Positions 1 to 64,000 of a DNA stretch of 64,000 nt are shown one piece after another. The DNA comes from a virus (lineage: Duplodnaviria; Heunggongvirae; Uroviricota; Caudoviricetes). The position numbers and the translations under genes are program-made. The stretch is from the IMG/VR virus record IMGVR_UViG_2698536484_000026; one strand, given 5' to 3'. Numbering within the stretch: position 1 is the first letter of the stretch; every line of letters begins with the position of its first letter. The notes below the pieces were generated by a model. The model had not been told where the DNA came from. It did no database searches and worked only from the letters and a program-made list of their open reading frames with translations.

Positions 1-34
1 TCTCTCAATAAATGCAAACTCACACAATGAATAA

Positions 35-1165
35 GTGGTTACTTATCTTTGTGAGGTTTTTGTGTCACTCCTTTTGAATCGTGAGCATACGAACGGTCAG
101 GTAACAAACGCATCGTATGCAAAAGTTATTGAGACGGTGCTTAAAAGCGGCGTGCAGGCTGATGATCGCACAGGCACTGGTACTTTAAGCACCTGCTACG
201 TTCCCTCTTACTACATGCTTACTGGTGGGACTGTGCCGCTTATTTCTGGAAAGGCGGTAAATCTTAAGCCACTACTTGTCGAACTTGAGTGGTATCTGAA
301 AGGCACGGGTAACATTCAATTTCTCAAGGATAACGGCGTTAAGATTTGGGATGCATGGGCCGATGAGAATGGCGATTTGGGGCCAGTTTACGGTAAGCAG
401 TGGCGTCGATGGGAAGATACCCGCATCGTGAGCCATAGTGAATATCTGAGCAAGATCGCTACTTTCCGTGAACGCGGGTACAAAGTCGAGGGATACCTAG
501 GTATCAGTGAAGATCGCGTAGTGCTGTCCCGTGAAATCGATCAGCTACAGCGTATTGTCGATACACTGCGCACGAACCCTACCGATCGTCGCATCATGCT
601 TAACGCATGGAACGTAGGCGAGCTTGAGGATATGAAACTGCCACCTTGCCACTTTGTCTTCTCTTTGTGGAGTCGTGAGCTTGATTTTGAAACCCGTTTA
701 ACGATGGCAACTGACATTGGTCTTCAACACAGTCGCCTCGGTTACGAGTCTATCTACACCAAGATGCTATACGATCTGGAGATGGACGGCAGTGTTACTG
801 AAGCTGAACTGGATGAACTTGGAATCCCCAAACGCATCCTCAACTCCTGCCTCGTACAGCGTAGCGTAGACACTTTTGTTGGTATGCCATTCAATATTGC
901 TGGTTATGGCATTCTCACTCATTTTCTCGCGAAGATTACGGGTCACATGGCCGGTGCCTTTGTGCATTTTGGCTTTGACGTGCATTTGTACAATAACCAC
1001 ATGGAAAGTGTGTGTGAGCTAATGAAACGACAGGCTCCAGAGCATTCAGATCCGGTCGTTATTTTCCCTCATGAATGGTCTGAGCTGGATGATTTCAAAT
1101 GGGACGATATTCTGATTCTTGGCTATGACCCTCTACCGTGGATCAAGGTTCCAGTGGCGGTGTGA
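35..1165 (+). CDS. thyA: Thymidylate synthase family protein (ThyA-like, two insertions; GTG start uncertain)
   Basis: Motifs DRTGTGT, GPVYGKQWR, NAWNVGELEDMKLPPCH, QRSVDTFVGMPFNIAGY, HLYNNH align to ThyA; 376 aa vs about 264 aa for E. coli ThyA. Confidence 0.7.
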   Translation: MVTYLCEVFVSLLLNREHTNGQVTNASYAKVIETVLKSGVQADDRTGTGTLSTCYVPSYYMLTGGTVPLISGKAVNLKPLLVELEWYLKGTGNIQFLKDNGVKIWDAWADENGDLGPVYGKQWRRWEDTRIVSHSEYLSKIATFRERGYKVEGYLGISEDRVVLSREIDQLQRIVDTLRTNPTDRRIMLNAWNVGELEDMKLPPCHFVFSLWSRELDFETRLTMATDIGLQHSRLGYESIYTKMLYDLEMDGSVTEAELDELGIPKRILNSCLVQRSVDTFVGMPFNIAGYGILTHFLAKITGHMAGAFVHFGFDVHLYNNHMESVCELMKRQAPEHSDPVVIFPHEWSELDDFKWDDILILGYDPLPWIKVPVAV

Positions 1166-1166
1166 T

Positions 1167-1580
1167 ATGGCAAGAGGTATGTATGTCTTATGCGAAATTG
1201 AAGGTGTGCTGGCAAATACCAGCCATCGTAAATCTGTATTTGACGCGGATGCAGGCCAGCTCATTGCCGGTGATGACCTCATTTTCCCCACCAGCCGTAT
1301 GTTGCGTGGTTTTGCTCGCTCAGGGGCTGAAGTGGTGCTTATCAGTAGCCGCTCTGAAACTCTTGAAGCGCCCACTAAACGATGGCTGAAAGATTTTGGT
1401 GTTGATTACGACTGGCTTCATCTCGTACCGAATGGCATCAGTTATGAGAAGCATATTAAGCGCACATTAGCGGAGCATAAAGGCGATCTGCTTATCGCTG
1501 CGCTGGTGCACGATCCTCGACTCCGTGCCGCTTTAGCTGACTCTCATCATAGACCGGTCATCTATGAGGTGGGCAAATGA
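1167..1580 (+). CDS. Hypothetical protein, coupled between ThyA-like and DHFR genes
   Basis: ATG at 1167 right after thyA-like stop; 3' end overlaps DHFR start (ATGA); no recognisable motif. Confidence 0.4.
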   Translation: MARGMYVLCEIEGVLANTSHRKSVFDADAGQLIAGDDLIFPTSRMLRGFARSGAEVVLISSRSETLEAPTKRWLKDFGVDYDWLHLVPNGISYEKHIKRTLAEHKGDLLIAALVHDPRLRAALADSHHRPVIYEVGK

Positions 1581-2053
1581 AGATGATAGCTGCTGTTGGC
1601 CGTAATTATGAGATCGGTATAGCGAACGAACTGCCCTGGCGTTGCTCTACCGATCTGAAGCTATTTAAGAGACTCACCAAAAACGCCACTGTCGTTATGG
1701 GACGTAAAACGATGGAAAGTCTCAAACGCCCTCTTCCAGAGCGTCATAATCTCGTTTTGACGCGCTCTCATGGCTTTGTACCAAATGGATTCTACCCTGC
1801 TGGTGTGGATGATGTGTTGCGATTACCAGAGCCTGTGTGGGTGATTGGCGGGGAACAAATTTACTCGCTATTCATGCCGCATGTTGAAGAGATTTGGCTC
1901 TCCCACATCGGCGTTGATGTACCAAACGCTGATGCATTCTTCCCGGCAAGCATGATGCGTAACTTAGGCTTTGTGTCTGTTGAAACAGCTTATACCCAAC
2001 GAGCCAGCGAGGAAGAGCCTGGCTTTTCGCAGATCGTATACAGAAGGTCGTAA
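1577..2053 (+). CDS. folA: Dihydrofolate reductase
   Basis: MIAAVGRNYEIG...LPW, VVMGRKTMESL, PLPERHNLVLTRS, VIGGEQIY match DHFR signature regions. Confidence 0.75.
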   Translation: MKMIAAVGRNYEIGIANELPWRCSTDLKLFKRLTKNATVVMGRKTMESLKRPLPERHNLVLTRSHGFVPNGFYPAGVDDVLRLPEPVWVIGGEQIYSLFMPHVEEIWLSHIGVDVPNADAFFPASMMRNLGFVSVETAYTQRASEEEPGFSQIVYRRS

Positions 2054-2697
2054 TGGATTACCGGATTGGGATCACTGGTGCTCAGGGCAGTGGGAAAACA
2101 ACCCTGGCTAAATATATCGACAAACATTACGGAATCCCTTACGTGGATGCTGGTGTCGGAAGTTTGATGAGCCGCCTCGGTGTTCGAGTAGGTGAGTCTA
2201 TGCCTCTATATGAGCGGCTTCAGATTCAAATGGAAATAGCAAAGCACATAGAGCTACTTACGCGTGGTGTTGAAGGCTTTGTTATCGATCGCACACCTGC
2301 TGATGTTATGGCCTACACGTTGGATTTGGTCGGCCATACAAATGAAGAGCGGTGTATTGAGTTAGCCCTCGATATCGAAAAGTTTTGCCACAAAACTGCC
2401 ATTTCAAACTTTAACGCCATTGCTGGCTTACGCCCGGGAGTCGCTCTCTCAGAGCGAGATTACTTGCGATCACAACGAGCATCATTAGACCGTCTGTATG
2501 TTGCTCGTATTGATGCGTTGATGTGCGGGGAACTGACAAAAATTCACCTGCATCCGCAAAGGGGAGATCTGCAAACCTTCGTCGTTTCCAACCGATATCG
2601 CACGGTTGAAGCAAGAGCCAGATCAGTGATGAGAATGCTAGATAACGCTGTAGAAAAGATAGAAAACCGGTTCTGTGGCCGAGTGACCGTTCATTAG
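2053..2697 (+). CDS. P-loop nucleotide kinase (putative dNMP kinase)
   Basis: Walker A GITGAQGSGKTT at N-terminus; sits in nucleotide-metabolism cluster. Confidence 0.5.
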   Translation: MDYRIGITGAQGSGKTTLAKYIDKHYGIPYVDAGVGSLMSRLGVRVGESMPLYERLQIQMEIAKHIELLTRGVEGFVIDRTPADVMAYTLDLVGHTNEERCIELALDIEKFCHKTAISNFNAIAGLRPGVALSERDYLRSQRASLDRLYVARIDALMCGELTKIHLHPQRGDLQTFVVSNRYRTVEARARSVMRMLDNAVEKIENRFCGRVTVH

Positions 2698-2758
2698 AAA
2701 TTGTTCGCCTCTTCTACATTGCGACAATAAAACTCTCAAAATGGGTTAAGGATAAAAA

Positions 2759-3178
2759 ATGTTTAGTGAAATGTTGCTTGAAGATGAACTGGATCGGAAA
2801 ACAACAGAGGCTTTGATTCGTGTAGCGGACGAACATTCCCGGTCGCTTATGAGCGATCGAGAGGCTCGTCTGGCTATTCGTGCCATATTCGAAACTGCGC
2901 AGGGGCTTGTTGGTACACAAGTGGGTGAAGCCATTAACATCGCCATGTCTCAGTTCAGTGAAGGCAGTAAAAAGCCTCTGTTTCCTATGCATTTGATGCT
3001 GGCTGGTGGCACGGTGCTTTATATCTCTGTTTGTCTGGATAGCAACCAAATCAATATTCTCAACACTGTGTCAGGTAAGTGGAAAGATCCGATTGTCTGT
3101 GAAACCAGTGAAGAAACTTTGAAAAAAGCGGCTCAATTTGTACGTAGCGCACTACTTAAGGGCGCTAAGAAGTTGTAA
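2759..3178 (+). CDS. Hypothetical protein
   Basis: ORF with AGGA-type RBS context, same strand as operon. Confidence 0.4.
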   Translation: MFSEMLLEDELDRKTTEALIRVADEHSRSLMSDREARLAIRAIFETAQGLVGTQVGEAINIAMSQFSEGSKKPLFPMHLMLAGGTVLYISVCLDSNQINILNTVSGKWKDPIVCETSEETLKKAAQFVRSALLKGAKKL

Positions 3179-3187
3179 GGAGTAGTA

Positions 3188-3982
3188 ATGGGACAACCGG
3201 TAGACATAACAGGTAAACGTTTTGGAAAGTTGGTTGCACTTAAATATTCCGGTATTTCAAACAAACAAGGGCGACTTTGGGATTGCATCTGCGATTGCGG
3301 CAACACCTGCCTGGTTAGTTACGGGAAGCTAAATCACGGGGCGACAATATCGTGTGGCTGTGTCTACAACGCACATCGCCGTAGCGTAAAGCCTCATGGT
3401 ATGAGTAAAACGCCAATTTATCGTATATGGCTGGGTATGCGGGAACGATGTGAAAAACCAACCCATCACGCCTATAAGTGGTATGGCGGCCGAGGTATCA
3501 AAGTCTGCGAGCGGTGGCAAATATTTGAAAACTTTTATGCTGACATGGGAGAGCGACCAGAGGGGATGTCTCTTGATCGCAAAGATGTGAATGGTGACTA
3601 CGAACCTGAAAATTGCAGATGGGCGACTTTTGAAGAACAGGCCAATAACACGCGTTCAAACTTAATTTTGGAGCATAAGGGGGAAAAGCTGACTCTCTCA
3701 CAATGGGCTAAAAGAGCCGGGATTCAGACATCAACTCTTCACTATCGAATCAAGAAAGGGTGGCCATTAGATCGCGCGCTTAACGCCAGCGTCGACACGT
3801 ATGCCAACCGAGATAGTAAGCGTCTGATCGAGTGTCGCGGCAGAACTCAGCGAATTACCGAATGGGCTAGAGAGGTTGGCTTGACTGCGACCATTATCTC
3901 GCAGCGAATTTTGAGGGGGTGGGATGTTGAAGCTGCCATCTTCACACCGTCCAAACGACCAGTAAAAGGAGATAAAAAGTGA
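3188..3982 (+). CDS. HNH endonuclease (phage homing-endonuclease type)
   Basis: YRIWLGMRERC and NGDYEPENCRWATFEEQANNTR motifs typical of phage HNH endonucleases. Confidence 0.65.
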   Translation: MGQPVDITGKRFGKLVALKYSGISNKQGRLWDCICDCGNTCLVSYGKLNHGATISCGCVYNAHRRSVKPHGMSKTPIYRIWLGMRERCEKPTHHAYKWYGGRGIKVCERWQIFENFYADMGERPEGMSLDRKDVNGDYEPENCRWATFEEQANNTRSNLILEHKGEKLTLSQWAKRAGIQTSTLHYRIKKGWPLDRALNASVDTYANRDSKRLIECRGRTQRITEWAREVGLTATIISQRILRGWDVEAAIFTPSKRPVKGDKK

Positions 3983-4527
3983 TTGCTACAGGGGTGGACA
4001 TCGAATCAACAGGTCTTGATTTCCTCTCAGGCCATAAAATCATTGAAATCGCAATGGTGAAGTACGAAATTGAGACACAGACAATGGTTGATAGTTTTGT
4101 AATGCGGTTCAACCCGCGTCGCAGTATCGATCCGAAAGCGCAAGCGGTACACGGCATCAGTCTTGAAGATTTAGCCGCCGAGCCGTTACTAGCCGATCAC
4201 GCTTCATCTGTCGCTTCGTATCTCTCTTCTTCCGATATTTGGATAGCCCACAACGGCGAAGCGTTCGATATTCCGTTTATTAGGCATGAGCTGAAAAGTT
4301 ACGGTTTTTCGCTTCCAGACATCCCATTGATTGACACTCTATTTTCCCTGTGGGCCACAGAAGACGGTAAACGTCCCCGCCTTGAAGAGTTGGCCTTCTC
4401 TCTTGGCTTTATATACGATCATGCCAAAGCACATAGTGCCTTATATGACACAAACTTAATGATGCAATGCTTCTTTAAGGCACGTAATAAGTACGGATTT
4501 TTTAAATTACCCTCTGAAATTGTGTAA
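3979..4527 (+). CDS. DnaQ-like 3'-5' exonuclease (DEDDh)
   Basis: Exo I DIESTGLD, Exo II IAHNGEAFDIPFI, Exo III HSALYDT. Confidence 0.7.
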   Translation: MIATGVDIESTGLDFLSGHKIIEIAMVKYEIETQTMVDSFVMRFNPRRSIDPKAQAVHGISLEDLAAEPLLADHASSVASYLSSSDIWIAHNGEAFDIPFIRHELKSYGFSLPDIPLIDTLFSLWATEDGKRPRLEELAFSLGFIYDHAKAHSALYDTNLMMQCFFKARNKYGFFKLPSEIV

Positions 4528-4533
4528 AACAAA

Positions 4534-4570
4534 AGCCTACTTTAAAAAGTTTAAAGTAGGCTTTCTTTTA
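4534..4570 (+). terminator. Rho-independent terminator-like hairpin
   Basis: agcctacttta/taaagtaggct stem followed by T-rich run. Confidence 0.5.
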
Positions 4571-4685
4571 AAGAACAGTCGCCTTTCAATCATTTCCTGC
4601 CTGTATTTAATACTTTTCCGCCTGATAGGTTTAGTCAAAATGTAGCCATCGAAACGCAAATGCAACTAAACAGAAGGAGACTTAC

Positions 4686-5495
4686 ATGAGTTCGGTTGAA
4701 AATGTAATGACAAATGATGATCTGGATGAGCTGACAGCCATGTTGCAATCACTTGATGAACCAGTAAAAAAAGCTGCACAGGTTGAAAATACTGATGATA
4801 TTGACGATCTGCTTCTCGGCCTCGATGCTGGCGTAGCCATGAGTTCTGATGATGTTGCCGAAGAACTGTTCAATGAAGAAAAAGCAGGTGATTTCAGCTC
4901 CGCTTTAAATGAGTTGGAGTTAGCTCATGAGCCTATAAACGTAATTAAGGCTGAAAGTGTTGAATCTGCCGAAAACGAGCCAGAACAATTGGGATTTATT
5001 GAGGTTGAAGAGTGTGTTGAGGTTAATGATGAATTAAAAGTTCAACAGTCAAATGATAGCAATACAAATAAAAAAGCTCGTACTGCAAGAGGTCCTCGTT
5101 TTACTTTAAGTGATAAAGATTATTTGTTTTTCAATAAAGCAGGCTTAGAAAAAGATATTTTCTTAGACGCTTACGAAAACGCGCCTGTCAAAGCAAAGGA
5201 TAAGATATTAAACCTTCTTAATTGGTTTAGCGGAGGTCCAGATATTAGTGTTTACACGGTAATTTCCATGAGACACCTTCTCACAGAAAAGAAGGCTACA
5301 AGTAATAGTATTAAGATTGCTTTAATGAGCAATCCAGAAAAACCGTATCCGCTTAACACTGCGTCAACTCAGGCTGGGCAAATGATGGCTGTATTTCCAG
5401 CTACAGGAATTGCTGTTAGAGACGGTGGAAATCTAACATTGAACGAAGAATCACCGATCGTTAAGAAGTTTGTCGCGGAGTACACTATTGGATGA
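4686..5495 (+). CDS. Hypothetical protein with highly acidic N-terminal half
   Basis: About 120 aa D/E-rich N-terminus, basic C-terminus; RBS GGAGA upstream. Confidence 0.45.
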   Translation: MSSVENVMTNDDLDELTAMLQSLDEPVKKAAQVENTDDIDDLLLGLDAGVAMSSDDVAEELFNEEKAGDFSSALNELELAHEPINVIKAESVESAENEPEQLGFIEVEECVEVNDELKVQQSNDSNTNKKARTARGPRFTLSDKDYLFFNKAGLEKDIFLDAYENAPVKAKDKILNLLNWFSGGPDISVYTVISMRHLLTEKKATSNSIKIALMSNPEKPYPLNTASTQAGQMMAVFPATGIAVRDGGNLTLNEESPIVKKFVAEYTIG

Positions 5496-5570
5496 CGTTC
5501 CCCTACTGAAAATAAAGCCCATAGAGAGCTTTATAGTGCTGGGTAAGCTAACCCATACCCAGCACCACAA

Positions 5571-5616
5571 AAACGCGCCAGAGAGCTTCTTGTTCGCATT
5601 TCTGGCGCGTTTTATT
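5571..5616 (+). terminator. Rho-independent terminator
   Basis: cgcgccaga...tctggcgcg stem followed by tttta. Confidence 0.5.
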
Positions 5617-5677
5617 TGATTGCCATACATAAAATCAAATGCAAAAATAGGTAATCACTTACCTATCGAGAAAGAAG

Positions 5678-6271
5678 ATGATTGCAGCCGAAAAAATCAA
5701 ACAGCGAAAGCGCGACAACTCTCTTCGTGACCTCTGGAGAACACCTGATTGGCTGTTTTCTGCCATTCAACGTTATCTTGGAGTGACATTTGATGTTGAC
5801 GTTGCCTGCAACAAGGACAACGCAAAGCTGCCTAATTTCATAGGCATTGAGCGTGATGCTTTGAAATCTGAATGGGGACAGCCAGGTACAATTGCCTTCC
5901 TCAATCCACCCTACTCCAAAATCTCCCCCTGGATTGATGCTGCTATACGTGAGCAGGCTCGCGGAGTTACAACAGTGATTCTAATTCCTCAATCCCTCGA
6001 TACAAAGTGGTATGAGCGTGCAACAGAGTATGCGAATGAGACGATTATTCTGTCTGGTGGCCGCGTAGCGTTTGTCGAGCCTGACGTCAATTTGGGTCAG
6101 GTAGAAGTAAACATCAACCCCGGTGGCAGTATGCTCGTTGTTTTTCGAGGATTCTGTCAGGACGCTGGGCACTCTATAAGCAAGATCCCTTTGGACGTCA
6201 TGAAAAGTCTGGGAGGGTATGATCCTGCGAATGTGGTCAGGAAAAAAAGACCATCAAAGAAGGCTGCTTAG
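5678..6271 (+). CDS. Phage Dam-like DNA N6-adenine methyltransferase
   Basis: DLWRTPDWLF and LNPPYS motifs. Confidence 0.7.
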   Translation: MIAAEKIKQRKRDNSLRDLWRTPDWLFSAIQRYLGVTFDVDVACNKDNAKLPNFIGIERDALKSEWGQPGTIAFLNPPYSKISPWIDAAIREQARGVTTVILIPQSLDTKWYERATEYANETIILSGGRVAFVEPDVNLGQVEVNINPGGSMLVVFRGFCQDAGHSISKIPLDVMKSLGGYDPANVVRKKRPSKKAA

Positions 6272-6292
6272 TTTGTTCTGGCGTCTGTAATT

Positions 6293-6351
6293 AGCCTGCT
6301 TCTGTATATATAAATAACTACATATTAATTATTAATATACGGAAGCAGGCT
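6293..6351. repeat. Large inverted-repeat element (copy 1 of a conserved element)
   Basis: Perfect 10-bp arms AGCCTGCTTC / GAAGCAGGCT around a 39-nt AT-rich loop containing CTGTATATATAAATAA; repeated at 37413-37461. Confidence 0.5.
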
Positions 6352-6456
6352 GTTTTGTATCAGAGACTCCAGACCTGAACATCACTACAGAATCCACTAG
6401 AACCCTTCCCAGACGCTTTAAAATCGATTTTATGAACCACTTTAAGGAAAACTAAC

Positions 6457-6687
6457 ATGCCATACCCGACCAATGTTGTTGCGCTCGTAGAGAGCGATTT
6501 TCTGGCTAAGGCTCGTGAAATGATGAAAGATCGCGAGCAGGCTTTCAACTTGTACGAATGGGCAATTAAGTGCTTGCATCTTGGGGAGCATCGCGAACTT
6601 GTTGAACAGCTTTTAGGTGAGTTGATCAACGAGGTGTTTGCCTTGAATGTTCAACTACATGGTCGAGAAAATAATCAATCGAAATGA
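6457..6687 (+). CDS. Hypothetical small protein
   Basis: ORF with RBS-like AAGGAAAA upstream. Confidence 0.35.
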   Translation: MPYPTNVVALVESDFLAKAREMMKDREQAFNLYEWAIKCLHLGEHRELVEQLLGELINEVFALNVQLHGRENNQSK

Positions 6688-7271
6688 TAGATAAGTACAA
6701 ACTATTCATAAGATGAATTGTAAGTGCTAAGATCTGATAGTTTCCAGTCGTAGACTGGAGACTCGACCTGATGGGTGGGGGTAAGCGTCACTGGCGTCAG
6801 GTTTAAAAAAGTTCACTACCAGCGTAGAACCGGTGCCGTTTAGGTGTCGGGGAAGGGGGAACCAAAGTGAGCGGAGACAAGGGTCACTTTATGATTGTCG
6901 AGTCTGGGGTGTTTCGAGAGGTTGAATCCAGTACTCCCCTTCATAAAGTGTGGGAAGATCTCGGTTCTGGGGTGCTGTCATCCATAACTTCCCAAGTCTA
7001 AGCTGGCAGTAGACTTAGACCATAACTTTTCAGGTTATGAAACGACCAGGTTGGTGAGGGATTTTTATACTCACCTCCCTGGGAGAGTATTACCTGAAAA
7101 GACAACCTCTCACTTCGTTCGAGGTGAACTTCACTCACTTCGTTCGTTCAGTTCAGGTTTATAAAAACCTGTTCTGGGAAGTAATTTGTTTATTTTAATA
7201 ATTATTAACACGCACGCGTGTGCGCACGCGCGAGGAAAAAAATCGGCGCGGCGCTTGATTCAGGAGTTTAT

Positions 7272-7865
7272 ATGACGACGAAGACACCAGCCCGATCGCA
7301 AGCAAAAACTCGCAAAAAAGCCAAAAACAAAAATTCTCCCCGCACCAATCCCACAACGCCTGTCGTAGAGTTCAATCCCCAGCTTAAAACCGTGAAAATC
7401 TTCAGTGATGGCTCTTGCCTTAAAAATCCGGGTGGCCCGGGCGGTTACGGTATCGTTCTTCAGTATCGTGGAGAGGAACGCGAGTTCTCAGATGGTTTTC
7501 ATAGCACCACCAATAACCGCATGGAGATGATGGGGGCACTTATCGGGCTGGAGCGTTTGAAATATCCATGCAACGTTATTTTACACTCTGATAGCCAGTA
7601 TCTGAAAAACGGCATGACACAGTGGATGAAATGGTGGAAACGCAATGGATGGATGACTTCTGACAAAAAACCGGTAAAGAATGTTGATCTGTGGAAGCGT
7701 CTGGATGAGGCCGCAAGTCGACATAATGTTCGCTGGAAGTGGGTTAAAGGTCACGCCGGGCATCGTGAAAATGAAATATGTGATCGACTCGCGAAGATCG
7801 CAGCTTTTTCAGCAGCAGATATGCCTCACAAGAAAGATATTGGTTTTGTTTATAACAAGCGGTAA
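7272..7865 (+). CDS. rnhA: Ribonuclease H (RNase HI-like) with basic N-terminal extension
   Basis: [52 protein letters not shown] match RNase HI. Confidence 0.75.
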
Positions 7866-8010
7866 GTAAGTGTTTACCTATCATTTTAAATCATGTATCT
7901 TATCGGCGTCAGGATGACAATGTGTCGGTAAGACACAGTTCCAGGATGGAACGAGAAAGGCGGCTGGCAATCGCCAGCCGCAACTCTTTCTGACACTGGA
8001 TGGAGTCCAC

Positions 8011-8505
8011 ATGGCACGTCAAACCTATTTCACTTCTGCAACTAAACGTCCTCGTTCTTTACGTCAAATTTTGGCCGAATTATTTAGCGGTCGTGTTATG
8101 TCACGTCTTGATGAACTAGAGACTACCGTTCGGTTGCTGAATGAACGTTTAGATAATCAAGCGTCAGTTGTTGCGAACGTGGGGGCGATTGTTGCCTCTG
8201 GTTCTTCACGCGAAGCGAAAAGTACACGGCCTTTAGTGAAGGAGAAAAACAACAAGGACAGTTCGAATGGAAAATTTTCAAAGAAAGAGGCTGAAACCAA
8301 TGGCCTACGTTCTCATTATAGTTTCACTGGCGACGGTAGCCGTTCCAGCCGGCCAGAGCCTTTTGATGCCGGATTCATCCATCACCACACCTTCGTCGAC
8401 GACAATTACCACCACTCCAGTGGAGCGTCCTGTCACTCTGGATGGGATGGCGGTGGATGCGATACCTCAAGTTCATCCAGTTACTCAGGATCATGCTGTG
8501 ACTAA
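8011..8505 (+). CDS. Hypothetical protein (C-terminal part questionable; overlaps next ORF in another frame)
   Basis: Good RBS and coiled-coil-like N-terminus; C-terminal 60 aa looks like out-of-frame low-complexity translation. Confidence 0.25.
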   Translation: MARQTYFTSATKRPRSLRQILAELFSGRVMSRLDELETTVRLLNERLDNQASVVANVGAIVASGSSREAKSTRPLVKEKNNKDSSNGKFSKKEAETNGLRSHYSFTGDGSRSSRPEPFDAGFIHHHTFVDDNYHHSSGASCHSGWDGGGCDTSSSSSYSGSCCD

Positions 8506-8518
8506 GGCGGTTGTATGA
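8267..8518 (+). CDS. Small membrane/secreted protein
   Basis: Hydrophobic segment MAYVLIIVSLATVAVPA; stop overlaps next start (ATGA). Confidence 0.35.
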   Translation: MENFQRKRLKPMAYVLIIVSLATVAVPAGQSLLMPDSSITTPSSTTITTTPVERPVTLDGMAVDAIPQVHPVTQDHAVTKAVV

Positions 8519-8703
8519 ACTGGTTTTCAAATCACTTTGGAAAAATTTGGCTGGCAATTCTTGCCCTCATGGCCGCCGGTTGGGTATCGAACATTATAAA
8601 ACTTGTTTGCTCTGGCGATCTCCAGTTTCAGGCTGGCATGACCTTGGCTCGTGTAGTTGGGATTTTTGTTTTTCCAGTTGGTTCGGTACTTGGTTATTTC
8701 TGA
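8515..8703 (+). CDS. Small membrane protein (two hydrophobic segments)
   Basis: IWLAILALMAAGWV and VVGIFVFPVGSVLGYF hydrophobic stretches. Confidence 0.4.
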   Translation: MNWFSNHFGKIWLAILALMAAGWVSNIIKLVCSGDLQFQAGMTLARVVGIFVFPVGSVLGYF

Positions 8704-8796
8704 CGGCTGTTAGTGCATATGCATTGACCATCTCTGCGTAAGCAATTTATGTAATTAGAAAACAACTTGTTTTGACAAATAATAAAAGGAAAACAC

Positions 8797-9222
8797 ATGT
8801 TAGGTTTCTTCAAAAAGAAAACTCGTAAAGCTGTTATCGAAGTCAAAAAAATGGAGAACCGTGATGCGGTTGAGGCCACCGTGTGGGGCGCGTACATGAT
8901 CTCCTATGCCGACGGCACATGTGACGCAAAAGAAATTGCCATTCTTGAGAAGACAATTGCAGCTCTGCCTGCGTTTTCTCCGTTTGCTGGTGAAATTGCC
9001 CAAATGAGCGCCAATATCCGTGCTCGTTACGAAGCGTCCCCTCGTTCTGCTAATGCACAGGCTATTCGTGAGCTGTCTGATATTGCGGGTACTCCAGAGG
9101 CGGTCGATGTTCTGTGTCTGTGCCTTGATATTGCCGATCAGGACGGCATTGGTGAACAAGAAGAGCAGGCACTGAAAAAGATCGCCCAGGCGCTTCAGTT
9201 GTCACTGGATGCTTATCTCTAA
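8797..9222 (+). CDS. TerB-like domain protein (tentative)
   Basis: YADGTCDAKEIAILE...DIADQDGIGEQEEQALKKIA resembles TerB-fold pattern; preceded by AAAACAA-N-TTGTTT motif. Confidence 0.45.
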   Translation: MLGFFKKKTRKAVIEVKKMENRDAVEATVWGAYMISYADGTCDAKEIAILEKTIAALPAFSPFAGEIAQMSANIRARYEASPRSANAQAIRELSDIAGTPEAVDVLCLCLDIADQDGIGEQEEQALKKIAQALQLSLDAYL

Positions 9223-9381
9223 TGCTTGAGAGATTCCGGCTTGTGATCGTCATTGCTCTTCTGGTGATGGCGGTGTTGGTGGATTTTACGGGAAAGATGA
9301 TGTCTGTCATTTCTGATGGCGTCCTCATTGGTTTGGCGATCTACTTCGCTTATCCGTTAGTTCGTAAAGCAAAGTGCTAAT
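9223..9381 (+). CDS. Small hydrophobic protein (52 aa)
   Basis: Mostly hydrophobic; ATG abuts previous stop; followed by terminator hairpin at 9383-9403. Confidence 0.3.
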
Positions 9382-9519
9382 GACAAGGGCCAAATGGCCC
9401 TTGTGTTTCGTTGACCGAAATAGAGAGTTTGCACCTTTACGTTTAGCTTGCTCCCCTTTTATGCCACATCACAATAAAGCCAATAAGAAAACAACTTGTT
9501 TAAGCATTAGGAAAAACAC

Positions 9520-10086
9520 ATGTGCAAGAAATGCAAAGCGATAGCTGATGAACAAAACGCCTTATTCGAAGAAATGGATGCTAATGAACTGGTCAAAATG
9601 TTAGCCATTCTTCGAGGAATAGAAGACGTTTCCATATTTGAGAGAGTGGTTACAGCACTTAATTATGAGTCCGCCTTTGAAGAGCCAACTCAGATTGTAG
9701 CTTTAGCACATCATTTCGGTGTTCATTATCTTGCTGAAAAAGAGAGAGCTGATAAGTTGCAAGCGACTTTGGATATGGTGAGCGAGACTCAAGGATCTCA
9801 TGACGGTAATAAAAGTGAGACGATTATTGCCAGCAAAGATCGTGAAATTGCCGGGCTTAAATCCTCTCTAACGATGTTGATGTCTGCAATTAACCTTATG
9901 TCTTCTAAAGCAGGTTATAAAATGCCATCACTAAACAGCGACGATCCGATGGCCGTTCGCCAGCTTTTAGGTGCAATGGCCGACCAGCTCGACGACACAA
10001 AGAGTCGCCTTGAAGACATGATGCGGGAGCTCACGCATCGCCATGACTTGAATAAGCAGCCGCACAAAACGCAATACGCACTCTAA
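9520..10086 (+). CDS. Hypothetical protein
   Basis: ORF preceded by conserved AAGAAAACAACTTGTTT motif and RBS; terminator hairpin 10104-10119 after it. Confidence 0.45.
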   Translation: MCKKCKAIADEQNALFEEMDANELVKMLAILRGIEDVSIFERVVTALNYESAFEEPTQIVALAHHFGVHYLAEKERADKLQATLDMVSETQGSHDGNKSETIIASKDREIAGLKSSLTMLMSAINLMSSKAGYKMPSLNSDDPMAVRQLLGAMADQLDDTKSRLEDMMRELTHRHDLNKQPHKTQYAL

Positions 10087-10227
10087 TACTGCACCAGTCG
10101 ACAGGGGGCGAAAGCCCCCATTTTTACGCCTTAAATCTGCTGTAACGCCTATGAATGCAGCTTTTATGCCTTTTCAAGTTTGCGATAATTACACCAATCA
10201 GAAAACAAATTATTTAATGGTGTAATT

Positions 10228-11913
10228 ATGAATACAGCCCTTTCTATCATCGACGATGCCAGCTCAAACACGGCTATCGACTATCGTCAGGAAATGAATG
10301 TCATCCACGAAATCGTGGCCGAGTGCGAGAAAGAGATCGCCTTCATGTATCAGGTACACGACTTCGTTTATGGCGACGAACGCCACAACATGATTAATCG
10401 CCTGCTGAGACTAAACCATCGACCAGATGAAGATCGCTCGCGTTTAAATCGAGGTTGGTTGGATAAAGTCGATCTGGAATGGGTGAAACAGAATATTTGG
10501 GCCGAGTACTGGAGGAAGGTCACGGACATGACTAACGTTTTGCTGATCATGCCAGCTTCCCGTCGAGATGAGTGGCGCGAGCAGTTTATAGAGGGCAAAC
10601 AGGAAGTCATCAAAACTGACAGAACCGGCTACCAGATGAAGGTTAAAGAGTTCGTTGGTGTACCGGAGTTCAAAGCAGAAACGGTCATACCCACGATGCT
10701 TAATTTGCTGAATGACAGGCACAAATATCTCTCTGAGCGCGTGTATGGCTTGTTTAAGGCGCTGAGTCCTGCGCACAAGACAAATAAGACAAACGGTTTC
10801 AGCGAGCGTCTGATAATCGCTGACTGCATTTCTGATTTCTGGCGGGACAGCGTTAGCGTGAACTATCGCAAAGAGGACTACATCGACGATCTGCGTGTCT
10901 TGCTTCATTTCTTCGCGCACAAAGAATTTATTACCATCAACCGCACTGCTGAGGTGCTATCAGCTGCGTATAGGGCAAACGACTGCCAGACCGGTGACTG
11001 GATGAACGTCGATGGAAATCTGATGCGCGTGAAGATGTTCAAGAACGGCAACGTTCACTTTGAAATACATCCTGACGTGGCCTGGAAGTTGAATGAGGTG
11101 CTGGCTTACAGTATGCCTGCTGCAATCCCCGCGCCATGCCGAACTGCGCCAAAAACACGGGCACCAAAGCAGTTCGGTTTAATCCAGAAGACGATCTCCG
11201 TGCCGGTTCGCACTGCGCTTCGTGACGGGCGATTGAGCAAAGACAAAGGCGTATGGTACTTCTCTGATTCAGCTCTCCAGAAGTCGCAGGTGGAAGAGCT
11301 TGAGCGCACACTTAGCTTCATTGGCGGCGTGCAGGAGAAAAAGCACTGGCAGTTCCCGTATGAGATCGGCCATACGCTAAATACGATTGTGGCTACCGGA
11401 TTAATACCGGATACAAAATCACACCAGTTCTACCCTACCCCACGCTTGATTGCTGAGTACGTTGCCAGAGCCACTGAATTGAAGCCTGGTGAGAAGCTGC
11501 TGGAGCCTCAAGCCGGACGTGGGGAGCTTCTGGCCTATATTAACGCCGATCTGGAAGATGTTACCTGCATAGAAATCGCACCTCTCTTCGCTGATATCCT
11601 GCGTGGAAAAGGGTATACGAACACGATTTGCTGCGACTTCATAAAGTGGTCTGAGGACAACGCAGGTTATCAGTTCGACAAAATCGTTATGAACCCGCCG
11701 TACTCGCTTGGTCGTCATAGAGAGCACACGATGGCTGCGCTGGGGCATCTGAAAGTCGGCGGGCGTCTTGTAGCAGTATTGCCGGGCACTGCGCCAATAC
11801 TGGACTGGATGACGATGGATAATTACGTTTATGCCAGAGGGAAGTCGTTTACCAACGAGTTTGAAGATACCGGGATCACAGTCAGCGTATACGTTTTCAA
11901 ACGCGTTAAATGA
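10228..11913 (+). CDS. Putative N6-adenine methyltransferase fused to a large N-terminal domain of unknown function
   Basis: C-terminal FYPTP, EPQAGRGELL and NPPYS motifs; N-terminal 380 aa unassigned. Confidence 0.6.
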   Translation: MNTALSIIDDASSNTAIDYRQEMNVIHEIVAECEKEIAFMYQVHDFVYGDERHNMINRLLRLNHRPDEDRSRLNRGWLDKVDLEWVKQNIWAEYWRKVTDMTNVLLIMPASRRDEWREQFIEGKQEVIKTDRTGYQMKVKEFVGVPEFKAETVIPTMLNLLNDRHKYLSERVYGLFKALSPAHKTNKTNGFSERLIIADCISDFWRDSVSVNYRKEDYIDDLRVLLHFFAHKEFITINRTAEVLSAAYRANDCQTGDWMNVDGNLMRVKMFKNGNVHFEIHPDVAWKLNEVLAYSMPAAIPAPCRTAPKTRAPKQFGLIQKTISVPVRTALRDGRLSKDKGVWYFSDSALQKSQVEELERTLSFIGGVQEKKHWQFPYEIGHTLNTIVATGLIPDTKSHQFYPTPRLIAEYVARATELKPGEKLLEPQAGRGELLAYINADLEDVTCIEIAPLFADILRGKGYTNTICCDFIKWSEDNAGYQFDKIVMNPPYSLGRHREHTMAALGHLKVGGRLVAVLPGTAPILDWMTMDNYVYARGKSFTNEFEDTGITVSVYVFKRVK

Positions 11914-11974
11914 TAGGTAAATACTTACTTAATTTGTGTAAGAATGTAGTAACTAAACGAGAAGAGAAAAACAC

Positions 11975-12679
11975 ATGAGCAACCTCCAGTTAGAGCATTT
12001 TAACGTCACAGGCCGTTCTGATTTTTCTTTCAAGTTTACATTGAAAGGTTATGCAGAGGATGCGGTAGGCCAGATCATTATTGATAAAGGCATCGTTAAG
12101 TTTGAGGGGGATTTTGATGAATCCGCGAAAACATTCATAGACTTCGTTGCCAAACGTTGGAGCGAGCAATGGAAAGACCTGGAAAAGCGCGCTAATGAGT
12201 TTGATCGGTTCATGGATGCAATGGATACAGCAAAAGAGGCTCTTGCTGCCGGGACTCCGTTAGATCTGGAGTCACTTTTCAACGGCGAAGTGGCCTCTGC
12301 GATGTTCGCCACCATGTTCGCGGGTGAGTTCGTCCGCAGCGGTGCCAAAAACTACCTTGAGCTGGATTACAACGTCCCTGCAATTGGCGATTTCGTCGTT
12401 ACCATCCAACGCAAAGAAGGTAAGACGCCAGGTGAACGCGTCGCAGAGCTTGAGGCTGTTGTGGATCAGCGTAACGGAGAGTGTGACCGTTTGATCAACG
12501 AGCTTCATGCACTTCGGGAAGAAAGAATATGCGCGGGTAGCAATACACGTAATGCTGCGGATATCTACTTCCAGTTAGTTGAGGAATGCCAGATTCCACC
12601 AGGTGGCTCTCTTGTCGATTACGTCAGACATTTAATGGCGGAAGTTAACTCCAGCCATAAAGATGGTGAGGTGCGCTGA
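11975..12679 (+). CDS. Hypothetical protein
   Basis: ORF with RBS; stop overlaps next start. Confidence 0.45.
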   Translation: MSNLQLEHFNVTGRSDFSFKFTLKGYAEDAVGQIIIDKGIVKFEGDFDESAKTFIDFVAKRWSEQWKDLEKRANEFDRFMDAMDTAKEALAAGTPLDLESLFNGEVASAMFATMFAGEFVRSGAKNYLELDYNVPAIGDFVVTIQRKEGKTPGERVAELEAVVDQRNGECDRLINELHALREERICAGSNTRNAADIYFQLVEECQIPPGGSLVDYVRHLMAEVNSSHKDGEVR

Positions 12680-13059
12680 TGTTTGGCATTGACGCACAGC
12701 GTATAGCCGCTTTTGCAAAAAGCCCTCTTGATAATCCCTTGTCTCGTAGTGAGCAAATGGAGCTGGCAAGGCTTTTTCTTCATATTCAAAAACAGGCAGA
12801 CGTTTTCAATAACATGCCTGATCAACCTATTCTGGATGGTCACATCCAGATGGTCATTAACAGTCATGAGAAAGGCTGGGCTGCAATCGTCCCCTGCACA
12901 ATTACATACAAGTTGGCGAAAGAGGTTCAAGAGTTTCGAAAAGCCAGTGTCGAATCGGAGTCTACCAAAGCCGCAATAAACACTCTTATTCGCATGGGGT
13001 TCACATGGGACGGTGGAGCTTACTGGCAAGCACCTCAACCCATTTTATCCGGCAATTAG
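12679..13059 (+). CDS. Hypothetical protein
   Basis: Coupled to preceding ORF; terminator-like hairpin 13090-13110 follows. Confidence 0.4.
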   Translation: MFGIDAQRIAAFAKSPLDNPLSRSEQMELARLFLHIQKQADVFNNMPDQPILDGHIQMVINSHEKGWAAIVPCTITYKLAKEVQEFRKASVESESTKAAINTLIRMGFTWDGGAYWQAPQPILSGN

Positions 13060-13178
13060 GCGCTACAAATCCTTCTGCATGAATAAATAAAGGCCATAAC
13101 TTATGGCCTTAAATAAATTGTTTTCTGCCTTTTCTTATTTGTGAAAATAACCACAACTAGAAAACAACGGAGTTAAGA

Positions 13179-13820
13179 ATGTCTAGTATTTCCGAAGCAC
13201 ATATGTTCGCCGCTGGCGCTCATGGTGGCGTTGGTCAGAAAAGAAAATATACAGGTGAAGATTATATAAATCATCCGGTTGCTGTCCGAGAGATCGTTGC
13301 ATTGCATGACGGAACCGTGGAGATGCAGATCGCGGCGCTTCTGCATGATGTGGTCGAAGACACAAATGTAACCATAGAGATGGTTCGTGATCACTTCGGT
13401 GAGCGCGTAGCTGAAATGGTTCTGGCTCTGACCAACATTGCAAGGCCAGAAGACGGCAATCGAATACAGCGTTTCATCATCAATGTCCGGGAGCTGGAGC
13501 AAAATCTCAACATGCAGACGCGCATGATCAAGCTGGCTGACCTGCTGGACAATACCTCTTCTATCGTGAGTCGCGATCCTGAGTTTTCAGCTATCTACCT
13601 TGCAGAGAAAGAACTGATGCTGGACGTACTCTTTAACGGCAAAGAGATTGGTGCCAATGCTGATGTTGTCGAGTACATGGAGAGGGTAGGTATAGAACAC
13701 CCGTTGCTATTAAGCGCAATGGCGAAAGTGACAGAAGGTATTGCGCTTCTGAAACCGGTACACATCAAACGTTATGAAAAACACAAATCGCTGATCTGGA
13801 GCGCGTGGGAGGCTGCATGA
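13179..13820 (+). CDS. RelA/SpoT-type HD-domain hydrolase (putative (p)ppGpp hydrolase)
   Basis: AHGGVGQKRKYTGEDYINHPVAV...AALLHDVVEDT matches RelA/SpoT HD hydrolase domain. Confidence 0.65.
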   Translation: MSSISEAHMFAAGAHGGVGQKRKYTGEDYINHPVAVREIVALHDGTVEMQIAALLHDVVEDTNVTIEMVRDHFGERVAEMVLALTNIARPEDGNRIQRFIINVRELEQNLNMQTRMIKLADLLDNTSSIVSRDPEFSAIYLAEKELMLDVLFNGKEIGANADVVEYMERVGIEHPLLLSAMAKVTEGIALLKPVHIKRYEKHKSLIWSAWEAA

Positions 13821-14359
13821 AGGTCGAAAAAATAGATGTTCTTTCCTTTGTGCTGACGGATCTGGAACGCCTCGATCCGGTTCGAGTGATGATTGAAAAC
13901 TACGAACCTGGTAAGGGAAGAATCACCATCACCTGCTACGGAAAAGCGTGGACTGCGGCTTGGTTTGCTATGGGCGGTGATGATGTGCAGACGTTCATCA
14001 AGCGAGTTAGCAACGACTATCTAATCGACAATTTCGACCCTCAACTGCTAAGCACGGTCGACGATGACAACGATGCAAATCTGCTTTTCGTGAAGTCAGA
14101 AATCATAAAGTTACGAAGAGAGAGAGAAATCGATGCTGTACAGGCTCGCGAAATGTGGGTCGAGGCGGAAAACGCAGATGATGTCAAAGAAAGCTGCTGT
14201 TGTCTCGGCATCGGTAACAAACTGCTGAATCTATTTGGTGATGATCCGTGGTATGCCGACTGGCCAACGATACCAAACCCGAAATACCAGTATCTGGAAC
14301 GCATTGTGAACGCGGTACGTGAAGGGCTGAAAGAGTTAGACAAGTTAGAGGCATCGTAA
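13817..14359 (+). CDS. Hypothetical protein
   Basis: ATG overlaps previous stop; part of coupled gene string. Confidence 0.4.
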   Translation: MKVEKIDVLSFVLTDLERLDPVRVMIENYEPGKGRITITCYGKAWTAAWFAMGGDDVQTFIKRVSNDYLIDNFDPQLLSTVDDDNDANLLFVKSEIIKLRREREIDAVQAREMWVEAENADDVKESCCCLGIGNKLLNLFGDDPWYADWPTIPNPKYQYLERIVNAVREGLKELDKLEAS

Positions 14360-14814
14360 TGAGAGAGAAAATCAAGAACCCGGTCGTCGTATTGTATAAA
14401 CGGGAAACCAGCGATTCTTATGCGGTATCCATCACTGATGGAAGCCAGAACATGCACGATGGTCTGCTAATGGCCTCCGTATCTCCTGATGATTCGGACT
14501 ACCCTTTCGCCACTTTCGCTATGGTTGGTTACTACATGGCTGCCGAAATTGAGAAGTTGCGGGCGCAGAGAGACGCATTAGCGGCGGAGAATGCAGCCCT
14601 GAAAGAATCTGAGCGAGCATTCGATGCGATGTGTGCCGAGGAACACGGAGATAATTGGGTTAGCGAATTAACGGAGACTCCAGCAACCGATGCTTTTCTG
14701 GCTGAAGTACGTGCGCAGGGCGTGGAGATGTTTGCTGAGTGCGCATACACACTTGAACATCATGATCACGCAGTAGCTTTTGCCGCTGAGCTTCGTACAG
14801 GAGCTAAACAGTGA
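14359..14814 (+). CDS. Hypothetical protein
   Basis: Coupled ORF. Confidence 0.4.
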   Translation: MREKIKNPVVVLYKRETSDSYAVSITDGSQNMHDGLLMASVSPDDSDYPFATFAMVGYYMAAEIEKLRAQRDALAAENAALKESERAFDAMCAEEHGDNWVSELTETPATDAFLAEVRAQGVEMFAECAYTLEHHDHAVAFAAELRTGAKQ

Positions 14815-15377
14815 ATGAGATTTACTACCTGACGTTACGTGAACGTTATTCACCAAAACCAGCGCCTAAATGCTCTGTTTGTGGCGAGGAAATGTCAATA
14901 CAGCGCATATCTGGAGCACATGTTGTTTATGCCTGTTCCGGTGAGGGTGATGACGGATATTTTAAGATAGGGCGTACTTTTGCAGACGAACATTATGAAA
15001 AATCACGCGTAACAGTAGTTGATGATAGTGATCCCGATGTGATTGCACTGCTGGACGAACTGGATAAAAGACAGCAACACATCCGACGTCTTGAGCAGGA
15101 GAACGTAGAGATGGCCCTAACGCTTGAGAAACTGCGTGTTGAGCTGGAGACCGTTAAACAGCGGGAAAAGGATCTGTTTATGGAAAATGTTCGACTTAAG
15201 TCAGGTATAGCAGGTCTGATACACCTCGGTATTCGATATGCGGATGTCGAAGTCATGAAAATAGCTGGAGATGCCCAGCTTTCTACTCCCTGTACTGACA
15301 GCATCATAAACAGTATTGCATCAGGCGTTTTCACCAAAGAGGGTCAGCATGATGAGAACAGTAGAAGTTCGCGCTGA
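14811..15377 (+). CDS. Hypothetical protein with CxxC...C zinc-ribbon-like N-terminus
   Basis: CSVCGEEMS...YACSG; coupled ORF. Confidence 0.4.
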   Translation: MNEIYYLTLRERYSPKPAPKCSVCGEEMSIQRISGAHVVYACSGEGDDGYFKIGRTFADEHYEKSRVTVVDDSDPDVIALLDELDKRQQHIRRLEQENVEMALTLEKLRVELETVKQREKDLFMENVRLKSGIAGLIHLGIRYADVEVMKIAGDAQLSTPCTDSIINSIASGVFTKEGQHDENSRSSR

Positions 15378-15537
15378 AGATGTAACCCCAGGTGATGTGG
15401 TCATAACATCTAAAGGCAAACGATGTGCGGTTAAATCTTTCTGGATGAACGGTGAAAAAGTGACTCTGTTCGGTACGGATGGTTCCGAAACTGATTATGA
15501 CTACGACGAATTGCTTGTTGTTGAGAGAGCTACCTAA
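15349..15537 (+). CDS. Hypothetical small protein
   Basis: Short ORF overlapping neighbours in operon. Confidence 0.3.
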   Translation: MMRTVEVRAEDVTPGDVVITSKGKRCAVKSFWMNGEKVTLFGTDGSETDYDYDELLVVERAT

Positions 15538-16073
15538 TGACCACCTTTACCAAAGAACAGTTAATCTCCCATGCACGCGAAAGCGTTAGTTATCTGGAAG
15601 ACTTGAAAGGACGTGTTAGTAAAGAAGGAGCGGACTGCAAAGTTGTTCATGAGATGGTTGAACGAGATCTAAAACTGGCTCGAATTGCACTGACCTCACT
15701 GGAGGCAGAGCCAGTGGCGTGGCTGGTAACACTCACAAAAAACGATCAGGAATCAGTCTCTATTATTTACCGTGACTGTGCAGAGAAAGATACATGGGTT
15801 CGGATACATGAGTCACTCGGTTCTGTCGCACATGTTGCCCCGCTTTACATGGCGCAGCCAGAACCGTCGAAGGAGGAGAAAGGACGTTCAGTCATCCAGG
15901 GTAAAGCCGATAATTCACCATTGCCGCGCTACCAGGTTATCGAATTAACAATGCTGGTTAAACAATTGGTCAGCCAACTGAAAAAAGCAAAACCTGATTG
16001 CAAATTACCGGATAGGGCAATGGATTATCTTTTGCGGAACGGACTGCTAAGTGTGGAGGATGCCTTACGATGA
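15537..16073 (+). CDS. Hypothetical protein
   Basis: Coupled ORF. Confidence 0.4.
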   Translation: MTTFTKEQLISHARESVSYLEDLKGRVSKEGADCKVVHEMVERDLKLARIALTSLEAEPVAWLVTLTKNDQESVSIIYRDCAEKDTWVRIHESLGSVAHVAPLYMAQPEPSKEEKGRSVIQGKADNSPLPRYQVIELTMLVKQLVSQLKKAKPDCKLPDRAMDYLLRNGLLSVEDALR

Positions 16074-16657
16074 TTGAAATGACAAAAGAAGAACTAACAC
16101 AGGCAACAAAGGATTACGGAAAAAAGCACATCGCACATCGTATGGCGAATGTGTTACTGGCCTTGTCTGAACAAAAGCCATCTGCGTTTGTAATGAAAGA
16201 TGATTTGGCCGATCCGGCAATTGTTTCGACTCCGGCATATTTAGATATTGAGGATGCGGAACAAAAAACGATTGGGGATATTGTCGCGCTTTATGCCGAT
16301 CCCTTTCCTGTCATCGGCGACACTACTGCTCTTGTGGACGATATTTTAAACATTCTCGCGCTTCTTGAGGCTGGCGATTGGTCAGAACATTGCACTAAAA
16401 CGGAGTTAGGCGGTCGGCTTGAAAGAGAGATTACACAACTTATTGGTGATGCCCAAAATGATTTGTCACCTGAGCATCTCCCCTGCGATGTAGTCCTTGT
16501 GCCAGGGATGAGGATACACGAAGGCGTCAGAACGAAAACATTATTAACCGCATTACAGAGAAGAGCCGAACTAAGCTCGCGGATAAAGTTGATGCCATCC
16601 AAAATATTTGATGTCGTCAAATTTACGCCATCGCAACATACTGAGAGAGATAAATGA
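16070..16657 (+). CDS. Hypothetical protein
   Basis: Coupled ORF. Confidence 0.4.
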   Translation: MIEMTKEELTQATKDYGKKHIAHRMANVLLALSEQKPSAFVMKDDLADPAIVSTPAYLDIEDAEQKTIGDIVALYADPFPVIGDTTALVDDILNILALLEAGDWSEHCTKTELGGRLEREITQLIGDAQNDLSPEHLPCDVVLVPGMRIHEGVRTKTLLTALQRRAELSSRIKLMPSKIFDVVKFTPSQHTERDK

Positions 16658-17286
16658 GCACGGTAGCGAAAGATCTCACAGAAGATATTCTCAATGAAAT
16701 TATTGCTGGTGCAAATACCTCGCTTGAGCAACTTCTTGCGTTAGCACTGAGAGCCGAACGTCGAGACAGAAATCGTTTTTATGAACGATTACCAGGGAAA
16801 CGACCAGATAGATCAGATGAAGAAGGTTGCGATATAGACTACATGGAGCCTTCAGAGATTTATCAACTTGGTAAAGATGACGGCTGGAACGCTTATCACG
16901 ATGCTGTGATGAAGTTGGATGAAAAAGTTAAACCTCTTTCTCGACCGGTAGATCACGGTTTCCGCGATAACTGCGAATGCTCTAGTTGCCAGACCACGGC
17001 CCGTATTTGTTCCGAATTGACAGATAAGTCCAGCCTAATCTACGAAGTTAATGTAGGCGGTAATACATGGGTCGAATGCACAAGAGCTGCATACGTAAGA
17101 GCAAAAGACAAGGGTGAATTAACCAGAGTTGTTGCCCATCACCCAAATAATGAGCTTAAAGATCACCAGATTAGAGAACTGGTGAATGAGTTGCGGGATA
17201 TTGCGGTTCAGTACCACGGAACGCAGCAATTGCGGGAGAAAATTGCCAGAGCAGTGAACAACTCAATTAGATCAGAAAGTATGTAG
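16654..17286 (+). CDS. Hypothetical protein (Cys-containing)
   Basis: Last gene of left + strand operon; hairpin 17302-17321 downstream. Confidence 0.4.
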   Translation: MSTVAKDLTEDILNEIIAGANTSLEQLLALALRAERRDRNRFYERLPGKRPDRSDEEGCDIDYMEPSEIYQLGKDDGWNAYHDAVMKLDEKVKPLSRPVDHGFRDNCECSSCQTTARICSELTDKSSLIYEVNVGGNTWVECTRAAYVRAKDKGELTRVVAHHPNNELKDHQIRELVNELRDIAVQYHGTQQLREKIARAVNNSIRSESM

Positions 17287-17720
17287 TCAATACAATAAAA
17301 TGGCCCCATTTGGATGGGGCCGGTAACAACTAGCATTATGGGCGCTGGTTGACGTACTCAATGATCGCTTCGATGATTGCGAACATAGGCGGCACGATTT
17401 TGAAAAGTAAGTTAAGCACTATAGGCCTCACTTAGTTTTATCGCACCTAGCTGCAAATACCTTTGAGCTTGCCTTTGCAGTTGCAATATCTGTAGTCGCC
17501 AGATACTTACGGCACGATTTCGAGTTAAGGTAAGGTTTTAGAGTCACCAAAAACCTGGACTTAAATCTTCTTTGAGAACAACGATGTTTGGTAAATGGTC
17601 ATTATTACCTAGCATGACGGCTCAACGTTTCTTGATGAATCCAGTACATTCGGTTAATCTTAGCTCAGTCGCCAGATACTTATGGCTCAGGAACAGAGGC
17701 GCAAACTCTGTTTCCTTTTA

Positions 17721-17753
17721 AAAAGCCCAGCCTAGTCAACTGGGCTTTTTTAA
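17721..17753. terminator. Bidirectional rho-independent terminator
   Basis: agcccag...ctgggct stem flanked by A-run upstream and TTTTTTA downstream. Confidence 0.5.
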
Positions 17754-18046
17754 TGTCCGTTTTTAACCAAATGTACCCACAATACCGCAACATCAGTGTC
17801 TTGCGAATTAAGATAGGATTTATAGAGACTATGTGCAAGTGCATAACTTTGTGGATAACTCGTAAAGGAAAAAGTGGTTTCCGCGGACATTAGTTCAGAC
17901 AAGGAGTCTGGGAAAGTCAATGGGAAGTAAAAATTTGTTAAAAATAACGTTTGTTGGAATTGTATATATTTATGCCTTTCAATAGTTAGCATCTTATTAA
18001 CATCTTTTTTAAGAGATAGAGTTCAAAAATATATAGCTTCAACATA

Positions 18047-18066
18047 TACTGTATGCATATACAGCA
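18047..18066 (+). promoter_or_regulatory. LexA (SOS) box
   Basis: TACTGTATGCATATACAGCA fits CTGT-N8-ACAG, 17 bp upstream of UmuD'-like start. Confidence 0.6.
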
Positions 18067-18082
18067 TTAAGAGGCGAGTATT

Positions 18083-18472
18083 ATGGGCTTCCCTTCTCCT
18101 GCGGCGGATTATGCTGAGAGCCGTATTTCTCTTGATCAGCAGATAATTAGACATCCTTCAGCGACCTACTTCATGAGGGCGGCTGATAGTCATCATCGTG
18201 AGGGAATATTGCAGGGTGCATTGCTGGTGGTCGATTCCTCACTGACTCCTGTTGATGGATCTCTTCTTGTATGTGCTCTGGATGGGGAATATCGCGTAAA
18301 AAGATACCGGAAGTATCCACGTCAGCATCTGGAGGATTTAAGAACTGGTAAGAAGGAAGCATTGCCAAAGGATGATGATGGATGCACGGGCAGCAATGCC
18401 GTGTTTGGTGTGATCACTCACATTATCAACGACGCAAGAAGTGGCGAGTTTGATGATTGTCCTGTGATGTAG
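18083..18472 (+). CDS. umuD: UmuD'-like S24 peptidase-fold protein, N-terminally truncated (P1 HumD-like); no umuC partner
   Basis: GFPSPAADY...HPSATYF...DS...VK aligns to UmuD from about residue 25 onward; in-frame stop 15 nt upstream fixes the start. Confidence 0.7.
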   Translation: MGFPSPAADYAESRISLDQQIIRHPSATYFMRAADSHHREGILQGALLVVDSSLTPVDGSLLVCALDGEYRVKRYRKYPRQHLEDLRTGKKEALPKDDDGCTGSNAVFGVITHIINDARSGEFDDCPVM

Positions 18473-18483
18473 GAGAACTGTTT

Positions 18484-18510
18484 AGGTGGTGCATTGCACC
18501 ACCTTTTTAT
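18484..18510 (+). terminator. Rho-independent terminator
   Basis: Perfect 9-bp stem aggtggtgc/gcaccacct followed by TTTTAT. Confidence 0.55.
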
Positions 18511-19610
18511 CACACTGCGCGGAATGCGATTTCGCCAGGTATTACTTCACCTTGCCAATACATTTGGGCAGCAACGCGATCTGCGAGGTCACGATAAATA
18601 GCCGTAAATTCGCTATCTGGACGACTAATAACGGTTGGTGTTCCGTTATCCAGATCTTCACGAAGAGAGATATGAAGTGGCATTTGGCCTAACAACTGCG
18701 TGTTGTATTTCTCGGCCAGTTTCTGTGCGCCACCGGTGCCAAAAATTGGCTCGTGATGACCGCAGTTACTGCAAATATGCACACTCATGTTTTCGACGAT
18801 ACCTAGTACCGGCACTTCGACTTTTTCGAACATCACAATGCCTTTCTTCGCATCGATCAGCGCGATGTCTTGCGGCGTAGTTACCACAACCGCACCAGTT
18901 ACAGGAATGTTCTGCGCCAGCGTCAATTGAATATCACCAGTGCCCGGCGGCATATCGAGAACGAGATAGTCCAGATCAGGCCACAGTGTTTCCTGCAACA
19001 TCTGCATCAACGCCTTGCTGGCCATCGGTCCACGCCACACCATTGCATTGTCGTCGGTGACCAGATAACCAATAGAGTTGGTTGCCAGGCCATGAGACAT
19101 GATAGGTGCCATGTGAGTACCGTCCGGTGAGGTTGGACGTTGGTTTTCCGCGCCCAGCATGGTTGGAATTGATGGACCATAGATATCGGCATCCAAAATA
19201 CCAACTTTCGCACCTTCAGCAGCCAAAGCCAGTGCCAAGTTTACTGCTGTGGACGATTTGCCTACACCGCCCTTGCCTGAGCTTACGGCGATAATATTCT
19301 TAACACCATTAATGCCTGGTTGGTTTTTGACGCGCTTAAGCGTGGCAATGTTGTACGACAGCTTCCAGTCAATAGCCTTTGCGCCAGTGATACGGAGCAG
19401 ATCACCACTACATTGCTCTTTCAGGTCTTCAAAAGGCTTATTCCACACGAAAGGCATGATTAGTTCGACATGCAGTGTGTCATCCATCAACGCAACATGG
19501 TGTAACGCTTTAAGCGTAGTCAGGTTGTGTTTCAGGGTTGGGTGCTGAAAATTAGCCAGCGTACCGGCTACCATTGCTCTCAGGGCATCCGGCGATTTGG
19601 ACTCGCTCAT
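18510..19610 (-). CDS. apbC: Iron-sulfur cluster carrier ATPase ApbC/Mrp
   Basis: Near full-length match to enterobacterial Mrp: AVSSGKGGVGKSSTAVNLALALA, MPPGTGD, C-terminal CSNCGH. Confidence 0.9.
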   Translation of the reverse strand: MSESKSPDALRAMVAGTLANFQHPTLKHNLTTLKALHHVALMDDTLHVELIMPFVWNKPFEDLKEQCSGDLLRITGAKAIDWKLSYNIATLKRVKNQPGINGVKNIIAVSSGKGGVGKSSTAVNLALALAAEGAKVGILDADIYGPSIPTMLGAENQRPTSPDGTHMAPIMSHGLATNSIGYLVTDDNAMVWRGPMASKALMQMLQETLWPDLDYLVLDMPPGTGDIQLTLAQNIPVTGAVVVTTPQDIALIDAKKGIVMFEKVEVPVLGIVENMSVHICSNCGHHEPIFGTGGAQKLAEKYNTQLLGQMPLHISLREDLDNGTPTVISRPDSEFTAIYRDLADRVAAQMYWQGEVIPGEIAFRAV

Positions 19611-19767
19611 CCCGTCTCCTTTATTTTAATTTGCGCAATTGTCGCCTTGTAGTGTACTCCAGCTGCGACATTTAATCATTTATGAGAAATGCTGTTATCA
19701 CATGGCAGACATAAGGCCATTTTGTTACTATCAAGCCCCTTTTCACTACAAAGAAGTAATGCCTACT

Positions 19768-21801
19768 ATGACCCAAGTCGCGAAGAAAATTCTGGTGACG
19801 TGCGCGCTGCCGTACGCTAACGGCTCAATCCACCTCGGCCATATGCTGGAGCACATCCAGGCTGATGTCTGGGTTCGTTACCAGCGAATGCGCGGCCACG
19901 AGGTTAATTTCATCTGTGCCGACGATGCCCACGGTACGCCGATCATGCTGAAAGCACAGCAACTTGGTATCACACCGGAGCAGATGATTGGCGAAATGAG
20001 TCAGGAACACCAGACTGATTTCGCAGGCTTTAACATCAGCTATGACAACTATCACTCGACGCACAGCGAAGAGAACCGTCAGTTGTCTGAGCTTATCTAT
20101 ACTCGCCTGAAAGAGAACGGTTTTATTAAAAATCGCACTATCTCTCAGTTGTACGACCCGGAAAAAGGCATGTTCCTGCCGGATCGTTTTGTGAAAGGCA
20201 CCTGCCCGAAATGTAAAGCGCCAGATCAATACGGCGATAACTGTGAAGTTTGCGGCGCGACCTACAGCCCGACTGAACTGATCGAGCCGAAATCGGTGGT
20301 TTCTGGTGCTACCCCGGTAATGCGTGATTCTGAACACTTCTTCTTTGATCTGCCCTCTTTCAGCGAAATGTTGCAGGCATGGACCCGCAGCGGTGCGTTG
20401 CAGGAGCAGGTGGCAAACAAAATGCAGGAGTGGTTTGAATCTGGTCTGCAACAGTGGGATATCTCCCGCGACGCACCTTACTTCGGTTTTGAAATTCCGA
20501 ACGCGCCGGGTAAATATTTCTACGTCTGGCTGGACGCACCGATTGGCTACATGGGTTCCTTCAAGAATCTGTGCGACAAGCGCGGCGACACTACCAGCTT
20601 CGATGAATACTGGAAGAAAGACTCCACCGCCGAGCTGTACCACTTCATCGGTAAAGATATCGTTTACTTCCACAGCCTGTTCTGGCCTGCCATGCTGGAA
20701 GGCAGCAACTTCCGCAAGCCGACCAACCTGTTTGTTCACGGCTATGTGACGGTGAACGGCGCGAAGATGTCCAAGTCTCGCGGCACCTTTATTAAAGCCA
20801 GCACCTGGTTGAATCATTTTGACGCTGACAGCCTGCGTTACTACTACACTGCGAAACTCTCTTCGCGCATTGATGATATCGATCTCAACCTGGAGGATTT
20901 CGTTCAGCGTGTGAATGCCGATATCGTGAACAAAGTGGTTAACCTGGCGTCCCGTAACGCTGGCTTTATCAATAAGCGTTTTGACGGTGTGCTGGCAAGC
21001 GAGCTGGCTGACCCGCAGTTGTACAAAACCTTCACTGATGCCGCTGAAGTGATTGGTGAAGCGTGGGAAAGCCGCGAATTTGGTAAAGCTATCCGTGAAA
21101 TCATGGCACTGGCTGACCTGGCTAACCGCTATGTCGACGAGCAGGCTCCTTGGGTAGTCGCAAAACAGGAAGGTCGCGATGCTGACCTGCAGGCGATTTG
21201 CTCAATGGGCATCAACCTGTTCCGCGTGCTGATGACTTACCTGAAACCGGTACTGCCGAAACTGACAGAACGTGCGGAAGCATTCCTGAATACGGAACTG
21301 ACCTGGGATGGCATCCAGCAACCGCTGCTGGGCCATAAAGTGAATCCGTTCAAAGCACTGTATAACCGTATCGACATGAAACAGGTGGAAGCACTGGTGG
21401 AAGCGTCTAAAGAAGAAGTGAAAGCTACTGCCGCGCCAGTTACTGGCCCGCTGGCAGACGACCCGATTCAGGAAACCATCACCTTTGACGACTTTGCCAA
21501 AGTTGACCTGCGCGTGGCACTGATCGAAAACGCAGAGTTTGTTGAAGGTTCTGACAAACTGCTGCGCCTGACGCTGGATCTCGGCGGTGAAAAACGCAAT
21601 GTCTTCTCAGGCATCCGTTCTGCTTATCCAGACCCACAGGCACTGATTGGTCGTCACACCATTATGGTGGCTAACCTGGCTCCGCGTAAGATGCGCTTCG
21701 GCATCTCCGAAGGTATGGTGATGGCTGCTGGCCCCGGCGGGAAAGATATCTTCCTGTTAAGCCCGGATGCTGGTGCTAAACCTGGCCACCAGGTTAAGTA
21801 A
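19768..21801 (+). CDS. metG: Methionine--tRNA ligase
   Basis: [26 protein letters not shown] (HIGH), KMSKS, CPKC...C zinc knuckles, C-terminal tRNA-binding domain; 677 aa from ATG 19768. Confidence 0.95.
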
Positions 21802-21820
21802 TTAAGCAACCTCTGTTCGC

Positions 21821-21850
21821 AATGCCCGGCAACACGCTGGGCATTTTCAT
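21821..21850 (+). terminator. Terminator-like hairpin after metG
   Basis: atgccc...gggcat stem followed by TTTT. Confidence 0.5.
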
Positions 21851-21962
21851 ATAGACACAATCCCTCCTGATTTACACAAGCCCTAAAACAATTTGTTTTC
21901 TACCTTTTGTTGATTGAGATAATAAGCCGCATAAGAAAACAAATTGTTTCGGAGTGGTTGAA

Positions 21963-22262
21963 ATGTTGAACATTACCCAAGCCTACCAGGTGGCATTGAT
22001 CAGTTCATCTCATACATCAGAGGAAGATGCTCGCCGATTCATGATCGCAAGCAATGAGCTGGATTGGGTTTCACAAATTGATGGCGGTTGTATTGTCCAC
22101 GCCGGGTTACAGGATGATGTCTGGAAAGACGACTTGCGTCGATATGGTATATCCGAAGGCGCGATTGCTAACATTCAGAAAGTACTTGATGTAGGCTTTG
22201 ACTCTGTACATTTTGATTGTGGTGCGCCGATCGTTGAAGGGCTTGAGTGCTGGTGTTGGTAG
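21963..22262 (+). CDS. Hypothetical protein
   Basis: Preceded by conserved promoter-like element and AAGAAAACAAATTGTTT motif. Confidence 0.4.
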   Translation: MLNITQAYQVALISSSHTSEEDARRFMIASNELDWVSQIDGGCIVHAGLQDDVWKDDLRRYGISEGAIANIQKVLDVGFDSVHFDCGAPIVEGLECWCW

Positions 22263-22393
22263 AGTGTATAAGCGGATCAATGAGTTACGGAAACAGTTAA
22301 TAATGAGGAGCTTGTAATAAGCTGTATACCCTAGAAAAGCTAGACTAGGGAATAAAATGACGTGAAACTGGGCGAGACAGTAAATAATTCCGA

Positions 22394-23623
22394 ATGATAA
22401 TTGAACAAATAACCCCTTGCTCGGAGCTTGGAATGACTGATACCGCTTTTTCAAAATCGTTACAAAAAGAAGTCGATCCTGAGCAGTACTTGGCGCTAAA
22501 GAATTTAGATGACAGCTCGGTTCATGCTATTGCCCGTGACGATATCATCTGCCCCATTTGCAAAGTTGGAGGTGGTTCGTTCGTTAGAGCCACAAGGAAT
22601 GGTGGCTATCACAAGAAGGCGCATTTCAGATTTACCGGTGAAGATGGTCAAGGCCATCATCCATCATGTGATTTCTATGGAGATAGACTAACATCTGAGG
22701 TGAAGCAGCACCTTGTCTCATTCACAAAAGATCGAACAAAGTATTCGCAGGTAATACGAAAGCTGGTCTGTGCCGGCATACAGGAAGGGATATTTACTCA
22801 AGAAAAAATGTGGCAGATGAGGGAATGGTTCTTCAATAAGCGAAAGGATTCCACATTTGAAATATGGTTAGAAAGCGAGCATTTAGACTGGCTTTATTAT
22901 ATTAGTGGGTTACGTGATGCATATCTAGCATGGACAACTCCTGATATTCTACCTTTCGCGCCCATTCAGGTTACTGTGCCTGGTTTTTCTTGGAAGCGTG
23001 CGATTGACAAAGAGGTGCTAAGAGTTCACATCAAGACTCTCCAGCAATTGCGTGAAATTTCAGTCTCACATAGAGACATTGCTGTAATCTTAGAACACAT
23101 AAACAATAATCGTGACCGCACAATTCTCGATCCATCGCATTTGGAGGACGAGATAAGTAAGACCTATAAGCTTACTAGTTTTGTGATGGGCAATTACATT
23201 GAGTTTCAGACAAAAACGGTTAGCGACAGAGCATACGGGGAAGCTAAGTTTCTGGCATTTGCAGCACTTTTGTTGTTCGTGTCAGATTGGGACCTCAACA
23301 TTGCTATTGGTAAGTTTTCTAAGATTGCCAGAGTGAAGGAGGTTGATGACATGCTGGCTGGTAATTTCATTGGTCTTAATCCTTACTTCCGATACGACCT
23401 GGCTAATGCAGTGAAGAGATTGCAGGATAACTGGCCGATTGAATACCAAGAGTTGGAGCATTGGAATGTTGAGAAATCCATGCGTGACGCATATGAAAAG
23501 TGGCGTGCGACAGAGCCTGAATTCGCTCCACCCCTATTGCCAGACTTGTATATTGCCAAACATGAGAAAGAAGTCGCACAAGACGAGCAAGTCAGGCAGT
23601 GGATTAAGAACGGGGATGTTTGA
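22394..23623 (+). CDS. Hypothetical 409-aa protein with CPICK...HHPSC zinc-ribbon-like motif
   Basis: Long ORF with AT-rich upstream region; no recognised family. Confidence 0.45.
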   Translation: MIIEQITPCSELGMTDTAFSKSLQKEVDPEQYLALKNLDDSSVHAIARDDIICPICKVGGGSFVRATRNGGYHKKAHFRFTGEDGQGHHPSCDFYGDRLTSEVKQHLVSFTKDRTKYSQVIRKLVCAGIQEGIFTQEKMWQMREWFFNKRKDSTFEIWLESEHLDWLYYISGLRDAYLAWTTPDILPFAPIQVTVPGFSWKRAIDKEVLRVHIKTLQQLREISVSHRDIAVILEHINNNRDRTILDPSHLEDEISKTYKLTSFVMGNYIEFQTKTVSDRAYGEAKFLAFAALLLFVSDWDLNIAIGKFSKIARVKEVDDMLAGNFIGLNPYFRYDLANAVKRLQDNWPIEYQELEHWNVEKSMRDAYEKWRATEPEFAPPLLPDLYIAKHEKEVAQDEQVRQWIKNGDV

Positions 23624-24689
23624 GTGTAATTAGCTTAATCAATCAGTTGATAATGGCGGTCACAATTTGATTCTTTTCTATAAGAATCCGTTGATCGCCA
23701 CTACTCTTCTTCCATACCTGCAATCACACCTTTAAATATCAATAGGTTAGCGTTGTTTATACCAATAAGAAAACAACTAAATAACAGATCAACGAAACGT
23801 CAACGCTTTCACCCGATTTGGTCTAAAAAATTGACGTTTTCACACATCACTGCTTATACCCGTAACTCTACGCAGCAGACAGCGCCACAGAGTCCAATTT
23901 TCACCACAGACGACTCAACACACTACCAACAAAAACACACGCTCAAAATCGCTCCCGCTGCGTTACACAACCATATAAACAACATATTTTCAGGTATAAC
24001 AAAACAACTAAATAACACATATGCCATTCCCCAAAACAACCAACCTCTTTATGGCAGGCTACCGAAAAGACCCACCTCTTCTCCCCAGGCTACTGGACAA
24101 CCAACCTAACTTTCACAGGCAATCCGAAAACATTCATACGCGCGATACCCACGACACGCCATTCCCCAAACAGCGAAGAAACACCAGAATCACTGAAACC
24201 CCAACGAAGCCTGTAACCGCAAGGATTCTCTCAATCCCAAAAGACTCGAAGCATAACAATCACGGGAAACGCCATTACCCAATACACGAATAACTACAAA
24301 AGCCTTTCACACACTCCAGACAAACAACTCAAACACAATAACGAAAGGAATCGCCCACCTGCCATTACTCCATACACGGAGAAGAACAATCACCAAAACG
24401 ACGAGAACACCCCATAGAAGAACCACCGCAAAACGAACGAAACCACATACACCGACAGAGAAAACAACACACCCAATTCACCAACAGAAATAGTCGCCGT
24501 ATAGAACATTCTGGAAGGAGTGAGCATTAACGCCTATAGAGAGGTTGAGACAGATAAAACACAACATGTATAGCGAAGAAGCCAGGTATGTATAAGTGGG
24601 GAGGGAAGGAGGGGTGTCGCCTCCTTTTTCGTATTTATTCAACTCCTGATTTTATCCCCCCGTAACACCCCTACGGTCAGCCTTCGGTC

Positions 24690-24835
24690 CATACAGGGAA
24701 AAGGCTGCATCCCGCTACAGAAACGGCTGGGTTGCCTTCGGGGAACGGCTGGAGGTTTTCAGGGAAACGGTCGAGTTGCCTGTGTGGATTTCGGGAAAAG
24801 GCTCGATGCCGGTTCAGGAACGGTGGCGTACCGGT
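24690..24835. repeat. Iteron-like direct repeat array A (GGGAAACGGCTG-type units)
   Basis: Six degenerate copies of GG(G)AA(A)(A/C)GG(C/T)NG at about 24696, 24720, 24741, 24761, 24792, 24816. Confidence 0.45.
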
Positions 24836-25185
24836 ATAGCGAGAGGGAGAGTTGCGGCTACCCACCTGTAATGTGCGGGAAGAAGAGAGGCGCTCACGTA
24901 GGCGGACTTGCTTACCGCTGGATTCCCTCTGAATGCCCAGCTACAGCGTAATTGTGCCAGACAGCCAACGGGTCACAATCGATTTCAGTAGGTTTTCGGG
25001 GAGAGGATTATTCTGCCCACCAGCCACCTTCGGCCACTAAATCAGAATAATGTAAAAAGTATACTCGGTACTGAACCTGAAAACTCACTGCCAAAACCAT
25101 ATTCACCGGAATAAAATCCTTTTTCGCCTGTGCGTTATTGCGATAATAACACCATCAAGAAAACATGTTGTTTAAGGATTGCTTT

Positions 25186-25515
25186 ATGTTTGCAAATATC
25201 GACATCAACCAAATCAAGAAATTAACTCAAAAAGAGTTTGATCAGTTTTATGAGTTAGAAGGTTGGTCTTCCACTCTGATCAATTCAAGATGGGTGCTGG
25301 AACTGATGACTCGTGATGACGCACCTGCTTTGATAATTTGCGACATGGGTGAAGATGCTGACTTTATGGATATGAGCGAATTTTGTGTGGACACATACAA
25401 CCGCAGCCAGAAGTACTACTTCACATGCGATAGCGAAAATGACGTGATTTCTAAGGTCTATCTTCACCTCGTCCAGCATTGGGACGTTCAGGAGTTTCTT
25501 GAAGTATTCGAGTAA
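25186..25515 (+). CDS. Hypothetical protein
   Basis: Preceded by CAAGAAAACATGTTGTTTAAGG motif; terminator hairpin follows. Confidence 0.4.
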   Translation: MFANIDINQIKKLTQKEFDQFYELEGWSSTLINSRWVLELMTRDDAPALIICDMGEDADFMDMSEFCVDTYNRSQKYYFTCDSENDVISKVYLHLVQHWDVQEFLEVFE

Positions 25516-25668
25516 CCCCAACCAAAGCCAGCAATGCTGGCTTAATTTCTCTATAGCCGCAGGGAAGAACCTGCATATCGCTCATGCACCTGATCAATAT
25601 GCTTTGTAGCCGTTTTCTTACTGGTATTATTTACGCCATTGAGAAAACAAGTTGTTTACGGAGTTGTA

Positions 25669-25980
25669 ATGAAAAAATCATTGGTTCTTGGTCTGGACAA
25701 AGACCAGAAGAGAAAAGAGAAGCCTGCGCTGGTTGCTCAATTAACTTTGCTGGACATCGTTGCCAATGGAACCTCTATTCGTCTGTTCCGTGAAACAGCG
25801 GTGTCTTTCGATAAAAACACCTTTACTCGTTATGTAATGAATGTTCGTCGCCAGCGTGGAAAAGGCTGGGTGGCATTTCAAAGAATGTGGCCGGAACATC
25901 AGCTCGAACTGGCTTTGATGGAAGTTAACCGCGTGGCCCAGCAAGAGATTCAGAGAGCATCAGTGATGGCAATAGCCTGA
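25669..25980 (+). CDS. Hypothetical protein
   Basis: Preceded by GAGAAAACAAGTTGTTTACGG motif; terminator 26015-26044 follows. Confidence 0.4.
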   Translation: MKKSLVLGLDKDQKRKEKPALVAQLTLLDIVANGTSIRLFRETAVSFDKNTFTRYVMNVRRQRGKGWVAFQRMWPEHQLELALMEVNRVAQQEIQRASVMAIA

Positions 25981-26106
25981 TAATGTGCAAGTGGCAATTA
26001 GTCGACAGTACGACAGCCCCGCCATCCTTACGGGGCTTTTTTGTATTGTAAGTACATACTTACGATCATAGAATATAAAAATAACCAATACACTACGGAG
26101 AGTGAA

Positions 26107-26502
26107 ATGACCGTTAAACGCGAAAAACTGACAGTTGATGTTTACTATGCCTCTGAAACCGCCGAAGGTAAGAATGTGGCAAAAATCACCGTTGTTACGT
26201 ACAACACCGAAACTGGTGCCGAAGTCCAGGCCAGTACGATCGTGCGTAAAGGTGATGCCTCCGGCGGCGAGTACGCGACTCAATACCAGTCCATTCTCGA
26301 TGCAACTGACCCGCTGCTGCTGAAAATCGAGAACTACTTCCGCCAGGTTGATGAAGAGGTGTTTGAAACCATGATGAATATGGTTAACACCGTATTCGCC
26401 TCCAGCCTGAATACCAACACTACCTGGATTGGTCAGTACGGCCTGCGCATTACCTCTGGCATTCCTGCCGACACCTTAATCCCTGAAAGCGTATTCGCTT
26501 AA
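26107..26502 (+). CDS. Hypothetical protein
   Basis: ORF with GGAG RBS; terminator 26511-26538 follows. Confidence 0.4.
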   Translation: MTVKREKLTVDVYYASETAEGKNVAKITVVTYNTETGAEVQASTIVRKGDASGGEYATQYQSILDATDPLLLKIENYFRQVDEEVFETMMNMVNTVFASSLNTNTTWIGQYGLRITSGIPADTLIPESVFA

Positions 26503-26577
26503 TCCTCTTTAAATGGCGCGTAAACCGCGCCATTTTATTAAGCCCGATAACAATTTGTTTTCTGCCTTATCTGATTT

Positions 26578-26994
26578 GTGAAAATGATTTCACTGAAGCA
26601 ACTTAATAAGGAAACCATCATGGGACTTGATATCTATATCGAGACACAGCCTAAAAACGATCTGAATAACGAGGCATCCAGAAAGCAGGTTGCTTACTTC
26701 CGTAAGTTCAATGCGCTCGTTGGGTGGATGGAGCGCAACGTAGGTGAAGTCGAAAATTGTGAGCTTTTAGAATTAACGATGAATGACATTTGTTTTCTGA
26801 AGGCTCATTTGATGCACATAAACGAAAGTAATTGCGAAGAGTACTTGCCTACCCGGGAAGGTTTTTTCTTCGGCAGTCAGGAGTACGATGAAGGTTACTG
26901 GCATGATGTGGGGCAGTTGAAAGAGCTTGTGGAAGATCTGATTAAGAACCACGACTTTCACAATAACAGACTGACCTTCTGCGCCTGGTGGTAA
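26578..26994 (+). CDS. Hypothetical protein
   Basis: Preceded by conserved AACAATTTGTTTTCTGCC...TGTGAAAAT element. Confidence 0.4.
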   Translation: MKMISLKQLNKETIMGLDIYIETQPKNDLNNEASRKQVAYFRKFNALVGWMERNVGEVENCELLELTMNDICFLKAHLMHINESNCEEYLPTREGFFFGSQEYDEGYWHDVGQLKELVEDLIKNHDFHNNRLTFCAWW

Positions 26995-27344
26995 ATATGG
27001 GCGATTTCAAGAAACGCCTGAAGGAAAGAGCCGAGATGGTCAGAAAGCAAAACGCCTCTTCTGTCATCAGATACGCAAGGCAGTTTAGTCGCAACAACAA
27101 ATCAGTTGAGGAAAAGATCCTTAGCGTAATCGTGCGATAATTATTAAGGCCATCAGCATTGGTGGCCTTAAATGACCATCTTGTTTCCCGCAGGCTAAAA
27201 ACACCAACCTCTTACCTCCAGGCAACCGACAAACCCACCTGTTCCCGTCCGGCTACCGCAACTTTCCACTTTGACGCCTTATTCGTACAACGATAATTAA
27301 CACCAACAAGAAAACAATTTGTTATTTACGATAAGGAATTAATC

Positions 27345-27827
27345 ATGAATTTTATCGCTACTGTAAACGCACCCGCACATGGCAATATCGCTGTAACGTT
27401 CTCTGACATTGAAAAACGAGTACTTGGTGCATGGCGCGACAATGAGACGGTAGAACTGTCAGCACAAGAAAAATGCATTATTGCACGCGACATCATTGGC
27501 AATCGTCGTTACTCGCGGGTATTTGAGAAAGCGTATGTGGTAAATTCTGGATTCGGAACGTTCGTCTTTCCGGTGCGCTCCGGGCGATTCTGCCAGTCCA
27601 AGCTGATTGAGTTCGCTACGCAGATTTCTGTCTGGATTAAAACTCAATCGTCGTTCAAATTTTCCGACGATGAAGCAGTATCGCAGGGGATGCGGATCGC
27701 CAACAATGCAATTAAATGCAAAAACATTACGTATACCGCTGGCGTTGATACATGGAAACTGTTTTGCGCTAACTTTATGCTGAATGTATACGCAAGCAAC
27801 CGCATCCACATCCTTGATGGCGTGTAA
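27345..27827 (+). CDS. Hypothetical protein
   Basis: Preceded by CAAGAAAACAATTTGTT motif; hairpin 27830-27858 follows. Confidence 0.4.
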   Translation: MNFIATVNAPAHGNIAVTFSDIEKRVLGAWRDNETVELSAQEKCIIARDIIGNRRYSRVFEKAYVVNSGFGTFVFPVRSGRFCQSKLIEFATQISVWIKTQSSFKFSDDEAVSQGMRIANNAIKCKNITYTAGVDTWKLFCANFMLNVYASNRIHILDGV

Positions 27828-27869
27828 CTGAGAAGAGGGCCAGAAACGGCCCTTTCTCTATAGCCACCA

Positions 27870-28040
27870 GCTGCCGCAGGGAAATTTTCAGAAGCGGCGA
27901 GGAACGTATTCATGAGCCGACGGGGAACGGCCAGGATTTTTTCGGGAAACGGCTGCATTTGCCTTTGTGTAGAAAAAAACATCGGGAAGCTGGTGGAATC
28001 CAACCAGCGGTTGTCGGACAGGTGAGCGGGGAAAATTATG
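27870..28040. repeat. Iteron-like direct repeat array B (GGGAAACGGC-type units)
   Basis: Six degenerate copies (cagggaaatttt, gaggaacg, cggggaacggccagg, cgggaaacggctgcat, cgggaagctgg, cggggaaaatt). Confidence 0.4.
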
Positions 28041-28434
28041 ATGACTTTCGTCACCTGAGACATCCAGATTTCTTTCGTAGCATAATCACATACGTGATTA
28101 AGTGGTGTGATTATGTGAAAAATCACGCGCACATAATACGCGAGCGGATACGGAACAAAACAAAATGCCGATCCGCGCCGACAAATAAACGCGGATCATA
28201 AAGCAAGACTAAAAGCCAATGATTAACTATGCGCTATAACGCGTTTTAAGCGCGTTAATGTGTTAAGTAATGGGTATGTACTGGCAAGGATATAAAAGCG
28301 CGTCTATGGCGTTATTTTGGCGCTTATTTTTATGTTGTTGGAGTGAGTTAAAGACAATAAAAAACGCGCCATCAATGGCGCGTTATTGTGGAAGTATTGG
28401 AAACGAAAAAAGCGCCCATAGTGGGCGCTCGATT

Positions 28435-28665
28435 TTATTTGTGTAAACTGATTTTAAATCCCATTTCTACGAACGCTTTTAACATTAAAAATATATCAGC
28501 GTCGTTCACGTCTGCTTTTTTTCGCTCCTGGTCGCTCAATAAGTCAATTTTGCGCGTCGTTTCATCTATAAGCTCGACTACGCGCCCAGCGTAACCAGCG
28601 ATCCCAGCGATGCGATTAACATAATATTCATTATGGACGTTAACGCCAGCGATAAGAACAAACAT
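28435..28665 (-). CDS. Hypothetical small protein (AT-rich cassette)
   Basis: Minus-strand ORF bounded by GCGCCCATAGTGGGCGC hairpins. Confidence 0.35.
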   Translation of the reverse strand: MFVLIAGVNVHNEYYVNRIAGIAGYAGRVVELIDETTRKIDLLSDQERKKADVNDADIFLMLKAFVEMGFKISLHK

Positions 28666-28685
28666 GATTAAGCTCCTTAAAAAAA

Positions 28686-28889
28686 TTAAATAGAATTTTG
28701 AAGTTTTCCGATTAATGCGCTTAAACGTAAGTATTCACGTTTGCGCTTGCAATCTCGCTTGCTGTTAAGCAAATCAGAAAACGTAAAATTTAATTGGTCG
28801 CGTTGCGCGATTAAATCATCGATTAATTCTAGTTTATAAGCGCGATACTTTGCGCGATATTCCGCGCGGATCTTGTCATAGCTGACCAT
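28686..28889 (-). CDS. Hypothetical small basic protein
   Basis: Minus-strand ORF in same cassette. Confidence 0.35.
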   Translation of the reverse strand: MVSYDKIRAEYRAKYRAYKLELIDDLIAQRDQLNFTFSDLLNSKRDCKRKREYLRLSALIGKLQNSI

Positions 28890-28938
28890 TTTTCAAAGCT
28901 CCTTTAAAGCGCCCATAGTGGGCGCTTGATTCCATTAA

Positions 28939-29589
28939 TTACGCTTTGAAAGCATCAGCTAAATAATTGTAGAAATCATTTTTAATGAAGCGATATTGCT
29001 GAGTACCAGCTTTTGCACTCCCAGCTCCTTTGACTTTTTCAACAAGTCCAAGACGTTCGCAAAGATTGATCAACTGGTTGGCTTGAGTATAGCCAGCGTC
29101 CAATTTAATTTCACACGCTTTTTTAGCTTCATTCATTAAATCGAAAACAGCGCCATTGGTGAACGTGTCGATCTCGTCGTTAATCATATCGATTAAAGCG
29201 AATACACGAGATCCTGACATATCAGCGACGGAATAAACACATTTACCAGCTTTAATGGATTTAACCAGATAAACCAGTTTTTCCAGTGAATAACTATTAG
29301 TCATTGCATCACGGAAAAATACTTCTGGCGCTTGTTTGCTTGCTTTAATCGCATAGTAGAAAACAGAGCATAATTTTTCGTCTTCTACTGCGTTTACGAC
29401 GTTGTTGATGAAGTAAGCAAGTTTAGTGGTCGCAGCTTGCATATTTGCTTTGTCTGCTTTAGTGTGCGTACCATTTTTATAATGTTCGTTATATGTTTGA
29501 GTTGCCAGATCTGCTTTTTCGCGCAGCTCGTCGGATACAATAGATGCAGCTTCAATGATGGACTTTTTAGAAATGATAATGTTAGCCAT
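28939..29589 (-). CDS. Hypothetical protein
   Basis: ATG at 29589 with AAGGA RBS 9 nt upstream. Confidence 0.45.
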   Translation of the reverse strand: MANIIISKKSIIEAASIVSDELREKADLATQTYNEHYKNGTHTKADKANMQAATTKLAYFINNVVNAVEDEKLCSVFYYAIKASKQAPEVFFRDAMTNSYSLEKLVYLVKSIKAGKCVYSVADMSGSRVFALIDMINDEIDTFTNGAVFDLMNEAKKACEIKLDAGYTQANQLINLCERLGLVEKVKGAGSAKAGTQQYRFIKNDFYNYLADAFKA

Positions 29590-29882
29590 GATAATATCCT
29601 TACGAAAAATTAAAATGAATTTATTTTTTACTGTCGTTAGCCAGCTCGCTTTCGACGAGTTCAATTATCGATACGTGAAAAAAGATTGCAAGTGTTTTTT
29701 TAAATTTTTTGCAGGGGTGAAAGCCCTAGAAATAAAAGAGAGAGCGTCGAAGGTGTTCCCTAAATAAATAATCAATTCGGGCCTTTAACCTTATATATTT
29801 ATACGGGGTGGCATTGAAAGAGTTTTAAATGAATGGCATGTAAAATAATAACCGGACTTAGCCGGTTATTACCCTTATAGAT

Positions 29883-30407
29883 TTAAAATGGAAGGATTCG
29901 TTCAACCCAATCGAAGAAAACAAGTATTTTTCTGCCGTCTTCTAACTTAAGAGTGACCTGGCAAGCATCAACGCCTCTTGACACCCCTTCAATTTCACGA
30001 CCGTCTGCCATGTAGACCCTTATAGATTGGTCGTTTTGATAAGCCTTGCGACATATCGCAAAAAAGTCACGGCGTGATGGCTGATTGTCAACATAGTCTG
30101 GATGTATTGTTAGCCTACCTTTGAACTCGCGAGCAATGCCATCGATTACACCTGATTCAATTGTGCTAATGCGCTCAAGTGGGAGTCTTATACGATTTTC
30201 TTTATCATATGGAAGCGGGCATAAATCTAGCTTATTGCGGGAAGGCATTGTCCCCTGAACGTACATGCAAAACACCTGACCGTCTTCAAGCGTGACTCTT
30301 ACAGGAATGTTGTTCTTCCGCCAGAACATAAGTATGTTTTCAGCATGTTCGTAGTCTCGCGGCCAGACTTCAGCCGGTATGCCGTAGGTGATGTCCGATG
30401 TTCTCAT
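29883..30407 (-). CDS. Hypothetical protein (last gene of three-gene AT-rich operon)
   Basis: Start overlaps stop of upstream gene by 4 nt. Confidence 0.45.
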   Translation of the reverse strand: MRTSDITYGIPAEVWPRDYEHAENILMFWRKNNIPVRVTLEDGQVFCMYVQGTMPSRNKLDLCPLPYDKENRIRLPLERISTIESGVIDGIAREFKGRLTIHPDYVDNQPSRRDFFAICRKAYQNDQSIRVYMADGREIEGVSRGVDACQVTLKLEDGRKILVFFDWVERILPF

Positions 30408-31018
30408 TCTGATACTCTTAGAGGTGTTTTCAGCAACCCAAATTTAAATTCTTTGTTACCAACGACAAAGAAGGGAACCTCAACATAGATTTTTTTATCG
30501 ACGGATTTAGAGTTCGCTGTTTTCTGTATGTCACGAACGATACGTTTTGAGGTATTTTCATCGATAAACAATACCTTTCCACTTGTATTCCCTTCAGCCT
30601 TGGCGTAAGTAACGATAGGGTCTTCATTGCCAACCCTAATGTTTACTTGGCAACCTGTTGTAGCCATTTCATCACAGTAAAGTGTGCCGTCTTGAACTTC
30701 TAAAACAATTCCAGATGGCTTCATGGCTTCGTCAGAGCTTACATTAACGTTTTCTGGTACAGCGGTCCCGTTAATTTGCAACCGTAATCTTTCTTTTCCT
30801 CCATTAAGTATTGTTTCTTCTGCGTTGTCTGAGAATCTGAACCAAACTGGCTGATTCAGACCTCGTGATTTGTATTCTACTACATCTTCGGAGGTAAACA
30901 TGCTGTACGTTTTTTGCATGTCAGAGGCGAAATCTGATAATGCGTTGGCGGAAAACGCCGGGAGGCATATACAAGCAAGGAGTAACGAAAGTTTCATTTT
31001 CATATCATGATAATCCAA
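30404..31018 (-). CDS. Secreted or lipoprotein-like protein of unknown function
   Basis: N-terminal MKMKLSLLLACICLPAFSANA signal peptide with possible lipobox LLAC. Confidence 0.5.
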   Translation of the reverse strand: MDYHDMKMKLSLLLACICLPAFSANALSDFASDMQKTYSMFTSEDVVEYKSRGLNQPVWFRFSDNAEETILNGGKERLRLQINGTAVPENVNVSSDEAMKPSGIVLEVQDGTLYCDEMATTGCQVNIRVGNEDPIVTYAKAEGNTSGKVLFIDENTSKRIVRDIQKTANSKSVDKKIYVEVPFFVVGNKEFKFGLLKTPLRVSE

Positions 31019-31507
31019 TTATTTAACATCACACTTTCTAAGTTTTTCTATTTGTTCTAATTTTTCATGATCATCATTTAGATTTCCTTCGACTATCTCC
31101 GTTTCAAGTTTGCTGATTAGCATGTTAAGTGCGTTGTAGTTATTGCATTTTACTTTGTAGGCGTAGTATGACCTTGTCCCTGGTTTTTGTACACCCATAT
31201 CATTAAAGTTAGAGCTTAAAGTATAACCTTCAAGTTCAACCCCTTTTATTGTTGGAAGAATTATATTTAATGGTTCTAATTTAAATGGGTAGATATAAAT
31301 ATGTGATATGAAGTACTCTTCTGAAGAGATTTTCTTCATGTCTTTTGTGATTGAAACTGAATATTTACGGTTCCGAGTGATATAAAATTTTGTGCATCTG
31401 TACAGCTCTAAGTTGAATAGATAATATTTGTCTTTAAAAAGAACATCTTTTCCATGTGATATTTTATGTCGTAAAGAGTTAATTATTTTGTTTATGGAAA
31501 TACTCAT
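31019..31507 (-). CDS. Hypothetical protein (K/I/N/Y-rich)
   Basis: Directly abuts downstream gene; very AT-rich coding sequence. Confidence 0.4.
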   Translation of the reverse strand: MSISINKIINSLRHKISHGKDVLFKDKYYLFNLELYRCTKFYITRNRKYSVSITKDMKKISSEEYFISHIYIYPFKLEPLNIILPTIKGVELEGYTLSSNFNDMGVQKPGTRSYYAYKVKCNNYNALNMLISKLETEIVEGNLNDDHEKLEQIEKLRKCDVK

Positions 31508-31652
31508 CTACAGTATCCGACCTTAGTTATCAATTGAAAAGCCTACAAATATCGTTCTGCCAATCAAGAAATTTTTTCAGCCGGAGGTGTGTACTTCAAA
31601 AAATGTGATGGATGTCACATGCAGGTGCTCTCATACACCTGCATGTAGACTA

Positions 31653-32252
31653 TTAATCATTCAATAATCTATATTTTCTTTTGATTAAATCTTCACCTTT
31701 TTTGGTGAACACAAAACCAAATTGCGATTTTTTGTTCAGCCTCAGTACTCTGTTATCCAACGCATCGGTTGATGGAATCAATGTTTGATCATCTATCCAA
31801 TTAAGTAGCGTAAGAAAGTTCAGCAGCCTCAACGTTGTTGTGCGAAGCTCTTTCGATATATTTTCAATGCTGGCAATTCGTCTTTCTTTTTTCTCAGGTG
31901 GTACAGATAATTGTTCTTGAGGTTTCGTGGATAGATAATCAATTTCGTTTGCTGCATCGAATGATATGTGTGGCGTAATTTTGCTAAAAAAGCCTTTCGC
32001 TGACTCACTTGATAATAAACCAGACCTATTCATATCGTTTGTTATTCTGTACAGGAGTGGACTGTGTTTCATTTCAGGATAACGTTGATAAAAGTTAAGC
32101 AATTCAAAAGCAGCATTAGCACCAACAATAAAATCAGAAGGATCGCTGACTTTCCAGAAAGAATGATTTTTCTTAGCGCCAGTGGTGTCAACAAATGATA
32201 ATTCTTTTAACCAACTCATGATGTGCTCCTTTCTAACAAGTGAGCACATCAT
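31653..32252 (-). CDS. Hypothetical protein
   Basis: Followed on minus strand by a perfect 10-bp inverted repeat CATGCAGGTG/CACCTGCATG. Confidence 0.45.
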   Translation of the reverse strand: MMCSLVRKEHIMSWLKELSFVDTTGAKKNHSFWKVSDPSDFIVGANAAFELLNFYQRYPEMKHSPLLYRITNDMNRSGLLSSESAKGFFSKITPHISFDAANEIDYLSTKPQEQLSVPPEKKERRIASIENISKELRTTTLRLLNFLTLLNWIDDQTLIPSTDALDNRVLRLNKKSQFGFVFTKKGEDLIKRKYRLLND

Positions 32253-32284
32253 AGAATTAGTAGATAGGGGGTAAATATAAAATG

Positions 32285-32563
32285 TTACGGCAACCTGCTC
32301 AGTATTTCCTCTAAATCTTTTTTTGTCATATTGGAGTTTTCATAGATGCGCATGATTTTCTCACGCGTCTTAGCGGAAACCCCAACGGCAGATGTGACTT
32401 TGTCAAATTCAGCCATAGTCATCGTCTCCAGAATGGCATTGATAACTTCAGCCTTAGACATCTTGATTTTTTTCTCTTTGAGTTTTATTTGGAATTTTCC
32501 AAGTTTTTCATTGGCCTTATCAGACAATGCCACTTGGCAATAAGTTGTTTTCTTTTCGCTCAT
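32285..32563 (-). CDS. Hypothetical small protein
   Basis: Coupled to helicase gene stop. Confidence 0.4.
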   Translation of the reverse strand: MSEKKTTYCQVALSDKANEKLGKFQIKLKEKKIKMSKAEVINAILETMTMAEFDKVTSAVGVSAKTREKIMRIYENSNMTKKDLEEILSRLP

Positions 32564-32565
32564 AA

Positions 32566-34125
32566 CTAATCTCGTTTCAGAACTCCAAAATCGAATGCGC
32601 CATCAATAGGCAATACACCTTCCGCAAAGCCAGGTGTGGTGTCGATGATGTGTTTTCGCTCATAAGAGTGAGACAACAGGTATTTGTTGCTAATGTCAAT
32701 GAAATCAGTGATAAAACACACGTTTGCCTGATTCTTCTTGGCTCGTAAGCCACGACCGACACGTTGTCTCATTTCAACTTCTGCTTTCCCACCACCAGCA
32801 AGAATGACCGCACCAACGCTTGGCACATCAACACCGACATCCAGAATAGTCGAGCCTATTAAAACATCTATTTCGCCAGACGCTAAACTGTTCAGCTTTG
32901 CTTGTCTTGTCGCCTGGTTCGATTCCCCATAGATAAAGTCAACTCTAAGGCCTGACTCCTTCATCATCTCCATCAGGATTTGCCCGTGGCGTTTAAGACG
33001 AACTAGAGTCATACAATTGAGAGAATGTTGCTTATAGAGCAATGCCTCGCGCACTATGGCCTCGTTACGTCCCAAATTATACACGATCCCCAACTGATAA
33101 GCCTTTTGGTAGGCGGTGCTCATACCAACTCTAAAATTGAGGTGTTTGTTGGCAAGTTCGGCCTTGATTCTGGCCTCGTCTGGCTTGTAGGCAACTTTAT
33201 GATAAAGGAAGTACGGCTTTGCCAGAATGCCTCGATCAATCAGGTACTTTTCTGTGACTTTAATTTCAATTCGCCCGGCCACCGCCATCAGACGCATGTT
33301 GGCTTCCGTCGAATCCTTCATGAACGGCGTGGCCGTAAGCGCCAGACGATAGTCTGCGTTCACACATAATCTGGCAATGTCATAGAAATTAGAACCTGAA
33401 GACTCATGCGCCTCTTCCAGAATAAGCAGAGACACACTTGAAAGGAAGCGTTTCACCAAGTCCCGACGTTTGAGGTGGTAGCTCTTCTTATCTGGAGTTG
33501 CATCGCGTGGTGGTTCTTCAAGGAAACTTGCCAGAGTTTGAACTGTAGCGACGTTGATATGTCGTGATACCTGGAACTCACCCGAGCCAATGACTCCAAC
33601 CTTTTGGTCTTTTAACCACGGTTCGCCATTTTTGGCGCGGTAGTCGATGGATCTCTGGAAGTTTTCGGCCATTTGAAACATCAGAACAGAGCGGGTTGTT
33701 AAAAATAATGTCATTCGACCGATACGTGCAGCTGCTTTACAGGCAACGTTAGATTTCCCGCCACCAGTAGCGATTTGCGCAATCATCATTCCCTCTCGAA
33801 CTAGTGTTTCCACAGTCTGATCCTGATACGCATAATCAGGATTGTATGGGAATGGGTTAACCGCCGGATTTGGTTTACCAAGCGCCGGGGCTTTGTCTTT
33901 GCGGATATGAACACATCTGATGCCCGCCTTGTTCAAGTTCGCCGCTACAGGCTTGGCAAAGCCAGCAGGGAACGAGTTTTTACTCCAGTTGAACATCGTG
34001 CTTGTGCCCTTCCAGTCGCCAGTCTCGACTTCGTAGCTCAACATTTGCTGCACCAGTTGCTTTACCTTGTCATCTGCGCCAGAAATAAGCGCATTTACTG
34101 CGTTAGATACAATCCGAACAGTCAT
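32566..34125 (-). CDS. Superfamily 2 DEAD/DEAH-box type helicase
   Basis: Walker A ATGGGKS, LILEEAH, LALTATP, RVGRGLR helicase motifs. Confidence 0.7.
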   Translation of the reverse strand: MTVRIVSNAVNALISGADDKVKQLVQQMLSYEVETGDWKGTSTMFNWSKNSFPAGFAKPVAANLNKAGIRCVHIRKDKAPALGKPNPAVNPFPYNPDYAYQDQTVETLVREGMMIAQIATGGGKSNVACKAAARIGRMTLFLTTRSVLMFQMAENFQRSIDYRAKNGEPWLKDQKVGVIGSGEFQVSRHINVATVQTLASFLEEPPRDATPDKKSYHLKRRDLVKRFLSSVSLLILEEAHESSGSNFYDIARLCVNADYRLALTATPFMKDSTEANMRLMAVAGRIEIKVTEKYLIDRGILAKPYFLYHKVAYKPDEARIKAELANKHLNFRVGMSTAYQKAYQLGIVYNLGRNEAIVREALLYKQHSLNCMTLVRLKRHGQILMEMMKESGLRVDFIYGESNQATRQAKLNSLASGEIDVLIGSTILDVGVDVPSVGAVILAGGGKAEVEMRQRVGRGLRAKKNQANVCFITDFIDISNKYLLSHSYERKHIIDTTPGFAEGVLPIDGAFDFGVLKRD

Positions 34126-34189
34126 AAACCTCTTTCCTTAGTGCCTTTTGTATGTTATTTGGCTATTATAATAAGTAAGTGATTACTTA

Positions 34190-34888
34190 GTGGATTGTAG
34201 CAATAAAATGGATGTAAAAATCACGATTTTGCAGGTTGATGTTGCCAACCTTCGCCCGAATACCTGGAACACCAATTCGGTTGGTGCGCAGAATTTTGAA
34301 AAACTGAAAGGTTCTATCGAAAAATTGGGCTTTTTTAAGCCAATTTTGGCTCGTGAACTTGAAGATGGATTTTTTGAAATCCTCGGCGGCGAACATCGCT
34401 GGCGTGCCGCTATTGAGCAAGGAATTTCAACGGTTCCGGTGCTTTCTGTGGGCAAAATTAGCGATGTCGTAGCTAAACAGATGTCACTGGTGGACAACGA
34501 GCGATACGGTGAAGACGACCAAATCGCATTGCAACGCTTCATTGAAGAAATTCAGTCAGAACTTGACTATCAACTGTCTGAAATCGCCCCGTATGACGAC
34601 GAAATCTCGATGGTTTTAGCAAAAGAGGCGGCAATCGACCTTGAAGCACTGGAGGCGTTGTCTCGTGGTAGTGATGAGCCTGTCGATACCGACAAACGAG
34701 AGAAAACCGAACGTGTGGGTGCGGAACATCAGACCATGCGCTTCAAAGTAACTTTCGATGCGTCAGATCGTGTTGCAGAAACCATAAAAAACATCATCAA
34801 AGAGCAGGCTATTAACACCGGTAATGAAATGGAGAACGCTGGTGAGGCTCTGGTGTGGCTGGTCGACTACTACAAGGAGCGTATGTAA
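34190..34888 (+). CDS. ParB N-terminal domain (ParB/Srx fold) protein
   Basis: FEILGGEHRWRAAIEQGISTVPVL. Confidence 0.6.
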   Translation: MDCSNKMDVKITILQVDVANLRPNTWNTNSVGAQNFEKLKGSIEKLGFFKPILARELEDGFFEILGGEHRWRAAIEQGISTVPVLSVGKISDVVAKQMSLVDNERYGEDDQIALQRFIEEIQSELDYQLSEIAPYDDEISMVLAKEAAIDLEALEALSRGSDEPVDTDKREKTERVGAEHQTMRFKVTFDASDRVAETIKNIIKEQAINTGNEMENAGEALVWLVDYYKERM

Positions 34889-35556
34889 TGACCAAAAAGT
34901 TTGAAATCGTATATCGCGACCCGGCAGATCTTATTCCCTATGAGATGAATGCCAAAAAGCATGATGAACAGCAGATCCGAGATCTGGCCGCAGCCATTAA
35001 AAAGCGCGGATTTGACCAGCCAATTACGGTCGATAAGAACGACGTAATTATTACTGGCCACGGCCGCCGTGAGGCTGCAATTTTTGCTGGACTTGAGCGC
35101 GTACCGGTTATTGTTCGCGATGATCTCAGTGATGACGAGGTTCGTGCGAAGCGCCTTGAAGATAACCGACTTGCCAGCATTGATTACGATGCAATTAAGC
35201 TACAGAAAGAGCTTGAGTCGCTTGTTCTGGACGATATCGAGGTTTTCGGCTTTGAAGAGCGTGAGTTGAATGTTCTCGTTGGCAGTATGACAGAAGAAAT
35301 GGACACCGACTCGCTAGTTATCGATCTTGGCGAAGAAACTAAACGACAGAAGGATGAACACACCGAGATCAGTCGTGAAGTTGCAGCGGAAGAAGTACGT
35401 GTTGTCGACGTATTGGGCTTTAAAACGCTCCCTGCTGGCTCTGCCATTGTTGTTGGTGATTTGCTTGCCCACATGGAAGAAATGACGGGAGAAAGCGGGG
35501 TAGACGCATTTGTGGCATATGCGGAGAAGATCTCTTCTGGGGAGATGGCTGCATGA
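34888..35556 (+). CDS. ParB N-terminal domain protein (second tandem copy)
   Basis: ITGHGRREAAIFAGLERVPVIV; ATG overlaps previous stop. Confidence 0.6.
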   Translation: MTKKFEIVYRDPADLIPYEMNAKKHDEQQIRDLAAAIKKRGFDQPITVDKNDVIITGHGRREAAIFAGLERVPVIVRDDLSDDEVRAKRLEDNRLASIDYDAIKLQKELESLVLDDIEVFGFEERELNVLVGSMTEEMDTDSLVIDLGEETKRQKDEHTEISREVAAEEVRVVDVLGFKTLPAGSAIVVGDLLAHMEEMTGESGVDAFVAYAEKISSGEMAA

Positions 35557-36218
35557 GCAAATACATCATCAACGTATCGTTTCAGACACGCGTAAATAAA
35601 ACCACGCGCACGTTGGAAATCGCTGAGTCGTTCGGGCTTGGCCTGGACGAAAAAGAGTGGACGCTTTACGACAATCTGGAGCTGGAAGTGAAGCAGGGCG
35701 ATGTGGTGTATATCACCGGCCAATCCGGTTCCGGCAAATCCGTTGTGCTGCGCGAGTTGCAACGACAGATGAAGGATGAAGGGCTGTCTGTAGCCTCCAT
35801 CGATGATTTTACCTTCGATAATGAGGTTAACGTCATCGATCAGTTGGGCAAAACGACCAGCGATGCGCTTGGGTTGTTATCTATGGCTGGTCTGAACGAT
35901 GCATATCTGTTTGTTCGCAAGCCTTCTGAAATGTCAGACGGTCAGAAATATCGTCTCAAGATTGCCAAACTGATTGAGTCAGGCGCTAAAGTGTGGGCTG
36001 CTGACGAGTTCGGTGCTGTTCTAGACCGTGTAACCGCTCAGGTTGTGGCATCTAACCTCCAGCGTGCCGCTCGAAAGGTTGGTGCGACGGTAATGGTGGC
36101 GACGACTCACGAAGACCTGAAGAACGCGCTGCGCCCGGATATGCAGATCACCAAGCACTACAAAGAACGCGTGAAGGTGGAATATCACAATGGTAGTCAT
36201 GATGAGGTCCATTCATGA
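35553..36218 (+). CDS. ABC-type ATPase domain protein
   Basis: Walker A GQSGSGKS, signature-like SDGQKYRLKIA, Walker B AADEF, H-loop TTHED. Confidence 0.55.
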   Translation: MSKYIINVSFQTRVNKTTRTLEIAESFGLGLDEKEWTLYDNLELEVKQGDVVYITGQSGSGKSVVLRELQRQMKDEGLSVASIDDFTFDNEVNVIDQLGKTTSDALGLLSMAGLNDAYLFVRKPSEMSDGQKYRLKIAKLIESGAKVWAADEFGAVLDRVTAQVVASNLQRAARKVGATVMVATTHEDLKNALRPDMQITKHYKERVKVEYHNGSHDEVHS

Positions 36219-37105
36219 CGGACATCATCATCAAACGCTACCGCCCTGAAGAGTTTCCGCGTCATCTGGACTTTCTGGAGCGAATGACTGTCACAAAGGG
36301 AACTGTAGAGGACTGGCACGCTCTTAAGTCGCTTCACTACAAAACAGACGGCAAACCTTTCGCGCCAACATACTATCGCTGCGAACTGGATGACCGTCTG
36401 GTGGGCGTCGTGGTTATGGCTTACCCGAAACTACTGTTGGCACCTCGCCACCGCATGTTTCCTAAGTTGAAACCAACCACTAATACCACCGTGGCTAACC
36501 AGTACTGGGGTCGGTACGTGAATAACAACTTTGCGGTGATCAGTCGCTCAGTTGTGGATACTCAGTATCGTGGCGTAGGCGTCTCTTATCGAATGATTAA
36601 CCTGGTTAGCAGGATGCATGACCGGCCAATCATTGAGATCCAGTCCTCGATGAGCAAATACAATCCCTTCGCCATGAAAGCAGGGTTTAAGTTCATCCGC
36701 CCTGAGCGACCGAAGAGCTATGAAAGTGCACTGCGTGTGTTCCAGCGCCATTTCCGCTCCGACCCGGGTGATAACGAGGCGATCGTCAAAGAGTTGTTCG
36801 CTATGAGCGAGTCTCGTCGTCGCCGTGCGCTGCGCGATTTGGTGGCGGACTACCATAAGAACAGTTCCCTGGCAAAAGCTGGGCGGAATCGTGGCACGAC
36901 GATTCAGGACATTGCCGACAGTCTGGTGGACGAGGCCAGCATTGTGAAGCTGCTCAAGGACATTCACAACCTGAGCTTTACGTCTCCGTTGTATGGTGTG
37001 TACCGAAACCCTGACTTTGGCCGTCGACTGCCTGACACGCTGCCACTGCTGGCATTCGACAAACAACCTTTGGATAAACCGTTAGAAATTGCTTTACCGG
37101 CATAA
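36215..37105 (+). CDS. Hypothetical protein, possible GNAT-like acetyltransferase fold
   Basis: QYRGVGVSYRMI weakly resembles GNAT motif A; coupled to ATPase gene. Confidence 0.4.
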   Translation: MTDIIIKRYRPEEFPRHLDFLERMTVTKGTVEDWHALKSLHYKTDGKPFAPTYYRCELDDRLVGVVVMAYPKLLLAPRHRMFPKLKPTTNTTVANQYWGRYVNNNFAVISRSVVDTQYRGVGVSYRMINLVSRMHDRPIIEIQSSMSKYNPFAMKAGFKFIRPERPKSYESALRVFQRHFRSDPGDNEAIVKELFAMSESRRRRALRDLVADYHKNSSLAKAGRNRGTTIQDIADSLVDEASIVKLLKDIHNLSFTSPLYGVYRNPDFGRRLPDTLPLLAFDKQPLDKPLEIALPA

Positions 37106-37114
37106 GGATTTGCC

Positions 37115-37381
37115 ATGACGTTAACCGATAAACAAAAGGACATCATCAAAACGCTCAATCTCGGTTATGAGCGAGGTCATCTACTTGACCTGGACGAATT
37201 GCTTGAAGTTTTGCCGTACAAGACAACCAAGCAAAGTATCCAGTTCTCAATTCGCGCTCTGATAAAAAAGGGGCTGGTGGAGAAAGGGCATACGCGCCAA
37301 CGCAGTGACAATCGCTATCACCGCCGAACTCTTGGGTTAACCACTTTAGGTCGAGCCAAAGCGAAGTTACTGGTGATGTAA
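37115..37381 (+). CDS. Small basic protein, possible winged-helix DNA-binding
   Basis: 88 aa, basic; follows GNAT-like gene. Confidence 0.35.
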   Translation: MTLTDKQKDIIKTLNLGYERGHLLDLDELLEVLPYKTTKQSIQFSIRALIKKGLVEKGHTRQRSDNRYHRRTLGLTTLGRAKAKLLVM

Positions 37382-37412
37382 TCGGTCTGGGAGCTTATTT
37401 AAAGACCTGCAT

Positions 37413-37461
37413 CTGTATATATAAATAATAAGTAACTTATTAAATATATACGGAAGCAGGC
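37413..37461. repeat. Conserved element, copy 2 (CTGTATATATAAATAA...TATACGGAAGCAGGCT)
   Basis: About 50-bp match to 6302-6351; both followed by CCAGACCT within 30 bp. Confidence 0.5.
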
Positions 37462-37576
37462 TTCGTAAGACATGCCAGACCTAATTAAACACCCCAGAAA
37501 ACAAGTTGGTTAGCAGATGCAGTAAACAAGTTGTTTTAGAGCGCATGGACGCGCTCTGTGTGTTTTAGAGGGATCT

Positions 37577-38209
37577 ATGACGGTCGAAAAAGACGAGGTA
37601 AAAACTCGCCTGACACCAGCGGAGTGGGCCGAAGCTGAAGCCAAATGGACGTCAGGCGAATATACACTCTCAAAGCTTGAGGAAGAGTACGGCATTCGTC
37701 GTGAAACACTCTCCAGACATTTCAAAAAGCGAGGATTAGAGAAAGGCGCGGACTCTGTTGGGAAGATGGTTCGTGAGTCTCTTAAATCTGACGCAGAGCT
37801 TCGCGCTAAAGCCCGTGCGGAAAAGATAGAAGAACGTCGTACACGTTATGACGGCTGGGCGTATGCGTTGGGGCAGATGGTGATGGTCGAAGTCACTACG
37901 GCCAAACGTGAGGGTAAGCCTTTAGGGGCGATTGAGGATTCTCTCAAGAGCTTACAGAGAGCCAGTAATACCCTTGCAAAATGCTTTGAAGTTTCGTCCA
38001 AAGCATTGGGCATGGATCATGCGGAAAATGACGAGGAAGAAATTCCGAACCTGGTATTTGGTGAGCTTACGCCTTCCCAGGTGGCGAAATTACGTCAGGA
38101 AGACGACGAGCCTGAAATCATCGATGACGAATTGCTTGAGACGTTGGAAGAAGAAGCTCTAAGCGAATTTGATGCGACAGATGATGGAAGTGAAGGGGAG
38201 GACGAATAA
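37577..38209 (+). CDS. Putative terminase small subunit
   Basis: HTH-like N-terminus, acidic C-terminal tail; stop overlaps TerL start. Confidence 0.5.
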   Translation: MTVEKDEVKTRLTPAEWAEAEAKWTSGEYTLSKLEEEYGIRRETLSRHFKKRGLEKGADSVGKMVRESLKSDAELRAKARAEKIEERRTRYDGWAYALGQMVMVEVTTAKREGKPLGAIEDSLKSLQRASNTLAKCFEVSSKALGMDHAENDEEEIPNLVFGELTPSQVAKLRQEDDEPEIIDDELLETLEEEALSEFDATDDGSEGEDE

Positions 38210-39465
38210 TGGCAATCCCGTCCTCGCTCAGTCTTGTGCAACTGCATTCTGGACAGATGAAAGTCTTCCAGTCTCCGCATCGATTTAAAGTTGTTTGTGC
38301 TGGTCGACGCTGGGGAAAATCCCGGTTGTCGATCTCCACTATTATTCGTGCGGCGGCAAAGGAAAAAAAGCAAAGGGTCTGGTATGTCGCTCCTACTTAC
38401 CAGATGGCTCGCCAGATTTTGTGGGACGATCTACAGGAAGTTCTGCCTCGTAAGTGGGTTAGGAAAAAGAACGACACCACGATGACAATCGTGTTGAAGA
38501 ACGGTTCGGAGATCGCCCTCAAAGGTGCTGATAAGCCTGACACTCTGCGCGGCGTAGCGTTGCATTTTGTAGTGCTTGATGAATTTCAGGATATGAAGGC
38601 TGACACCTGGTACAAGGTGTTACGACCTACTCTTTCATCGACACGCGGCGGTGCACTGATCATTGGTACGCCAAAAGGCTTCTCGGAATTTCACAAACTG
38701 TGGACTATAGGCCAGAACGTAGAGCTGCAAAGAAAGGGACAGTGGAAGAGCTGGCAGTTTGTAACTGCCGATTCTCCGTTTGTACCTACGGCGGAAATTG
38801 AAGCTGCTAAGAACGATATGGACCCCAAATCGTTCGCTCAGGAGTACCTGGCCAGCTTTGAGAACATGTCCGGGCGCGTTTACTACCCGTTCGATCGTAA
38901 CGTGCATGTAAAACCGCTTCAGTTCAACCCTCGGTTGCCTATATGGGTAGGGCAGGACTTCAACATTGACCCGATGTCTTCAGTAATTTTGCAACCTCAG
39001 CCAAATGGTGAGCTATGGGCAATTGATGAATTGGTGCTCTTTTCCTCTAACACGGCAGAAGTTTGTGATGAGCTTGAGAGACGCTTCTGGCGCTGGAAAT
39101 CACAGGTAACGGTATTTCCAGATCCGGCAGGTGCTTATCGCCAACATGCTCGTGGGGAGTCTGACGTAGACATATTCAAAGAGAAGGGATTCTTACGTGT
39201 CGATTATTCGAAAAAGCACCCGCCAATTGCGGATCGTGTTAATGCTGTTAACCGAATGCTGATGTCCGCATCTGGAGATATCCGGCTGTATATCGATCCG
39301 AAGTGCAAGCATTTGATTGATTCACTGGAAAAAGTCATCTACAAGCCTGGAACACGAGATATGGATAAGACGGGTGGCATTGAGCATAGTGCAGACGCAT
39401 TGGGCTATCCAGTACATCGTAGGTATCCAGTCAAAAACCGTGTTATTCTTGGTGGTTCTAGATAG
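38209..39465 (+). CDS. Terminase large subunit
   Basis: Walker A CAGRRWGKS and Walker B VVLDEFQDM; upstream of portal. Confidence 0.8.
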   Translation: MAIPSSLSLVQLHSGQMKVFQSPHRFKVVCAGRRWGKSRLSISTIIRAAAKEKKQRVWYVAPTYQMARQILWDDLQEVLPRKWVRKKNDTTMTIVLKNGSEIALKGADKPDTLRGVALHFVVLDEFQDMKADTWYKVLRPTLSSTRGGALIIGTPKGFSEFHKLWTIGQNVELQRKGQWKSWQFVTADSPFVPTAEIEAAKNDMDPKSFAQEYLASFENMSGRVYYPFDRNVHVKPLQFNPRLPIWVGQDFNIDPMSSVILQPQPNGELWAIDELVLFSSNTAEVCDELERRFWRWKSQVTVFPDPAGAYRQHARGESDVDIFKEKGFLRVDYSKKHPPIADRVNAVNRMLMSASGDIRLYIDPKCKHLIDSLEKVIYKPGTRDMDKTGGIEHSADALGYPVHRRYPVKNRVILGGSR

Positions 39466-39491
39466 GTAAGTAATTACCTAAGGTTATTCAA

Positions 39492-41066
39492 ATGGAATTG
39501 AACGACAAACAAATTAAGGATCTGGTGGCGCGACGCCACCCGGAATACGAAAAGAAAAAAGAACATTGGGACTTCCTCGCCAGCACTTACGCTGGCGGGC
39601 GTGGTTGGTTTACAGACAATATCTTTCGTTACTTTAAAGAGGGAGATCAGGAGTTTAAGGAGCGAGTTGAACGTGCTTATCGCTTCAACCACACTCGTGA
39701 GGTGGTAAACCTCATCAACAAATATCTCTTTAAAGAAGACATTCATAGAAATATCGAAGAGGCACCAGAGCAGATCCGCAATTTCTGGAAACGTGCGACT
39801 CGCCAGAATGCCTCTATTGACTCATTTATGGCCGCTATTGATTTGCAGTCGTCTATTTACGGTCGCATATGGGTTGTTGTCGATAGCACGATGAGTGGTG
39901 ATGTTGAGTCAGTAGCTGACGAGAAAAAGAAAGATGCTCGCGCCTACGCCTACTGGATTTCACCTCAGCAAATGCTGGATGTGGCATGGGACGACGACGG
40001 GAATATGTTGTGGGCGTTAATTGTGGAAGTCGCTCGTGATGACGCAGATCCTTTTACTTCTACAGGTCAGGAATACCAACGTTATCGTCTGTGGACACAA
40101 AACGAGTGGTATCTGTTCCGTGAGGAAGTGAAGAAGGGCGCTGGTGGAGCAGGTCGCCGTCAGGCAAAAGTTATTTTAGAGGATAGCGGTGAGCATAATC
40201 TCGGCGTAGTTCCTGTGTTTCCTGTTGATTGTATTGGAGAAAGTGAATCACCGTATTTCAGCCCATCGTTGATCGATGATATCGCTTATCTTGATCGTGC
40301 GGTTGCAAACTATCTGTCAAACCTTGATGCCATTATTCAGGATCAGACATTTAGCCAGTTGGCTATACCGGTACAGTCGCTTTTACCTGGTGATGAAAAC
40401 CACACTAAAGTGCTTGAAATGGGCACAAAGCGAGTCTTCACCTACGATTCTGAAGGTGGAAACCAGCCGTTTTATCTGTCACCAGACCCGAAACAAGCTC
40501 AGATGATCATCACTACGATTAAGACGGTGATTAACGAAATCTACCATTCAGTTGGTGTAGCTGGTGAGCGAACGAAGCAGGACAACGCACAGGGAATCGA
40601 TAATTCATCTGGTGCCGCAAAAATGTATGACTTCCAGCGTGTAAATAGCTTGCTTGTCACAAAAGCAGAGCGTCTGGAAAGGGCTGAACGCCAAATCATG
40701 CTACTGGTTGCGAAATGGATGGGGGTAGATCTGGACGAAGACCACTCTTTAATTGCGTATCCAGAAAGTTTCGATATTCGTGGCCTTACTGATGAATTTT
40801 CTGTTGCCGAGAAACTGTCATTACTTCAGGCACCGGACTCTGTACGTCGTCACCAGATGGAAATGCTTATTGAGAAGATTTTCCCGAACATTACTGAGGC
40901 GATGAAAAAGGAATTTGATAAAGATCTCTTGAATTTTCCTCCAAAAAATGATCTAAACACCCTTGAAAATAAGTCGGTGCTTACTTATGATCGTGGTGCA
41001 GCCCAAGAAAGCGGGCAAGATCAACCCCGAGGGAATGGGGACTCATCTACTCAAGAGAACGAGTGA
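39492..41066 (+). CDS. Portal protein
   Basis: 524-aa ORF immediately after TerL; acidic C-terminus; assignment by position and size. Confidence 0.65.
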   Translation: MELNDKQIKDLVARRHPEYEKKKEHWDFLASTYAGGRGWFTDNIFRYFKEGDQEFKERVERAYRFNHTREVVNLINKYLFKEDIHRNIEEAPEQIRNFWKRATRQNASIDSFMAAIDLQSSIYGRIWVVVDSTMSGDVESVADEKKKDARAYAYWISPQQMLDVAWDDDGNMLWALIVEVARDDADPFTSTGQEYQRYRLWTQNEWYLFREEVKKGAGGAGRRQAKVILEDSGEHNLGVVPVFPVDCIGESESPYFSPSLIDDIAYLDRAVANYLSNLDAIIQDQTFSQLAIPVQSLLPGDENHTKVLEMGTKRVFTYDSEGGNQPFYLSPDPKQAQMIITTIKTVINEIYHSVGVAGERTKQDNAQGIDNSSGAAKMYDFQRVNSLLVTKAERLERAERQIMLLVAKWMGVDLDEDHSLIAYPESFDIRGLTDEFSVAEKLSLLQAPDSVRRHQMEMLIEKIFPNITEAMKKEFDKDLLNFPPKNDLNTLENKSVLTYDRGAAQESGQDQPRGNGDSSTQENE

Positions 41067-41087
41067 TAAGTAACAAAAGGAATTTTT

Positions 41088-41975
41088 ATGAATCTGTGGC
41101 AAATGCTTTTGGCCCGTCGTGGTCTGATGGATGTCGCTGAAGCGCATGAGCGTGGAGGCGCTGGCGGTGTAGCTGCTGATAATGAGCAGAGTACACAAGA
41201 TCCTGACAAACAGGGTGAACAAAAAGAGCAGCCGAAGGGCGATGACGAATACGCTGGCATGACTCAGGAAGAGTTACTGGCCGAACTTCGTAAAACCAAG
41301 AAAGCTGGTGCTGAACTGCTGAAGGAGAACATGAAGCGCAAAGAGAAAGAGCGCACATTGGCCGATCAGCTTGCTCAGTACGGTGATATCGATCCGGCTC
41401 GTGCTCGCCAGCTTTTAGAAGCTGAACAGGCCGCAGAAAACGCACGTCGTGAGGCGGAGCAAGCTGAACTGGAGCGTCGTGGTGAGTTCGATGCTGTTAA
41501 AAAACAGATGATCGAAGCACACCAGGCAGAGCTGGCACAGCGTGACGAACGTTATGCAGCACTGGAAAGTGAAAACGCATCACTGAAATCTCAATTAGTC
41601 GAGATGACCGTGGGCGCTTCCTTCAGTAACTCTCTCTTCCTACGTGACAAAGTTCTGATGACCCCGGCAAAAGCCCGCGTGATCTACGGTTCTCATTTTG
41701 AAGTGGGTGAAGACGGTAGCGTAGTGGGTTATGACAAACCGGCAGGTCACAAAGAACGAGCTGTTCTGGTTGACGGTGAAGGTAAGCCGTTGCCGTTTGA
41801 ATCCGCGATTGAACGCATTGTGCGGGCAGATCCGGAAGCTGACGCATTGATGCGTAGCGAAGCCAAGCAGGGTGTAGGCTCACATTCCAAATCGACCTAC
41901 ACAATATCCCAACCGAAGAACAAGTCGACTATGGATAAGTTGGCCTCCGGTCTGGGGAAAATTGGACTTAAGTAA
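41088..41975 (+). CDS. Scaffolding protein
   Basis: Charged coiled-coil-rich protein between portal and capsid genes. Confidence 0.55.
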   Translation: MNLWQMLLARRGLMDVAEAHERGGAGGVAADNEQSTQDPDKQGEQKEQPKGDDEYAGMTQEELLAELRKTKKAGAELLKENMKRKEKERTLADQLAQYGDIDPARARQLLEAEQAAENARREAEQAELERRGEFDAVKKQMIEAHQAELAQRDERYAALESENASLKSQLVEMTVGASFSNSLFLRDKVLMTPAKARVIYGSHFEVGEDGSVVGYDKPAGHKERAVLVDGEGKPLPFESAIERIVRADPEADALMRSEAKQGVGSHSKSTYTISQPKNKSTMDKLASGLGKIGLK

Positions 41976-42000
41976 CATCTAAATCAAAGGGAATTGATAG

Positions 42001-42876
42001 ATGCCATTACTGCGTGAAGAAGCTGAAAAGCTGTCTAACAACGAACTTGAACAGGGTGTGATCGAAACTATCATCGATCGCGATGACCTGTTTGCCATCC
42101 TGCCTTTTATGAAAATTAATTCAAAGGCATATCTGTACAACCGTGAAAAAACGCTGAGTGAAGCTACCTTCATCGACGTTAACGACACCATCCCTGAAGG
42201 TGCAGCAACCTTCGAAGAATGCGTTGCGAAACTGCGTATTCTGGCTGGTGACGTAGACGTTGATAAATTCCTGGCGACCACTATGGCCGACACCAACAAC
42301 CAGTTGGCTATTCAGGTTCGTCAGAAAGTTAAAGGTCTGGCTCGTGCGTTCCGTCGCAACCTGATTTTGGGTGACTCCAGCTCCAACAACAAGGCGTTTG
42401 ACGGCATTCCACGCCTGATGCACGCAGATCAGAAGATCGATATCGCCGGTGCATCTATGACTTTCTCTATGTTCGACGAACTGGTCGATGCGGTGAAAGA
42501 TCTTGGTGCTGACTGCATCATGATGCGTTCAGAGCACCTGCGTGCTTACCGTGCGCTGCTGCGTACAGTAAATGTAGGTCCGTCTGAAATCATGATGGAG
42601 AACTTCGGTCGTCCGATGCTGTGTCATAACGGCGTTCCGTTCATCATCAACGACTTCATCCCGACCGATTCTGGCAAAGCAAGCATCTACTGCCTGCATC
42701 TGTCAGAAGAGAACGGCGTTACTGGTCTGTATGGCGGCGACAACGCAGGTATCGTTGTTGAAAACATTGGTACTGTACAGAACAAAGACGCAGTACGTAC
42801 CCGTGTGAAGTGGTACTGCTCTCTGGCGAATAAGCACGATAAGGCTATCGCTGCACTGACCAATGTAAAAATTTAA
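42001..42876 (+). CDS. Major capsid protein
   Basis: Position after scaffold; followed by strong terminator. Confidence 0.6.
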   Translation: MPLLREEAEKLSNNELEQGVIETIIDRDDLFAILPFMKINSKAYLYNREKTLSEATFIDVNDTIPEGAATFEECVAKLRILAGDVDVDKFLATTMADTNNQLAIQVRQKVKGLARAFRRNLILGDSSSNNKAFDGIPRLMHADQKIDIAGASMTFSMFDELVDAVKDLGADCIMMRSEHLRAYRALLRTVNVGPSEIMMENFGRPMLCHNGVPFIINDFIPTDSGKASIYCLHLSEENGVTGLYGGDNAGIVVENIGTVQNKDAVRTRVKWYCSLANKHDKAIAALTNVKI

Positions 42877-42908
42877 TCAGTGAAGTAGATAGGTAATTAT
42901 CTATGTTA

Positions 42909-42937
42909 AAGGGTGGGCTATACGCCCACCCTTTTTG
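42909..42937 (+). terminator. Rho-independent terminator after capsid gene
   Basis: gggtgggc...gcccaccc stem followed by TTTTT. Confidence 0.55.
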
Positions 42938-42949
42938 TAGGAGCGAGAA

Positions 42950-43870
42950 ATGCCAGAACAAAAGATGAAGATTACGGAAGAGGCATTTTCGGATTTTACG
43001 GGGCATATGTGCCGTGCCGGATTTACCAATTCTATCTCCGATGAACCTTTAACCGAGCGGCAACAAAGTCAGCTATCTGCTTGTTTGCAGGCGGTTCCCC
43101 TCTCCCAATCCGTAAACATAACCCCGGCTTCACCGTCAGTTTTGGTTGGGAAAACTGTTCAACTTAGTGCAGGTATTAGTATGGGTAAGAGTGCCAGTTC
43201 ATTCACCTGGAAGTCAGCAAATGACCAAATTGCAACCGTTAATGGCACTGGATTAGTAACTGGCGTAGCACCAGGCAAAGTAAAAATTACTGCAACTGAT
43301 CAGGAAACCCAGCTTTCCGCGTCAGTGGAAGTCACCGTAAATCCGGTAGCCGTTCAATCCGTAACGGTAACGCCAGACTCAACCTCTGTTGAGAAAGGGA
43401 AATCAGTCAGTCTGAAAGCGAATGTTCAGCCGTCAAATGCGACGAATAAGGCAGTTACTTGGTCTTCCAAAAATGAAGACAAGGCAACGGTAGACCAGAG
43501 CGGGAACGTTACTGGTGTAGAAGTTGGCACTGCGACGATTGAGATCGTTTCCCAAGATGGCAGCAAAAAGGGAACTGCAACGGTGGAAGTAACTGCGCCT
43601 GTTGTGGCTGTTACCGGCGTCGAAATCGACCCAAATAGCACAACCGTTGAGGCAAACAAAACTGTTCAGCTGACCGCAAATGTCGAGCCGGCAGGAGCAA
43701 CAAATAAAACCGTTACTTGGGAATCCAAAAATACCGAGTTTGCAACGGTGGATAGCGAAACCGGTGTTGTAACTGGCGTTGCGGCTGGTACTGCCACAAT
43801 CGAGGTTACTACCCAAGATGGTAGCCACAAAGCGACAGCGACCGTAGAAGTCACTGCTGCACAGGAATAA
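42950..43870 (+). CDS. Ig-like (Big_2-type) repeat protein, probable capsid decoration protein
   Basis: Three tandem Ig-like repeats of about 90 aa (VTVTPDSTSVEKGKSVSLKANV...ATV... pattern). Confidence 0.6.
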   Translation: MPEQKMKITEEAFSDFTGHMCRAGFTNSISDEPLTERQQSQLSACLQAVPLSQSVNITPASPSVLVGKTVQLSAGISMGKSASSFTWKSANDQIATVNGTGLVTGVAPGKVKITATDQETQLSASVEVTVNPVAVQSVTVTPDSTSVEKGKSVSLKANVQPSNATNKAVTWSSKNEDKATVDQSGNVTGVEVGTATIEIVSQDGSKKGTATVEVTAPVVAVTGVEIDPNSTTVEANKTVQLTANVEPAGATNKTVTWESKNTEFATVDSETGVVTGVAAGTATIEVTTQDGSHKATATVEVTAAQE

Positions 43871-43914
43871 TCAATATTGGGCGGCGAAAGCCGCCCATGT
43901 AGAGAGAATGCGTT

Positions 43915-44349
43915 ATGAAACCAGCAAAAATTGTTTTATTAGAACCGCAATTTTCCGGTTATTCGGGAATGTTGTGCGGCGTTCAGTTCGAGAACGGGGT
44001 GTCCGTAGCGGAGTTGCCTTTTATCGATCAGCAAAGGATTTGTGCCTCAATGCGAGCATCAACAGTCGAGGGCAAAAATGTTTCTCCGTCTGCCGCATAC
44101 AGTGATCGTGGCGAGTTGACCGCAGACCTGATTACCGAGCCAGCAGCACCTGACATTGTGCCAATGAAACGTGGGACACCAGATGAACCGGCCAAACAGA
44201 TTCAGACTTTCACACGAGAAGAGTTGGAGTCAATTGCAGACAATGAAGGCATTGCCGGTCTACGTGTGATTGGTAATCAGGTTGGTGTCAAAGCGAAAGG
44301 AATTGTCGAGATGATTGAAGGCATCCTGAAAGCACAAGGCGGTGAGTAA
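43915..44349 (+). CDS. Hypothetical structural-module protein
   Basis: ORF in head-tail joining region. Confidence 0.4.
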   Translation: MKPAKIVLLEPQFSGYSGMLCGVQFENGVSVAELPFIDQQRICASMRASTVEGKNVSPSAAYSDRGELTADLITEPAAPDIVPMKRGTPDEPAKQIQTFTREELESIADNEGIAGLRVIGNQVGVKAKGIVEMIEGILKAQGGE

Positions 44350-45182
44350 TGGCGCAGATCGACTCGTATCGTAGCGGTGAAGCTGTTTCCCTTTCATTTG
44401 CCTTCAACGTGCTGGATATCGAATCTGCTACCTACACAGTAAAGGACAGCACCGGGGCTATTCTCGTTGATGGCGAGCCGCTAGAAATTACCAGCGGTCA
44501 AATGTCGATTCCGGTTGTCGTGTCGGCTGAATATAACCAGCTCTCTGAGAAAGAACGCGATCTGCGGTACGTCATTGTGAAGGCTGTTGCATCGGGTCTG
44601 ACGCATGAAGAGCGGCAAATGTATGTTCTGCTGAATAGTTTTGAACTGTCGATACCAGAACAGTCGTTTGCAACTGTCGCTGATGCTCAAATGCAGGCGA
44701 TCGATATGCTGAATGGGGACACTTTGCTGTCGGATGGTGAAGGCTTAATGCGCAAGCGTCTCATTGAGGCTACCAGACGAATTAAAACTTTACCGTTCTC
44801 AATCCGCAAAATTCTACGTATCGACTTTGACCGATACGATCGCCCTCAAAATATGCTGAATGTGTATGACATTCCGTGGGGAGCAGATGGAGCGTACCGG
44901 CATGATTTAGTCGATTGGGAAAAGATGACGCAGGAGAAGTTTGAAGAGTTCCCTGACTACTTCAAAGAAGCGTTGATGCTTGCCGTTGTCAACGAAGCGT
45001 GTGAGATCGCAAATGGCAATGATGTTGCCGCAGCACGAGAGGATGGCATTTTGTCAGAGTCAATCGGTGAAACAACCAACATGTACCGTACCGGTAAAGC
45101 TGCAAACGTTCATGTGGCTCGCAGTACCTGGCGCTTGCTGGTCAGTTACATCAACAACCGTATGATTGTTCGCCGTGCGTAA
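44349..45182 (+). CDS. Hypothetical head-tail connector region protein
   Basis: Coupled ORF in structural module. Confidence 0.4.
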   Translation: MAQIDSYRSGEAVSLSFAFNVLDIESATYTVKDSTGAILVDGEPLEITSGQMSIPVVVSAEYNQLSEKERDLRYVIVKAVASGLTHEERQMYVLLNSFELSIPEQSFATVADAQMQAIDMLNGDTLLSDGEGLMRKRLIEATRRIKTLPFSIRKILRIDFDRYDRPQNMLNVYDIPWGADGAYRHDLVDWEKMTQEKFEEFPDYFKEALMLAVVNEACEIANGNDVAAAREDGILSESIGETTNMYRTGKAANVHVARSTWRLLVSYINNRMIVRRA

Positions 45183-45261
45183 CGCCAGTCGCATTATTTA
45201 CTTTTGGTCGAAAGGGTTTTTGGCCAGTAATGAGAGCGACCGACAACAACAGAGAGAGAGC

Positions 45262-45606
45262 ATGAATATTTCGTGGCAAACAGAAATTGCGATCTACCGC
45301 TTTGGCGCAAAGAACGTTTACGGCGAGGCACAATTACAATTCGTCAGGAAGACGAATGTCGGCGTGGTTAAGTTCGAACAGAGTAATGAGAAATCGTCAG
45401 TTCGTGCTGATAGCTCTGGTAGTCGTGGTAAGGCGAGTCTGGAGCTGTTTGATGCTGTGTTAGTTGTCCCTTTAGAAGCGGCTGTACAACTTGATGATGT
45501 GCTGATCCTTGAAGGTCAAAAATTAAAGGTGTCCAGTGTTCATCGCCGCTGGGGGCTACGAGGAAGACCTGGGCATCTTGAAGTGGGGGCGAATATATGG
45601 GTCTGA
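45262..45606 (+). CDS. Hypothetical head-tail joining protein
   Basis: ATG at 45262 within ORF 45166-45606. Confidence 0.35.
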   Translation: MNISWQTEIAIYRFGAKNVYGEAQLQFVRKTNVGVVKFEQSNEKSSVRADSSGSRGKASLELFDAVLVVPLEAAVQLDDVLILEGQKLKVSSVHRRWGLRGRPGHLEVGANIWV

Positions 45607-46070
45607 AATACGATGCGCATCAGTTCAAACGTGCGGGGAATAGACTCAATAACAGCCAGAAAGCATTTAAGCGATATCTTATTCGGGACATGGAAAAGCT
45701 GGCGCGTTTGGTTGAGCGTCTCAGCCGTGCAATGGCCCCGCTGGAAACCGGATCTCTGGAGACAGCCATCTTTGCCAGGGTGATTAAAGAAGGTTATTCA
45801 GGGCTGCGCATTGAGCTTTCTGTGTCTGGAGCAAAACCACGTCAGGGGCATCCGGGCGTAGAAGTCGGTGACTATGCTAAGTACATGGAGCTGGGTAAAT
45901 ACCGACTCGGTTATCTTTCTCGAATGAAGAACGTGACAAACCCACCAATTGCCGGTGTTAAACCTCGTGTTGGGCCACACTTTCTGGAAAGAGCGGTGGA
46001 AATTAGCGAGAAGCAGTTCTCAGAAGCGATTCTTGAGGCTGCCAGAAAAGCCGGTTTTACGAGAGGTTAA
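45597..46070 (+). CDS. Hypothetical head-tail joining protein
   Basis: Coupled ORF. Confidence 0.4.
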   Translation: MGLKYDAHQFKRAGNRLNNSQKAFKRYLIRDMEKLARLVERLSRAMAPLETGSLETAIFARVIKEGYSGLRIELSVSGAKPRQGHPGVEVGDYAKYMELGKYRLGYLSRMKNVTNPPIAGVKPRVGPHFLERAVEISEKQFSEAILEAARKAGFTRG

Positions 46071-46071
46071 T

Positions 46072-46455
46072 GTGTTTATTGAAGCGTTTGCAAGTTTGAT
46101 GCAGAAGGCAAAGATTGGCACGGTCGGGACTGACATTTTCTGTCACTACTTGCCTGCCAATGTGAAATCTGGCGTCCTGCTTATTAACCCAAATACCGGT
46201 ATCAGCATCGATCATGAGCTACAGGGCTTTTACCACGAATCATTCACAATAATTGTGCGTGGTTCGTCAATTACTACGACGGTTGAGAAAGCCAATAAAA
46301 TCATTGAGATGTTTCCAGTAGAGGAAACGGAATCTGGTGGTGTTTATTTTCGACTGGTACGACCGATTGCGATGCCAATCATTTATCCCAAAAATGATGG
46401 AGCATTAATAGAAGCAGGCATTCCTGTTGAATTTGCTGGCTATTTATTGAATTAA
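46072..46455 (+). CDS. Hypothetical tail completion/terminator-like protein (GTG start)
   Basis: ORF immediately upstream of major tail gene. Confidence 0.35.
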   Translation: MFIEAFASLMQKAKIGTVGTDIFCHYLPANVKSGVLLINPNTGISIDHELQGFYHESFTIIVRGSSITTTVEKANKIIEMFPVEETESGGVYFRLVRPIAMPIIYPKNDGALIEAGIPVEFAGYLLN

Positions 46456-46529
46456 GTTAATAGGTAAGCATATACTTACTATTAGCGCAATGAATGCGTA
46501 GAATTAACGGAAAAAGGAGTTTTCCATCA

Positions 46530-47276
46530 ATGTCTAATACCCATGTAAAAAACATCAAACTTGGTGCCTGTAAGGTGTCGTTTGGTGGTGTGGATTTGGG
46601 TTACACCAAAGGTGGTGTTCAGGTTGAAGTAGCCACTGAAACGCTGAAAGTCACTGTCGACCAGCACGGCCAGACAATTATGTCCGAGCTGGTGCAGGGT
46701 CGTAACATTACCATTACTGCGCCGCTGGCCGAGTCTGTGTTGAAAAATATGGTTGATCTGATGCCGGGGTCTACTCTGAACGAAGACGACAACGCTGTGA
46801 CCATCACTTCCGCACAGGGTGTCAACCTGATCGACGTAGCCAAAGAGCTGGTTCTGACTCCGCAGGACACTACCGACTACGTTCTGACCATCCCGAAAGC
46901 TGCGACCGCAGGTAACTTCACCATGACTTACCAGTCTGATGATGTTCGTGTGTTCTCTGTTCAGTTCAGTGCGTACCCTGATGACGAAGGCGTTCTGGGA
47001 AGAATGAGCGGCCCTAAACCGGTAAAAACCGTGTCGATCAAACCGGAATCTCCAACTGTAAAAGCAGGGGAGACTGTGCAACTGACAGCAGAAATCACTC
47101 CAGATGATGCCGCAGATAAAACCGGTGTTTGGGAATCCGAAGACCAGGAAAAGGCCACGGTAGATCAAACGGGTCTGGTACGTGGTGTGGCGCAGGGTAC
47201 TGCAAACATCTCCTTCACCAGCAATAGCGGCGCTAAGAAGACAACTAAGTCAGTAACGATTAACTCCGCAGATTAA
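46530..47276 (+). CDS. Major tail protein (lambda gpV-like) with C-terminal Ig-like domain
   Basis: Size and C-terminal Big_2-like domain as in lambda V; followed by terminator hairpin. Confidence 0.7.
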   Translation: MSNTHVKNIKLGACKVSFGGVDLGYTKGGVQVEVATETLKVTVDQHGQTIMSELVQGRNITITAPLAESVLKNMVDLMPGSTLNEDDNAVTITSAQGVNLIDVAKELVLTPQDTTDYVLTIPKAATAGNFTMTYQSDDVRVFSVQFSAYPDDEGVLGRMSGPKPVKTVSIKPESPTVKAGETVQLTAEITPDDAADKTGVWESEDQEKATVDQTGLVRGVAQGTANISFTSNSGAKKTTKSVTINSAD

Positions 47277-47331
47277 TCAGTAATTAAGCAGAGGCTCAGG
47301 ATGAGCCTCTCTTTTAAAAGGATTTAAACCA

Positions 47332-47649
47332 ATGACCAAATTACTCGATCTCGATTCCATTCTGCCTCCGAAGAAAAGCATCAAATTTGGCGGTCAGGAA
47401 TATCCCATCGTTGAAATGACGGTAGGTTTGTTCGTTTCCATCAAGCAGATGGAAGGCAAAGATCTCATGAACATGTCTCCTGTTGAGCAAGTGACAGCTT
47501 ATGCAGATCTGGTTCGTAAGGTTATCCCTTCAGTGCCTGATGAAGTTCTTGAAAAACTGACTGTTCCGCAACTCCAGCAGATCTTCACCTTCGCTATGGA
47601 AGTGATTGATGAAGAAAACGAAAAAGCGGCTGGCGAAGGGGCAAAGTAA
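47332..47649 (+). CDS. Tail assembly chaperone (gpG-like)
   Basis: Small acidic protein between major tail and tape measure genes. Confidence 0.5.
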   Translation: MTKLLDLDSILPPKKSIKFGGQEYPIVEMTVGLFVSIKQMEGKDLMNMSPVEQVTAYADLVRKVIPSVPDEVLEKLTVPQLQQIFTFAMEVIDEENEKAAGEGAK

Positions 47650-47729
47650 TTTCCCGCGATGAATCCGGGACAAGGACCGTCTCAATAGATCTCGGATTCT
47701 ATTTCAGTCGTGTAGTTGCTCACTACGCC

Positions 47730-47999
47730 GTGTCGCCATTAGAGCTACTGAACGTTCCTCTCACGATGTTCTGGATGCTCAGTCGCAATATAGACCGTCT
47801 GCGTGCGGAAGAGGATGTCCGCAACTTACAAGTCGCTCGTGCGTCCCAGGCGGATGGCGAGGCTGTGAAGGCGTTCATGGAGGGTTTGCAACTCAGGATT
47901 GGAAGACCAGTCGTAACAGATAAAGTCTACGATCCAAGCCAGGATAAGGCAGACCCTGACGCCAAAGAGCAACTGATGCAAATATTTGGCAGAGGATGA
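47730..47999 (+). CDS. Possible gpT-like segment of a G/GT frameshift product
   Basis: -1 frame relative to 47332-47649 is open from 47613; overlaps tape measure start. Confidence 0.35.
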   Translation: MSPLELLNVPLTMFWMLSRNIDRLRAEEDVRNLQVARASQADGEAVKAFMEGLQLRIGRPVVTDKVYDPSQDKADPDAKEQLMQIFGRG

Positions 48000-50900
48000 C
48001 AAGGGAATGTCACAAAACGTAGAGTTTATCCTGTCGCTGGAAGACAAACAGTTTACAGCGTCAATCGATCGTGCGGGGAAACTGCTTACTCGATTTGGTG
48101 AGCAGGTAACAAAGCCTGCTCAAAAAATCCAAACCTTTGAACGCTCTTTGGGTTCGGTCGCCCGTATCATTGGCGTTCTGGAAAGCAAGCTCGATTCTAC
48201 GGCAGATAAACTACAGGATGTAGCTGCCGGTTTTGAGCTTGCTTCAGATGCTACGCGTAAAATGCGTGGCAACATCACCAGCCTCAATTCTGGTCTTAAA
48301 GCCCTGATTGAGCGCGTCGATACGACAACTTCTTCAGTAGATAAACTCACCGCGTCATTACGTAAAGTGCAATCAGAGCTAAATGATTTCTCTGATTGGG
48401 CGACCTATGCAAGCAAAAGCGCAAGCCGCTTTGGTACGGAGGTCAAAGAAGCCTCTGCGTCCGTGAGTGGCATGAATACGCGCCTTAATACCACGACGAA
48501 GCGACTCAGTAATTGGGGTGTCACAACGAGTCAGGCTGCCGAGGGACTGAAAAAGGTTCGTGAGCAGATGGACGAAGTTATCGGACGTCAGCAACTGATT
48601 AGCAAGCCGGTACGCGTTCGTACATCTGGAAGTGGCGATGGTGGTAGCGGGCGGCGTAGCGGCGCTTCTGGCCATAGCGGTAAAAGTAACGAAGGAGGTA
48701 TGTTCTCTGGCCTTCGTGGCAACATTTTCCTGCTTGGCGAGATCGGAGATGCAGCCAGAACGGTTACTGACATCATGTTTGGGTGGCAGAAGCCTATTGT
48801 TGAAGCTGCGGCCGAAATGGAACGTATGCGGGTGATGCTTCGAGGGTTGAATAAGGAGAAGTCCAACCCGGGCCAGGCTGCCGCTGATGATATGAAGTAC
48901 ATCGTAGACATGGCTCAAAATGCGCCGTTCGCGATGCAGGCGTTAACAGACTCCTTCGTGAAGTTTCGTTCTGCTGGCTTAGATCCAACCGATGGTTCTC
49001 TGAAGGCGCTGGTGGACTCCGTTGCTCGTTTTGGTGGTGATAGTGAGCTGTTGAAACGTGCGGCTGTGGCCGTTCAGCAGATGTCCGGTAAGGGCGTTGT
49101 GTCAATGGAAGAGCTACGTCAGCAATTAGGTGAAGCCGTTCCTAACGCGATGCAGGCAATGGCAGACGCCGCAGGCATCACTATGGGGGAACTGACTAAA
49201 GCCGTTGCCAGCGGTACGGTTGAGGCAAAACAGGCGTTGTCTCTGATGTTTGTTGGTCTGCGTGCGGAGAATGAGAACGCAGCGAAAGACATGATGCAAA
49301 CCTACACAGGTGCGCTGGCGCAACTTCAGACGTCATTCACGTTATTTGCTGATCGGGTTGGTCAGGCCGGATATCTGGATTCTCTATCGAAGGGGATGAA
49401 AGAACTGGCTTCAATCATGAATAGCGCCGAAGGGATTTCGTTTGCCAATTCTTTAGGTTCGGGGTTAACAACGGCAATCGATGGGTTGCGTCAGCTTGCT
49501 CAATGGTTAGCAAAGAACCAAGAGCTGGTAATTAATCTCGGTAAGGTCGTGGCCGCGATGGTTGCGTTCAAACTGATGCGAGCAGGGATCATGGGGGTAG
49601 TTGGCGCAGGCAGCCAGATGGTTAGCACCTTTGCCACGATGGCGACAGCCATACAGACTCCATTTAACCTCGGCGCTACAGCAGTAACCCGATTCAATCG
49701 TGCGGCACGTATGGAGCTGGCTCCGATCCCCTCTCTTATTTTCGCCATCCGTGGGGCGATTACGGGGCTTAAAGGCGCTTTTGCTGGATTAACGGCGTTC
49801 ATTGCAGCAAACCCTATAGGGGCAGCATTTACAGTTGCCACTGTAGCTGTTGCTGGCCTAATCACGTACATGACCATGCTCCGCAGCGAAACTTCAAAGG
49901 TCGTTGACGAGATTAGGAAAATACCAGAAGCGATGACAGCGGCCAAACGTGCACAGATGGCGGAGTATAAAGCGCGTCTTGAGCAACAAATCACGCAAAA
50001 GGAACAAGAGTTAAAATCTGGCGAAAAGGTGGTTTATGGGCCGGGTATGGCCGGAACTACAGTAAAGATTAATCAGGATGAACGTAAGCGTATAGAAAAT
50101 GAGCTAAATGACCTTCGTAAGAAACGCGATAAAACTACTGGGGCAATTGAACGCGGAGACATTGCTGTAGCCAAACGTCTTGCAAAAGATGCGGCAGAAT
50201 CACAGATAGAGAAAATACGGGAAGAGAATAGAGACTTTGCGGCAACATTCGTGAAAGCCCGGCAGGAGGCTCTGGATAAGATCCAGAAAATCAATGATGA
50301 CGGTTCACTTTCAGATGACGAAAAGAACAAGCTATTGGCACCGTTACGTGAAACGGTAAACAAAAGCTATCTGGAGCCTGCGCAAAAACTGGTTGATTCA
50401 CTTTCTTCTCGTAAGAATGCGACCGAGAAGCAAATTGCGACTCTTAATGATCAGCTTGAAAAAGCCAAAAAGGATGGAAATACCGAGCAGATCCAGAAAC
50501 TGCAAGGCAGTATTCGTGGTTATCAGGAGCATTTGGAAGCCGTTGCTCAGGAGCTGACTCAGGCAGAGTTCGAGAGAGATAACGCGGCCAAAACTGGTAA
50601 GGGCGTAATGTCAAACCAGGGGACTGTTCTTGGGTTAGGTACAACTGATAAAGCTGCTCAGAAGGCGCTGGCGCAATATATGCGAAACCAGATGGATTCT
50701 GCGACTTATCAACGTACTTTGCCTGACGGCACTCCGATGATGGACTTCGAAGGTAAGCCGATTATTGGGCCTAAACAACTCAAGACGCAGCTTAATTTGC
50801 AGAAAGCATCCAGCGCCAGCTCTCTGGAGAAAATGAGCGATGAAGAGCGTGCCGCAGCTATTGCTGCACTGACTAAAGCTCGTGAACAGGATGCAGCAGC

Positions 50901-52584
50901 TGCCGAGAAAGCAGCCCAACGATCAGCTAACGCCTCGCAGCGTGCGGCCAAGAAGGAACAGGCAGCGCAACAGAAACTGGCAGCCGGATACCAGAAGGCT
51001 CTGGACAAAGCCGATCAGCTTATGGGGCAAATGGGTGAAAGCTCTAAGGCTACGGTATCGTTTGATCAGTCTCTTCGCGATACAACGAAATCGCTGACAG
51101 ATTTGGCTAATGCGGTTCCTAACGAGTTCATCACTCAAGAGATGATCGACAAGGCGAAAAAACGTCTTGAAGACCTCAAAAATGCGACACCTGAATATCG
51201 CGAGATGTTTAATCGCCGCAATGTTGAGCAGATGATCTCCACCTGGGCACCGGAGTCGGATTCCATTATTAGTGCTGGCTATACGCCGTCTCGCGAAGAT
51301 AAAGTTGCTGATTTCGAAGACACCTACAACCGCAATCTCAAAGCGTTGATAGAACTTCGTGATAAGGCGTCTGATCCTAAAGTTGTGGCGCTTTATACAA
51401 AGAAAATCAATCAACTGATTGCTGCTGGCAATACCGCGCTTATTAAAGAGACGGGGACTGCGACGCAGAAGTTGGCACTGGAATACGAAAACCTGGCAGA
51501 GCAGATCGAAAGCACCTGGACTGATTTGTTTAGTGGCTTAACTGATGTCCTGACTGATTTCGTTATTAACGGGAAGATGAGCTTCTCCAGCCTATCTCAG
51601 TCCATTTTGAAAGATATCACCAATATGGTCGTGAAGTCGCAGATCACGCTGCCTCTAATGAACATGTTGGGAATGGGAACCACCGCAGCTGGTAGTTCAC
51701 AGAGTGGTAATTTGCTCACCGGGGTTGCTTCCGCAGTTGCCAATCAAGGTGTGCGCATAAGCAACACTGTTAATGGCGACAAGTCGGTAGGAGAAGCCAC
51801 GAAGGAGACGTCCAGTTCGGTAACTGGATTGGGGCAAACGACACAGCAGACCACCAGCGCAATTGGCACAGCAACAAATGCGATTGGTAGCTGGGTATCA
51901 GGGCTATTTAATAGCACCGAAGCCAAAGATGCTGAGACAAAAGCAGTGAAGGACTCCATCTTCTCGATGCAGAACCTCAGCTCTGTTACCGGCGCTCTGT
52001 CTGCCGCGTTTGCAATGCTTGGAGCTAATGCTTCCGGCTCTGGTAATAAGTGGTTGAATTTCGGCGCGACAGTTGCATCTGGTTTGGTTTCAGTATGGGC
52101 TGGTGGTGGATTCGATGGATTGATGTCCGGTTCTTCTGGCTCAACTTCCGGGTTCAACAATCTGACCAGTTCTGCTGCCGATGGCACGAATGGTATTCCT
52201 GCAATTCCGAAGTTTGCAAATGGTGGCATATTCGGAAAAGACGGCGTGATCCCGCTCCGGGCATACCAGAAAGGCGGTATCGCCAACTCACCTCAATTGG
52301 CGTTGTTTGGGGAAGGCGATATGAATGAGGCGTATGTTCCATTGCCTGATGGTCGAACAATCCCTGTAACGCTCAGTACCGATGGTATGAGTGGAGGAGG
52401 AAATGTTCTTTCTCCTGTATCAATTGAGATCAACGTCCATAGTGACGGTAGCACAACTGAATCCGGCGATACAGAAAGCATATGGAACAATGCCGCTCAA
52501 CGGATGAAAGCAATCGCGCTTGAGACTATCGCTCAAGAGAAACGCCCTGGCGGATCACTCAACCCAAACACTCAACGTAACTAA
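47986..52584 (+). CDS. Tail tape measure protein
   Basis: 1532 aa, coiled-coil and Gly/Ala-rich hydrophobic segments, upstream of M/L/K/I/J. Confidence 0.85.
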   Translation: MAEDDKGMSQNVEFILSLEDKQFTASIDRAGKLLTRFGEQVTKPAQKIQTFERSLGSVARIIGVLESKLDSTADKLQDVAAGFELASDATRKMRGNITSLNSGLKALIERVDTTTSSVDKLTASLRKVQSELNDFSDWATYASKSASRFGTEVKEASASVSGMNTRLNTTTKRLSNWGVTTSQAAEGLKKVREQMDEVIGRQQLISKPVRVRTSGSGDGGSGRRSGASGHSGKSNEGGMFSGLRGNIFLLGEIGDAARTVTDIMFGWQKPIVEAAAEMERMRVMLRGLNKEKSNPGQAAADDMKYIVDMAQNAPFAMQALTDSFVKFRSAGLDPTDGSLKALVDSVARFGGDSELLKRAAVAVQQMSGKGVVSMEELRQQLGEAVPNAMQAMADAAGITMGELTKAVASGTVEAKQALSLMFVGLRAENENAAKDMMQTYTGALAQLQTSFTLFADRVGQAGYLDSLSKGMKELASIMNSAEGISFANSLGSGLTTAIDGLRQLAQWLAKNQELVINLGKVVAAMVAFKLMRAGIMGVVGAGSQMVSTFATMATAIQTPFNLGATAVTRFNRAARMELAPIPSLIFAIRGAITGLKGAFAGLTAFIAANPIGAAFTVATVAVAGLITYMTMLRSETSKVVDEIRKIPEAMTAAKRAQMAEYKARLEQQITQKEQELKSGEKVVYGPGMAGTTVKINQDERKRIENELNDLRKKRDKTTGAIERGDIAVAKRLAKDAAESQIEKIREENRDFAATFVKARQEALDKIQKINDDGSLSDDEKNKLLAPLRETVNKSYLEPAQKLVDSLSSRKNATEKQIATLNDQLEKAKKDGNTEQIQKLQGSIRGYQEHLEAVAQELTQAEFERDNAAKTGKGVMSNQGTVLGLGTTDKAAQKALAQYMRNQMDSATYQRTLPDGTPMMDFEGKPIIGPKQLKTQLNLQKASSASSLEKMSDEERAAAIAALTKAREQDAAAAEKAAQRSANASQRAAKKEQAAQQKLAAGYQKALDKADQLMGQMGESSKATVSFDQSLRDTTKSLTDLANAVPNEFITQEMIDKAKKRLEDLKNATPEYREMFNRRNVEQMISTWAPESDSIISAGYTPSREDKVADFEDTYNRNLKALIELRDKASDPKVVALYTKKINQLIAAGNTALIKETGTATQKLALEYENLAEQIESTWTDLFSGLTDVLTDFVINGKMSFSSLSQSILKDITNMVVKSQITLPLMNMLGMGTTAAGSSQSGNLLTGVASAVANQGVRISNTVNGDKSVGEATKETSSSVTGLGQTTQQTTSAIGTATNAIGSWVSGLFNSTEAKDAETKAVKDSIFSMQNLSSVTGALSAAFAMLGANASGSGNKWLNFGATVASGLVSVWAGGGFDGLMSGSSGSTSGFNNLTSSAADGTNGIPAIPKFANGGIFGKDGVIPLRAYQKGGIANSPQLALFGEGDMNEAYVPLPDGRTIPVTLSTDGMSGGGNVLSPVSIEINVHSDGSTTESGDTESIWNNAAQRMKAIALETIAQEKRPGGSLNPNTQRN

Positions 52585-52626
52585 CTATCGACTGCCCCGA
52601 CCGGGGCAGTCTCACAAGGATGTGAG

Positions 52627-52962
52627 ATGGAAAGACAAACGTTTAATTGGTATCCAGATTACGAATCTGAAAAAAGCGTAAAACCGAATGTAACGGTACT
52701 TAATTTTGGTGATGACTACGAGCAGCGACAGGCTCAAGGTCTTAATCGTATTAAAGAAGAATGGTCGTTAACCTTTACCAGATCATACAACGAAATTAAT
52801 GCAATCGATGACTTCCTGACTGAGCGAGCAGGCGTTGAGTCGTTCTATTGGGTTAATCCAAGAGGAAAACGGATTGTAGTTGTATGTGACAGTCATACGG
52901 TCAAGCGATATCAGGGGTACTGTGTCTTAACTGCTACATTCAGACAAGTATTTGAGGCTTAA
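52627..52962 (+). CDS. Minor tail protein (lambda gpM-like)
   Basis: FGDDYEQR and SFYW align with lambda M (FGDGYSQR, SFLW); 111 aa. Confidence 0.75.
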   Translation: MERQTFNWYPDYESEKSVKPNVTVLNFGDDYEQRQAQGLNRIKEEWSLTFTRSYNEINAIDDFLTERAGVESFYWVNPRGKRIVVVCDSHTVKRYQGYCVLTATFRQVFEA

Positions 52963-53011
52963 GTATCTGGATAAGTAAGTACTAATTTACTATCATTGTG
53001 GCGCTGACAGG

Positions 53012-53743
53012 ATGTTAGCGCCTACTTATTTCAAGGATGAAACAATGGGAATTAAAGCTGATATTCAGAGCTTATCTCCCTCTGCACTCATTGAGTTGTT
53101 CGTACTGGATATGTCGAACACAACTTCAGGGGGGAAGTTATTCTTCCACGCCGGAACAAACGAACTGATGCAACCGGTCGTCTGGCAAGGAGTGACATAC
53201 GAGCCGTGGCCAATCAAAGCATCAGGCTTTGACAAAACTGGCCAGGGAACGTTGCCACGTCCAAAAATTCAGGTATCGAACTTTGCCGGAACCGTCTCTG
53301 CGGAAGTTCAGGCGAACGACGATCTTGTTGGCTGCCGCATTATTCGCAAGATGACGCTGGCTCGCTTCCTCGATGCCGTTAATTTTAAAGACGGCAACCC
53401 AACAGCAGATCCAAACCAACATTTCCCGGATGAAATGTGGTTTATCGAACAGAAAACTCTCGAAACTCATCAGGTTGTCGAGTTTGAATTGTCCAGTGTG
53501 TTCGATTTGATGGGGGTGCAACTGCCGTATCGTCAGATCATTAAAAACACCTGCCCGTGGAAATACCGAGGGCCAGAATGCGGCTATACCGGTCCATATT
53601 TCGACAAAAATAACCAGCAGACGTCTATGTCTGGTGCTGATTACTGCACAAAACGTTATGACGCCTGTAATGCGCGTCGGAATTATTTTGCCAACGGAGT
53701 GATCCATTTTGGCGGGTTTATTGGAGCTACGCGATATGGGTAA
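53012..53743 (+). CDS. Minor tail protein (lambda gpL-like)
   Basis: WQG.TY.P.PI..SGF, ARFLDAVNF, NTCPWKYRGPECGY, FGGF align with lambda L. Confidence 0.8.
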   Translation: MLAPTYFKDETMGIKADIQSLSPSALIELFVLDMSNTTSGGKLFFHAGTNELMQPVVWQGVTYEPWPIKASGFDKTGQGTLPRPKIQVSNFAGTVSAEVQANDDLVGCRIIRKMTLARFLDAVNFKDGNPTADPNQHFPDEMWFIEQKTLETHQVVEFELSSVFDLMGVQLPYRQIIKNTCPWKYRGPECGYTGPYFDKNNQQTSMSGADYCTKRYDACNARRNYFANGVIHFGGFIGATRYG

Positions 53744-54533
53744 TAAAGCAATCCCTGAGCTTGGCTCTGATGTTATGCAGCAAATCTATCTCTGCGCCAT
53801 AAATCGCTACCCTAATGAAGCGTGTGGCTTTCTGGTGAGAACTAATGGCGACAAATATCGCTTTATGGAAGCGCGAAATGTTTCGGAGAACCCGCAGAAC
53901 ACTTTTGTAATGCACGTTGACGACATTATGGCGGCAGAGGATGCAGGTGACGTAATCGCAATCTGGCATTCACATACTGATGAATCAGCAGAAGCATCTG
54001 ATGCCGATCGTGCAGGCTGTGAAGCGACGGAAGTTCCGTGGATGATTCTGGCTATTCGCAAGAATGTTGAGGGAGATGCCCCTTTCCATTTTAGCGAGAT
54101 GAATGTGATCACACCTGATGGTTTCGAAATGCCATACCTGGGTAGACCGTATGTATTTGGCGTATTCGATTGCTGGATGTTGTGTCGGGACTATTTGAAG
54201 CGTGAGTTTAACGTCGAGCTTAACCCGAACGCACACCTGCATATTCCATCGTGGTACACCGGCGATAACGACATTCTCGACCAGAACTACCGAAACGAGG
54301 GATTGGTACGGCTTGCACCTGGAACAGAGCCTCAACGTGGGGACGTCTTCTTTATTCAATACGGGAAAATGCCAGATCACTGCGCGGTTTATATCGGCGA
54401 TGGAATGATTCTTCATCACCAGATCGACCGTCTTAGTTGTCGTGCTTATTACGGCGGAATGTATCAGAAACATACGACGCATCACTTGCGTCACAGAGAC
54501 TTGCTCAAGGGAGATGAGACGTGTCTGAGTTAG
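53709..54533 (+). CDS. Tail tip assembly protein (lambda gpK-like, MPN/JAB plus NlpC/P60)
   Basis: YPNEACGFLV and AIWHSHTDESAEASDAD (JAB/MPN); C-terminal Cys/His domain. Confidence 0.75.
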   Translation: MAGLLELRDMGNKAIPELGSDVMQQIYLCAINRYPNEACGFLVRTNGDKYRFMEARNVSENPQNTFVMHVDDIMAAEDAGDVIAIWHSHTDESAEASDADRAGCEATEVPWMILAIRKNVEGDAPFHFSEMNVITPDGFEMPYLGRPYVFGVFDCWMLCRDYLKREFNVELNPNAHLHIPSWYTGDNDILDQNYRNEGLVRLAPGTEPQRGDVFFIQYGKMPDHCAVYIGDGMILHHQIDRLSCRAYYGGMYQKHTTHHLRHRDLLKGDETCLS

Positions 54534-55114
54534 TTCATGTGCAGCTTGGCGGCCCTATGGCCAAACATTTTGGCCGCCACTGGCATCTAAAGGTGCGCAA
54601 TACAAAACAGGCTCTGGATTTAATTGAGGCCAACAAGCCTGGGTTTAAAGCATGGATGAAGCGCAATATCAAAACCTATGACCGTTACCACATCCAGATC
54701 ACCAATAAACAGGGCCACAAGTGGTCTGTTGACGAAAGTGAATATCAGATGATGGGGCAGTCTGACAACATTGCCAAAATCCGCATTACACCTGTTCCGC
54801 GAGGAAGCGGTGGATCTGCTTTTGGGTGGTTTCAGACGGTAGTAGGGGCCGCTTTGTTGGTTGTATCGGCGGTAGTGATGCCTGCTTTAGCACCTCTCGG
54901 TTTGTCACTGATGATGGGCGGCATATCACAAATCATATCGCCGCAAGCCACTAACGAAAGTGTGAGACAGGCAGATAACTCGAACTCTTATTATTTCGAC
55001 GGCCCTCAAAATACAGAAAACCAGGGCAACCCAGTACAACTTATCTATGGCGAGGAAATTCTGGTTGGCTCACAGGTTGTGAGTTCTTCAATCACGATTG
55101 ACCAGCTAATGTAA
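54521..55114 (+). CDS. Tail assembly protein (lambda gpI-like)
   Basis: Position between K and J; hydrophobic segment VVGAALLVVSAVVMPALAPLGL. Confidence 0.65.
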   Translation: MSELVHVQLGGPMAKHFGRHWHLKVRNTKQALDLIEANKPGFKAWMKRNIKTYDRYHIQITNKQGHKWSVDESEYQMMGQSDNIAKIRITPVPRGSGGSAFGWFQTVVGAALLVVSAVVMPALAPLGLSLMMGGISQIISPQATNESVRQADNSNSYYFDGPQNTENQGNPVQLIYGEEILVGSQVVSSSITIDQLM

Positions 55115-55125
55115 ACAAGGATTTT

Positions 55126-58100
55126 TTGAACATGGAACAGTTCAAGAAGAAAAAGCTACCGCTGTTTATTGCCGGTGCGGGTGGTAAAAAAAGCAGCAAA
55201 AGCTCCAGCCGTACACCGGTTGAAGCCGACGATACCGTAAATTCTCGTGCAATGGCCGCTATCCTCGATCTTCTTGGGGAAGGGGTAATTGGCGGCTTAG
55301 TAAATGGCGCAAGATCTATTTTTATCGACGATCTGCCGATTGTAAATGAAGACGGTTCCTCCAACTTCAGCGGAATCACATGGGATTTTCGCGACGGTTC
55401 ACAAGACCAGACTCCAATGTCTGGCTTTGATTTCGTTGAAACGCCTAAATCCGTCAATATCCAGTTAAAAAAAACACATTATGTAACGGTTTCAATCGAT
55501 AACGATGAAGCTGATCGGGTTCGTGTCATCATGAAGTTTCCTTCTTTGCGAAGCATAGATAAAAAAACTGGTGACACGAACGGTACGACTGTTGAGTACA
55601 AGTTCCAGATAGCAAATGGCGACTCAACATTTGTAGATGTGGTCGCGGAAGGTGAAAAAAGCGTTGGCATTAAGCTAACAGCAAAGAAGACCGGCGTTTA
55701 TTACCGTAGCTACGAGCTGAAGCTGCCTAAGCCTGGACGCGCATACAAGGTTCGTGTAGTCCGTATTACCGATGATAACAGTAGCCAGTATCTCTATAAC
55801 GATACATGGGTGGATTCAATCGGGGAAATTGTCGATACACCGATGAACTATCCAAACTCTGTTTTGGTTGGATTGAAGGTAAACTCTGAGCAATTCGGCA
55901 GCACCATGCCATCTCGCTCTTATCTGGTGCGTGGCCTAAAAATTCGAGTACCTTCAAACTATAACGAGTCAAGTAACACTTACGCTGGGGTATGGGATGG
56001 TACTTTTAAGCTGTTGTCTTCTTCGAACCCCGCGTGGATTCTCTTTGATTTGCTGACCAATGCTCGATATGGCCTTGGTCAGTATGTGTCGGAATCTATG
56101 ATTGACCTTGGCCAGTTGTACCAGATTGGTCGATATTGTGACGAAGAGGTCGATGATGGCTTTGGTGGCAAAGAGAAACGCTTTGCAATCAATACGCAGA
56201 TCACCAGTCGACAGGACGCATACCGGCTAATTCAGGATATTGCTGGAGCATTCCGCGGCATGGTGTTTTGGGCTGGTGGGATGGTTAACATCATGCAGGA
56301 TAGCCCATCAGATCCGGTAATGATGTTTACCAACTCTAACGTCAAAGATGGATTGTTTACCTATAAAGGTTCTGCGCGTAAAGATCGCCCATCCGTTGCG
56401 CTCGTAACCTACAACAACAAGGAGGACGGTTATAAGCAAAACATCGAGTACGTTGAAGATCAGGACGCAATGCGCCGTTATGGTGAGCGTAAGACAGAAG
56501 TCGTAGCATTTGGCTGTACAAGCCGAGGGCAGGCTCACCGAGTTGGTTTATGGCTTTTATATACCGCCAGAATGGAGTCGGATGTAATTACATTTACTGC
56601 CGGCTTAGACGCGTCATTTCTGATGCCTGGTGAAACCGTTCTGATTCAGAACAAATATCGCGCAGGCAAACGTAACTCAGGTCGAATTGTGGCGTTTACC
56701 AAAAACAGCGTCACACTCGATGCGCCTGTGTCGTTAGCCAAAGGCGGCTGCTTTATTCGAATACTGAATCAGGAAGGCAAAATCGTTGAACGCGATGTTC
56801 TTGAAACTGGCGAAAATATAACAAAAGTTACGTTTTCAAAAGCCCTGTCTTCGGCTGAAACGCCTGTTTTGAACGGCGTCTGGACTATTACAGAACCAGA
56901 CCTCGAACCTATGCGCGTTCGCATCGTTAACATCGCGCAGGGGGAAACGCCGGGTAGCTTTGACATCACCGCTGTTGAGAACAATCCGTCTAAATATGAG
57001 GCGATCGACAATGGTGCAACGCTTATCCCGCAAAATACGACGGTATTGGACCCGACTTACTCCAAGCCGTCTAATTTGCAAATCACCGAAGGGACTTATC
57101 TCTCAAGCCCTGGCAACCTGTCAGTAAAACTGACTGCAACATGGGAAGGGAAATCTCCAGAGTATTGGATCAGTTGGCGACGTTCTGATGAAAACAATGT
57201 ATCGAACTGGCAATCGGCGCGTGTAACCGAAGAGCAATACGAAATCGTTAATGTTGCGGAGAATGGACGCTACGACTTCCAGCTGTATGCGGTTTCATTC
57301 AACGGTAAAAAAACAGAGATTATCAGTACCGTTTATCAGGTGCTGGGCACAATGACACCGCCAGATGCCCCAACGTCATTAACGGCCGTTGGAGACTATC
57401 GTAATGTGATACTGAATTGGGTTAATCCAGATTCGGTAGACCTTGATCACATTAATGTTTACGCGTCCCAGACCAATAATCTGGATACGGCGAAACTGAT
57501 CGCAGAGTCTGCAAGCACCACCTTTACACATGCTGGTCTTGGGGATAGCGAAACGTGGTATTACTGGGTTCGAGCATCGAACAAGCGAGGTATGTTAAGT
57601 CCTCCGAACTCAAACTTGGGTACAGAGGCGACAACTCGCGATGTACTGTCGTTCCTGACTGGCAAAATTACATCTTCCGAGCTTGGTCAGGCTCTGCTTG
57701 AGGACATCAACAGCAAAGCCTCTCAAGAAGCCGTTGACGAGTTAAATGAGCATATCAACCAGAGCGTCGAATCTTTGGAGGGGGCGGTAAACGACGTTAA
57801 GGAAGATATAGCTGAATTAGATAAGCAGTTCAGCGATAACCTCGCGGATTTTGAAATAAAATTCAACGAGCGTAGCGATGCTTTGGAGAACGCACAAACC
57901 GAGCTTAAAGGTGAGGTTTCGGCAACGATCGACAAGGTCAATGAAGCGTTTGAAAAAATTGATGCTACTGATGCTGCAATTGTTGAAATCGAAAATACCG
58001 TATCTGAACACGATAAAGCTCTCGCTAATACAGTCGAGGCAATAAAGGCTGCAAGAGATGAAGCGGCGGCTCTTATTGCTAAGGAAAGCGAGGCTCGTGT

Positions 58101-59859
58101 TGAAGGTGATGCTGCAAACGCTAAACAACTGGAAGTGTTGCAGTCAACGGTAGAGGAAAGCTCCGCTGCCGTTGAAGAAATGAAAAAGACGGTTGCAGAG
58201 GTCGATCGTGCCAGTGCAGAACTGACTACGAACATTGAGGCTTTGGCCAAAACAAATATTGACCTGGCTCTTCGTCAAGATGAAGACCAGCACAAGCAGA
58301 TGGTCAATAACGCGAAGATCGCAACAACACAGAAAACCTTTGCTGATGATATGTCTGCAATGGCCACGAAGGTTGAGGAAATTCGCGTAGAAATTGGCGA
58401 AGACATTAAGGCCAGTATTCTGGAAGAGTCCACCGCTCGTGCCGATGGCGATGAAGCGTTGGCAAAGCGTGTCACTCAGCTGCAATCTAAGTTTGAAGGA
58501 GATATCAGCGCGGCGATTAGTACAGAGCAGGAGGCTCGTACATCTGCCGATGAAGCTCTGACGACACAGATCACTCAGCTTGAGTCGAAAGTAAGCAACG
58601 ATATCGTCGCAGCTATTAAGGAAGAGCAAGAAGCCCGAGCAACGGAAGATTCGGCTCTGGCAAGCCAGATCACCCAACTTCAGGCAAAGGTTGATGATGA
58701 TATTTCTGCTGCAATACGTAGTGAGCAGGAGGCCCGAGCAAGCGGGGACTCTGCGTTAGCCAAACAAATAAACCAGCTTCAGTCAAAGGTTGACGGTGAT
58801 ATATCCGCTGCCATCACTCAGGAGCAGGAGGCCAGAGCAAGTGCTGACCAGGCGCTCTCACGAGAAATTAACAGCCTGCGAGCACAAACCGGAACTGATA
58901 TTGCCGCAGCGGTTGCTGTAGAGACAAAGGCAAGGACTGATGCCGATAGTGCATTGTCCACTCAGATTTCGTCTCTTACAGCAAAAGCTAATGATCTCGA
59001 GGCATCTCTTGCCAGAGAAACAACGGCTCGTGCTGATGGTGATACCGCTTTAACAAAAGAGGTTTCAAGTTTAAAAGCACAGACAGCGAAAGATATTAGT
59101 GCGGCCGTTGCAGTTGAAACGCAGGCTCGAACTGATGCTGACTCGGCGTTGTCGTCTCAGATCACCAAGCTGACCTCTCAATACAAAGAGGATATTAAAG
59201 CGGCTGTAGCAACCGAAACGAAAACGCGTACAGAGCAAGATGCTGCATTGGCGACTCAAATCACAAACTTAGAGTCTCAAACGGCAGCCAACATTTCCGC
59301 GGCGGTAACAACTGAAACGACAGCGAGAACGCAGGCAGATAATGCTCTGAGTGGGCGAATCGATACTCTGAAAGCAGAGGTGGATGGAAATACCGCGACA
59401 ATTCAACAGCAGGCAACAGCTATTGCTGATACCAACAAAAAAGTGTCAACCGCGTGGACGTTGAAAATGGAGACTTCAACGAGCGGAGGGCAGAAGTATG
59501 TTGCCGGTATTGCGCTTGGTATTGACACCACTGGGCTATCTCAGTTTTTGGTTCAGGCGGACAGGTTTGGTTTGGTCAACTCTGTTAACGGGAAGATCAC
59601 AACGCCATTTGTTATCGAAAACAGTATCGCCTATATGAATGGAGCGTATATCAAGGATGGCACAATCACCAATGCAAAAGTAGGCGATCTGCAATCTACC
59701 AATTTTGTTAGCGGTAGATCTGGATGGCGATTCGGCAAAAATGGAACGCTTGAGATCAACGGTAATAGCGGCGGCAATGGGCGACTGGTCATAAATGGTC
59801 AGCGGATTGACGTTTATGACGATAACAACGTCCTACGAGTAAGAATTGGCCTTCTGTAA
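55126..59859 (+). CDS. Tail tip/host specificity protein (lambda gpJ-like) with C-terminal tandem coiled-coil repeats
   Basis: YPNSVLVGLKVNSEQFGS, GVWDGTFK, FGCTSRGQAHRVGLWLL, GQKYVAGIALGIDTTGLSQFLV align with lambda J. Confidence 0.85.
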   Translation: MNMEQFKKKKLPLFIAGAGGKKSSKSSSRTPVEADDTVNSRAMAAILDLLGEGVIGGLVNGARSIFIDDLPIVNEDGSSNFSGITWDFRDGSQDQTPMSGFDFVETPKSVNIQLKKTHYVTVSIDNDEADRVRVIMKFPSLRSIDKKTGDTNGTTVEYKFQIANGDSTFVDVVAEGEKSVGIKLTAKKTGVYYRSYELKLPKPGRAYKVRVVRITDDNSSQYLYNDTWVDSIGEIVDTPMNYPNSVLVGLKVNSEQFGSTMPSRSYLVRGLKIRVPSNYNESSNTYAGVWDGTFKLLSSSNPAWILFDLLTNARYGLGQYVSESMIDLGQLYQIGRYCDEEVDDGFGGKEKRFAINTQITSRQDAYRLIQDIAGAFRGMVFWAGGMVNIMQDSPSDPVMMFTNSNVKDGLFTYKGSARKDRPSVALVTYNNKEDGYKQNIEYVEDQDAMRRYGERKTEVVAFGCTSRGQAHRVGLWLLYTARMESDVITFTAGLDASFLMPGETVLIQNKYRAGKRNSGRIVAFTKNSVTLDAPVSLAKGGCFIRILNQEGKIVERDVLETGENITKVTFSKALSSAETPVLNGVWTITEPDLEPMRVRIVNIAQGETPGSFDITAVENNPSKYEAIDNGATLIPQNTTVLDPTYSKPSNLQITEGTYLSSPGNLSVKLTATWEGKSPEYWISWRRSDENNVSNWQSARVTEEQYEIVNVAENGRYDFQLYAVSFNGKKTEIISTVYQVLGTMTPPDAPTSLTAVGDYRNVILNWVNPDSVDLDHINVYASQTNNLDTAKLIAESASTTFTHAGLGDSETWYYWVRASNKRGMLSPPNSNLGTEATTRDVLSFLTGKITSSELGQALLEDINSKASQEAVDELNEHINQSVESLEGAVNDVKEDIAELDKQFSDNLADFEIKFNERSDALENAQTELKGEVSATIDKVNEAFEKIDATDAAIVEIENTVSEHDKALANTVEAIKAARDEAAALIAKESEARVEGDAANAKQLEVLQSTVEESSAAVEEMKKTVAEVDRASAELTTNIEALAKTNIDLALRQDEDQHKQMVNNAKIATTQKTFADDMSAMATKVEEIRVEIGEDIKASILEESTARADGDEALAKRVTQLQSKFEGDISAAISTEQEARTSADEALTTQITQLESKVSNDIVAAIKEEQEARATEDSALASQITQLQAKVDDDISAAIRSEQEARASGDSALAKQINQLQSKVDGDISAAITQEQEARASADQALSREINSLRAQTGTDIAAAVAVETKARTDADSALSTQISSLTAKANDLEASLARETTARADGDTALTKEVSSLKAQTAKDISAAVAVETQARTDADSALSSQITKLTSQYKEDIKAAVATETKTRTEQDAALATQITNLESQTAANISAAVTTETTARTQADNALSGRIDTLKAEVDGNTATIQQQATAIADTNKKVSTAWTLKMETSTSGGQKYVAGIALGIDTTGLSQFLVQADRFGLVNSVNGKITTPFVIENSIAYMNGAYIKDGTITNAKVGDLQSTNFVSGRSGWRFGKNGTLEINGNSGGNGRLVINGQRIDVYDDNNVLRVRIGLL

Positions 59860-59951
59860 TGTAGAAAAAAATATTTATATCGGTAAAAATAAGTAGGTAC
59901 ATACTTAATGGTGGGCAAGGATAGCCCACCAAATCAAGGAGCATATTCAAC

Positions 59952-62900
59952 ATGTGGTACAGGGAAGGTACTATCACATTTACACAGGGCAGCAATACTC
60001 TGGTTGGGGCAGGGACAGCCTGGAACGTAACAGCTAATGGTGTGTTGCCGGGGATGATCGTCATTGGCCCCGACAATAAGCTGTATGAGATCAAGCGCGT
60101 AACCAGTGATACGAACATTGTTCTCTCAGAACCTTATACCGGCGAAACTCAGTCTGAAGTTCCGTGCCGAATCATTACGACCTATGAAGGCGACTTAACA
60201 CAGTTTAGCGCGCGCTTTACTGCACTAATGTCGCGTATGTCGGCTGATTCCAAGTCCATGCGCAGTTGGTTGACTGCTCTGGATGAGGTGACAATCGAGC
60301 GTGAAGACGGTACAGAAGTGACCGTTAAGCCGCTAATGCAGATCGTCAACGAGCACAACGAAAACGTTGAGTGGTATAAAAATAACACTGACGCGATTGA
60401 TGCTGCTGGCGACAAAGCTCGTGAGGCGGCGGCCAGTGCTGCCGCAGCAGCAGAAAGCGCCAATACCGCTGGAGAAAAAGCCTCTCAAGCGTCTCAAAGT
60501 GCATCCGCTGCGGCATCCTCACAAAGTGCTGCAAGTGCGAGCGCAACTGCTGCGAAAAAATCTGAAACGAACGCACAAGCCGCAAAAGAAGCGGCAGCAG
60601 AATCAGCATCTGTAGCGTCGGCCAAAGCATCGGAGGCAGCAACATCTGCGTCCAGTGCCTCTGCATCTAAGGATGCAGCCAAAGCATCAGAGACTAACGC
60701 TTCATCGAGCGCAAACGCGGCAGCATCATCGGCAACAGAAGCTGCAAATTCGTCTAAGGCAGCAAAAACGTCAGAGGCAAACGCAAAAGCATCTGAAACG
60801 GCAGCCGAACAGAGTGCATCGTCTGCAAACAGTTCGAAATCTGCGGCAGAAGCGTCAGCAAGCGCAGCCTCAGCAAGTGCGGATAGTGCTTCATCAAGTG
60901 CAACAGCGGCAGGAAAATCTGCGGATAGCGCATTGTCATCAGCGACAACAGCTACCACAAAAGCGACAGAGGCGACGAGTCAGGCTACAGCTGCTAAAAA
61001 TTCAGCATCGGCAGCAAAAACCTCTGAAACAAATGCAAAGACTTCAGAAGACAATGCTGCTTCCTCTAAGGCGGCAGCTGCTGAATCTGCAAGTTCTGCG
61101 TCTGCATCAGCCTCCTCAGCATCCGCTTCAAAAGATGAGGCGACCAAGCAGGCATCAGAAGCGAAGGGCAGTGCTTCAACGGCATCCACGAAAGCAACAG
61201 AGGCGGCAGGCAGTGCGACGGCTGCATCTCAGAGCAAAACTGCTGCTGAATCCGCTGCGACCCGTGCGGAAGCTGCTGCTGATCGTGCTGAAGAGATTGC
61301 CGGTGCAGTTGCGATGGAAGACGCAAGCCTTACAACTAAAGGTGTTGTGAAACTTAGCAGTGCTGTCGATAGCACCAGTGAATCGCTGGCCGCAACGCCA
61401 AAAGCAGTTAAAGCAGCCAATGACAATGCGAATAGCAGGGTGCCATCTAACCGAAAAATTAACGGAAAAGCACTGACTGCGGATATAACATTAACGCCGA
61501 AAGATATTGGTACTTTAAATTCAGTAACGATGTCTTTCTCTGGCGGGGCTGGGTGGTTCAAACTGGCTACGGTTACCATGCCACAAGCGAGTTCCATCGT
61601 TTACATCACATTGATTGGTGGTGCTGGATATAATGTTAACTCCCCTATGCAGGCTGGTATATCTGAACTTGTTCTTCGTGCGGGAAATGGAAATCCAAAA
61701 GGTCTTACTGGTGCGTTATGGCGAAGGACATCGGTTGGATTTACTAATTTTGCATGGGTGAATACATCCGGCGATACATATGATATTTATGTTGAGATTG
61801 GCAATTATGCGACGAGTGTAAATGTCCACTGGGATTGTACTGCAAATGCGTCAGTTTCTATTTATACATCGCCAACATATTCAGCGAGTAAGCCTGCCAG
61901 CGTTACCGATGGTGTTGTTTATACGATGTATAGCTCACATCAGAAACCTACGCCATCAGATATTGGAGCACTGCCAACAACCGGAGGAACAGTTTCTGGT
62001 CCGTTGTCTGTTACAGGCGGATTAACTGGTTCATTGAATGGTAATGCAAGTACAGCAACGAAATTACAGACGACAAGAACTATCGGTGGAGTTGGTTTCG
62101 ACGGTTCTGCCAATATTAATCTTCCAGGTGTAAACACTACGGGTAATCAGAACACCACTGGTAATGCCGCAACTGCTACAAAACTACAGACGGCAAGAAC
62201 TATCGGCGGCGTGAGCTTTGATGGTACTGCAAATATTAATTTGCCAGGTGTTAATACGACTGGTAATCAGAATACAACAGGTAATGCGGCTACTGCTACG
62301 AAGTTGCAGACTGCGCGTACTATCAATGGGGTGTCGTTTGACGGCTCGGCAAATATTTCCTTGTCGCCAGCAAATATAGGTTGCCCGGCATCTCCTACTG
62401 GTTGGTTAACTACAGGAAGTAATGGCGGAGCAATAACAACAGCCCAGTTAGTGACGTTATTGCAAAATAATGGAGCCTTTAACACAAAGGCATGGATTGC
62501 TCGATGTGCGTGGGCCTATGCCAATAGCGCAACCATACCAAATAGTGAAACTGGTTGTGGCGTTATTCCATTGGCAGGAGCTGTTATAGAAGTATTTAAT
62601 AACGGTAGTAGTTCAAATAATTATACGATCCGCATAACAACGGCCACAACGACAAGTGTTTCCGGTGCTCTCACTAATGCGGAGTTTATCTATGTATTTA
62701 ATGGCACAGATTATTCTCCAGGATGGCGAAGAGTATATAACACGAAAAACAAACCAACTGCATCTGACGTTGGTGCATTACCTCTTACCGGTGGTACATT
62801 ATCTGGAGGTTTGACATCTTCTGGTGAGATCGTTTCAAAATATGCAAATGGTTTCCGCATTGCTTACGGTAGCTTTGGGTTCTTTATCCGTAATGACGGC

Positions 62901-64000
62901 GGCAGCACATATTTCATGCTAACAGCATCAGGAGATACGTTAGGTTCATGGAACGGCTTGCGACCGATTACAATTAATAATACTAGCGGTGTTGTGTCTA
63001 TTGGTAATGGACTAAATGTTACTGGTGGCATAAATGGTAGTTTGAACGGTAATGCTTCAACAGCTACGAAGTTGCAAACAGCGAGAAACATCAATGGTGT
63101 TAAGTTTGATGGCTCAGGCGATATCAACATTAATACATTGGTATCTCGTGGCCGAGTTACGGCGTTAAGCGGCTCTACTCAAGGCACTGCTGGCATTCAA
63201 ATGTACGAGGCGTACAACAATAGCTATCCGACCACGTATGGCAACGTATTGCACATGAAAGGTGCGAGTGCTGCTGGCGAGGGTGAGTTGCTTATTGGCT
63301 GGAGTGGTACGAGCGGTGCACATGCGCCGGTTTTCATTCGCTCCCGAAGAGATACCACTGATGCAGCATGGTCAGCGTGGGCACAGGTATATACCGCTAA
63401 GGATTCAATCCCTGGTGTGAATACAACTGGTAATCAGAACACTACTGGTAATGCCGCAACCGCCACAAAATTGCAGACAGCAAGGAAAATTGCTGGTGTG
63501 GCGTTTGATGGCTCTGCCGATATCAACCTGCCGGGTGTAAACATTGCTGGTAACCAGAACACAACCGGTAATGCAGCGACAGCGACCAAGTTGCAGACAG
63601 CATGTACTATCAACGGCGTCTCGTTTGATGGTTCTAAAAATATTGAGCTAACGGCGGAAGATTTAAATCTTGAGCAAACCGTAGAATTAGCCGCTGGATC
63701 ATTGCAAAAAAACCAGAACGGCGCGGATATTCCTGATAAAGATCGCTTCCTGAGTAACATTAATGTTTACAGCAAAGGCGAAGTGGATAAGAAAAAAGGA
63801 ATGCGGCAGTACGCATTTAATGCGCCGTCTAATGCAGTTGGTGGAAAGTGGTATCCAGTTATTTTCCGGCGTTCCACAGGCAGCACTGGCGAGCTGGCTT
63901 CCAGAGTGATTATAACGACCACATCTGCCGGTGGTAATTACGAAATGAATAACTGCGAATTCAATGGAATGGTAATGCCTGGTGGCTGGACTGATCGTGG
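59952..64000 (+). CDS. Side tail fiber protein (partial, 3' end beyond window)
   Basis: No stop through window end; Ala/Ser-rich region, KGVVKLSSAVDSTSESLAATPKAVK motif, repeated GNAATATKLQTARTINGVSFDGSANI units. Confidence 0.75.
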   Translation, partial: MWYREGTITFTQGSNTLVGAGTAWNVTANGVLPGMIVIGPDNKLYEIKRVTSDTNIVLSEPYTGETQSEVPCRIITTYEGDLTQFSARFTALMSRMSADSKSMRSWLTALDEVTIEREDGTEVTVKPLMQIVNEHNENVEWYKNNTDAIDAAGDKAREAAASAAAAAESANTAGEKASQASQSASAAASSQSAASASATAAKKSETNAQAAKEAAAESASVASAKASEAATSASSASASKDAAKASETNASSSANAAASSATEAANSSKAAKTSEANAKASETAAEQSASSANSSKSAAEASASAASASADSASSSATAAGKSADSALSSATTATTKATEATSQATAAKNSASAAKTSETNAKTSEDNAASSKAAAAESASSASASASSASASKDEATKQASEAKGSASTASTKATEAAGSATAASQSKTAAESAATRAEAAADRAEEIAGAVAMEDASLTTKGVVKLSSAVDSTSESLAATPKAVKAANDNANSRVPSNRKINGKALTADITLTPKDIGTLNSVTMSFSGGAGWFKLATVTMPQASSIVYITLIGGAGYNVNSPMQAGISELVLRAGNGNPKGLTGALWRRTSVGFTNFAWVNTSGDTYDIYVEIGNYATSVNVHWDCTANASVSIYTSPTYSASKPASVTDGVVYTMYSSHQKPTPSDIGALPTTGGTVSGPLSVTGGLTGSLNGNASTATKLQTTRTIGGVGFDGSANINLPGVNTTGNQNTTGNAATATKLQTARTIGGVSFDGTANINLPGVNTTGNQNTTGNAATATKLQTARTINGVSFDGSANISLSPANIGCPASPTGWLTTGSNGGAITTAQLVTLLQNNGAFNTKAWIARCAWAYANSATIPNSETGCGVIPLAGAVIEVFNNGSSSNNYTIRITTATTTSVSGALTNAEFIYVFNGTDYSPGWRRVYNTKNKPTASDVGALPLTGGTLSGGLTSSGEIVSKYANGFRIAYGSFGFFIRNDGGSTYFMLTASGDTLGSWNGLRPITINNTSGVVSIGNGLNVTGGINGSLNGNASTATKLQTARNINGVKFDGSGDININTLVSRGRVTALSGSTQGTAGIQMYEAYNNSYPTTYGNVLHMKGASAAGEGELLIGWSGTSGAHAPVFIRSRRDTTDAAWSAWAQVYTAKDSIPGVNTTGNQNTTGNAATATKLQTARKIAGVAFDGSADINLPGVNIAGNQNTTGNAATATKLQTACTINGVSFDGSKNIELTAEDLNLEQTVELAAGSLQKNQNGADIPDKDRFLSNINVYSKGEVDKKKGMRQYAFNAPSNAVGGKWYPVIFRRSTGSTGELASRVIITTTSAGGNYEMNNCEFNGMVMPGGWTDR

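Follow-up and report, generated by a model that had tools for sequence, protein, structure and literature searches.

Introduction

[quoted passage not shown] The described protein closest to the one analysed here comes from Salmonella phage SSU5. Jimmy et al. (2020) placed this SAH in the PaSpo subfamily and, listing it in their Table 1 as 'Salmonella phage SSU5 SAH (PaSpo)', reported that in E. coli it neutralises each of the five validated toxSAS toxins, CapRel, PhRel2, FaRel2, PhRel and FaRel; they also proposed that incoming phages could bypass alarmone-based defence with such hydrolases (PMC7229694). PaSpo(SSU5) is used as the co-expressed antidote for producing CapRel(SJ46) (PMC9712102) and as the antidote for the expression of PhRel2 and FaRel2 (10.1101/2021.04.30.441581; PMC11559606). 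[quoted passage not shown] For PaSpo(SSU5), the literature search returned co-expression rescue, and neither substrate kinetics nor a phage-infection phenotype was found.

Several more distant enzymes have related activities. ATfaRel and the SAH of Salmonella phage PVP-SE1 each neutralise all toxSAS toxins tested, and toxSAS-poisoned cells are also rescued by metazoan MESH1 (PMC7229694). Aph1, encoded by a Bacteroides prophage, protects against a toxic synthetase (PMC10083569). Bacteria known to have CapRel systems include E. coli as well as Salmonella, Enterobacter and Klebsiella (PMC9712102). Here we analyse an SAH gene in a 64,000-nucleotide stretch of tailed-phage DNA (IMG/VR record IMGVR_UViG_2698536484_000026), hereafter the window, and compare it with these systems.

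Results

The SAH gene and its leader

Positions 13179 to 13820 correspond to exactly one 213-codon ORF in the ORF listing of the window (Table 1). The same ORF carries the RefSeq label 'HD domain-containing protein' on a near-identical plasmid (NZ_CP057658.1), and short opposite-strand ORFs within the gene are without support. Alignment showed that the ribosome-binding site is kept in SSU5 and in the pF404-2 remnant. A promoter scan of the + strand 5' of the gene, including the leader, found no sigma-70 consensus promoter. A CRP-like site in the leader (TGTGAAAATAACCACA, 13140-13155) was not supported, the window having 2 matches to it versus about 3 expected by chance. Base composition gave no sign of horizontal transfer (GC 0.483 for the SAH gene versus 0.465 for the window).

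Table 1. Positions of the SAH gene, its signals, its active-site codons and the overlapping downstream gene in the window.
Feature	Position	Strand	Remarks
Conserved leader	13080-13178	+	Left edge of the cassette common to SSU5; four-way alignment
Leader hairpin	13090-13110		AAGGCCATAAGTTATGGCCTT, as scanned on the - strand
Ribosome-binding site GGAG	13169-13172	+	6 nt 5' of the SAH ATG; direct sequence reading
SAH coding sequence	13179-13820	+	ATG-to-TGA ORF, 213 aa; single RelA/SpoT-type HD domain
R22-K23 codons	13242-13247	+	Putative substrate phosphate-binding motif; aligned with MESH1 R24-K25 (3nr1)
H32-P33 codons	13272-13277	+	H32, predicted first metal ligand; aligned with MESH1 H35-P36
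H56-D57 through E60-D61 codons	13344-13361	+	Aligned with MESH1 H61-D62 and E65-D66
D121 through N125 codons	13539-13553	+	D121, predicted fourth metal ligand (MESH1 D122); N125 aligned with MESH1 N126
180-aa gene (phrog_3451)	13817-14359	+	Start overlaps the SAH stop codon (ATGA)

Domain, active site and predicted fold

HD_4 is an HD-domain model that covers RelA/SpoT hydrolase domains. The SAH matched HD_4 (PF13328) with an E-value of 1.1e-16 and 61.4 bits, the gathering cut-off being 27.2 bits, and matched HD (PF01966) with an E-value of 1.5e-5. The match to TIGR00691 (spoT_relA) reached E = 4.1e-24 and was confined to model positions 1-123 of 687, the hydrolase part, and phrog_990 ('metal-dependent phosphohydrolase') was matched at E = 7.3e-54. 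As judged from these profiles, the domain match lies far above chance. The protein is single-domain, with HD_4 and HD matches only and no synthetase, TGS or ACT domain, and its matches to the long RSH models end at about model position 123-152. Among PDB sequences, SpoT, Lmo0812, human and fly MESH1 and Rel matched at 1e-12 to 1e-9; bacterial SAHs and the (p)ppApp hydrolase Aph1 were further matches, and the P. aeruginosa SAH structure was a weak one (E = 7.4e-4).

Alignment with MESH1 marked H56-D57 as the predicted HD metal ligands and E60-D61 as the predicted catalytic acid/base pair, and Y29 pairs with Y32 of human MESH1 in the HMMER alignment. The metal-binding tetrad H...HD...D is complete, being formed by H32, H56, D57 and D121. 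The MESH1 residue numbers used here agree with the D66K mutant entry 9chy among the fold matches; they reportedly go back to the MESH1 structure paper of Sun et al. in 2010. In an alignment of 84 homologs, R22, Y29, H32, P33, H56, E60, D61, D121 and N125 are invariant, and conservation at K23 and D57 is 90% or higher.

An AlphaFold2 model computed from the 84-homolog alignment is all helical, with a mean pLDDT of 97 and a pTM of 0.93. Foldseek comparison of this model with the PDB gave 37 matches at E <= 0.001, every one of them (37/37) an RSH hydrolase domain; Mesh1, P. aeruginosa SAH, C. glutamicum RelH, Leptospira SAH, Rel, SpoT and Aph1 are on the list. Sequence and predicted structure together indicate that the window gene encodes a RelA/SpoT-type SAH with an intact active site. 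The original prediction had called the gene a phage-encoded RelA/SpoT-type HD hydrolase with a strong motif match, and it is borne out by sequence, motifs and predicted fold; the profile search that it recommended gave the HD_4 and TIGR00691 matches above, the His/Asp metal-binding residues whose loss would have spoken against it are all present on alignment, and the phage setting is shown by SSU5-like phage-plasmid genes in the window, among them those for terminase, portal, capsid, tail and partition functions.

Orthology to PaSpo(SSU5)

The window SAH is 87% identical to SSU5_099 (YP_006906731.1), the protein described as PaSpo(SSU5), over all 213 residues, gap-free, and SSU5_099 is the sole SAH homolog in the SSU5 genome. 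Both proteins have 213 residues, all catalytic residues are identical, and the two genes have in common the leader, the downstream gene and an SSU5-like phage-plasmid carrier. Homology to SSU5 begins at 13080 and spans the window to 14333, a stretch that comprises the hairpin-bearing leader, the SAH gene and the gene that follows. On the upstream side the two loci have different flanking genes, and the host lineage is also different, Escherichia for the window SAH and Salmonella for PaSpo(SSU5). Of the 27 substitutions between the two proteins, 18 lie in the C-terminal third (residues 141-213). On the strength of the full-length identity and the common cassette, orthology to PaSpo(SSU5) would make the window SAH a PaSpo-subfamily member of the RSH superfamily (Atkinson 2011 / Jimmy 2020 classification).

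Comparison with other hydrolases

Like the window SAH, ATfaRel (Cellulomonas marina) and the PVP-SE1 phage SAH (PbcSpo subfamily) are single-domain RSH hydrolases, but of another SAH subfamily. The ATfaRel gene and that of its toxin are part of one three-gene operon, whereas the window SAH has no toxin partner. MESH1 (HDDC3; 3nr1, 5vxa) has the same fold (Foldseek E of about 5e-6, target-normalised TM-score 0.74) and an identical catalytic residue set, at an overall identity of about 28%. MESH1 has 179 residues, and the phage-plasmid clade adds a segment at about residues 158-175 and a C-terminal helix at 193-212, which set the clade of the window SAH apart from shorter SAHs.

The P. aeruginosa SAH (6yvc), C. 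glutamicum RelH (7qoc/7qod) and the Leptospira SAH (7qoe) adopt the HD fold with target-normalised TM-scores of 0.58-0.78 and are 20-25% identical to the window SAH; they too are orphan hydrolases without a synthetase domain. However, the bacterial stand-alone SAHs are chromosomal housekeeping or adaptation enzymes, whereas the window SAH is mobile-element cargo. Aph1 (7smg) is likewise a phage-borne single-domain HD hydrolase, but it has 149 residues, adjoins its toxin gene and is inactive on (p)ppGpp. The Aph1 match (E = 5.3e-7) is also weaker than those to SpoT, MESH1 and Rel (about 1e-12), and no toxin gene is adjacent to the window SAH; on these two grounds the window SAH was not assigned to the Aph1 family.

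Carrier element and neighbouring genes

The 1.8 kb around the SAH is 99.9% identical to pRHB19-C05_2, a non-mobilizable plasmid of 110,777 bp from Escherichia fergusonii. Identity to this plasmid is 99.89% over window positions 6599-20400 and 97-99% over the remaining window. Virion genes annotated on pRHB19-C05_2 include those for terminase, portal, major capsid, tape-measure and tail proteins, and its other annotations include ParB-like proteins, a DnaB-like helicase, a primase, DNA polymerase III alpha, NrdAB, thymidylate synthase and MetG. By sequence comparison, the window is part of an SSU5-like phage-plasmid of roughly 110 kb.

Within this element the SAH gene belongs to an extended series of small ea-type genes on the + strand (Ead/Ea22, Eaa-like, Eae-like), directly downstream of a gene for a DUF4942 DNA methyltransferase, and the region is accessory. 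The same region of a related element holds a Tad2-like gene. The 180-aa downstream gene product matches phrog_3451 at E = 1.2e-86 and has 85% amino-acid identity to SSU5_100, with no match in Pfam, NCBIfam or PADLOC. The downstream gene is co-inherited with the SAH gene and accompanies it in SSU5. A homolog of the downstream gene is present in the lambdoid coliphage EC.W1-9, where the SAH is absent, and distant SAH homologs on Klebsiella-type SSU5-like elements have other neighbours and are located upstream of the DUF4942 methyltransferase gene. An obligate two-gene system of the SAH and the 180-aa protein was ruled out, as the 180-aa gene occurs alone in EC.W1-9 and the neighbours of the distant SAHs are unrelated.

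No RelA/SpoT synthetase or toxSAS gene is annotated on the whole near-identical 110.8-kb plasmid, and the neighbours of the SAH gave neither a RelA_SpoT synthetase domain nor a toxin-type match in Pfam, NCBIfam or PADLOC. Because no synthetase is annotated, no neighbour is toxin-like and the neighbours vary among homologs, the SAH is a stand-alone gene and not the antitoxin of an operon of its own.

Distribution, decay and selection

The backbone gene immediately upstream (12679-13059) was found in 167 complete E. coli genomes and is always plasmid-borne. Full-length SAH occurs in 36 of these 167 genomes (22%), on plasmids only, and is missing from the other 78%. The flanks are kept but the SAH and the downstream gene are both absent in phage Cyrano and in several SSU5-like E. 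coli phage-plasmid records. Five plasmids keep no more of the SAH gene than its first 39-44 bases, followed by an IS5 transposase gene or an unrelated DUF551 gene, which indicates that the SAH was lost or replaced in these five lineages. Decay is also seen among alleles: a 139-aa truncation is represented on 139 contigs in the protein databases, two chimeras have an AAA-ATPase or Ead-like N-terminus in place of the metal-binding half, and in one allele HD is changed to HG. Since it is missing from most backbone carriers and frequently decayed, the SAH is an accessory, dispensable gene. Intact copies are nevertheless under purifying selection. Comparison of the window SAH with SSU5 gave a dN/dS of 0.18 over the full length, with 0.085 in residues 1-140 and 0.35 in residues 141-213.

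Full-length homologs reside on non-mobilizable plasmids of about 100-120 kb in Escherichia, Salmonella, Enterobacter, Citrobacter and Klebsiella, and SAH homologs were found in more than 240 phage records, including strictly lytic and jumbo phages. The CapRel(SJ46) gene rides P1-type phage-plasmids, and its 14 E. coli matches are all on plasmids (14/14). Among 5426 complete E. coli genomes, 36 are SAH-positive and 14 CapRel(SJ46)-positive; 0 strains have both, where only 0.09 would be expected.

Discussion

The identification of the SAH is correct but already known, because the family, its occurrence in phages and the activity of the 87%-identical SSU5 ortholog have been published since 2020. 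Taken as the whole explanation of the locus, a stand-alone SAH of PaSpo type that would cancel toxSAS growth arrest is an account in which we have considerable confidence. By analogy with characterised family members, H32, H56, D57 and D121 would hold a divalent metal, which is Mn2+ in those relatives. Water would be activated by E60-D61, the substrate would be positioned by R22-K23, Y29 and N125, and the enzyme would strip the 3'-pyrophosphate from the ribose. It probably acts on (p)ppGpp, on (pp)pApp and on tRNA with a pyrophosphorylated 3'-CCA end. The SAH would act as an optional accessory gene of the SSU5-like phage-plasmid, cancelling growth arrest imposed by toxSAS toxins such as the CapRel-type defences of Enterobacteriaceae, and a lowered host (p)ppGpp level may be a side effect or an alternative benefit.

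As to the biological role, we tentatively favour a counter-measure against toxSAS toxins as the most likely one, since neutralisation is the only known phenotype of the ortholog, CapRel systems occur in the same host genera, the SAH is found among accessory genes that include a methyltransferase (and a Tad2-like gene in the related element), and its distribution is patchy. Manipulation of the stringent response and counter-defence, the two roles raised in the original prediction, have already been discussed for the SSU5 protein (PMC7229694). The second of these was put there as degradation of nucleotide second messengers used by defence systems; what has been documented as the link to defence is reversal of toxSAS action rather than degradation of a cyclic messenger. 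The literature search turned up no paper in which a phage SAH defeats a defence system in the course of an infection.

It is possible, if rather doubtful, that the primary function is the degradation of host (p)ppGpp, which would favour lytic growth by sustaining high levels of ribosome synthesis, of replication and of nucleotides, or would tune the physiology of the plasmid carrier. The motifs of the window SAH are those of (p)ppGpp hydrolases, and SpoT, Rel and Mesh1 are among its best matches; many strictly lytic and jumbo phages also have homologs, for which a metabolic role has often been proposed (PMC12846349); and the element also encodes thymidylate synthase, DHFR and NrdAB, enzymes of nucleotide metabolism. 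However, the literature search found no report in which (p)ppGpp hydrolysis had been measured for a member of this clade, experiments on the ortholog have given toxSAS neutralisation as its only phenotype (PMC7229694), and presence in only about a fifth of backbone carriers is more in keeping with a counter-measure that helps under certain conditions than with a core aid to replication. The toxSAS counter-measure and (p)ppGpp degradation are mutually compatible roles.

A role in shielding the lysogen when (p)ppApp-synthetase toxins are injected (Tas1-like type VI effectors or MuF-fused phage toxins, for example), or in acting on another 3'- or 2'-phosphorylated metabolite in the way that MESH1 acts on NADPH, seems improbable. 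The ortholog does rescue cells from the (pp)pApp-making toxin FaRel (PMC7229694), Mesh1-type enzymes are described as promiscuous (PMC9765508), and the MESH1 entries 5vxa and 9chy are among the PDB matches. Yet the window SAH resembles the (p)ppApp-specific Aph1 less than it does SpoT, Rel and Mesh1, and its genomic context holds no pointer to interbacterial competition. Most improbable of all is a type IV antitoxin or immunity protein for a self-encoded toxic alarmone synthetase, as in the ATfaRel/FaRel and Aph1/Apk2 pairs: SAHs do act in this way elsewhere (PMC7229694, PMC10083569) and the ATGA overlap with the downstream gene resembles an operon, but such an antitoxin of a local toxSAS is largely excluded by the lack of an adjacent conserved synthetase gene, with neither neighbour matching a RelA_SpoT synthetase domain or any Pfam, NCBIfam or PADLOC entry, no RelA/SpoT synthetase annotated on the near-identical plasmid, the downstream gene found without the SAH in other phages, and distant SAH homologs flanked by different genes.

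Returning to the toxSAS counter-measure, a wider and more speculative reading, which we regard as rather unlikely, is that the SAH is a weapon between mobile elements. It might let SSU5-type phage-plasmids enter, or coexist in, cells guarded by CapRel-type toxSAS systems, with the clade-specific insertion and C-terminal helix fitting the enzyme to pyrophosphorylated tRNA. If so, pyrophosphorylated tRNA would be the real substrate of the SAH. A related possibility is that the SAH lowers (p)ppGpp in lysogens and would thereby alter how clinical Enterobacteriaceae tolerate stress. The finding is of limited practical value, the window SAH being one more Escherichia ortholog of a phage enzyme that already serves in the laboratory as an antidote to toxSAS toxins. 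Its presence in a minority of backbone carriers and its repeated decay, together with strong purifying selection on the intact copies, offer in this plasmid family a convenient natural experiment, one that could show when such a hydrolase pays, be it through counter-defence against CapRel-like systems or through control of the host stringent response.

A shared cassette of SAH and a phrog_3451 gene

The small alarmone hydrolase (SAH) gene and the 180-aa phrog_3451 gene that follows it constitute one cassette (13080-14333), common to the window and Salmonella phage SSU5. The leader preceding SAH is kept in the window, SSU5, the SSU5-like phage Cyrano (which has neither gene of the cassette) and pF404-2 (which has an SAH remnant), despite differing flanking genes; it may serve in regulation or as a joint for recombination. 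At 13140-13155 the leader has a CRP-like site, TGTGAAAATAACCACA, but such matches showed no statistical enrichment.

Newer RefSeq records name the 180-aa protein 'phiTE_072 family protein', and its gene is present on its own in the lambdoid phage EC.W1-9. The phrog_3451 profile spans 287 positions and hits the first 90 residues of a 234-aa protein encoded at 11975-12679 and, separately, the entire 180-aa protein; therefore, the two pieces must be fused in some phages. Such an arrangement points to domain shuffling among ea-type genes.

Features in and around the SAH region and on other elements
Feature	Location	Strand	Remarks
RNase H-like ORF, 215 aa	7218-7865	+	
TerB/TciA-like and DUF3927/TciB-like genes, paired	8797-9380	+	
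DUF4942 protein, 561 aa	10228-11913	+	C-terminal part matches PADLOC mad2 and type II/orphan methyltransferase models
Leader, ~100 nt	13080-13178		Hairpin (13090-13110) and T-rich tract
phrog_3451 protein, 180 aa	13817-14359	+	Cysteine-containing; start overlaps SAH stop codon (ATGA)
Tad2-like gene (PF11195, anti-Thoeris family)	L010 2563-2877		~2 kb upstream of SAH homolog
CapRel(SJ46) gene	L016 6389-7510		Salmonella phage SJ46

Decay of SAH on related plasmids

Decayed SAH alleles are held by related plasmids (proteins P0009-P0012; loci H206-H210; L014 2501-2539). A 139-aa truncation occurs in 139 contigs, two chimeras have the metal-binding half swapped for an AAA-ATPase or an Ead-like N-terminus, and one allele carries an HD-to-HG change. 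In five E. coli plasmids, all that is left of the gene is its first 39-44 nt, adjoining IS5 or a DUF551 gene.

Other genes of the phage-plasmid and distribution of CapRel(SJ46)

The RNase H-like ORF falls inside 1.3 kb for which the PLSDB table of the near-identical Escherichia fergusonii plasmid pRHB19-C05_2 lists no gene; at the corresponding position, Cyrano has an annotated 'Ribonuclease H' gene. The TerB/TciA-like and DUF3927/TciB-like pair, located upstream of the SAH region, is conserved in all SSU5-like loci examined, and P1 and SJ46 likewise possess such a pair. Host-like genes for an apbC/minD-type ATPase and methionyl-tRNA synthetase (metG) are also found on the phage-plasmid (18510-21800), and ARAGORN detected no tRNA genes in the entire 64-kb window.

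Of 5426 complete E. coli genomes, 14 carry the gene for CapRel(SJ46), the toxic small alarmone synthetase of phage SJ46, each time on a 93-161-kb plasmid, a location consistent with P1-like phage-plasmids as its carriers. SAH is absent from all 14 strains; the number of shared strains expected among the 5426 genomes is only 0.09.

Probable counter-defence neighbours of SAH

Across SSU5-like elements, SAH genes have the DUF4942 gene as a conserved neighbour. The DUF4942 protein is probably an orphan DNA methyltransferase with an anti-restriction role. The 110.6-kb SSU5-like contig L010 encodes an SAH homolog of 41% identity, and because a Tad2-like gene lies close upstream of this homolog, the arrangement suggests that the SAH region gathers counter-defence genes.

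Follow-up and report, generated by a model that had tools for sequence, protein, structure and literature searches.

The window, a stretch of 64,000 nucleotides of tailed-phage DNA, holds an apbC and a metG gene of host type between two arms of phage type, which raises the question of how two housekeeping genes came to lie there and what they serve. An earlier note had described 17300-21950 as a host-type block of a UmuD'-like gene, apbC and metG, and had left three origins unranked: host genes carried by a phage or phage-plasmid, two related prophages flanking a chromosomal locus, or an assembly chimera. The three intact genes (humD, apbC and metG) were found where it had placed them, each scoring above its NCBIfam equivalog cut-off, and the flanks are indeed phage-type, the left one having genes that are Ead/Ea22-like or PHROG-only, the right one a DUF5983-family gene and phrog_12525. 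The best overall explanation, with a probability of roughly 0.85, is a phage-plasmid with a captured apbC–metG pair that gives extra methionyl-tRNA synthetase (MetRS).

The window almost certainly comes from a circular SSU5-supergroup phage-plasmid of Escherichia, ~110 kb in size and of the pLF82/Cyrano/pWPMR2 lineage. The closed, circular plasmid pRHB19-C05_2 of E. fergusonii (110,777 bp) differs from the window by 1 base over 17300-22300, and other plasmids of ~110 kb, as well as the phages Cyrano, PhiR41_1 (deposited as a phage of K-12) and CMS-2020a, show 96-99% identity to it; for the three phages the identity is 95-98% across most of 1-46000. A search of complete E. coli genomes located the terminase/portal backbone at 245 sites, every one on a plasmid and none chromosomal, which together with the pRHB19-C05_2 match identifies a non-integrated, extrachromosomal circular replicon of ~100-115 kb. 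Its replication/nucleotide-metabolism and structural arms are collinear with those of SSU5/pHCM2-type and SSU5-like Klebsiella phage-plasmids at ~79-84% nucleotide identity, as expected of a member of the supergroup, and SSU5 itself matches at 39-14333 and 37443-45976 (81% identity). However, these relatives lack apbC–metG, and their arms are separated by a shorter accessory region of different content.

Closer relatives share the cassette. The pLF82/Cyrano element (OV696614, NC_011917) is of the same lineage and gene order and carries a block 96.5% identical to that of the window, its genes annotated as 'MetRS' and 'MinD', although ~20-25% of the left 24 kb is not in common. Likewise, a phage-plasmid of S. 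sonnei carries this apbC–metG cassette at the identical slot, right border included (block 96.3% identical), on an SSU5-type non-mobilizable rep_cluster_488 backbone common to both; to the left of humD it has a Toprim gene, whereas the window has an 800-bp spacer and Ea22-type genes. Cyrano has been shown to form virions, inducible by ciprofloxacin, in work that included qPCR and TEM (PMC9928086), and 18% of S. sonnei carry pWPMR2-like elements (bioRxiv 10.1101/2025.09.12.675607). In total, the same block with the same junctions was found in ~196 closed PLSDB plasmids, from E. coli, E. albertii, E. fergusonii and S. sonnei (n = 196), as well as in four phage records, three of them Cyrano, PhiR41_1 and CMS-2020a; among E. 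coli complete genomes, the block is present in 218 and the backbone, at an identity of at least 95%, in 215. The cassette is a fixed trait of the lineage and is inherited vertically.

These data bear directly on the two other origins. That chromosomal and phage contigs were joined during assembly would fit the higher G+C of the block, a check suggested by the earlier note (0.508 versus 0.46 in the arms; metG GC3 0.61 versus 0.38-0.46 in neighbouring genes), but can be dismissed, as the junctions are identical in the ~196 closed plasmids, which come from four species and were assembled independently, and in the four phage records, as well as in the near-identical circular 110,777-bp plasmid, and as identity between the block and any E. 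coli chromosome is just 88%, which makes mis-joined host reads impossible. Phage-carried metG has in fact already been described as cargo and tied to antibiotic survival, and the arrangement is real. The chance that two related prophages flank a chromosomal apbC–metG locus is equally negligible. Both arms are phage-type with motifs in common, which speaks for such a pair; however, homology to chromosomes ends at two stop codons, the chromosomal neighbours yehE and a DUF4132 gene are absent beside the block, the arms form one collinear genome in SSU5 and the Klebsiella relatives, the backbone was never chromosomal (0 of 245 places), and pRHB19-C05_2, nearly identical to the window over 17300-22300, is closed and circular. 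Moreover, the att sites expected at both junctions of such a pair did not materialize, no flanking repeats being found, and the window contains no tRNA genes. Since block-free arms are collinear parts of one genome in relatives, and since the backbone is never on the E. coli chromosome, host cargo is the alternative that holds.

The cargo is smaller than the block first delimited. The cassette is the whole enterobacterial apbC–metG locus, trimmed to its two stop codons and retaining its own divergent promoter region, and it sits in the accessory region, in a slot with the phage gene humD on one side and a DUF5983 gene on the other. The slot (18473-21871, 3,399 bp) was delimited by comparison with a relative holding a different cassette, the sister phage-plasmid pBL12EC-1, in which it is filled by 919 bp with a DUF4145 gene; the breakpoints are 18472, where backbone homology to pBL12EC-1 stops exactly at the end of humD, and 21872. 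Only these 3.4 kb are host-type; humD and the spacer upstream of it are not. No direct or inverted repeats bordering the slot were found and no transposase is annotated in it in the window's relatives, so that the cassette does not qualify as transposon- or IS-borne. Having its own promoter region, lacking the element's operator motif and being absent from SSU5, the Klebsiella relatives and pBL12EC-1, it resembles a moron in these respects. Its neighbourhood is the nucleotide-metabolism/accessory arm, with thyX, DHFR, RNR and MazG.

With the chromosomal apbC(mrp)–metG locus of Escherichia and other Enterobacteriaceae the cassette shares the arrangement of two divergent genes, their lengths, the promoter and leader of metG and the catalytic motifs, at only 88% nucleotide identity overall (apbC 82%, metG 94%), whereas flanking terminators and neighbour genes are not common to the two. 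The homology is confined to the interval bounded by the apbC and metG stop codons (18509/18514 to 21801/21808); consequently the intergenic region is native, as the earlier note had it, but the terminators are not. The divergent intergenic region (19611-19767) is of chromosomal type and contains a predicted metG promoter with an extended -10 element (TGT TACTAT, 19723-19731) followed by a leader, an assignment suggested by their conservation with E. coli, Escherichia sp. and Citrobacter in an alignment of chromosomal loci. Between humD and apbC lies a G+C-rich perfect hairpin with T-runs on both sides (18484-18504), a bidirectional terminator with no homology to chromosomal sequence 3' of apbC. 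Similarly, a terminator-like hairpin read from the sequence 3' of metG (21821-21848, plus strand; stem AATGCCC/GGGCATT, 11-nt loop, T-run) has no homology to the chromosomal metG terminator; it escaped the terminator scan because its loop exceeds 8 nt.

The left border is phage DNA throughout. The spacer at 17287-18082, counted as housekeeping from 17300 onwards in the earlier description, is non-coding phage-plasmid DNA without annotated CDS in relatives. Its first part (17290-17833) is lineage-specific, with a pair of exact 15-mers and a double hairpin resembling a terminator, whereas 17834-18082 is a humD upstream region of P1/P7 type, homology to P1, P7 and SJ46 beginning at 17834. A LexA (SOS) box, TACTGTATGCATATACAGCA (18047-18066, plus strand), contains CTG-N10-CAG at 18049-18064, and its end lies 17 nt upstream of the start codon of humD; judged by its consensus, it would place humD under SOS control. 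The gene itself (18083-18472, plus strand) matches the HumD equivalog NF051876 over positions 1-129 of 129 with 219.8 bits (cut-off 120), and it aligns to residues 21-140 of the 140-residue PHROG UmuD-like profile, so that the cleavable N-terminal arm is lacking. It is thus not of host type, as had been supposed, but a P1-type, pre-truncated UmuD' homologue that is part of the backbone and marks the slot's left edge: over 17834-18472, upstream region included, the humD genes of P1, P7, D6 and SJ46 are 85-88% identical to it at the nucleotide level. P1 humD is likewise a LexA-regulated UmuD' homologue; it resides on a P1-type backbone, whereas that of the window is on an SSU5-type backbone. In some sister plasmids a host-type der gene stands in place of humD.

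At the right border, a backbone promoter/operator module (21872-21962, plus strand) has two inverted copies of AGAAAACAAATTGTTT (21886-21901 and 21934-21949) bracketing a GATAAT -10 element. It is followed by the first gene of the right arm, a DUF5983-family backbone gene (21963-22262, plus strand; Pfam PF19419, E 4.5e-10; phrog_5003) that is conserved in pBL12EC-1. As the earlier note had noticed, a regulatory motif is common to the two arms: the window contains 21 copies of the palindrome AGAAAACAANTTGTTT against 0.35 expected, at 8757-13126 and 21883-37539, and none of them lies within 13127-21882, the block included.

Both cassette genes have the hallmarks of functional enzymes. The metG gene (19768-21801, plus strand) codes for a full-length methionine-tRNA ligase of 677 aa, with 1019.8 bits against the MetG equivalog NF001100 (cut-off 587) and 163 bits against the C-terminal tRNA-binding domain TIGR00399. 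The class I signature motifs (HLGH at 22 and KMSKS at 333), both CxxC pairs of the zinc knuckles (CPKC at 146 and CEVC at 159) and ETIT at 569 are in place. The protein is 98.8% identical to K-12 MetRS, with 8 conservative substitutions, and differs from that of pLF82/Cyrano in one residue (N245D). Given this identity and a dN/dS of ≤0.02, it would be expected to aminoacylate tRNA. The apbC (mrp) gene (18510-19610, minus strand) is intact and codes for a Fe-S cluster carrier ATPase of 366 aa (759.3 bits against the ApbC equivalog NF008669, cut-off 348), with a Walker A motif (GKGGVGKS) at residue 112 and the carrier's CxxC (CSNC) at 280. Its protein identity to K-12 ApbC is 94%, and it is three residues shorter at the N-terminus.

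The two genes are of discordant age. Relative to K-12, dS is 0.29 for metG, an Escherichia-like value, and 1.64 for apbC (dN/dS ~0.02), where K-12 and Salmonella differ by 0.90 and 1.34, respectively. Likewise, GC3 is 0.61 in metG against 0.625 in K-12, and 0.51 in apbC against 0.60-0.76 in chromosomal homologues. The apbC gene is old on the element and compositionally ameliorated, having been resident long enough to drift toward the element's lower G+C, while metG stays an Escherichia-like patchwork. Compositional drift, instead of a distant donor, may account for part of the high dS of apbC; no apbC donor closer than 82% was present among the best 80 Enterobacterales loci listed, picked by MetG similarity.

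That the cassette is a selectively neutral passenger, acquired in a single illegitimate recombination event and not yet lost, is very improbable. Its borders carry neither insertion machinery nor repeats and the content of the slot varies among relatives, as would be expected of such a passenger. However, sequence comparison shows both genes to be under strong purifying selection, with dN/dS of 0.003-0.023 despite dS of up to 0.26-0.30 between plasmid copies; both are intact in every plasmid copy examined, and the cassette is kept in ~215 of 215 close-backbone E. coli genomes, on a packaged genome of limited size. The chromosomal copy is kept as well, in 5426 of 5426 E. coli complete genomes, and the plasmid-borne metG is consequently an extra copy; in strain W170 both are present and are 93.7% identical.

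Giant viruses and large phages carry aminoacyl-tRNA synthetases that duplicate a translation function of the host, and the same is the case here. By analogy with these synthetases and with auxiliary metabolic genes, the cassette could mainly serve the phage, MetRS and ApbC raising the capacity for translation initiation and elongation or cofactor supply in lytic growth or after induction. The relative Cyrano makes virions and is SOS-inducible (PMC9928086), the cassette adjoins the putatively LexA-controlled humD in the nucleotide-metabolism/accessory arm, and purifying selection is strong in all hosts. Nevertheless, this role appears unlikely: with its own chromosomal-type promoter and without the element's operator motif, the cassette is not wired into the phage programme, and SSU5, pHCM2-type and Klebsiella relatives manage without it. 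Unlike the synthetases of giant viruses, moreover, the window's MetRS is nearly identical to that of the host, has kept the host promoter and appears to recombine with the host copy. The apbC homologue is also expressed in the uninduced lysogen: in LF82, CYRAN_99 is transcribed 9-fold above the prophage background (PMC9928086).

Extra MetRS supplied in the plasmid state thus remains the preferred reading. Judging from the literature, the cassette would be expressed from its own promoters, and the copy number of 5.5 for Cyrano in LF82, i.e. ~5 per chromosome (PMC9928086), would add several gene doses of MetRS. Against this, metG itself (CYRAN_100) is missing from the LF82 genes listed at least 5-fold above background (PMC9928086). 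Extra and variable MetRS may in turn give rise to an antibiotic-surviving subpopulation, as reported for S. sonnei, in which phage-plasmid metG is said to promote antimicrobial survival. Expression of this metG reportedly creates a subpopulation predisposed to cephalosporin resistance, according to PMC12452169, citing Tam et al. (medRxiv 10.1101/2024.10.27.24316207), and metG turns up repeatedly as a locus of persistence and tolerance (PMC11004401). For the window's particular allele, the odds of a tolerance or persistence function are even. Of the classical persistence lesions, neither G263S/S264F, nor the ETIT 569-572 deletion, nor a C-terminal frameshift is present in it, and it likewise lacks G134C, A410T, A556V and D565E of the S. 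sonnei MetRS; consequently the phenotype may not transfer.

Sliding-window comparison revealed that phage-plasmid metG is a mosaic, with tracts identical to chromosomal metG. K-12-type sites form runs of up to 25 consecutive sites, a length reached in 0 of 100,000 shuffles, and the S. sonnei copy has exact tracts of up to 344 bp in common with K-12, K-12-identical stretches that are absent from the window. The recombination signal looks solid, and such tracts point to recurrent gene conversion; the patchwork probably arose by repeated recombination with the chromosomal metG of the hosts. Strong selection on codon usage could, without conversion, account for part of the low dS of metG. A broader and somewhat doubtful proposal is that essential translation genes of the host are captured at this slot, and that the captured metG undergoes recurrent conversion with each host's chromosomal copy. 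If so, the element would generate MetRS variants, and hence tolerance phenotypes, and would shuttle core-gene alleles between Escherichia and Shigella species. Under this proposal the captured genes would be metG throughout the lineage and, in one sub-lineage, der/engA as well.

The apbC-metG pair is host cargo on a phage-plasmid of the SSU5 type. The earlier note had set this reading beside two others, a pair of prophages flanking a chromosomal locus and an assembly chimera, and the choice is settled by matches to closed plasmids and phages, the collinearity of the arms and a backbone found only on plasmids. Region 17300-22300 differs by a single base from pRHB19-C05_2, a closed circular plasmid of 110,777 bp from Escherichia fergusonii (sheep faeces), and identities of 95-99% were obtained to non-mobilizable plasmids of about 110 kb from E. 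coli, E. albertii, E. fergusonii and Shigella sonnei, including pLF82, p09EL50 (O104:H4) and p1538007_2. Likewise, the phage records Cyrano (= pLF82), PhiR41_1 and CMS-2020a match at 96-97% identity. Positions 72523-86824 and 1-8583 of SSU5 correspond to 39-14333 and 37443-45976 of the window, and Klebsiella phage-plasmids have both arms in collinear order around a shorter region without apbC-metG. These alignments indicate that both arms are parts of one genome. The terminase/portal segment (38000-42000) was found in 237 of 5426 complete E. coli genomes, on plasmids every time. The two-prophage reading was rejected because the arms form one genome in relatives and the backbone is always on plasmids; moreover, the chromosomal neighbours of the locus, yehE and a DUF4132 gene, are absent next to the block. 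A chimera is excluded by the contiguity of block and arms in the closed plasmid and the phage records.

The three genes described in the block are all intact, as determined from ORF listing and family searches: humD (18083-18472, +, 129 aa; NCBIfam HumD equivalog with a score of 219.8 bits, the cut-off being 120), apbC (18510-19610, -, 366 aa; ApbC equivalog, 759 against 348) and metG (19768-21801, +, 677 aa; MetG equivalog, 1020 against 587). The methionyl-tRNA synthetase (MetRS) retains HLGH, KMSKS, two zinc-knuckle CxxC pairs and the C-terminal tRNA-binding domain, with eight residue differences from K-12 MetRS, all conservative, and ApbC retains its Walker A and CxxC motifs. The flanks are phage-type, as proposed, with Ead/Ea22-like genes and genes having PHROG matches only on the left and a DUF5983 gene and phrog_12525 on the right; G+C is 0.508 in the block versus 0.46 in the arms. 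The description as a host-type block holds for apbC and metG but not for the UmuD'-like gene. The latter is humD, which is devoid of the cleavable N-terminus of UmuD and follows a consensus LexA box (18047-18066); together with its upstream DNA (17834-18472) it is 85-88% identical to P1, P7, D6 and SJ46. On this homology, humD is assigned to the phage backbone. The observation is thus real, and the limits of the block need trimming.

In comparisons with chromosomes of E. coli K-12 and W170, Escherichia sp., Citrobacter, Salmonella and about 75 other Enterobacterales, homology is bounded by the stop codons of apbC and metG (18509/18514 to 21801/21808). The intergenic region is, as had been suggested, of the native chromosomal type (157 bp): the metG leader and an extended -10 (TGT TACTAT, 19723-19731) are conserved across genera, and the remaining spacer is nearer in layout to Citrobacter than to E. 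coli. Conversely, the proposed native terminators were rejected, since the alignments contain no homology past either stop codon. The borders on the phage side are defined by the sister phage-plasmid pBL12EC-1 (NZ_CP079776.1), in which backbone homology stops at 18472, the humD stop, and restarts with the operator/promoter module of the DUF5983 gene at 21872; a 919-bp DUF4145 cassette lies between the same breakpoints in place of apbC-metG. The cargo slot is therefore 18473-21871, and it contains its own hairpin terminators (18484-18504 and about 21821-21848). The DUF4145-domain gene of pBL12EC-1 (L084 4544-5287, minus strand; phrog_1305, 'DNA binding protein') marks the slot as an exchangeable cargo site. 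Insertion via an IS, a transposon or att recombination was rejected, as neither direct nor inverted repeats were found at the slot borders and the window holds no tRNA genes.

In a second sister, pZ1323HEC0016-2 (NZ_CP148383.1), a host-type der/engA gene for a ribosome-biogenesis GTPase (L092 6124-7596; about 91% identity to E. coli chromosomal der) replaces humD and adjoins apbC-metG. With der, this site has captured a second host gene that is essential and linked to translation. A query with the der segment gave matches at 36 places on plasmids of complete E. coli genomes; counted together for plasmid and chromosome, 12 records reach at least 95% identity.

The arms do have a regulatory motif in common, as stated: the palindrome AGAAAACAANTTGTTT occurs 21 times in the window against 0.35 expected. 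Its sites lie in 8757-13126 and 21883-37539, with none within 13127-21882. It usually adjoins a GATAAT -10, often in a 50-nt module preceding small accessory genes, and looks like a putative binding site for a regulator of these genes.

Among the complete E. coli genomes, the block was found in 218 and the backbone, at 95% identity or more, in 215, so that the block is nearly universal within the lineage, while chromosomal metG is retained in 5426 of 5426. At an identity of at least 99%, the block (18300-22300) was present in 5 genomes versus 193 for the terminase/portal segment; the cargo is far more variable than the structural backbone. For apbC and metG alike, dN/dS is 0.003-0.023 among plasmid copies and against K-12, which indicates strong purifying selection on both genes. 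Their histories, as read from synonymous divergence and composition, are discordant. The dS of apbC relative to K-12 (1.64) is greater than that of K-12 versus Salmonella (1.34) or Citrobacter (1.18), and its GC3 of 0.51 is under that of every chromosomal homologue (0.60-0.76), shifted toward the 0.38-0.46 of the element. The corresponding dS of metG is 0.29, the same as between Escherichia species (0.28), with GC3 at the chromosomal level (0.61).

The metG gene is also mosaic. Scoring of other plasmid copies at the 120 sites that separate the window metG from K-12 revealed the K-12 base at 24-50% of sites, in clustered runs, compared with 0-15% by the same measure for apbC. The S. sonnei plasmid metG has 25 consecutive K-12-type sites, a run reached by 0 of 100,000 shuffles, and this gene and that of p09EL50 have exact tracts of 140-344 bp in common with K-12 metG. 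We infer that the locus was probably captured once, long ago, that apbC then drifted in composition on the element, and that metG would have been patched repeatedly through recombination with the homologous metG of resident chromosomes. Codon-usage selection may account for part of the low metG dS, and inflation through compositional change for part of the high apbC dS. Recent conversion inside one strain was rejected for W170, whose plasmid and chromosomal metG have no exact tract of at least 100 bp in common. Among the 80 Enterobacterales loci in the matches listed, ranked by MetG similarity, no apbC donor was identified, the best match being 82% (E. coli and C. werkmanii tied).

The cassette proves to be an intact, selected second copy of metG with apbC, under its own predicted promoters and outside the operator-controlled units of the element. 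In Cyrano, the plasmid is maintained at 5.5 copies per chromosome, virions are made and ciprofloxacin gives 39-fold induction; transcription of the apbC homologue CYRAN_99 in the lysogen is 9-fold over the prophage background, and metG is not among the genes listed above the 5-fold threshold (PMC9928086). The metG gene recurs as a locus of persistence and tolerance, persistence being raised by reduced Met-tRNA synthesis and also by altered homocysteine editing (PMC11004401), and homocysteine thiolactone from MetRS editing affects lag-phase exit via SdiA (PMC13463772). According to PMC12452169 (citing Tam et al.), the 'highly variable' metG of the S. sonnei phage-plasmid reportedly gives rise to a subpopulation with a predisposition to resist third-generation cephalosporins. 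In combination with the selected state of the cassette and its position outside the operator units, this literature favours a host-benefit moron, in which perturbed MetRS dosage or composition would alter growth-state heterogeneity. The main rival is a benefit to the phage, the cassette adding translation capacity in lytic growth. A caveat on the favoured host-benefit reading is that the window allele (WP_001755492.1), checked for both, carries neither the classical persistence lesions nor the S. sonnei-specific substitutions.

The finding is already known: database entries with the cassette date back to pLF82 and p09EL50, the Cyrano record annotates it, it forms the PHROG family phrog_8598, and a dedicated study (Tam et al.) has reportedly dealt with its biology in pWPMR2. 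The additions made here are incremental, namely the exact borders, the reassignment of humD and the terminators, the age contrast between apbC and metG, the conversion tracts and the der variant. An infectious mobile element with an extra, unusually variable essential translation enzyme is clinically relevant, and pWPMR2, with the same cassette, is tied to successful multidrug-resistant S. sonnei lineages. Elements of the pWPMR2 type occur in 18% of S. sonnei and also in E. coli CC131, CC23 and CC73 (bioRxiv 10.1101/2025.09.12.675607). Second core-gene copies on phage-plasmids can confound SNP calling, MLST and GWAS, and for genome scanning the lesson is that housekeeping genes flanked by phage arms can be true selected cargo.

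Further features were observed elsewhere on the element. The stretch 17290-17833 is non-coding over its roughly 540 bp and confined to this phage-plasmid lineage. It contains GTCGCCAGATACTTA twice without mismatch, at 17495 and 17668, followed at about 17690-17752 (+) by a double hairpin that includes a T-run (fold z-score -2.4). It may be a small-RNA gene; Rfam gave no match at gathering score across the whole window, non-coding stretches included. Region 24030-24520, unannotated in RefSeq relatives, is strongly C/A-rich (AT skew 0.30), with 30-31-nt tandem-like repeats AAAACAACCAACCTC...GGCTACCG that recur 3.1 kb downstream at 27197-27262, and could represent iterons or an origin, or be transcribed into a long non-coding RNA. 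Two copies of an AT-rich palindromic element of 57 nt, CCTGC.TCTGTATATATAAATAA...TATATACGGAAGCAGGCT, lie 31 kb apart at 6295-6351 and 37406-37462; the linear records of SSU5 and Cyrano have their ends at the second copy (window about 37443), and the palindrome may be related to packaging or genome termini. Finally, a 120-nt (40-codon) unit is repeated six times in two or three clusters at 62004-63647, where a probable tail-fibre gene is located at the right end of the window.

What the first reader, a model, noticed from the sequence alone, without database searches (positions are those of the whole stretch)
17323..17720. Repeat-rich non-coding region between two terminators
A 16-bp direct repeat AGTCGCCAGATACTTA (17494 and 17667) and a GGCACGATTT-containing unit (17391 and 17511) sit in about 400 bp without ORFs, next to the junction with the host-type block. 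This could be an sRNA locus, a recombination site or a remnant of the junction.
Basis: seen in the sequence. Interest (0 to 1): 0.45.

Follow-up and report, generated by a model that had tools for sequence, protein, structure and literature searches.

The report
Unannotated small toxin–antisense RNA gene pair
The "repeat-rich non-coding gap" is most likely a compact, unannotated gene pair: a 27-residue hydrophobic peptide gene and a divergent small RNA that base-pairs with its leader, built like the tisB/istR, zorO/orzO and dinQ/agrB toxin–antitoxin loci but unrelated to them in sequence, and carried by phage-plasmids, plasmids and prophages of enterobacteria.

Summary
Both repeats are real, at the stated coordinates, and far beyond chance. 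The region is not an ORF-free junction remnant. It is a ~450-bp mobile module (17302-17752) that recurs in about 100 plasmids, 115 of 5426 complete E. coli genomes and viral/metagenome contigs, and was annotated in none of the records I inspected.

- **Minus strand:** a 27-codon hydrophobic ORF (17419..17336) with an SD, under purifying selection. It follows a long structured leader and ends at a minus-strand terminator.
- **Plus strand:** a conserved promoter places a start at 17667, giving an ~85-nt sRNA that ends at the terminator 17720-17751.
- **The 20-nt repeat:** this is the sRNA 5' end and its target in the leader. The two copies co-vary in 13 lineages. Every discordant transition gives a G·U pair only with these strand assignments.
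- **The second repeat:** it marks two alternative partners of one 8-nt strand. This points to mutually exclusive helices around the ribosome site, which is an inference.

No Pfam, NCBIfam, PHROG or above-threshold Rfam match was found. Best reading: a new family of divergent-type type I toxin–antitoxin-like modules. Toxicity, transcripts and the peptide-mRNA promoter are untested.

The parts
17302..17321 (-). Intrinsic terminator of the peptide mRNA: GGCCCCATCCAAATGGGGCC followed by ATTTTATT on the minus strand.
   Evidence: One search gives 8 pairs, 6 of them G-C, with the T-run only on the minus strand. Relatives have a G+C-rich hairpin at the same place.
17336..17419 (-). Candidate toxin ORF of 27 codons plus stop. 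It starts with GTG in the window and ATG in relatives. Product: (M)LNLLFKIVPPMFAIIEAIIEYVNQRP.
   Evidence: pN/pS is mostly 0.05-0.4, with two of the 28 pairs at 0.67 and 1.07. Variable columns by codon position are 8/3/15 and 9/5/16. GRAVY is 0.86. No Pfam, NCBIfam or PHROG family matched.
17390..17403 (-). Copy of the second repeat inside the ORF (codons F-K-I-V-P). On the mRNA, AUCGUGCC (17398-17391) is an alternative partner of the strand at 17447-17440.
   Evidence: Full-length mRNA folds pair it with 17447-17440 in 9 of 15 lineages, enclosing the SD and start codon.
17426..17429 (-). Shine-Dalgarno GAGG, 6 nt upstream of the GTG start.
   Evidence: GAGG, AAGG or GGAG sits at the same distance in nearly all lineages.
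17440..17447 (-). P1 3' strand GGUGCGAU. It closes the three-way junction with 17518-17511, or alternatively pairs with the copy in the ORF.
   Evidence: (helix 1, 92% of cells paired).
17451..17480 (-). P3 hairpin CUGCAAA-GGCAAGCUCAAAGGUA-UUUGCAG. It is invariant across lineages that are otherwise ~50-55% identical.
   Evidence: helix 3, 8 of 9 pairs never vary. This is conservation at the nucleotide level; the role is unknown.
17486..17506 (-). P2 hairpin GUAUCUG[GCGACUA]CAGAUAU. The 5' arm and loop are part of the sRNA target, and the 3' arm co-varies with them.
   Evidence: Variants seen: CACUG/CAGUG (L013), GUAUCUG/CAGGUAC (L009), UGUGUCUG/CAGAUACA (L088), GUUAAC/GUUAAC (Kpn).
17494..17513 (-). 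Target of the sRNA in the peptide-mRNA leader (repeat copy A). On the mRNA it reads GCCGUAAGUAUCUGGCGACU, about 75-95 nt upstream of the start codon.
   Evidence: The predicted duplex is 20 bp with one G·U, -38.5 kcal/mol.
17510..17523 (-). Leader copy of the second repeat. It holds the P1 5' strand AUCGUGCC (17518-17511) and overlaps the sRNA target by 3-4 nt in the window. In most other lineages the whole strand lies within the sRNA complementarity.
17533..17556 (-). P0 hairpin AGGUUUU-UGGUGACUCU-AAAACCU with the invariant loop motif UUGGUGA.
   Evidence: Stem variants are AGGUUC/GAACCU, GGGUUU/AAGCCC and GGGG/CCCC.
17570..17629 (.). Variable spacer between the two divergent genes. It presumably holds the unmapped promoter and 5' end of the peptide mRNA.
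   Evidence: One search shows identity of 0.17-0.34 here against 0.55-0.81 on either side. The scan found no sigma-70-like site on the minus strand.
17632..17660 (+). sRNA promoter TTGATG-17 nt-TAATCT. The predicted start, 7 nt downstream, is A17667.
   Evidence: Read directly. TTGAWG-17-TAAKMT is conserved in all lineages. It falls below the threshold of the scan because the -10 matches only 3 of 6.
17667..17751 (+). Candidate antitoxin sRNA of ~85 nt. It has a 5' recognition region 17667-17686 (repeat copy B), stem-loop 2 at 17689-17716, an A/U-rich linker, and a terminator at 17720-17751.
   Evidence: -32.9 kcal/mol, z = -5.15, 0 of 200 shuffles as stable. GC<->AU exchanges at two terminator pairs; 12 distinct lineages fold into the same architecture; own model scores 96 bits here and nowhere else in the window above terminator-level scores.

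Best explanation

**The two genes**
- A leftward (minus-strand) mRNA starts somewhere in 17565-17630. It carries a ~150-nt structured leader: the P0 hairpin, then a three-way junction of P1, P2 and P3. It encodes a 27-residue hydrophobic peptide (17419..17336) and stops at the terminator 17321-17302.
- A rightward ~85-nt sRNA starts at 17667 and ends at the terminator 17720-17751.

**How it most likely works (inferred)**
- The first 20 nt of the sRNA are complementary to the leader at 17513-17494, which is the loop and 5' arm of P2 plus the end of P1. That complementarity is why the DNA shows a 20-nt direct repeat.
- The sRNA 5' tail (AGUCGCC) probably docks on the P2 loop (GGCGACU). The 20-25-bp duplex that forms would then silence the mRNA about 80 nt upstream of its ribosome site.
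- Silencing could work by RNase III cleavage, by blocking a standby or leader-translation site, and/or by unzipping P1. Unzipping P1 would free its 3' strand (17447-17440) to pair with an identical 8-nt sequence inside the ORF (17398-17391) and close the SD and start codon into a hairpin.
- That last option explains the second repeat.

**Likely role (inferred)**
The peptide would be a membrane-active toxin kept silent by the sRNA, helping its carrier persist or excluding competitors.

**Shown here:** the repeats, conservation, coding selection, co-variation, and fold compatibility.
**Inferred:** transcription, toxicity, and the silencing mechanism.
For: 1. **Mobile, bounded module.** It occurs in ~100 PLSDB plasmids of Escherichia, Shigella, Citrobacter, Enterobacter, Klebsiella and Kosakonia. 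It is in 29 IMG/VR contigs, 18 metagenome contigs and 115 of 5426 complete E. coli genomes. One copy sits in a lambdoid prophage. Similarity is confined to 17330-17569 and 17630-17752.
2. **Recognition co-variation.** In 13 distinct lineages copy A and copy B change together: AGATACTTA, AGATACATT, GGTTAACAA, AGTGTTTTA, and GTCGCC, GCTGCC, GTAGCC.
3. **Strand assignment.** All discordant transitions, at 7 positions, are C(A)/T(B) or A(A)/G(B). These give G·U pairs only if copy A is read on the minus strand and copy B on the plus strand. None goes the other way.
4. **Third co-varying partner.** The P2 3' arm changes with the target.
5. **sRNA features.** A conserved promoter puts the start at the first base of the repeat. 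The fold has z = -5.15. The terminator shows compensatory changes. Twelve distinct lineages share one architecture.
6. **Duplex strength.** The window's cognate duplex is -38.5 kcal/mol, against -15.9 +/- 2.7 for shuffled 5' ends. Cognate pairs average -43.7 and non-cognate pairs -34.7.
7. **Peptide ORF.** It has an SD and is 26-28 codons in all 15 lineages. pN/pS is mostly 0.05-0.4, with third-position excess. Its hydropathy (GRAVY 0.86-1.38) is somewhat below that of TisB, ZorO, DinQ and ShoB (1.40-1.79), whose sequences I took from memory; it is similar in size. Other lineages carry two tandem paralogous peptide ORFs.
8. **Leader structure.** 94% of cells are paired, against 27-49% when partners are slid.
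9. **Alternative helix.** P1 forms in 13 of 15 leader-only folds. The helix with the ORF copy forms in 9 of 15 full-length folds, and in 11 of 15 with the target blocked.
10. **Same design in known loci.** dinQ/agrB and zorO/orzO also show a direct repeat between the toxin leader and the 5' end of a divergent sRNA. OrzO acts through 18 nt at its 5' end and needs RNase III (PMC3919570). Mutually exclusive structures control dinQ (cited in PMC8309996).
Against: - There is no transcript evidence for either RNA.
- No sigma-70-like promoter for the peptide mRNA was found, and its 5' end is unknown.
- The sRNA -10 element is weak (TAATCT).
- Toxicity is inferred only from size, hydrophobicity and layout. 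The peptides are somewhat less hydrophobic than the known toxins and have a central Pro-Pro or His-Pro.
- Blocking the target in silico did not change the predicted accessibility of the ribosome site, so the switch model has no thermodynamic support beyond the existence of both helices.
- The helix with the ORF copy is weak or absent in 4-6 of 15 lineages.
- Covariation in P1 and P2 is modest on the automatic alignment: 3 pairs with double changes, a level reached by 65 of 500 shuffles.
- Lineages are few and related, so the co-variation counts are not independent events.
- Two co-varying direct repeats could in principle also be sites for one DNA-binding protein.
Confidence: 0.68

Rival explanations
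1. It is an sRNA-regulated small membrane protein that is not a toxin. The same two transcripts and the same antisense pairing exist, but the peptide is a benign regulatory or accessory small protein, and the module is not an addiction or defence system.
For: Everything that supports the RNA pair and the ORF fits this equally well. The peptides are less hydrophobic than the classical toxins. No toxin family matches.
Against: - The layout matches the known divergent type I toxin loci point for point.
- The peptide ORF is tandemly duplicated in other lineages, a trait used to discover ZorO.
- The module sits almost exclusively on plasmids, phage-plasmids and prophages.
- The ORF follows a heavily structured leader, as toxin mRNAs do.
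Confidence: 0.17
2. The direct repeats are DNA sites (operators, iterons or partition-type sites) bound by one sequence-specific protein. The two copies co-vary because the protein's specificity drifts.
For: Two copies that change together are also expected of paired protein-binding sites. The module lies in a regulatory-looking gap next to a LexA-controlled gene.
Against: - There are only two copies, 173 bp apart, and no cognate DNA-binding gene travels with the module.
- Differences between the copies are all of the one transition type that keeps an RNA duplex with fixed strand assignment. DNA sites would not show this.
- An adjacent inverted arm co-varies to keep a hairpin.
- Copy B starts exactly at a predicted transcription start and is followed by a stem-loop and a terminator.
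Confidence: 0.06
3. The repeats are a recombination (att-like) core, a target-site duplication, or a scar of the junction between phage DNA and the host-type apbC/metG block.
For: Direct repeats flanking a ~150-bp segment, close to a mosaic boundary.
Against: - The module is found intact in unrelated backbones that lack apbC/metG.
- humD (18083..18472) lies between it and the host-type block.
- The segment between the repeats is the least conserved part, while the repeats and their flanks are conserved.
- Concerted change of both copies across lineages is not expected of a duplication scar.
- No tRNA gene was found in the window, and no integrase gene is annotated within the 5 kb on either side.
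Confidence: 0.03

Closest known systems
zorO-orzO (E. coli O157:H7 and most E. coli chromosomes)
   Same: - Small hydrophobic peptide (29 aa) with a ~180-nt structured leader.
- A divergent, non-overlapping sRNA whose 5' end carries ~18 nt of perfect complementarity to the leader, well upstream of the ribosome site.
- A variable recognition segment gives specificity between paralogous pairs.
- Tandem duplication occurs.
- Repression is RNase III-dependent and Hfq-independent (PMC3919570; locus read).
- The Enterobacter relative of our sRNA is the best sub-threshold Rfam match to OrzO-P (34.2 bits).
   Different: - There is no detectable sequence homology. The window sRNA gives no OrzO-P match, and the relative's 34.2 bits is far below the gathering score of 60.
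- My own sRNA model scores OrzO at 27 bits, no better than the reverse strand of a terminator.
- The module HMM finds only the terminator.
- The peptide has a central PP/HP motif and a polar EYVNQRP tail.
- It sits on mobile elements, not at a fixed chromosomal site.
dinQ-agrA/agrB (E. coli K-12)
   Same: - A 27-aa membrane peptide on one strand, with divergent ~84-nt sRNAs on the other.
- A long direct repeat between the toxin leader and the sRNA 5' end.
- Translation is controlled by mutually exclusive mRNA structures, and the duplex is cut by RNase III (cited in PMC8309996).
- AgrB is the best sub-threshold Rfam match of the window's sRNA (27.0 bits).
   Different: - 27.0 bits is below the AgrB gathering score of 40.
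- My sRNA model does not find AgrB, and the module HMM finds no similarity to the locus.
- There is no LexA box at the module; the only CTG-N10-CAG nearby belongs to humD at 18049.
- It has one sRNA copy, not two.
tisB-istR-1 (E. coli K-12)
   Same: A divergent sRNA pairs with the toxin leader about 100 nt upstream of a structurally hidden ribosome site (standby-site mechanism, as summarised in PMC3919570). An upstream reading frame (tisA) runs through the leader, as a 40-codon frame does here.
   Different: - No sequence similarity.
- No LexA control is evident.
- The peptide is unrelated.
hok/sok family of plasmid killer loci
   Same: - Carried by plasmids and prophages.
- Highly structured, presumably stable toxin mRNA with alternative long-range pairings.
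- An antisense RNA with a single-stranded 5' tail recognises a target hairpin.
- A possible leader ORF (mok-like).
- Likely role in post-segregational killing.
   Different: - Sok overlaps its target in cis; here the two genes do not overlap.
- Hok is ~50 aa and belongs to a different family. No HOK_GEF match and no sok match were found in the window.

Membership tests
Type I toxin-antitoxin systems (general class) | Small (<60 aa), usually hydrophobic, protein-coding toxin gene | tested here: met
   A 26-28-codon ORF with an SD in all 15 lineages, under purifying selection and hydrophobic.
Type I toxin-antitoxin systems (general class) | Antitoxin is an RNA that base-pairs with the toxin mRNA | tested here: met
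   Computational only. The duplex is 20-25 nt and co-varies in 13 lineages, with strand-specific G·U tolerance. The sRNA promoter and terminator are conserved. Transcripts have not been observed.
Type I toxin-antitoxin systems (general class) | The protein is toxic when expressed, and the RNA neutralises it | not testable with these tools
   Needs induction and rescue experiments.
zorO-orzO | sRNA matches Rfam OrzO-P (RF02083) at its gathering score of 60 bits | tested here: not met
   The window gave no match. The Enterobacter relative scored 34.2 bits. In the reciprocal search, my sRNA model scored 27 bits on OrzO, which is terminator level.
zorO-orzO | Toxin or locus homologous to zorO | tested here: not met
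   No NCBIfam or Pfam hit at E<=10. nhmmer of the module HMM against the Nissle zorO-orzO locus aligned only the terminator, at 3 bits.
dinQ-agrB | sRNA matches Rfam AgrB (RF02891) at its gathering score of 40 bits | tested here: not met
   27.0 bits in the window and 15.2 bits in the Enterobacter relative. My sRNA model does not hit agrA or agrB.
dinQ-agrB and tisB-istR | LexA box controlling the toxin promoter (SOS induction) | tested here: not met
   No CTG-N10-CAG lies between 17300 and 17800. The nearest, at 18049-18064, belongs to humD.
tisB-istR | Toxin in the TisB family; sRNA in Rfam istR | tested here: not met
   No Pfam or NCBIfam hit. No Rfam hit. No nhmmer or sRNA-model hit on the K-12 locus.
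hok/sok | Hok/Gef-family toxin (~50 aa) with a cis-overlapping Sok RNA | tested here: not met
   The peptide is 27 aa with no HOK_GEF hit. There is no sok match in the window. The two genes do not overlap.
Divergent-type type I loci (architecture shared by tisB, shoB, zorO, dinQ) | Toxin and sRNA are divergently transcribed without overlap. A short complementarity between the sRNA 5' end and the toxin leader lies upstream of the ribosome site and shows as a direct DNA repeat. | tested here: met
   Layout. The same repeat geometry was verified in the K-12 dinQ/agrB and Nissle zorO/orzO loci.

The most novel reading that the evidence does not exclude
This is a previously undescribed family of type I toxin-antitoxin modules that rides on phage-plasmids, conjugative plasmids and lambdoid prophages of Enterobacteriaceae. 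Its specificity would be set by a three-partner code: the sRNA 5' end, the target loop and arm, and the opposite arm of the target hairpin. That code has diversified into at least five mutually mismatched variants. The sRNA would silence the toxin by a strand-exchange switch. Pairing with the leader unzips helix P1, and the freed 8-nt strand then captures an identical-partner sequence inside the ORF and closes the ribosome site. Two invariant hairpin loops with SD-like runs (P0 UUGGUGA, P3 AAGG) would serve as standby or processing sites.
Probability: 0.3. Interest if true: 0.6.

Novelty: new member of a known kind. Interest (0 to 1): 0.5.

Why it matters
**Carriers.** P1/D6-like phage-plasmids of the pECOH89 type are common carriers in E. 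coli. About 2% of complete E. coli genomes hold this module. An unannotated killer/antisense pair would be a second maintenance or exclusion function beside their known addiction systems, and so bears on why these elements persist.

**For RNA biology.** The locus offers a natural set of orthogonal sRNA/target pairs, with a clear co-variation record and a candidate strand-exchange switch.

**For annotation.** A 450-bp module with two genes was blank in every record I inspected.

**Limits.** It is a new family of a well-known kind, not a new principle.

Tried and rejected
- **Known RNA genes.** A tRNA/tmRNA scan of the window found none. An Rfam scan of 15000-20000 at E<=1 gave only a terminator-driven 21-bit match.
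- **Peptide family searches.** An exact-sequence look-up found the Cyrano-type and Enterobacter-type peptides only as unnamed entries.
- **Literature.** Full-text searches for the peptide and repeat strings, and for pECOH89 or P1-like combined with type I toxins, found nothing relevant.
- **Promoter of the peptide mRNA.** The scan found none on the minus strand. By eye, no hexamer pair was conserved across lineages in the spacer. I left it unmapped.
- **Switch model.** Forcing the target unpaired did not change the predicted accessibility of the ribosome site, because the closing helix is already favoured in full-length folds. I kept the model only as an inference.
- **Leader-ORF (mok/tisA-like) reading.** The frame is open through the invariant P3 in all lineages, but its start is not conserved. 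This is unresolved.
- **Plus-strand 49-codon ORF 17572..17721.** It spans the non-conserved, indel-rich spacer and the sRNA, so I rejected it as coding.
- **Relaxed metagenome pattern.** 71 of 89 hits were unrelated sequences.
- **Homology to dinQ/agrB, zorO/orzO and tisB/istR.** Tested by nhmmer and by my own covariance model; only terminator-level scores appeared.

Full report
**Context**

The window is a P1/D6-like phage-plasmid of E. coli. The stretch 17200-17900 is 100% identical to pECOH89 (NC_023916) and a dozen other ~110-kb non-mobilizable plasmids, and 91% identical to phage Cyrano. In those records the region lies between a hypothetical gene (window 16654..17286, +) and a humD-like S24 peptidase gene (18083..18472, +). 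The host-like apbC and metG genes follow. Nothing is annotated between 17287 and 17750 in any record I inspected, including PGAP-annotated RefSeq genomes.

**The observation**

- The 16-mer occurs only at 17494 and 17667 in 64 kb. The expected count is 0.03. It extends to 20 nt with one transition.
- GGCACGATTT occurs only at 17391 and 17511. It extends to 14 nt with one mismatch.
- Both terminators exist. The left one (17302-17321) has its T-run on the minus strand only, which was the first hint of a leftward transcript.
- No tRNA gene was found, and no Rfam family reached its threshold.

**A conserved mobile module**

A low-stringency search found ~70%-identical copies of 17423-17759 in unannotated gaps of Enterobacter, Kosakonia, Citrobacter and Klebsiella plasmids with unrelated neighbours.

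A conserved 33-nt pattern then recovered more copies:
- 29 viral contigs;
- one Citrobacter contig;
- one contig labelled as a Bacillota MAG that is 91% identical to the window.

A relaxed pattern recovered 18 true copies from metagenomes.

In complete E. coli genomes, 115 of 5426 carry the module: 106 copies on plasmids and 10 on chromosomes. One chromosomal copy lies in a lambdoid prophage next to a humD fragment.

Against ten divergent lineages, identity is 0.55-0.81 across 17330-17569 and 17630-17752. It falls to 0.2-0.35 outside the module and in the spacer 17570-17629. The unit is therefore ~450 bp, bounded by the two terminators.

**The first repeat is an RNA-RNA recognition pair**

- In 13 distinct lineages the two copies change together: AGATACTTA, AGATACATT, GGTTAACAA, AGTGTTTTA, and GTCGCC, GCTGCC, GTAGCC.
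- Where the copies differ inside the duplex, the difference is always C in copy A against T in copy B, or A against G. This holds at 7 positions, with none in the opposite sense.
- Such differences give G·U pairs only if copy A is read as its complement (minus-strand RNA) and copy B as written (plus-strand RNA). With the reverse assignment they would be C·A or A·C mismatches. This fixes the strands and argues against a DNA-site explanation.
- Geometrically, a direct DNA repeat is what complementarity between two divergent transcripts looks like. I verified the same geometry in the K-12 dinQ/agrB locus and the Nissle zorO/orzO locus.

**The sRNA**

- All lineages have TTGAWG, 17 nt, then TAAKMT upstream of copy B. 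In the window this is TTGATG 17632-17637 and TAATCT 17655-17660.
- That places the start at A17667, the first base of the repeat.
- From there to the T-run at 17746-17751 is ~85 nt. The fold has a 5' tail with a weak hairpin, a 10-bp stem-loop (17689-17716), an A/U-rich linker and the terminator.
- The fold energy is -32.9 kcal/mol, z = -5.15, with no shuffle as stable.
- Twelve distinct lineages fold the same way. Two terminator pairs switch between G-C and A-U. The middle stem is kept through different sequences: GGAACAGAG/CUCUGUUUCC, GGUAACUGGAG/CUCCGGUUACC and GGUGGAAGAG/CUCUUCAUACC.
- A covariance model built from these sequences scores 96 bits at 17667-17750. Elsewhere in the window it reaches only 24 bits on the reverse strand of the terminator and 21 bits at repeat copy A, 17494-17540.

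**The peptide gene**

- On the minus strand, 6 nt after GAGG (17429-17426), a GTG (17419) opens a 27-codon frame ending at 17336. The product is (M)LNLLFKIVPPMFAIIEAIIEYVNQRP.
- Relatives have ATG at that codon.
- All 15 lineages have a 26-28-codon ORF there, of two paralogous types: ..KIVPPMFAIIEAIIEYVNQRP and ..LKLAHPVAVIIMTLLGYWKDR.
- Several lineages add a second tandem ORF, for example MVSLLLKILPPLVAIITTIIDYINKR.
- Pairwise pN/pS is mostly 0.05-0.4; two of the 28 pairs reach 0.67 and 1.07. Variable columns fall 8/3/15 and 9/5/16 by codon position. This is a coding signature.
- The peptides are hydrophobic (GRAVY 0.86-1.38). Their size matches TisB, ZorO, DinQ and ShoB, whose sequences I took from memory, though those are more hydrophobic at 1.40-1.79.
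- No Pfam, NCBIfam or PHROG family matches.

**The leader**

Single-sequence folds of the leader converge on one design in 13 of 15 lineages:
- **P0:** hairpin at 17556-17533 with the invariant loop UUGGUGA.
- **P1:** AUCGUGCC (17518-17511) pairs with GGUGCGAU (17447-17440) and closes a three-way junction.
- **P2:** 17506-17486. Its loop GGCGACU and 5' arm are the sRNA target.
- **P3:** 17480-17451, invariant.

On an alignment of 14 lineages, 94% of cells are paired, against 27-49% when partners are slid by 1-3 columns. Covariation is modest on that automatic alignment. Read in register, the P2 3' arm follows the target: CACUG/CAGUG, GUAUCUG/CAGGUAC, UGUGUCUG/CAGAUACA and GUUAAC/GUUAAC. Three partners therefore co-vary: the sRNA 5' end, the target, and the opposite arm of P2.

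The predicted cognate duplex in the window is 20 bp at -38.5 kcal/mol, against -15.9 +/- 2.7 for shuffled sRNA 5' ends. It lies 75-95 nt upstream of the start codon, as in tisB and zorO.

**The second repeat**

- Its leader copy is the P1 5' strand. Its other copy lies inside the ORF (codons K-I-V-P).
- Both copies are complementary to the same strand, 17447-17440.
- When the whole mRNA is folded, that strand pairs with the ORF copy in 9 of 15 lineages, or 11 of 15 when the sRNA target is blocked. The resulting hairpin encloses the SD and start codon.
- The sRNA target overlaps the P1 5' strand by 3-4 nt in the window and covers it entirely in most other lineages.
- I therefore propose that the two copies are alternative partners in a pair of mutually exclusive helices, and that the sRNA tips the balance toward the closed form.
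- This is an inference. Predicted ribosome-site accessibility did not change on blocking the target. The ORF-copy helix is weak in the Citrobacter 2385/RHB lineages and in L025, L032 and L013.
- RNase III cleavage of the long duplex, as shown for zorO, tisB and dinQ, is an equally likely route to silencing.

**Comparison with known systems**

The layout is that of the divergent type I loci. Membership in any of them fails:
- The window sRNA reaches 27.0 bits against Rfam AgrB (gathering score 40).
- The Enterobacter relative reaches 34.2 bits against OrzO-P (gathering score 60).
- RNAI also scores 24-28 bits, so generic stem-loop-plus-terminator features drive these matches.
- My own sRNA model gives OrzO 27 bits, the same as the reverse strand of a terminator, and does not find AgrB or IstR.
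- An HMM of the module finds nothing but a terminator in the three loci.
- There is no LexA box at the module, unlike tisB and dinQ.
- Full-text searches for the peptide and repeat strings found no paper.

I therefore file it as a new family of a known kind.

**What remains open**

- The promoter and 5' end of the peptide mRNA are unmapped.
- It is unclear why P3 and the P0 loop are invariant at the nucleotide level.
- It is unclear whether the 40-codon frame that runs through the target and stops in the SD (17550..17428) is a mok/tisA-like leader ORF.
- It is untested whether the peptide is toxic, and what the module does for its carriers.

**Verdict**

The feature is real and coherent: most likely a new, unannotated type I toxin-antitoxin-like module.

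Noticed in passing
window 18047-18066 (with 18022-18050): A canonical LexA box, TACTGTATGCATATACAGCA, overlaps a promoter-like site just upstream of the humD-like S24 peptidase gene 18083..18472. P7 annotates a LexA site at the equivalent place.
   Followed up: partly
window 17750-17992, minus strand: An 80-codon ORF matches phrog_28987 (unknown function) at E=1.5e-39 and is annotated in one plasmid record (AP024133.2). It converges on the sRNA terminator, which in the window also has a T-run on the minus strand.
   Followed up: partly
window 18510-21801: Host-like apbC/mrp (minus strand) and metG (plus strand) genes sit inside the phage-plasmid, as annotated in pECOH89 and phage Cyrano. humD lies between it and the module.
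   Followed up: no
L005 ~2870-2890; also L006, L008, L009, L024, L025, L007; window ~17788-17807: Relatives carry a palindrome (ATACTACATATAGGGG or CCACTACATGTAGTGG) 30-40 nt downstream of the sRNA terminator. The window has a different inverted repeat, CGCAACATCAGTGTCTTGCG. It may be an operator of the neighbouring gene.
   Followed up: no
L005, L006, L008, L009, L011, L024 (minus strand, downstream of the first peptide ORF): These lineages have a second, paralogous peptide ORF in tandem, for example MVSLLLKILPPLVAIITTIIDYINKR. Its SD overlaps the end of the first ORF. The window lineage has only one ORF, of the second type.
   Followed up: partly
window 17428-17550, minus strand: A TTG-started 40-codon frame runs through the sRNA target and P3 and stops inside the peptide's SD. 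In lineages with the ACATT recognition code, an AUG inside the target opens a 26-codon frame with the same end. It may be a mok/tisA-like leader ORF, but the start is not conserved.
   Followed up: partly
L134 (E. coli PK6 chromosome, NZ_CP042588.1 1465516-1473973): The module, its upstream hypothetical gene and a humD fragment lie in a lambdoid prophage (kil, ERF, anti-RecBCD, torI), interrupted by ISKox3. The block is therefore shared between lambdoid prophages and P1-like phage-plasmids.
   Followed up: partly
L005, L025, L032 spacer between the two genes: The non-conserved spacer of these lineages contains AACCGTT/AACGGTT inverted repeats and AACGGTTTAGAAC direct repeats that are absent from the window.
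   Followed up: no
L012 (JAEWTL010000044.1, labelled 'MAG: Bacillota bacterium'): A 29.6-kb contig of a Bacillota MAG carries the module at 91% identity to the window. It is probably a misbinned enterobacterial phage-plasmid fragment.
   Followed up: no
L008 4919-5058, minus strand (Klebsiella IncFIB plasmid): A sub-threshold Rfam sok match (50 bits, gathering score 59) lies next to an IS3 transposase gene on the same plasmid that carries the module.
   Followed up: no

Follow-up and report, generated by a model that had tools for sequence, protein, structure and literature searches.

A predicted SOS-regulated humD cassette in an SSU5-like phage-plasmid of Escherichia coli

Organisation of the humD locus

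The locus lies in a window of 64,000 nucleotides (the whole stretch of DNA that was analysed) and consists of one short gene, humD, with candidate signals for the start and the end of its transcription. The features are listed in order of position.

17729–17752, plus strand: terminator-like hairpin followed by a T-run, which would end the upstream operon and delimit the humD transcription unit on its left
18022–18050, plus strand: candidate sigma-70-like promoter (−35 TTCAAA, 17-nt spacer, −10 TATACT; 9 out of 12 matches)
18047–18066, no strand assigned: LexA operator (SOS box) TACTGTATGCATATACAGCA, with binding predicted from its consensus match and conserved position
18069–18074, plus strand: Shine-Dalgarno sequence AAGAGG, read directly from the sequence, 8 nt ahead of the ATG
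18083–18472, plus strand: humD coding sequence (ATG start, 129 aa), encoding a pre-truncated UmuD′ homologue
18484–18509, plus strand: intrinsic terminator with a 9-bp GC-rich stem AGGTGGTGC/GCACCACCT (stem 18484–18504), followed by TTTTT

The position of the start codon is the basis for everything that follows. The initial annotation had considered that a longer protein might be made from an overlooked upstream start. We looked for one and could exclude it, because an in-frame TAA lies at 18068–18070, five codons upstream of the ATG. Longer entries do exist in the databases (148–223 aa). In these, an unrelated N-terminus precedes an internal MGFPSPA or MDFPSPA, or the Met is missing (P0063, P0088), which suggests over-extended gene calls or disrupted starts.

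The terminator downstream of the gene is placed between the stop codon of humD and the convergent stop codon of apbC. Its hairpin has a folding energy of −15.3 kcal/mol (z = −3.86), and none of 200 shuffled sequences was as stable. The corresponding values for the upstream hairpin (17729–17746 without the rest of the T-run) are −12.4 kcal/mol and z = −2.85. With a promoter/operator region, an open reading frame, and a terminator all present, the humD unit is self-contained. No non-coding RNA was found in the window by a scan at the Rfam gathering thresholds and a tRNA scan.

The protein belongs to the HumD family

The protein matches the NCBIfam equivalog model NF051876 ("HumD family translesion DNA polymerase") from end to end, with residues 1–129 aligned to positions 1–129 of a profile of 129, and scores 219.8 bits for a cutoff of 120. 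It also matches PHROG 811 ("UmuD-like protein"; E = 2.7e-54) and, as an S24 domain, the Pfam model Peptidase_S24 (PF00717; 37.9 bits, cutoff 23.3). It is 91.5% identical to HumD of P1 (AAQ14073.1), 100% identical to a protein of Escherichia phage Cyrano, and identical to the RefSeq protein WP_000506720.1, to which PGAP gives the same name as the NCBIfam model. Even the 621-bp region around the gene is 100% identical to the E. coli plasmid that carries WP_000506720.1. These matches indicate that the window protein is an orthologue of HumD. The gene itself is not a discovery: P1 humD was characterised in 1999, and this copy of it is already catalogued and named in RefSeq.

The alignments to UmuD place the start of the protein precisely. 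Residues 2–116 align with residues 25–136 of full-length UmuD (8gmt_B), and residues 2–118 with residues 1–114 of chain 1umu_A from a crystal of UmuD′ (E = 6.7e-23). The first residue of that chain pairs with residue 2 of the window protein, so that Met1 replaces Cys24, and Gly2 corresponds to Gly25, with which processed UmuD′ begins. The protein has neither a cleavable N-terminal arm nor a Cys/Ala-Gly site. This bears out the initial annotation, which had placed the start at the Cys24–Gly25 cleavage position of UmuD. Its further proposal, that the protein is made directly in the processed form like P1 HumD, agrees with the NF051876 score and with the identity to the P1 protein given above.

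The comparison with E. coli UmuD′ (residues 25–139; PDB 1UMU, 1AY9, 1I4V, 8GMT) points to the same fold (E = 7e-23, around 42% identity). The two proteins would have the same N-terminal residue after processing, and both genes have a similarly spaced operator and appear to be SOS-controlled. They differ in that the window HumD would be made directly, without RecA-mediated cleavage, and is not in an operon with umuC. It also has a 4-residue insertion near residues 100–103 and an acidic C-terminal extension of around 11 residues. We discarded an AlphaFold2 model built from the family alignment of 96 sequences (pLDDT 41.5, pTM 0.31); it is poor because the alignment is too shallow, with all members at least 67% identical.

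Databases also carry the labels "S24 family peptidase" and "LexA family transcriptional regulator" for this protein, and the Peptidase_S24 match accords with them. Taken literally, they would make it a self-cleaving peptidase or a LexA-like repressor. However, a LexA-type N-terminal winged-helix DNA-binding domain is absent, and 129 aa leave no room for one. The protein begins one residue past the cleavage site. It scores 27.2 bits with the LexA model TIGR00498 (cutoff 110.95), aligned only to LexA positions 91–166 in the C-terminal part, and 87 bits with the model of the autoproteolytic UmuD, NF007621 (cutoff 110). With no cleavage site, no DNA-binding domain, and both models below their cutoffs, we rejected the two labels.

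A single LexA box precedes the gene

On the plus strand, the box TACTGTATGCATATACAGCA (18047–18066) is followed by TTAAGAGGCGAGTATT and then by the ATG at 18083. It differs from the LexA consensus TACTGTATATATATACAGTA at three positions. No other site in the 64-kb window has three mismatches or fewer, and no such site arose in any of 100 dinucleotide shuffles. The window has 24 CTG-N10-CAG sites, of which the runner-up has eight mismatches; hence, there are no further LexA boxes in the window. The initial annotation had described a well-formed LexA box 17 bp upstream of the gene: the box holds, but its distance to the ATG is 16 nt. The box aligns with the annotated LexA site of P1 humD, and the 20-mer is one nucleotide apart from the 20-mer at the lexA binding site that is annotated in phiKO2 (feature 555–575).

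The spacing is like that of the umuDC operator of E. coli K-12, which lies 18 nt from the umuD ATG. Because of this, the geometry at humD appears to be what an in-frame loss of codons 2–24 would leave.

The −10 element of the candidate promoter, TATACT, covers the first four nucleotides of the box at its left edge. The promoter scan found one site for 1.9 in the shuffles, by itself no better than chance, so that the candidate is plausible only because of where it lies with respect to the LexA box and the start codon. LexA binding and promoter activity at humD are both predictions drawn from the match of the box to the consensus and from its conserved position.

The cassette is conserved across very different temperate phages

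We compared 11 contexts of humD: the window, P1, D6, N15, phiKO2, HK639, BTP1, HK140, Hafnia yong1, Aeromonas pAEv1818, and Enterobacter MII_003. The open reading frame starts at the position of UmuD Gly25 in all 11, and with MGFPSPA in 8, the exceptions being phiKO2 (GTG start), BTP1 (MEFPSPA), and Aeromonas pAEv1818 (MGMPKFASPA). A LexA box with two to four mismatches is present upstream in every context, at 14–44 nt in 10 out of 11. The remaining one, HK140, has its box 262 nt upstream of humD, ahead of a small co-oriented ORF. In the records of P1 and phiKO2, LexA binding sites are annotated upstream of the gene. The same small, presumably SOS-controlled cassette is thereby found in very different temperate phages (P1, N15, lambdoid, P22-like, and SSU5-like).

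The "UmuD-like" proteins of N15 (gp26), phiKO2 (gp23), HK639, HK140, and BTP1 are 62%–71% identical to the window protein. They share with it the pre-truncated start, the LexA box, the EFDDCPV tail, and the lack of umuC. They differ at the positions of the Ser/Lys dyad of UmuD: the Ser60 position is a Thr in N15, phiKO2, HK639, and HK140, and the Lys97 position is a Met in HK639.

The similarity to P1 is closer. Both HumD proteins have 129 residues, start with MGFPSPAADY, and end in the same C-terminal tail. Both genes have a LexA box at an equivalent position (19 nt from the ATG in P1, 16 nt in the window), and both are orphans without umuC on a plasmid prophage. According to the literature, LexA regulates P1 humD, which belongs to a humD-phd-doc cluster. 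In contrast, the element in the window is SSU5-like rather than P1-like, and the window locus lacks the neighbours that humD has in P1 (hot, lxr, and phd-doc); upstream it borders on a DnaA-box segment, and downstream on a captured apbC-metG block. DNA homology to P1 extends from around 10 nt before the LexA box to the humD stop codon. The nucleotide identity of the two genes is only around 83%, with dS of about 1, which implies an old divergence from P1 and not a recent transfer.

The ratios of nonsynonymous to synonymous substitution rates (dN/dS) of humD are 0.043 relative to P1 and 0.064 relative to D6, at dS of around 0.7–1.0, and point to strong purifying selection. At this synonymous divergence, such values argue that the gene is neither a remnant nor recently acquired from P1. 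The possibility of a remnant has to be weighed, because the gene is an orphan without umuC and because P1 humD was found to be non-essential for lytic growth of P1 in a CRISPRi screen. The locus would then be a decaying piece of umuDC, and the LexA box a leftover or a chance match without function. A dN/dS of 0.04 at saturating synonymous divergence speaks against this, as do the conservation of the start, the box, and the box-to-ATG spacing across unrelated phages, the presence of the gene's own terminator, and the uniqueness of the box in the window and relative to the shuffles. We consider the remnant extremely improbable, and effectively refuted by the selection on the gene and the conservation of the cassette.

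A further case concerns how the cassette is assembled. The sister SSU5-like Escherichia phage PhiR41_1 (L016 1440–1510) encodes a HumD that is 98% identical to that of the window, yet the region upstream of its gene is P1-like, with the LexA box TACTGTACAGATAAACAGTA, and the ATG is the exact point from which its DNA is homologous to the window. This break shows that the operator/promoter and the coding segments recombined independently.

Two classes of UmuD homologues and the fate of the Ser/Lys dyad

Ser36 and Lys73 of the window protein occupy the positions of Ser60 and Lys97 of UmuD. Both residues of the dyad are therefore present, in a degraded context: the GDSM motif of UmuD has become A-D-S-H, one residue short, with Met61 replaced by His and Gly58 lost (the alignments differ on whether it is deleted or replaced with Ala). 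The close family (131 sequences) varies at the first of these positions, with Ser in 78, Thr in 49, and another residue in 4. The second is a Lys in 124.

To these we added diverged homologues, i.e., hits with an intact core from 1.84 billion cluster representatives. The proteins with an Ala/Cys-Gly site make up the N-extended, full-length class (40 representatives). Both Ser and Lys are kept in 35 of these 40 full-length UmuDs vs. none of the 17 pre-truncated homologues (Fisher p = 2e-10). The initial annotation had treated a loss of the dyad as grounds for abandoning the HumD reading. As none of the 17 pre-truncated homologues keeps both residues, that test is invalid. The dyad would be dispensable once the protein is made pre-cleaved, and its retention in the window protein appears uninformative on catalysis.

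The same counts bear on the S24 peptidase and LexA-like repressor introduced above. The presence of Ser36 and Lys73 is in favour of such a protein. Against it stand the degraded GDSM motif, the lack of the complete dyad in all 17 diverged pre-truncated relatives, and the frequent replacement of the Ser in the close family. Together with the missing domain and the low model scores, this makes a self-cleaving peptidase or a repressor very unlikely.

Operons of the umuDC type on mobile elements also encode UmuD homologues with the S24 fold. Examples are those of Klebsiella phage ST846-OXA48phi9.2, Salmonella phage Oslo, Cronobacter ENT39118, and Morganella IME1369_01, and the mucAB and rumAB types. 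Unlike the window locus, they carry umuC immediately downstream, and their UmuD is full-length: it has the Cys/Ala-Gly site, its G[DS]SM and Lys are intact, and it ends without an acidic tail. Four phage-borne umuDC operons bear out this contrast in the length of UmuD, the intact G[DS]SM and Lys, and the position of umuC.

More broadly, UmuD homologues in phages and metagenomes (L019–L023; representatives P0121–P0269) fall into two classes. The full-length class has the Ala/Cys-Gly cleavage site, intact GDSM and Lys, and a short C-terminus. The pre-truncated class starts at MGFPSPA, has a decayed dyad and often an acidic tail, and its members with known context are orphans lacking umuC. Pantoea phage G19 has an orphan truncated form without the acidic tail. 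The decay of the dyad in pre-truncated forms and the restriction of the acidic tail to them may be undescribed.

Absence of umuC and proposed role of the cassette

The initial annotation had noted that no umuC or other polV partner accompanies the gene in the window. This was confirmed by a tblastn search with K-12 UmuC, which gave no match in the window at E ≤ 10. The same search over four loci tiling the whole of the closest complete plasmid (NZ_JBWDPU010000001.1) gave no match at E ≤ 10 either, and no Y-family polymerase is annotated in that plasmid. A chromosomal umuC is present in 5423 out of 5426 complete E. coli genomes.

We propose, with a probability of around 0.85, that the locus is a self-contained humD cassette that acts like P1 HumD and is accessory cargo of an SSU5-like phage-plasmid of E. 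coli. In an undamaged cell, host LexA would sit on the operator, over the −10 element and the likely transcription start, and keep humD off. Upon DNA damage, RecA would become active, LexA would cleave itself, and humD would be transcribed. The product would already be UmuD′-like when made, since it lacks the N-terminal arm and would not have to be cleaved with the help of RecA. A HumD dimer would then join the SOS-induced UmuC of the host in a Pol V-like translesion polymerase, from which both the cell and the prophage, which replicates autonomously, would gain tolerance of damage along with mutagenesis. This route would bypass the slow cleavage checkpoint and would dispense with the N-terminal segment of UmuD that bears degradation signals. 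The cassette would thus supply an already activated accessory subunit of Pol V and depend on the UmuC of the host. Such a cassette would be relevant to stress-induced mutagenesis in lysogens of phage-plasmids, including those that carry resistance genes; the window also encodes the dihydrofolate reductase DfrA51 (see below).

The P1 protein reportedly substitutes for UmuD′, in that it forms a dimer, binds UmuC and the RecA filament, and restores SOS mutagenesis. Against the proposal, it is also reported to be poorly expressed; given this and its non-essentiality in P1, any physiological benefit is hypothetical. The interaction of the window HumD with UmuC and RecA, and complementation by it, are expected by analogy with the published work on P1 HumD. 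By its title, that work presents P1 HumD as a functional homologue of UmuD′ that facilitates SOS mutagenesis (McLenigan et al. 1999, J Bacteriol 181:7005). A literature search pairing UmuD with SSU5 or with phage-plasmids found, among the papers listed, none that joins them.

The acidic C-terminal tail

A simple model of HumD as a substitute for UmuD′ leaves the near-invariant EFDDCPV tail unexplained. In the window protein the tail reads EFDDCPVM (residues 122–129). It belongs to the C-terminal extension of HumD, which is absent from UmuD, and few parts of the family are as conserved as its core E-F-D-D-C-P-V: across 96 sequences, E122 and D124 are invariant, and F123, D125, C126, P127, and V128 are conserved in at least 90%. 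Among the diverged homologues, an acidic tail is present in 7 of the 17 pre-truncated vs. none of the 40 full-length representatives (Fisher p = 7e-5).

The tip of E. coli SSB ends in ...DFDDDIPF, and variant HumD tails end in ...EFDDTPF or ...FEFHDNLPF. This resemblance raises the possibility, which we hold to be unlikely, that the tail is a docking motif giving HumD a partner and a function beyond those of UmuD′, e.g., by bringing host UmuC to the replisome of the phage-plasmid or to SSB-interacting proteins. HumD would then be more than a ready-made UmuD′. In the same doubtful category we place the broader idea that HumD does something other than, or in addition to, replacing UmuD′: the tail could dock HumD or a HumD–UmuC complex to SSB-binding proteins or to a replisome with the element's own RecA and DnaE, or HumD could modulate the SOS response or recombination of the host. 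The conservation of the tail and its distribution between the two classes are in favour, and the closest plasmid does encode its own RecA and DnaE, although the latter is disrupted in that record. Against it, the likeness to SSB is an apparent one, over a motif of eight residues. The last residue of the tail varies (M, I, L, K, or F), whereas the SSB tip requires the Phe at its end. The P1 protein, moreover, is presented in the title of the 1999 paper as a functional UmuD′ homologue that facilitates SOS mutagenesis. The resemblance of the tail to SSB is therefore a lead and not a result, because the motif is short and its final residue variable.

The RecA homologue and the DnaE of the closest plasmid (L004) lie outside the window, at 4413–5486 and 12211–15099, and the disruption of DnaE there is by IS100.

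The host element and its mosaic neighbourhood

The major capsid protein shares 93.8% identity with its counterpart in Salmonella phage SSU5; the element is therefore an SSU5-like phage-plasmid, here of E. coli. In blocks of 93%–99.7% identity, the window matches a circular E. coli plasmid of around 115 kb. This closest plasmid encodes RepB, ParB, nrdAB, thyA, dfrA51, a DnaB-like helicase, a primase, a ligase, dnaE, recA, terminase, portal, capsid, and tail.

The region around humD (window 14500–22400) has a narrower distribution. It has no match in SSU5 itself or in the Klebsiella relatives, and is common only to an E. coli sub-lineage (Cyrano, CMS-2020a, PhiR41_1). It is a mosaic of Ea22-like genes, a short segment resembling the P1 upfO/DnaA-box region, humD, and the apbC-metG block. 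This last block contains full-length apbC (18510–19610, minus strand) and metG (19768–21801, plus strand) in the divergent arrangement of the chromosome, both above their NCBIfam equivalog cutoffs. It is around 90% identical in DNA to the copy present in every E. coli chromosome and was found at 223 places in plasmids. With this block, the cell would have both its methionyl-tRNA synthetase and its Fe-S carrier in a second version, encoded on a mobile element.

Upstream of humD, an ORF of 80 aa (17750–17992, minus strand) has a full-length match to phrog_28987 (E = 1.5e-39). We considered it as a divergent LexA-controlled gene, comparable to lxr in P1 or to dinI, which lies across the box in phiKO2 and HK140. 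We rejected it as probably non-coding, because its substitutions relative to two homologues are even over the codon positions (10/13/13), and of the codon changes 19 are nonsynonymous and 5 synonymous. Hence, in contrast to phiKO2 and HK140, the window has no credible divergent gene across the box. Within this ORF, the segment 17834–17960 has its homologue in the upfO region of P1, for which the annotation gives "two predicted DnaA boxes", and it contains the only perfect DnaA box of the window, TTATCCACA, at 17850–17858 (minus strand). Instead of a gene, this could be a DNA element with a part in regulation or replication.

Elsewhere in the window, positions 1577–2053 encode the trimethoprim-resistant dihydrofolate reductase DfrA51 (335.2 bits, cutoff 322), beside thymidylate synthase and nrdAB. 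The presence of dfrA50 and dfrA51 in phage-plasmids has already been published (PMC12217456). Five stretches of the window do not align with the closest complete plasmid (3184–4348, 13154–14405, 22254–23639, 29886–32314, and 61433–62050) and appear to be variable cargo regions of the phage-plasmid. That plasmid has insertions of IS2 and IS100, and at the position of the IS2 the window has an unaligned gap.
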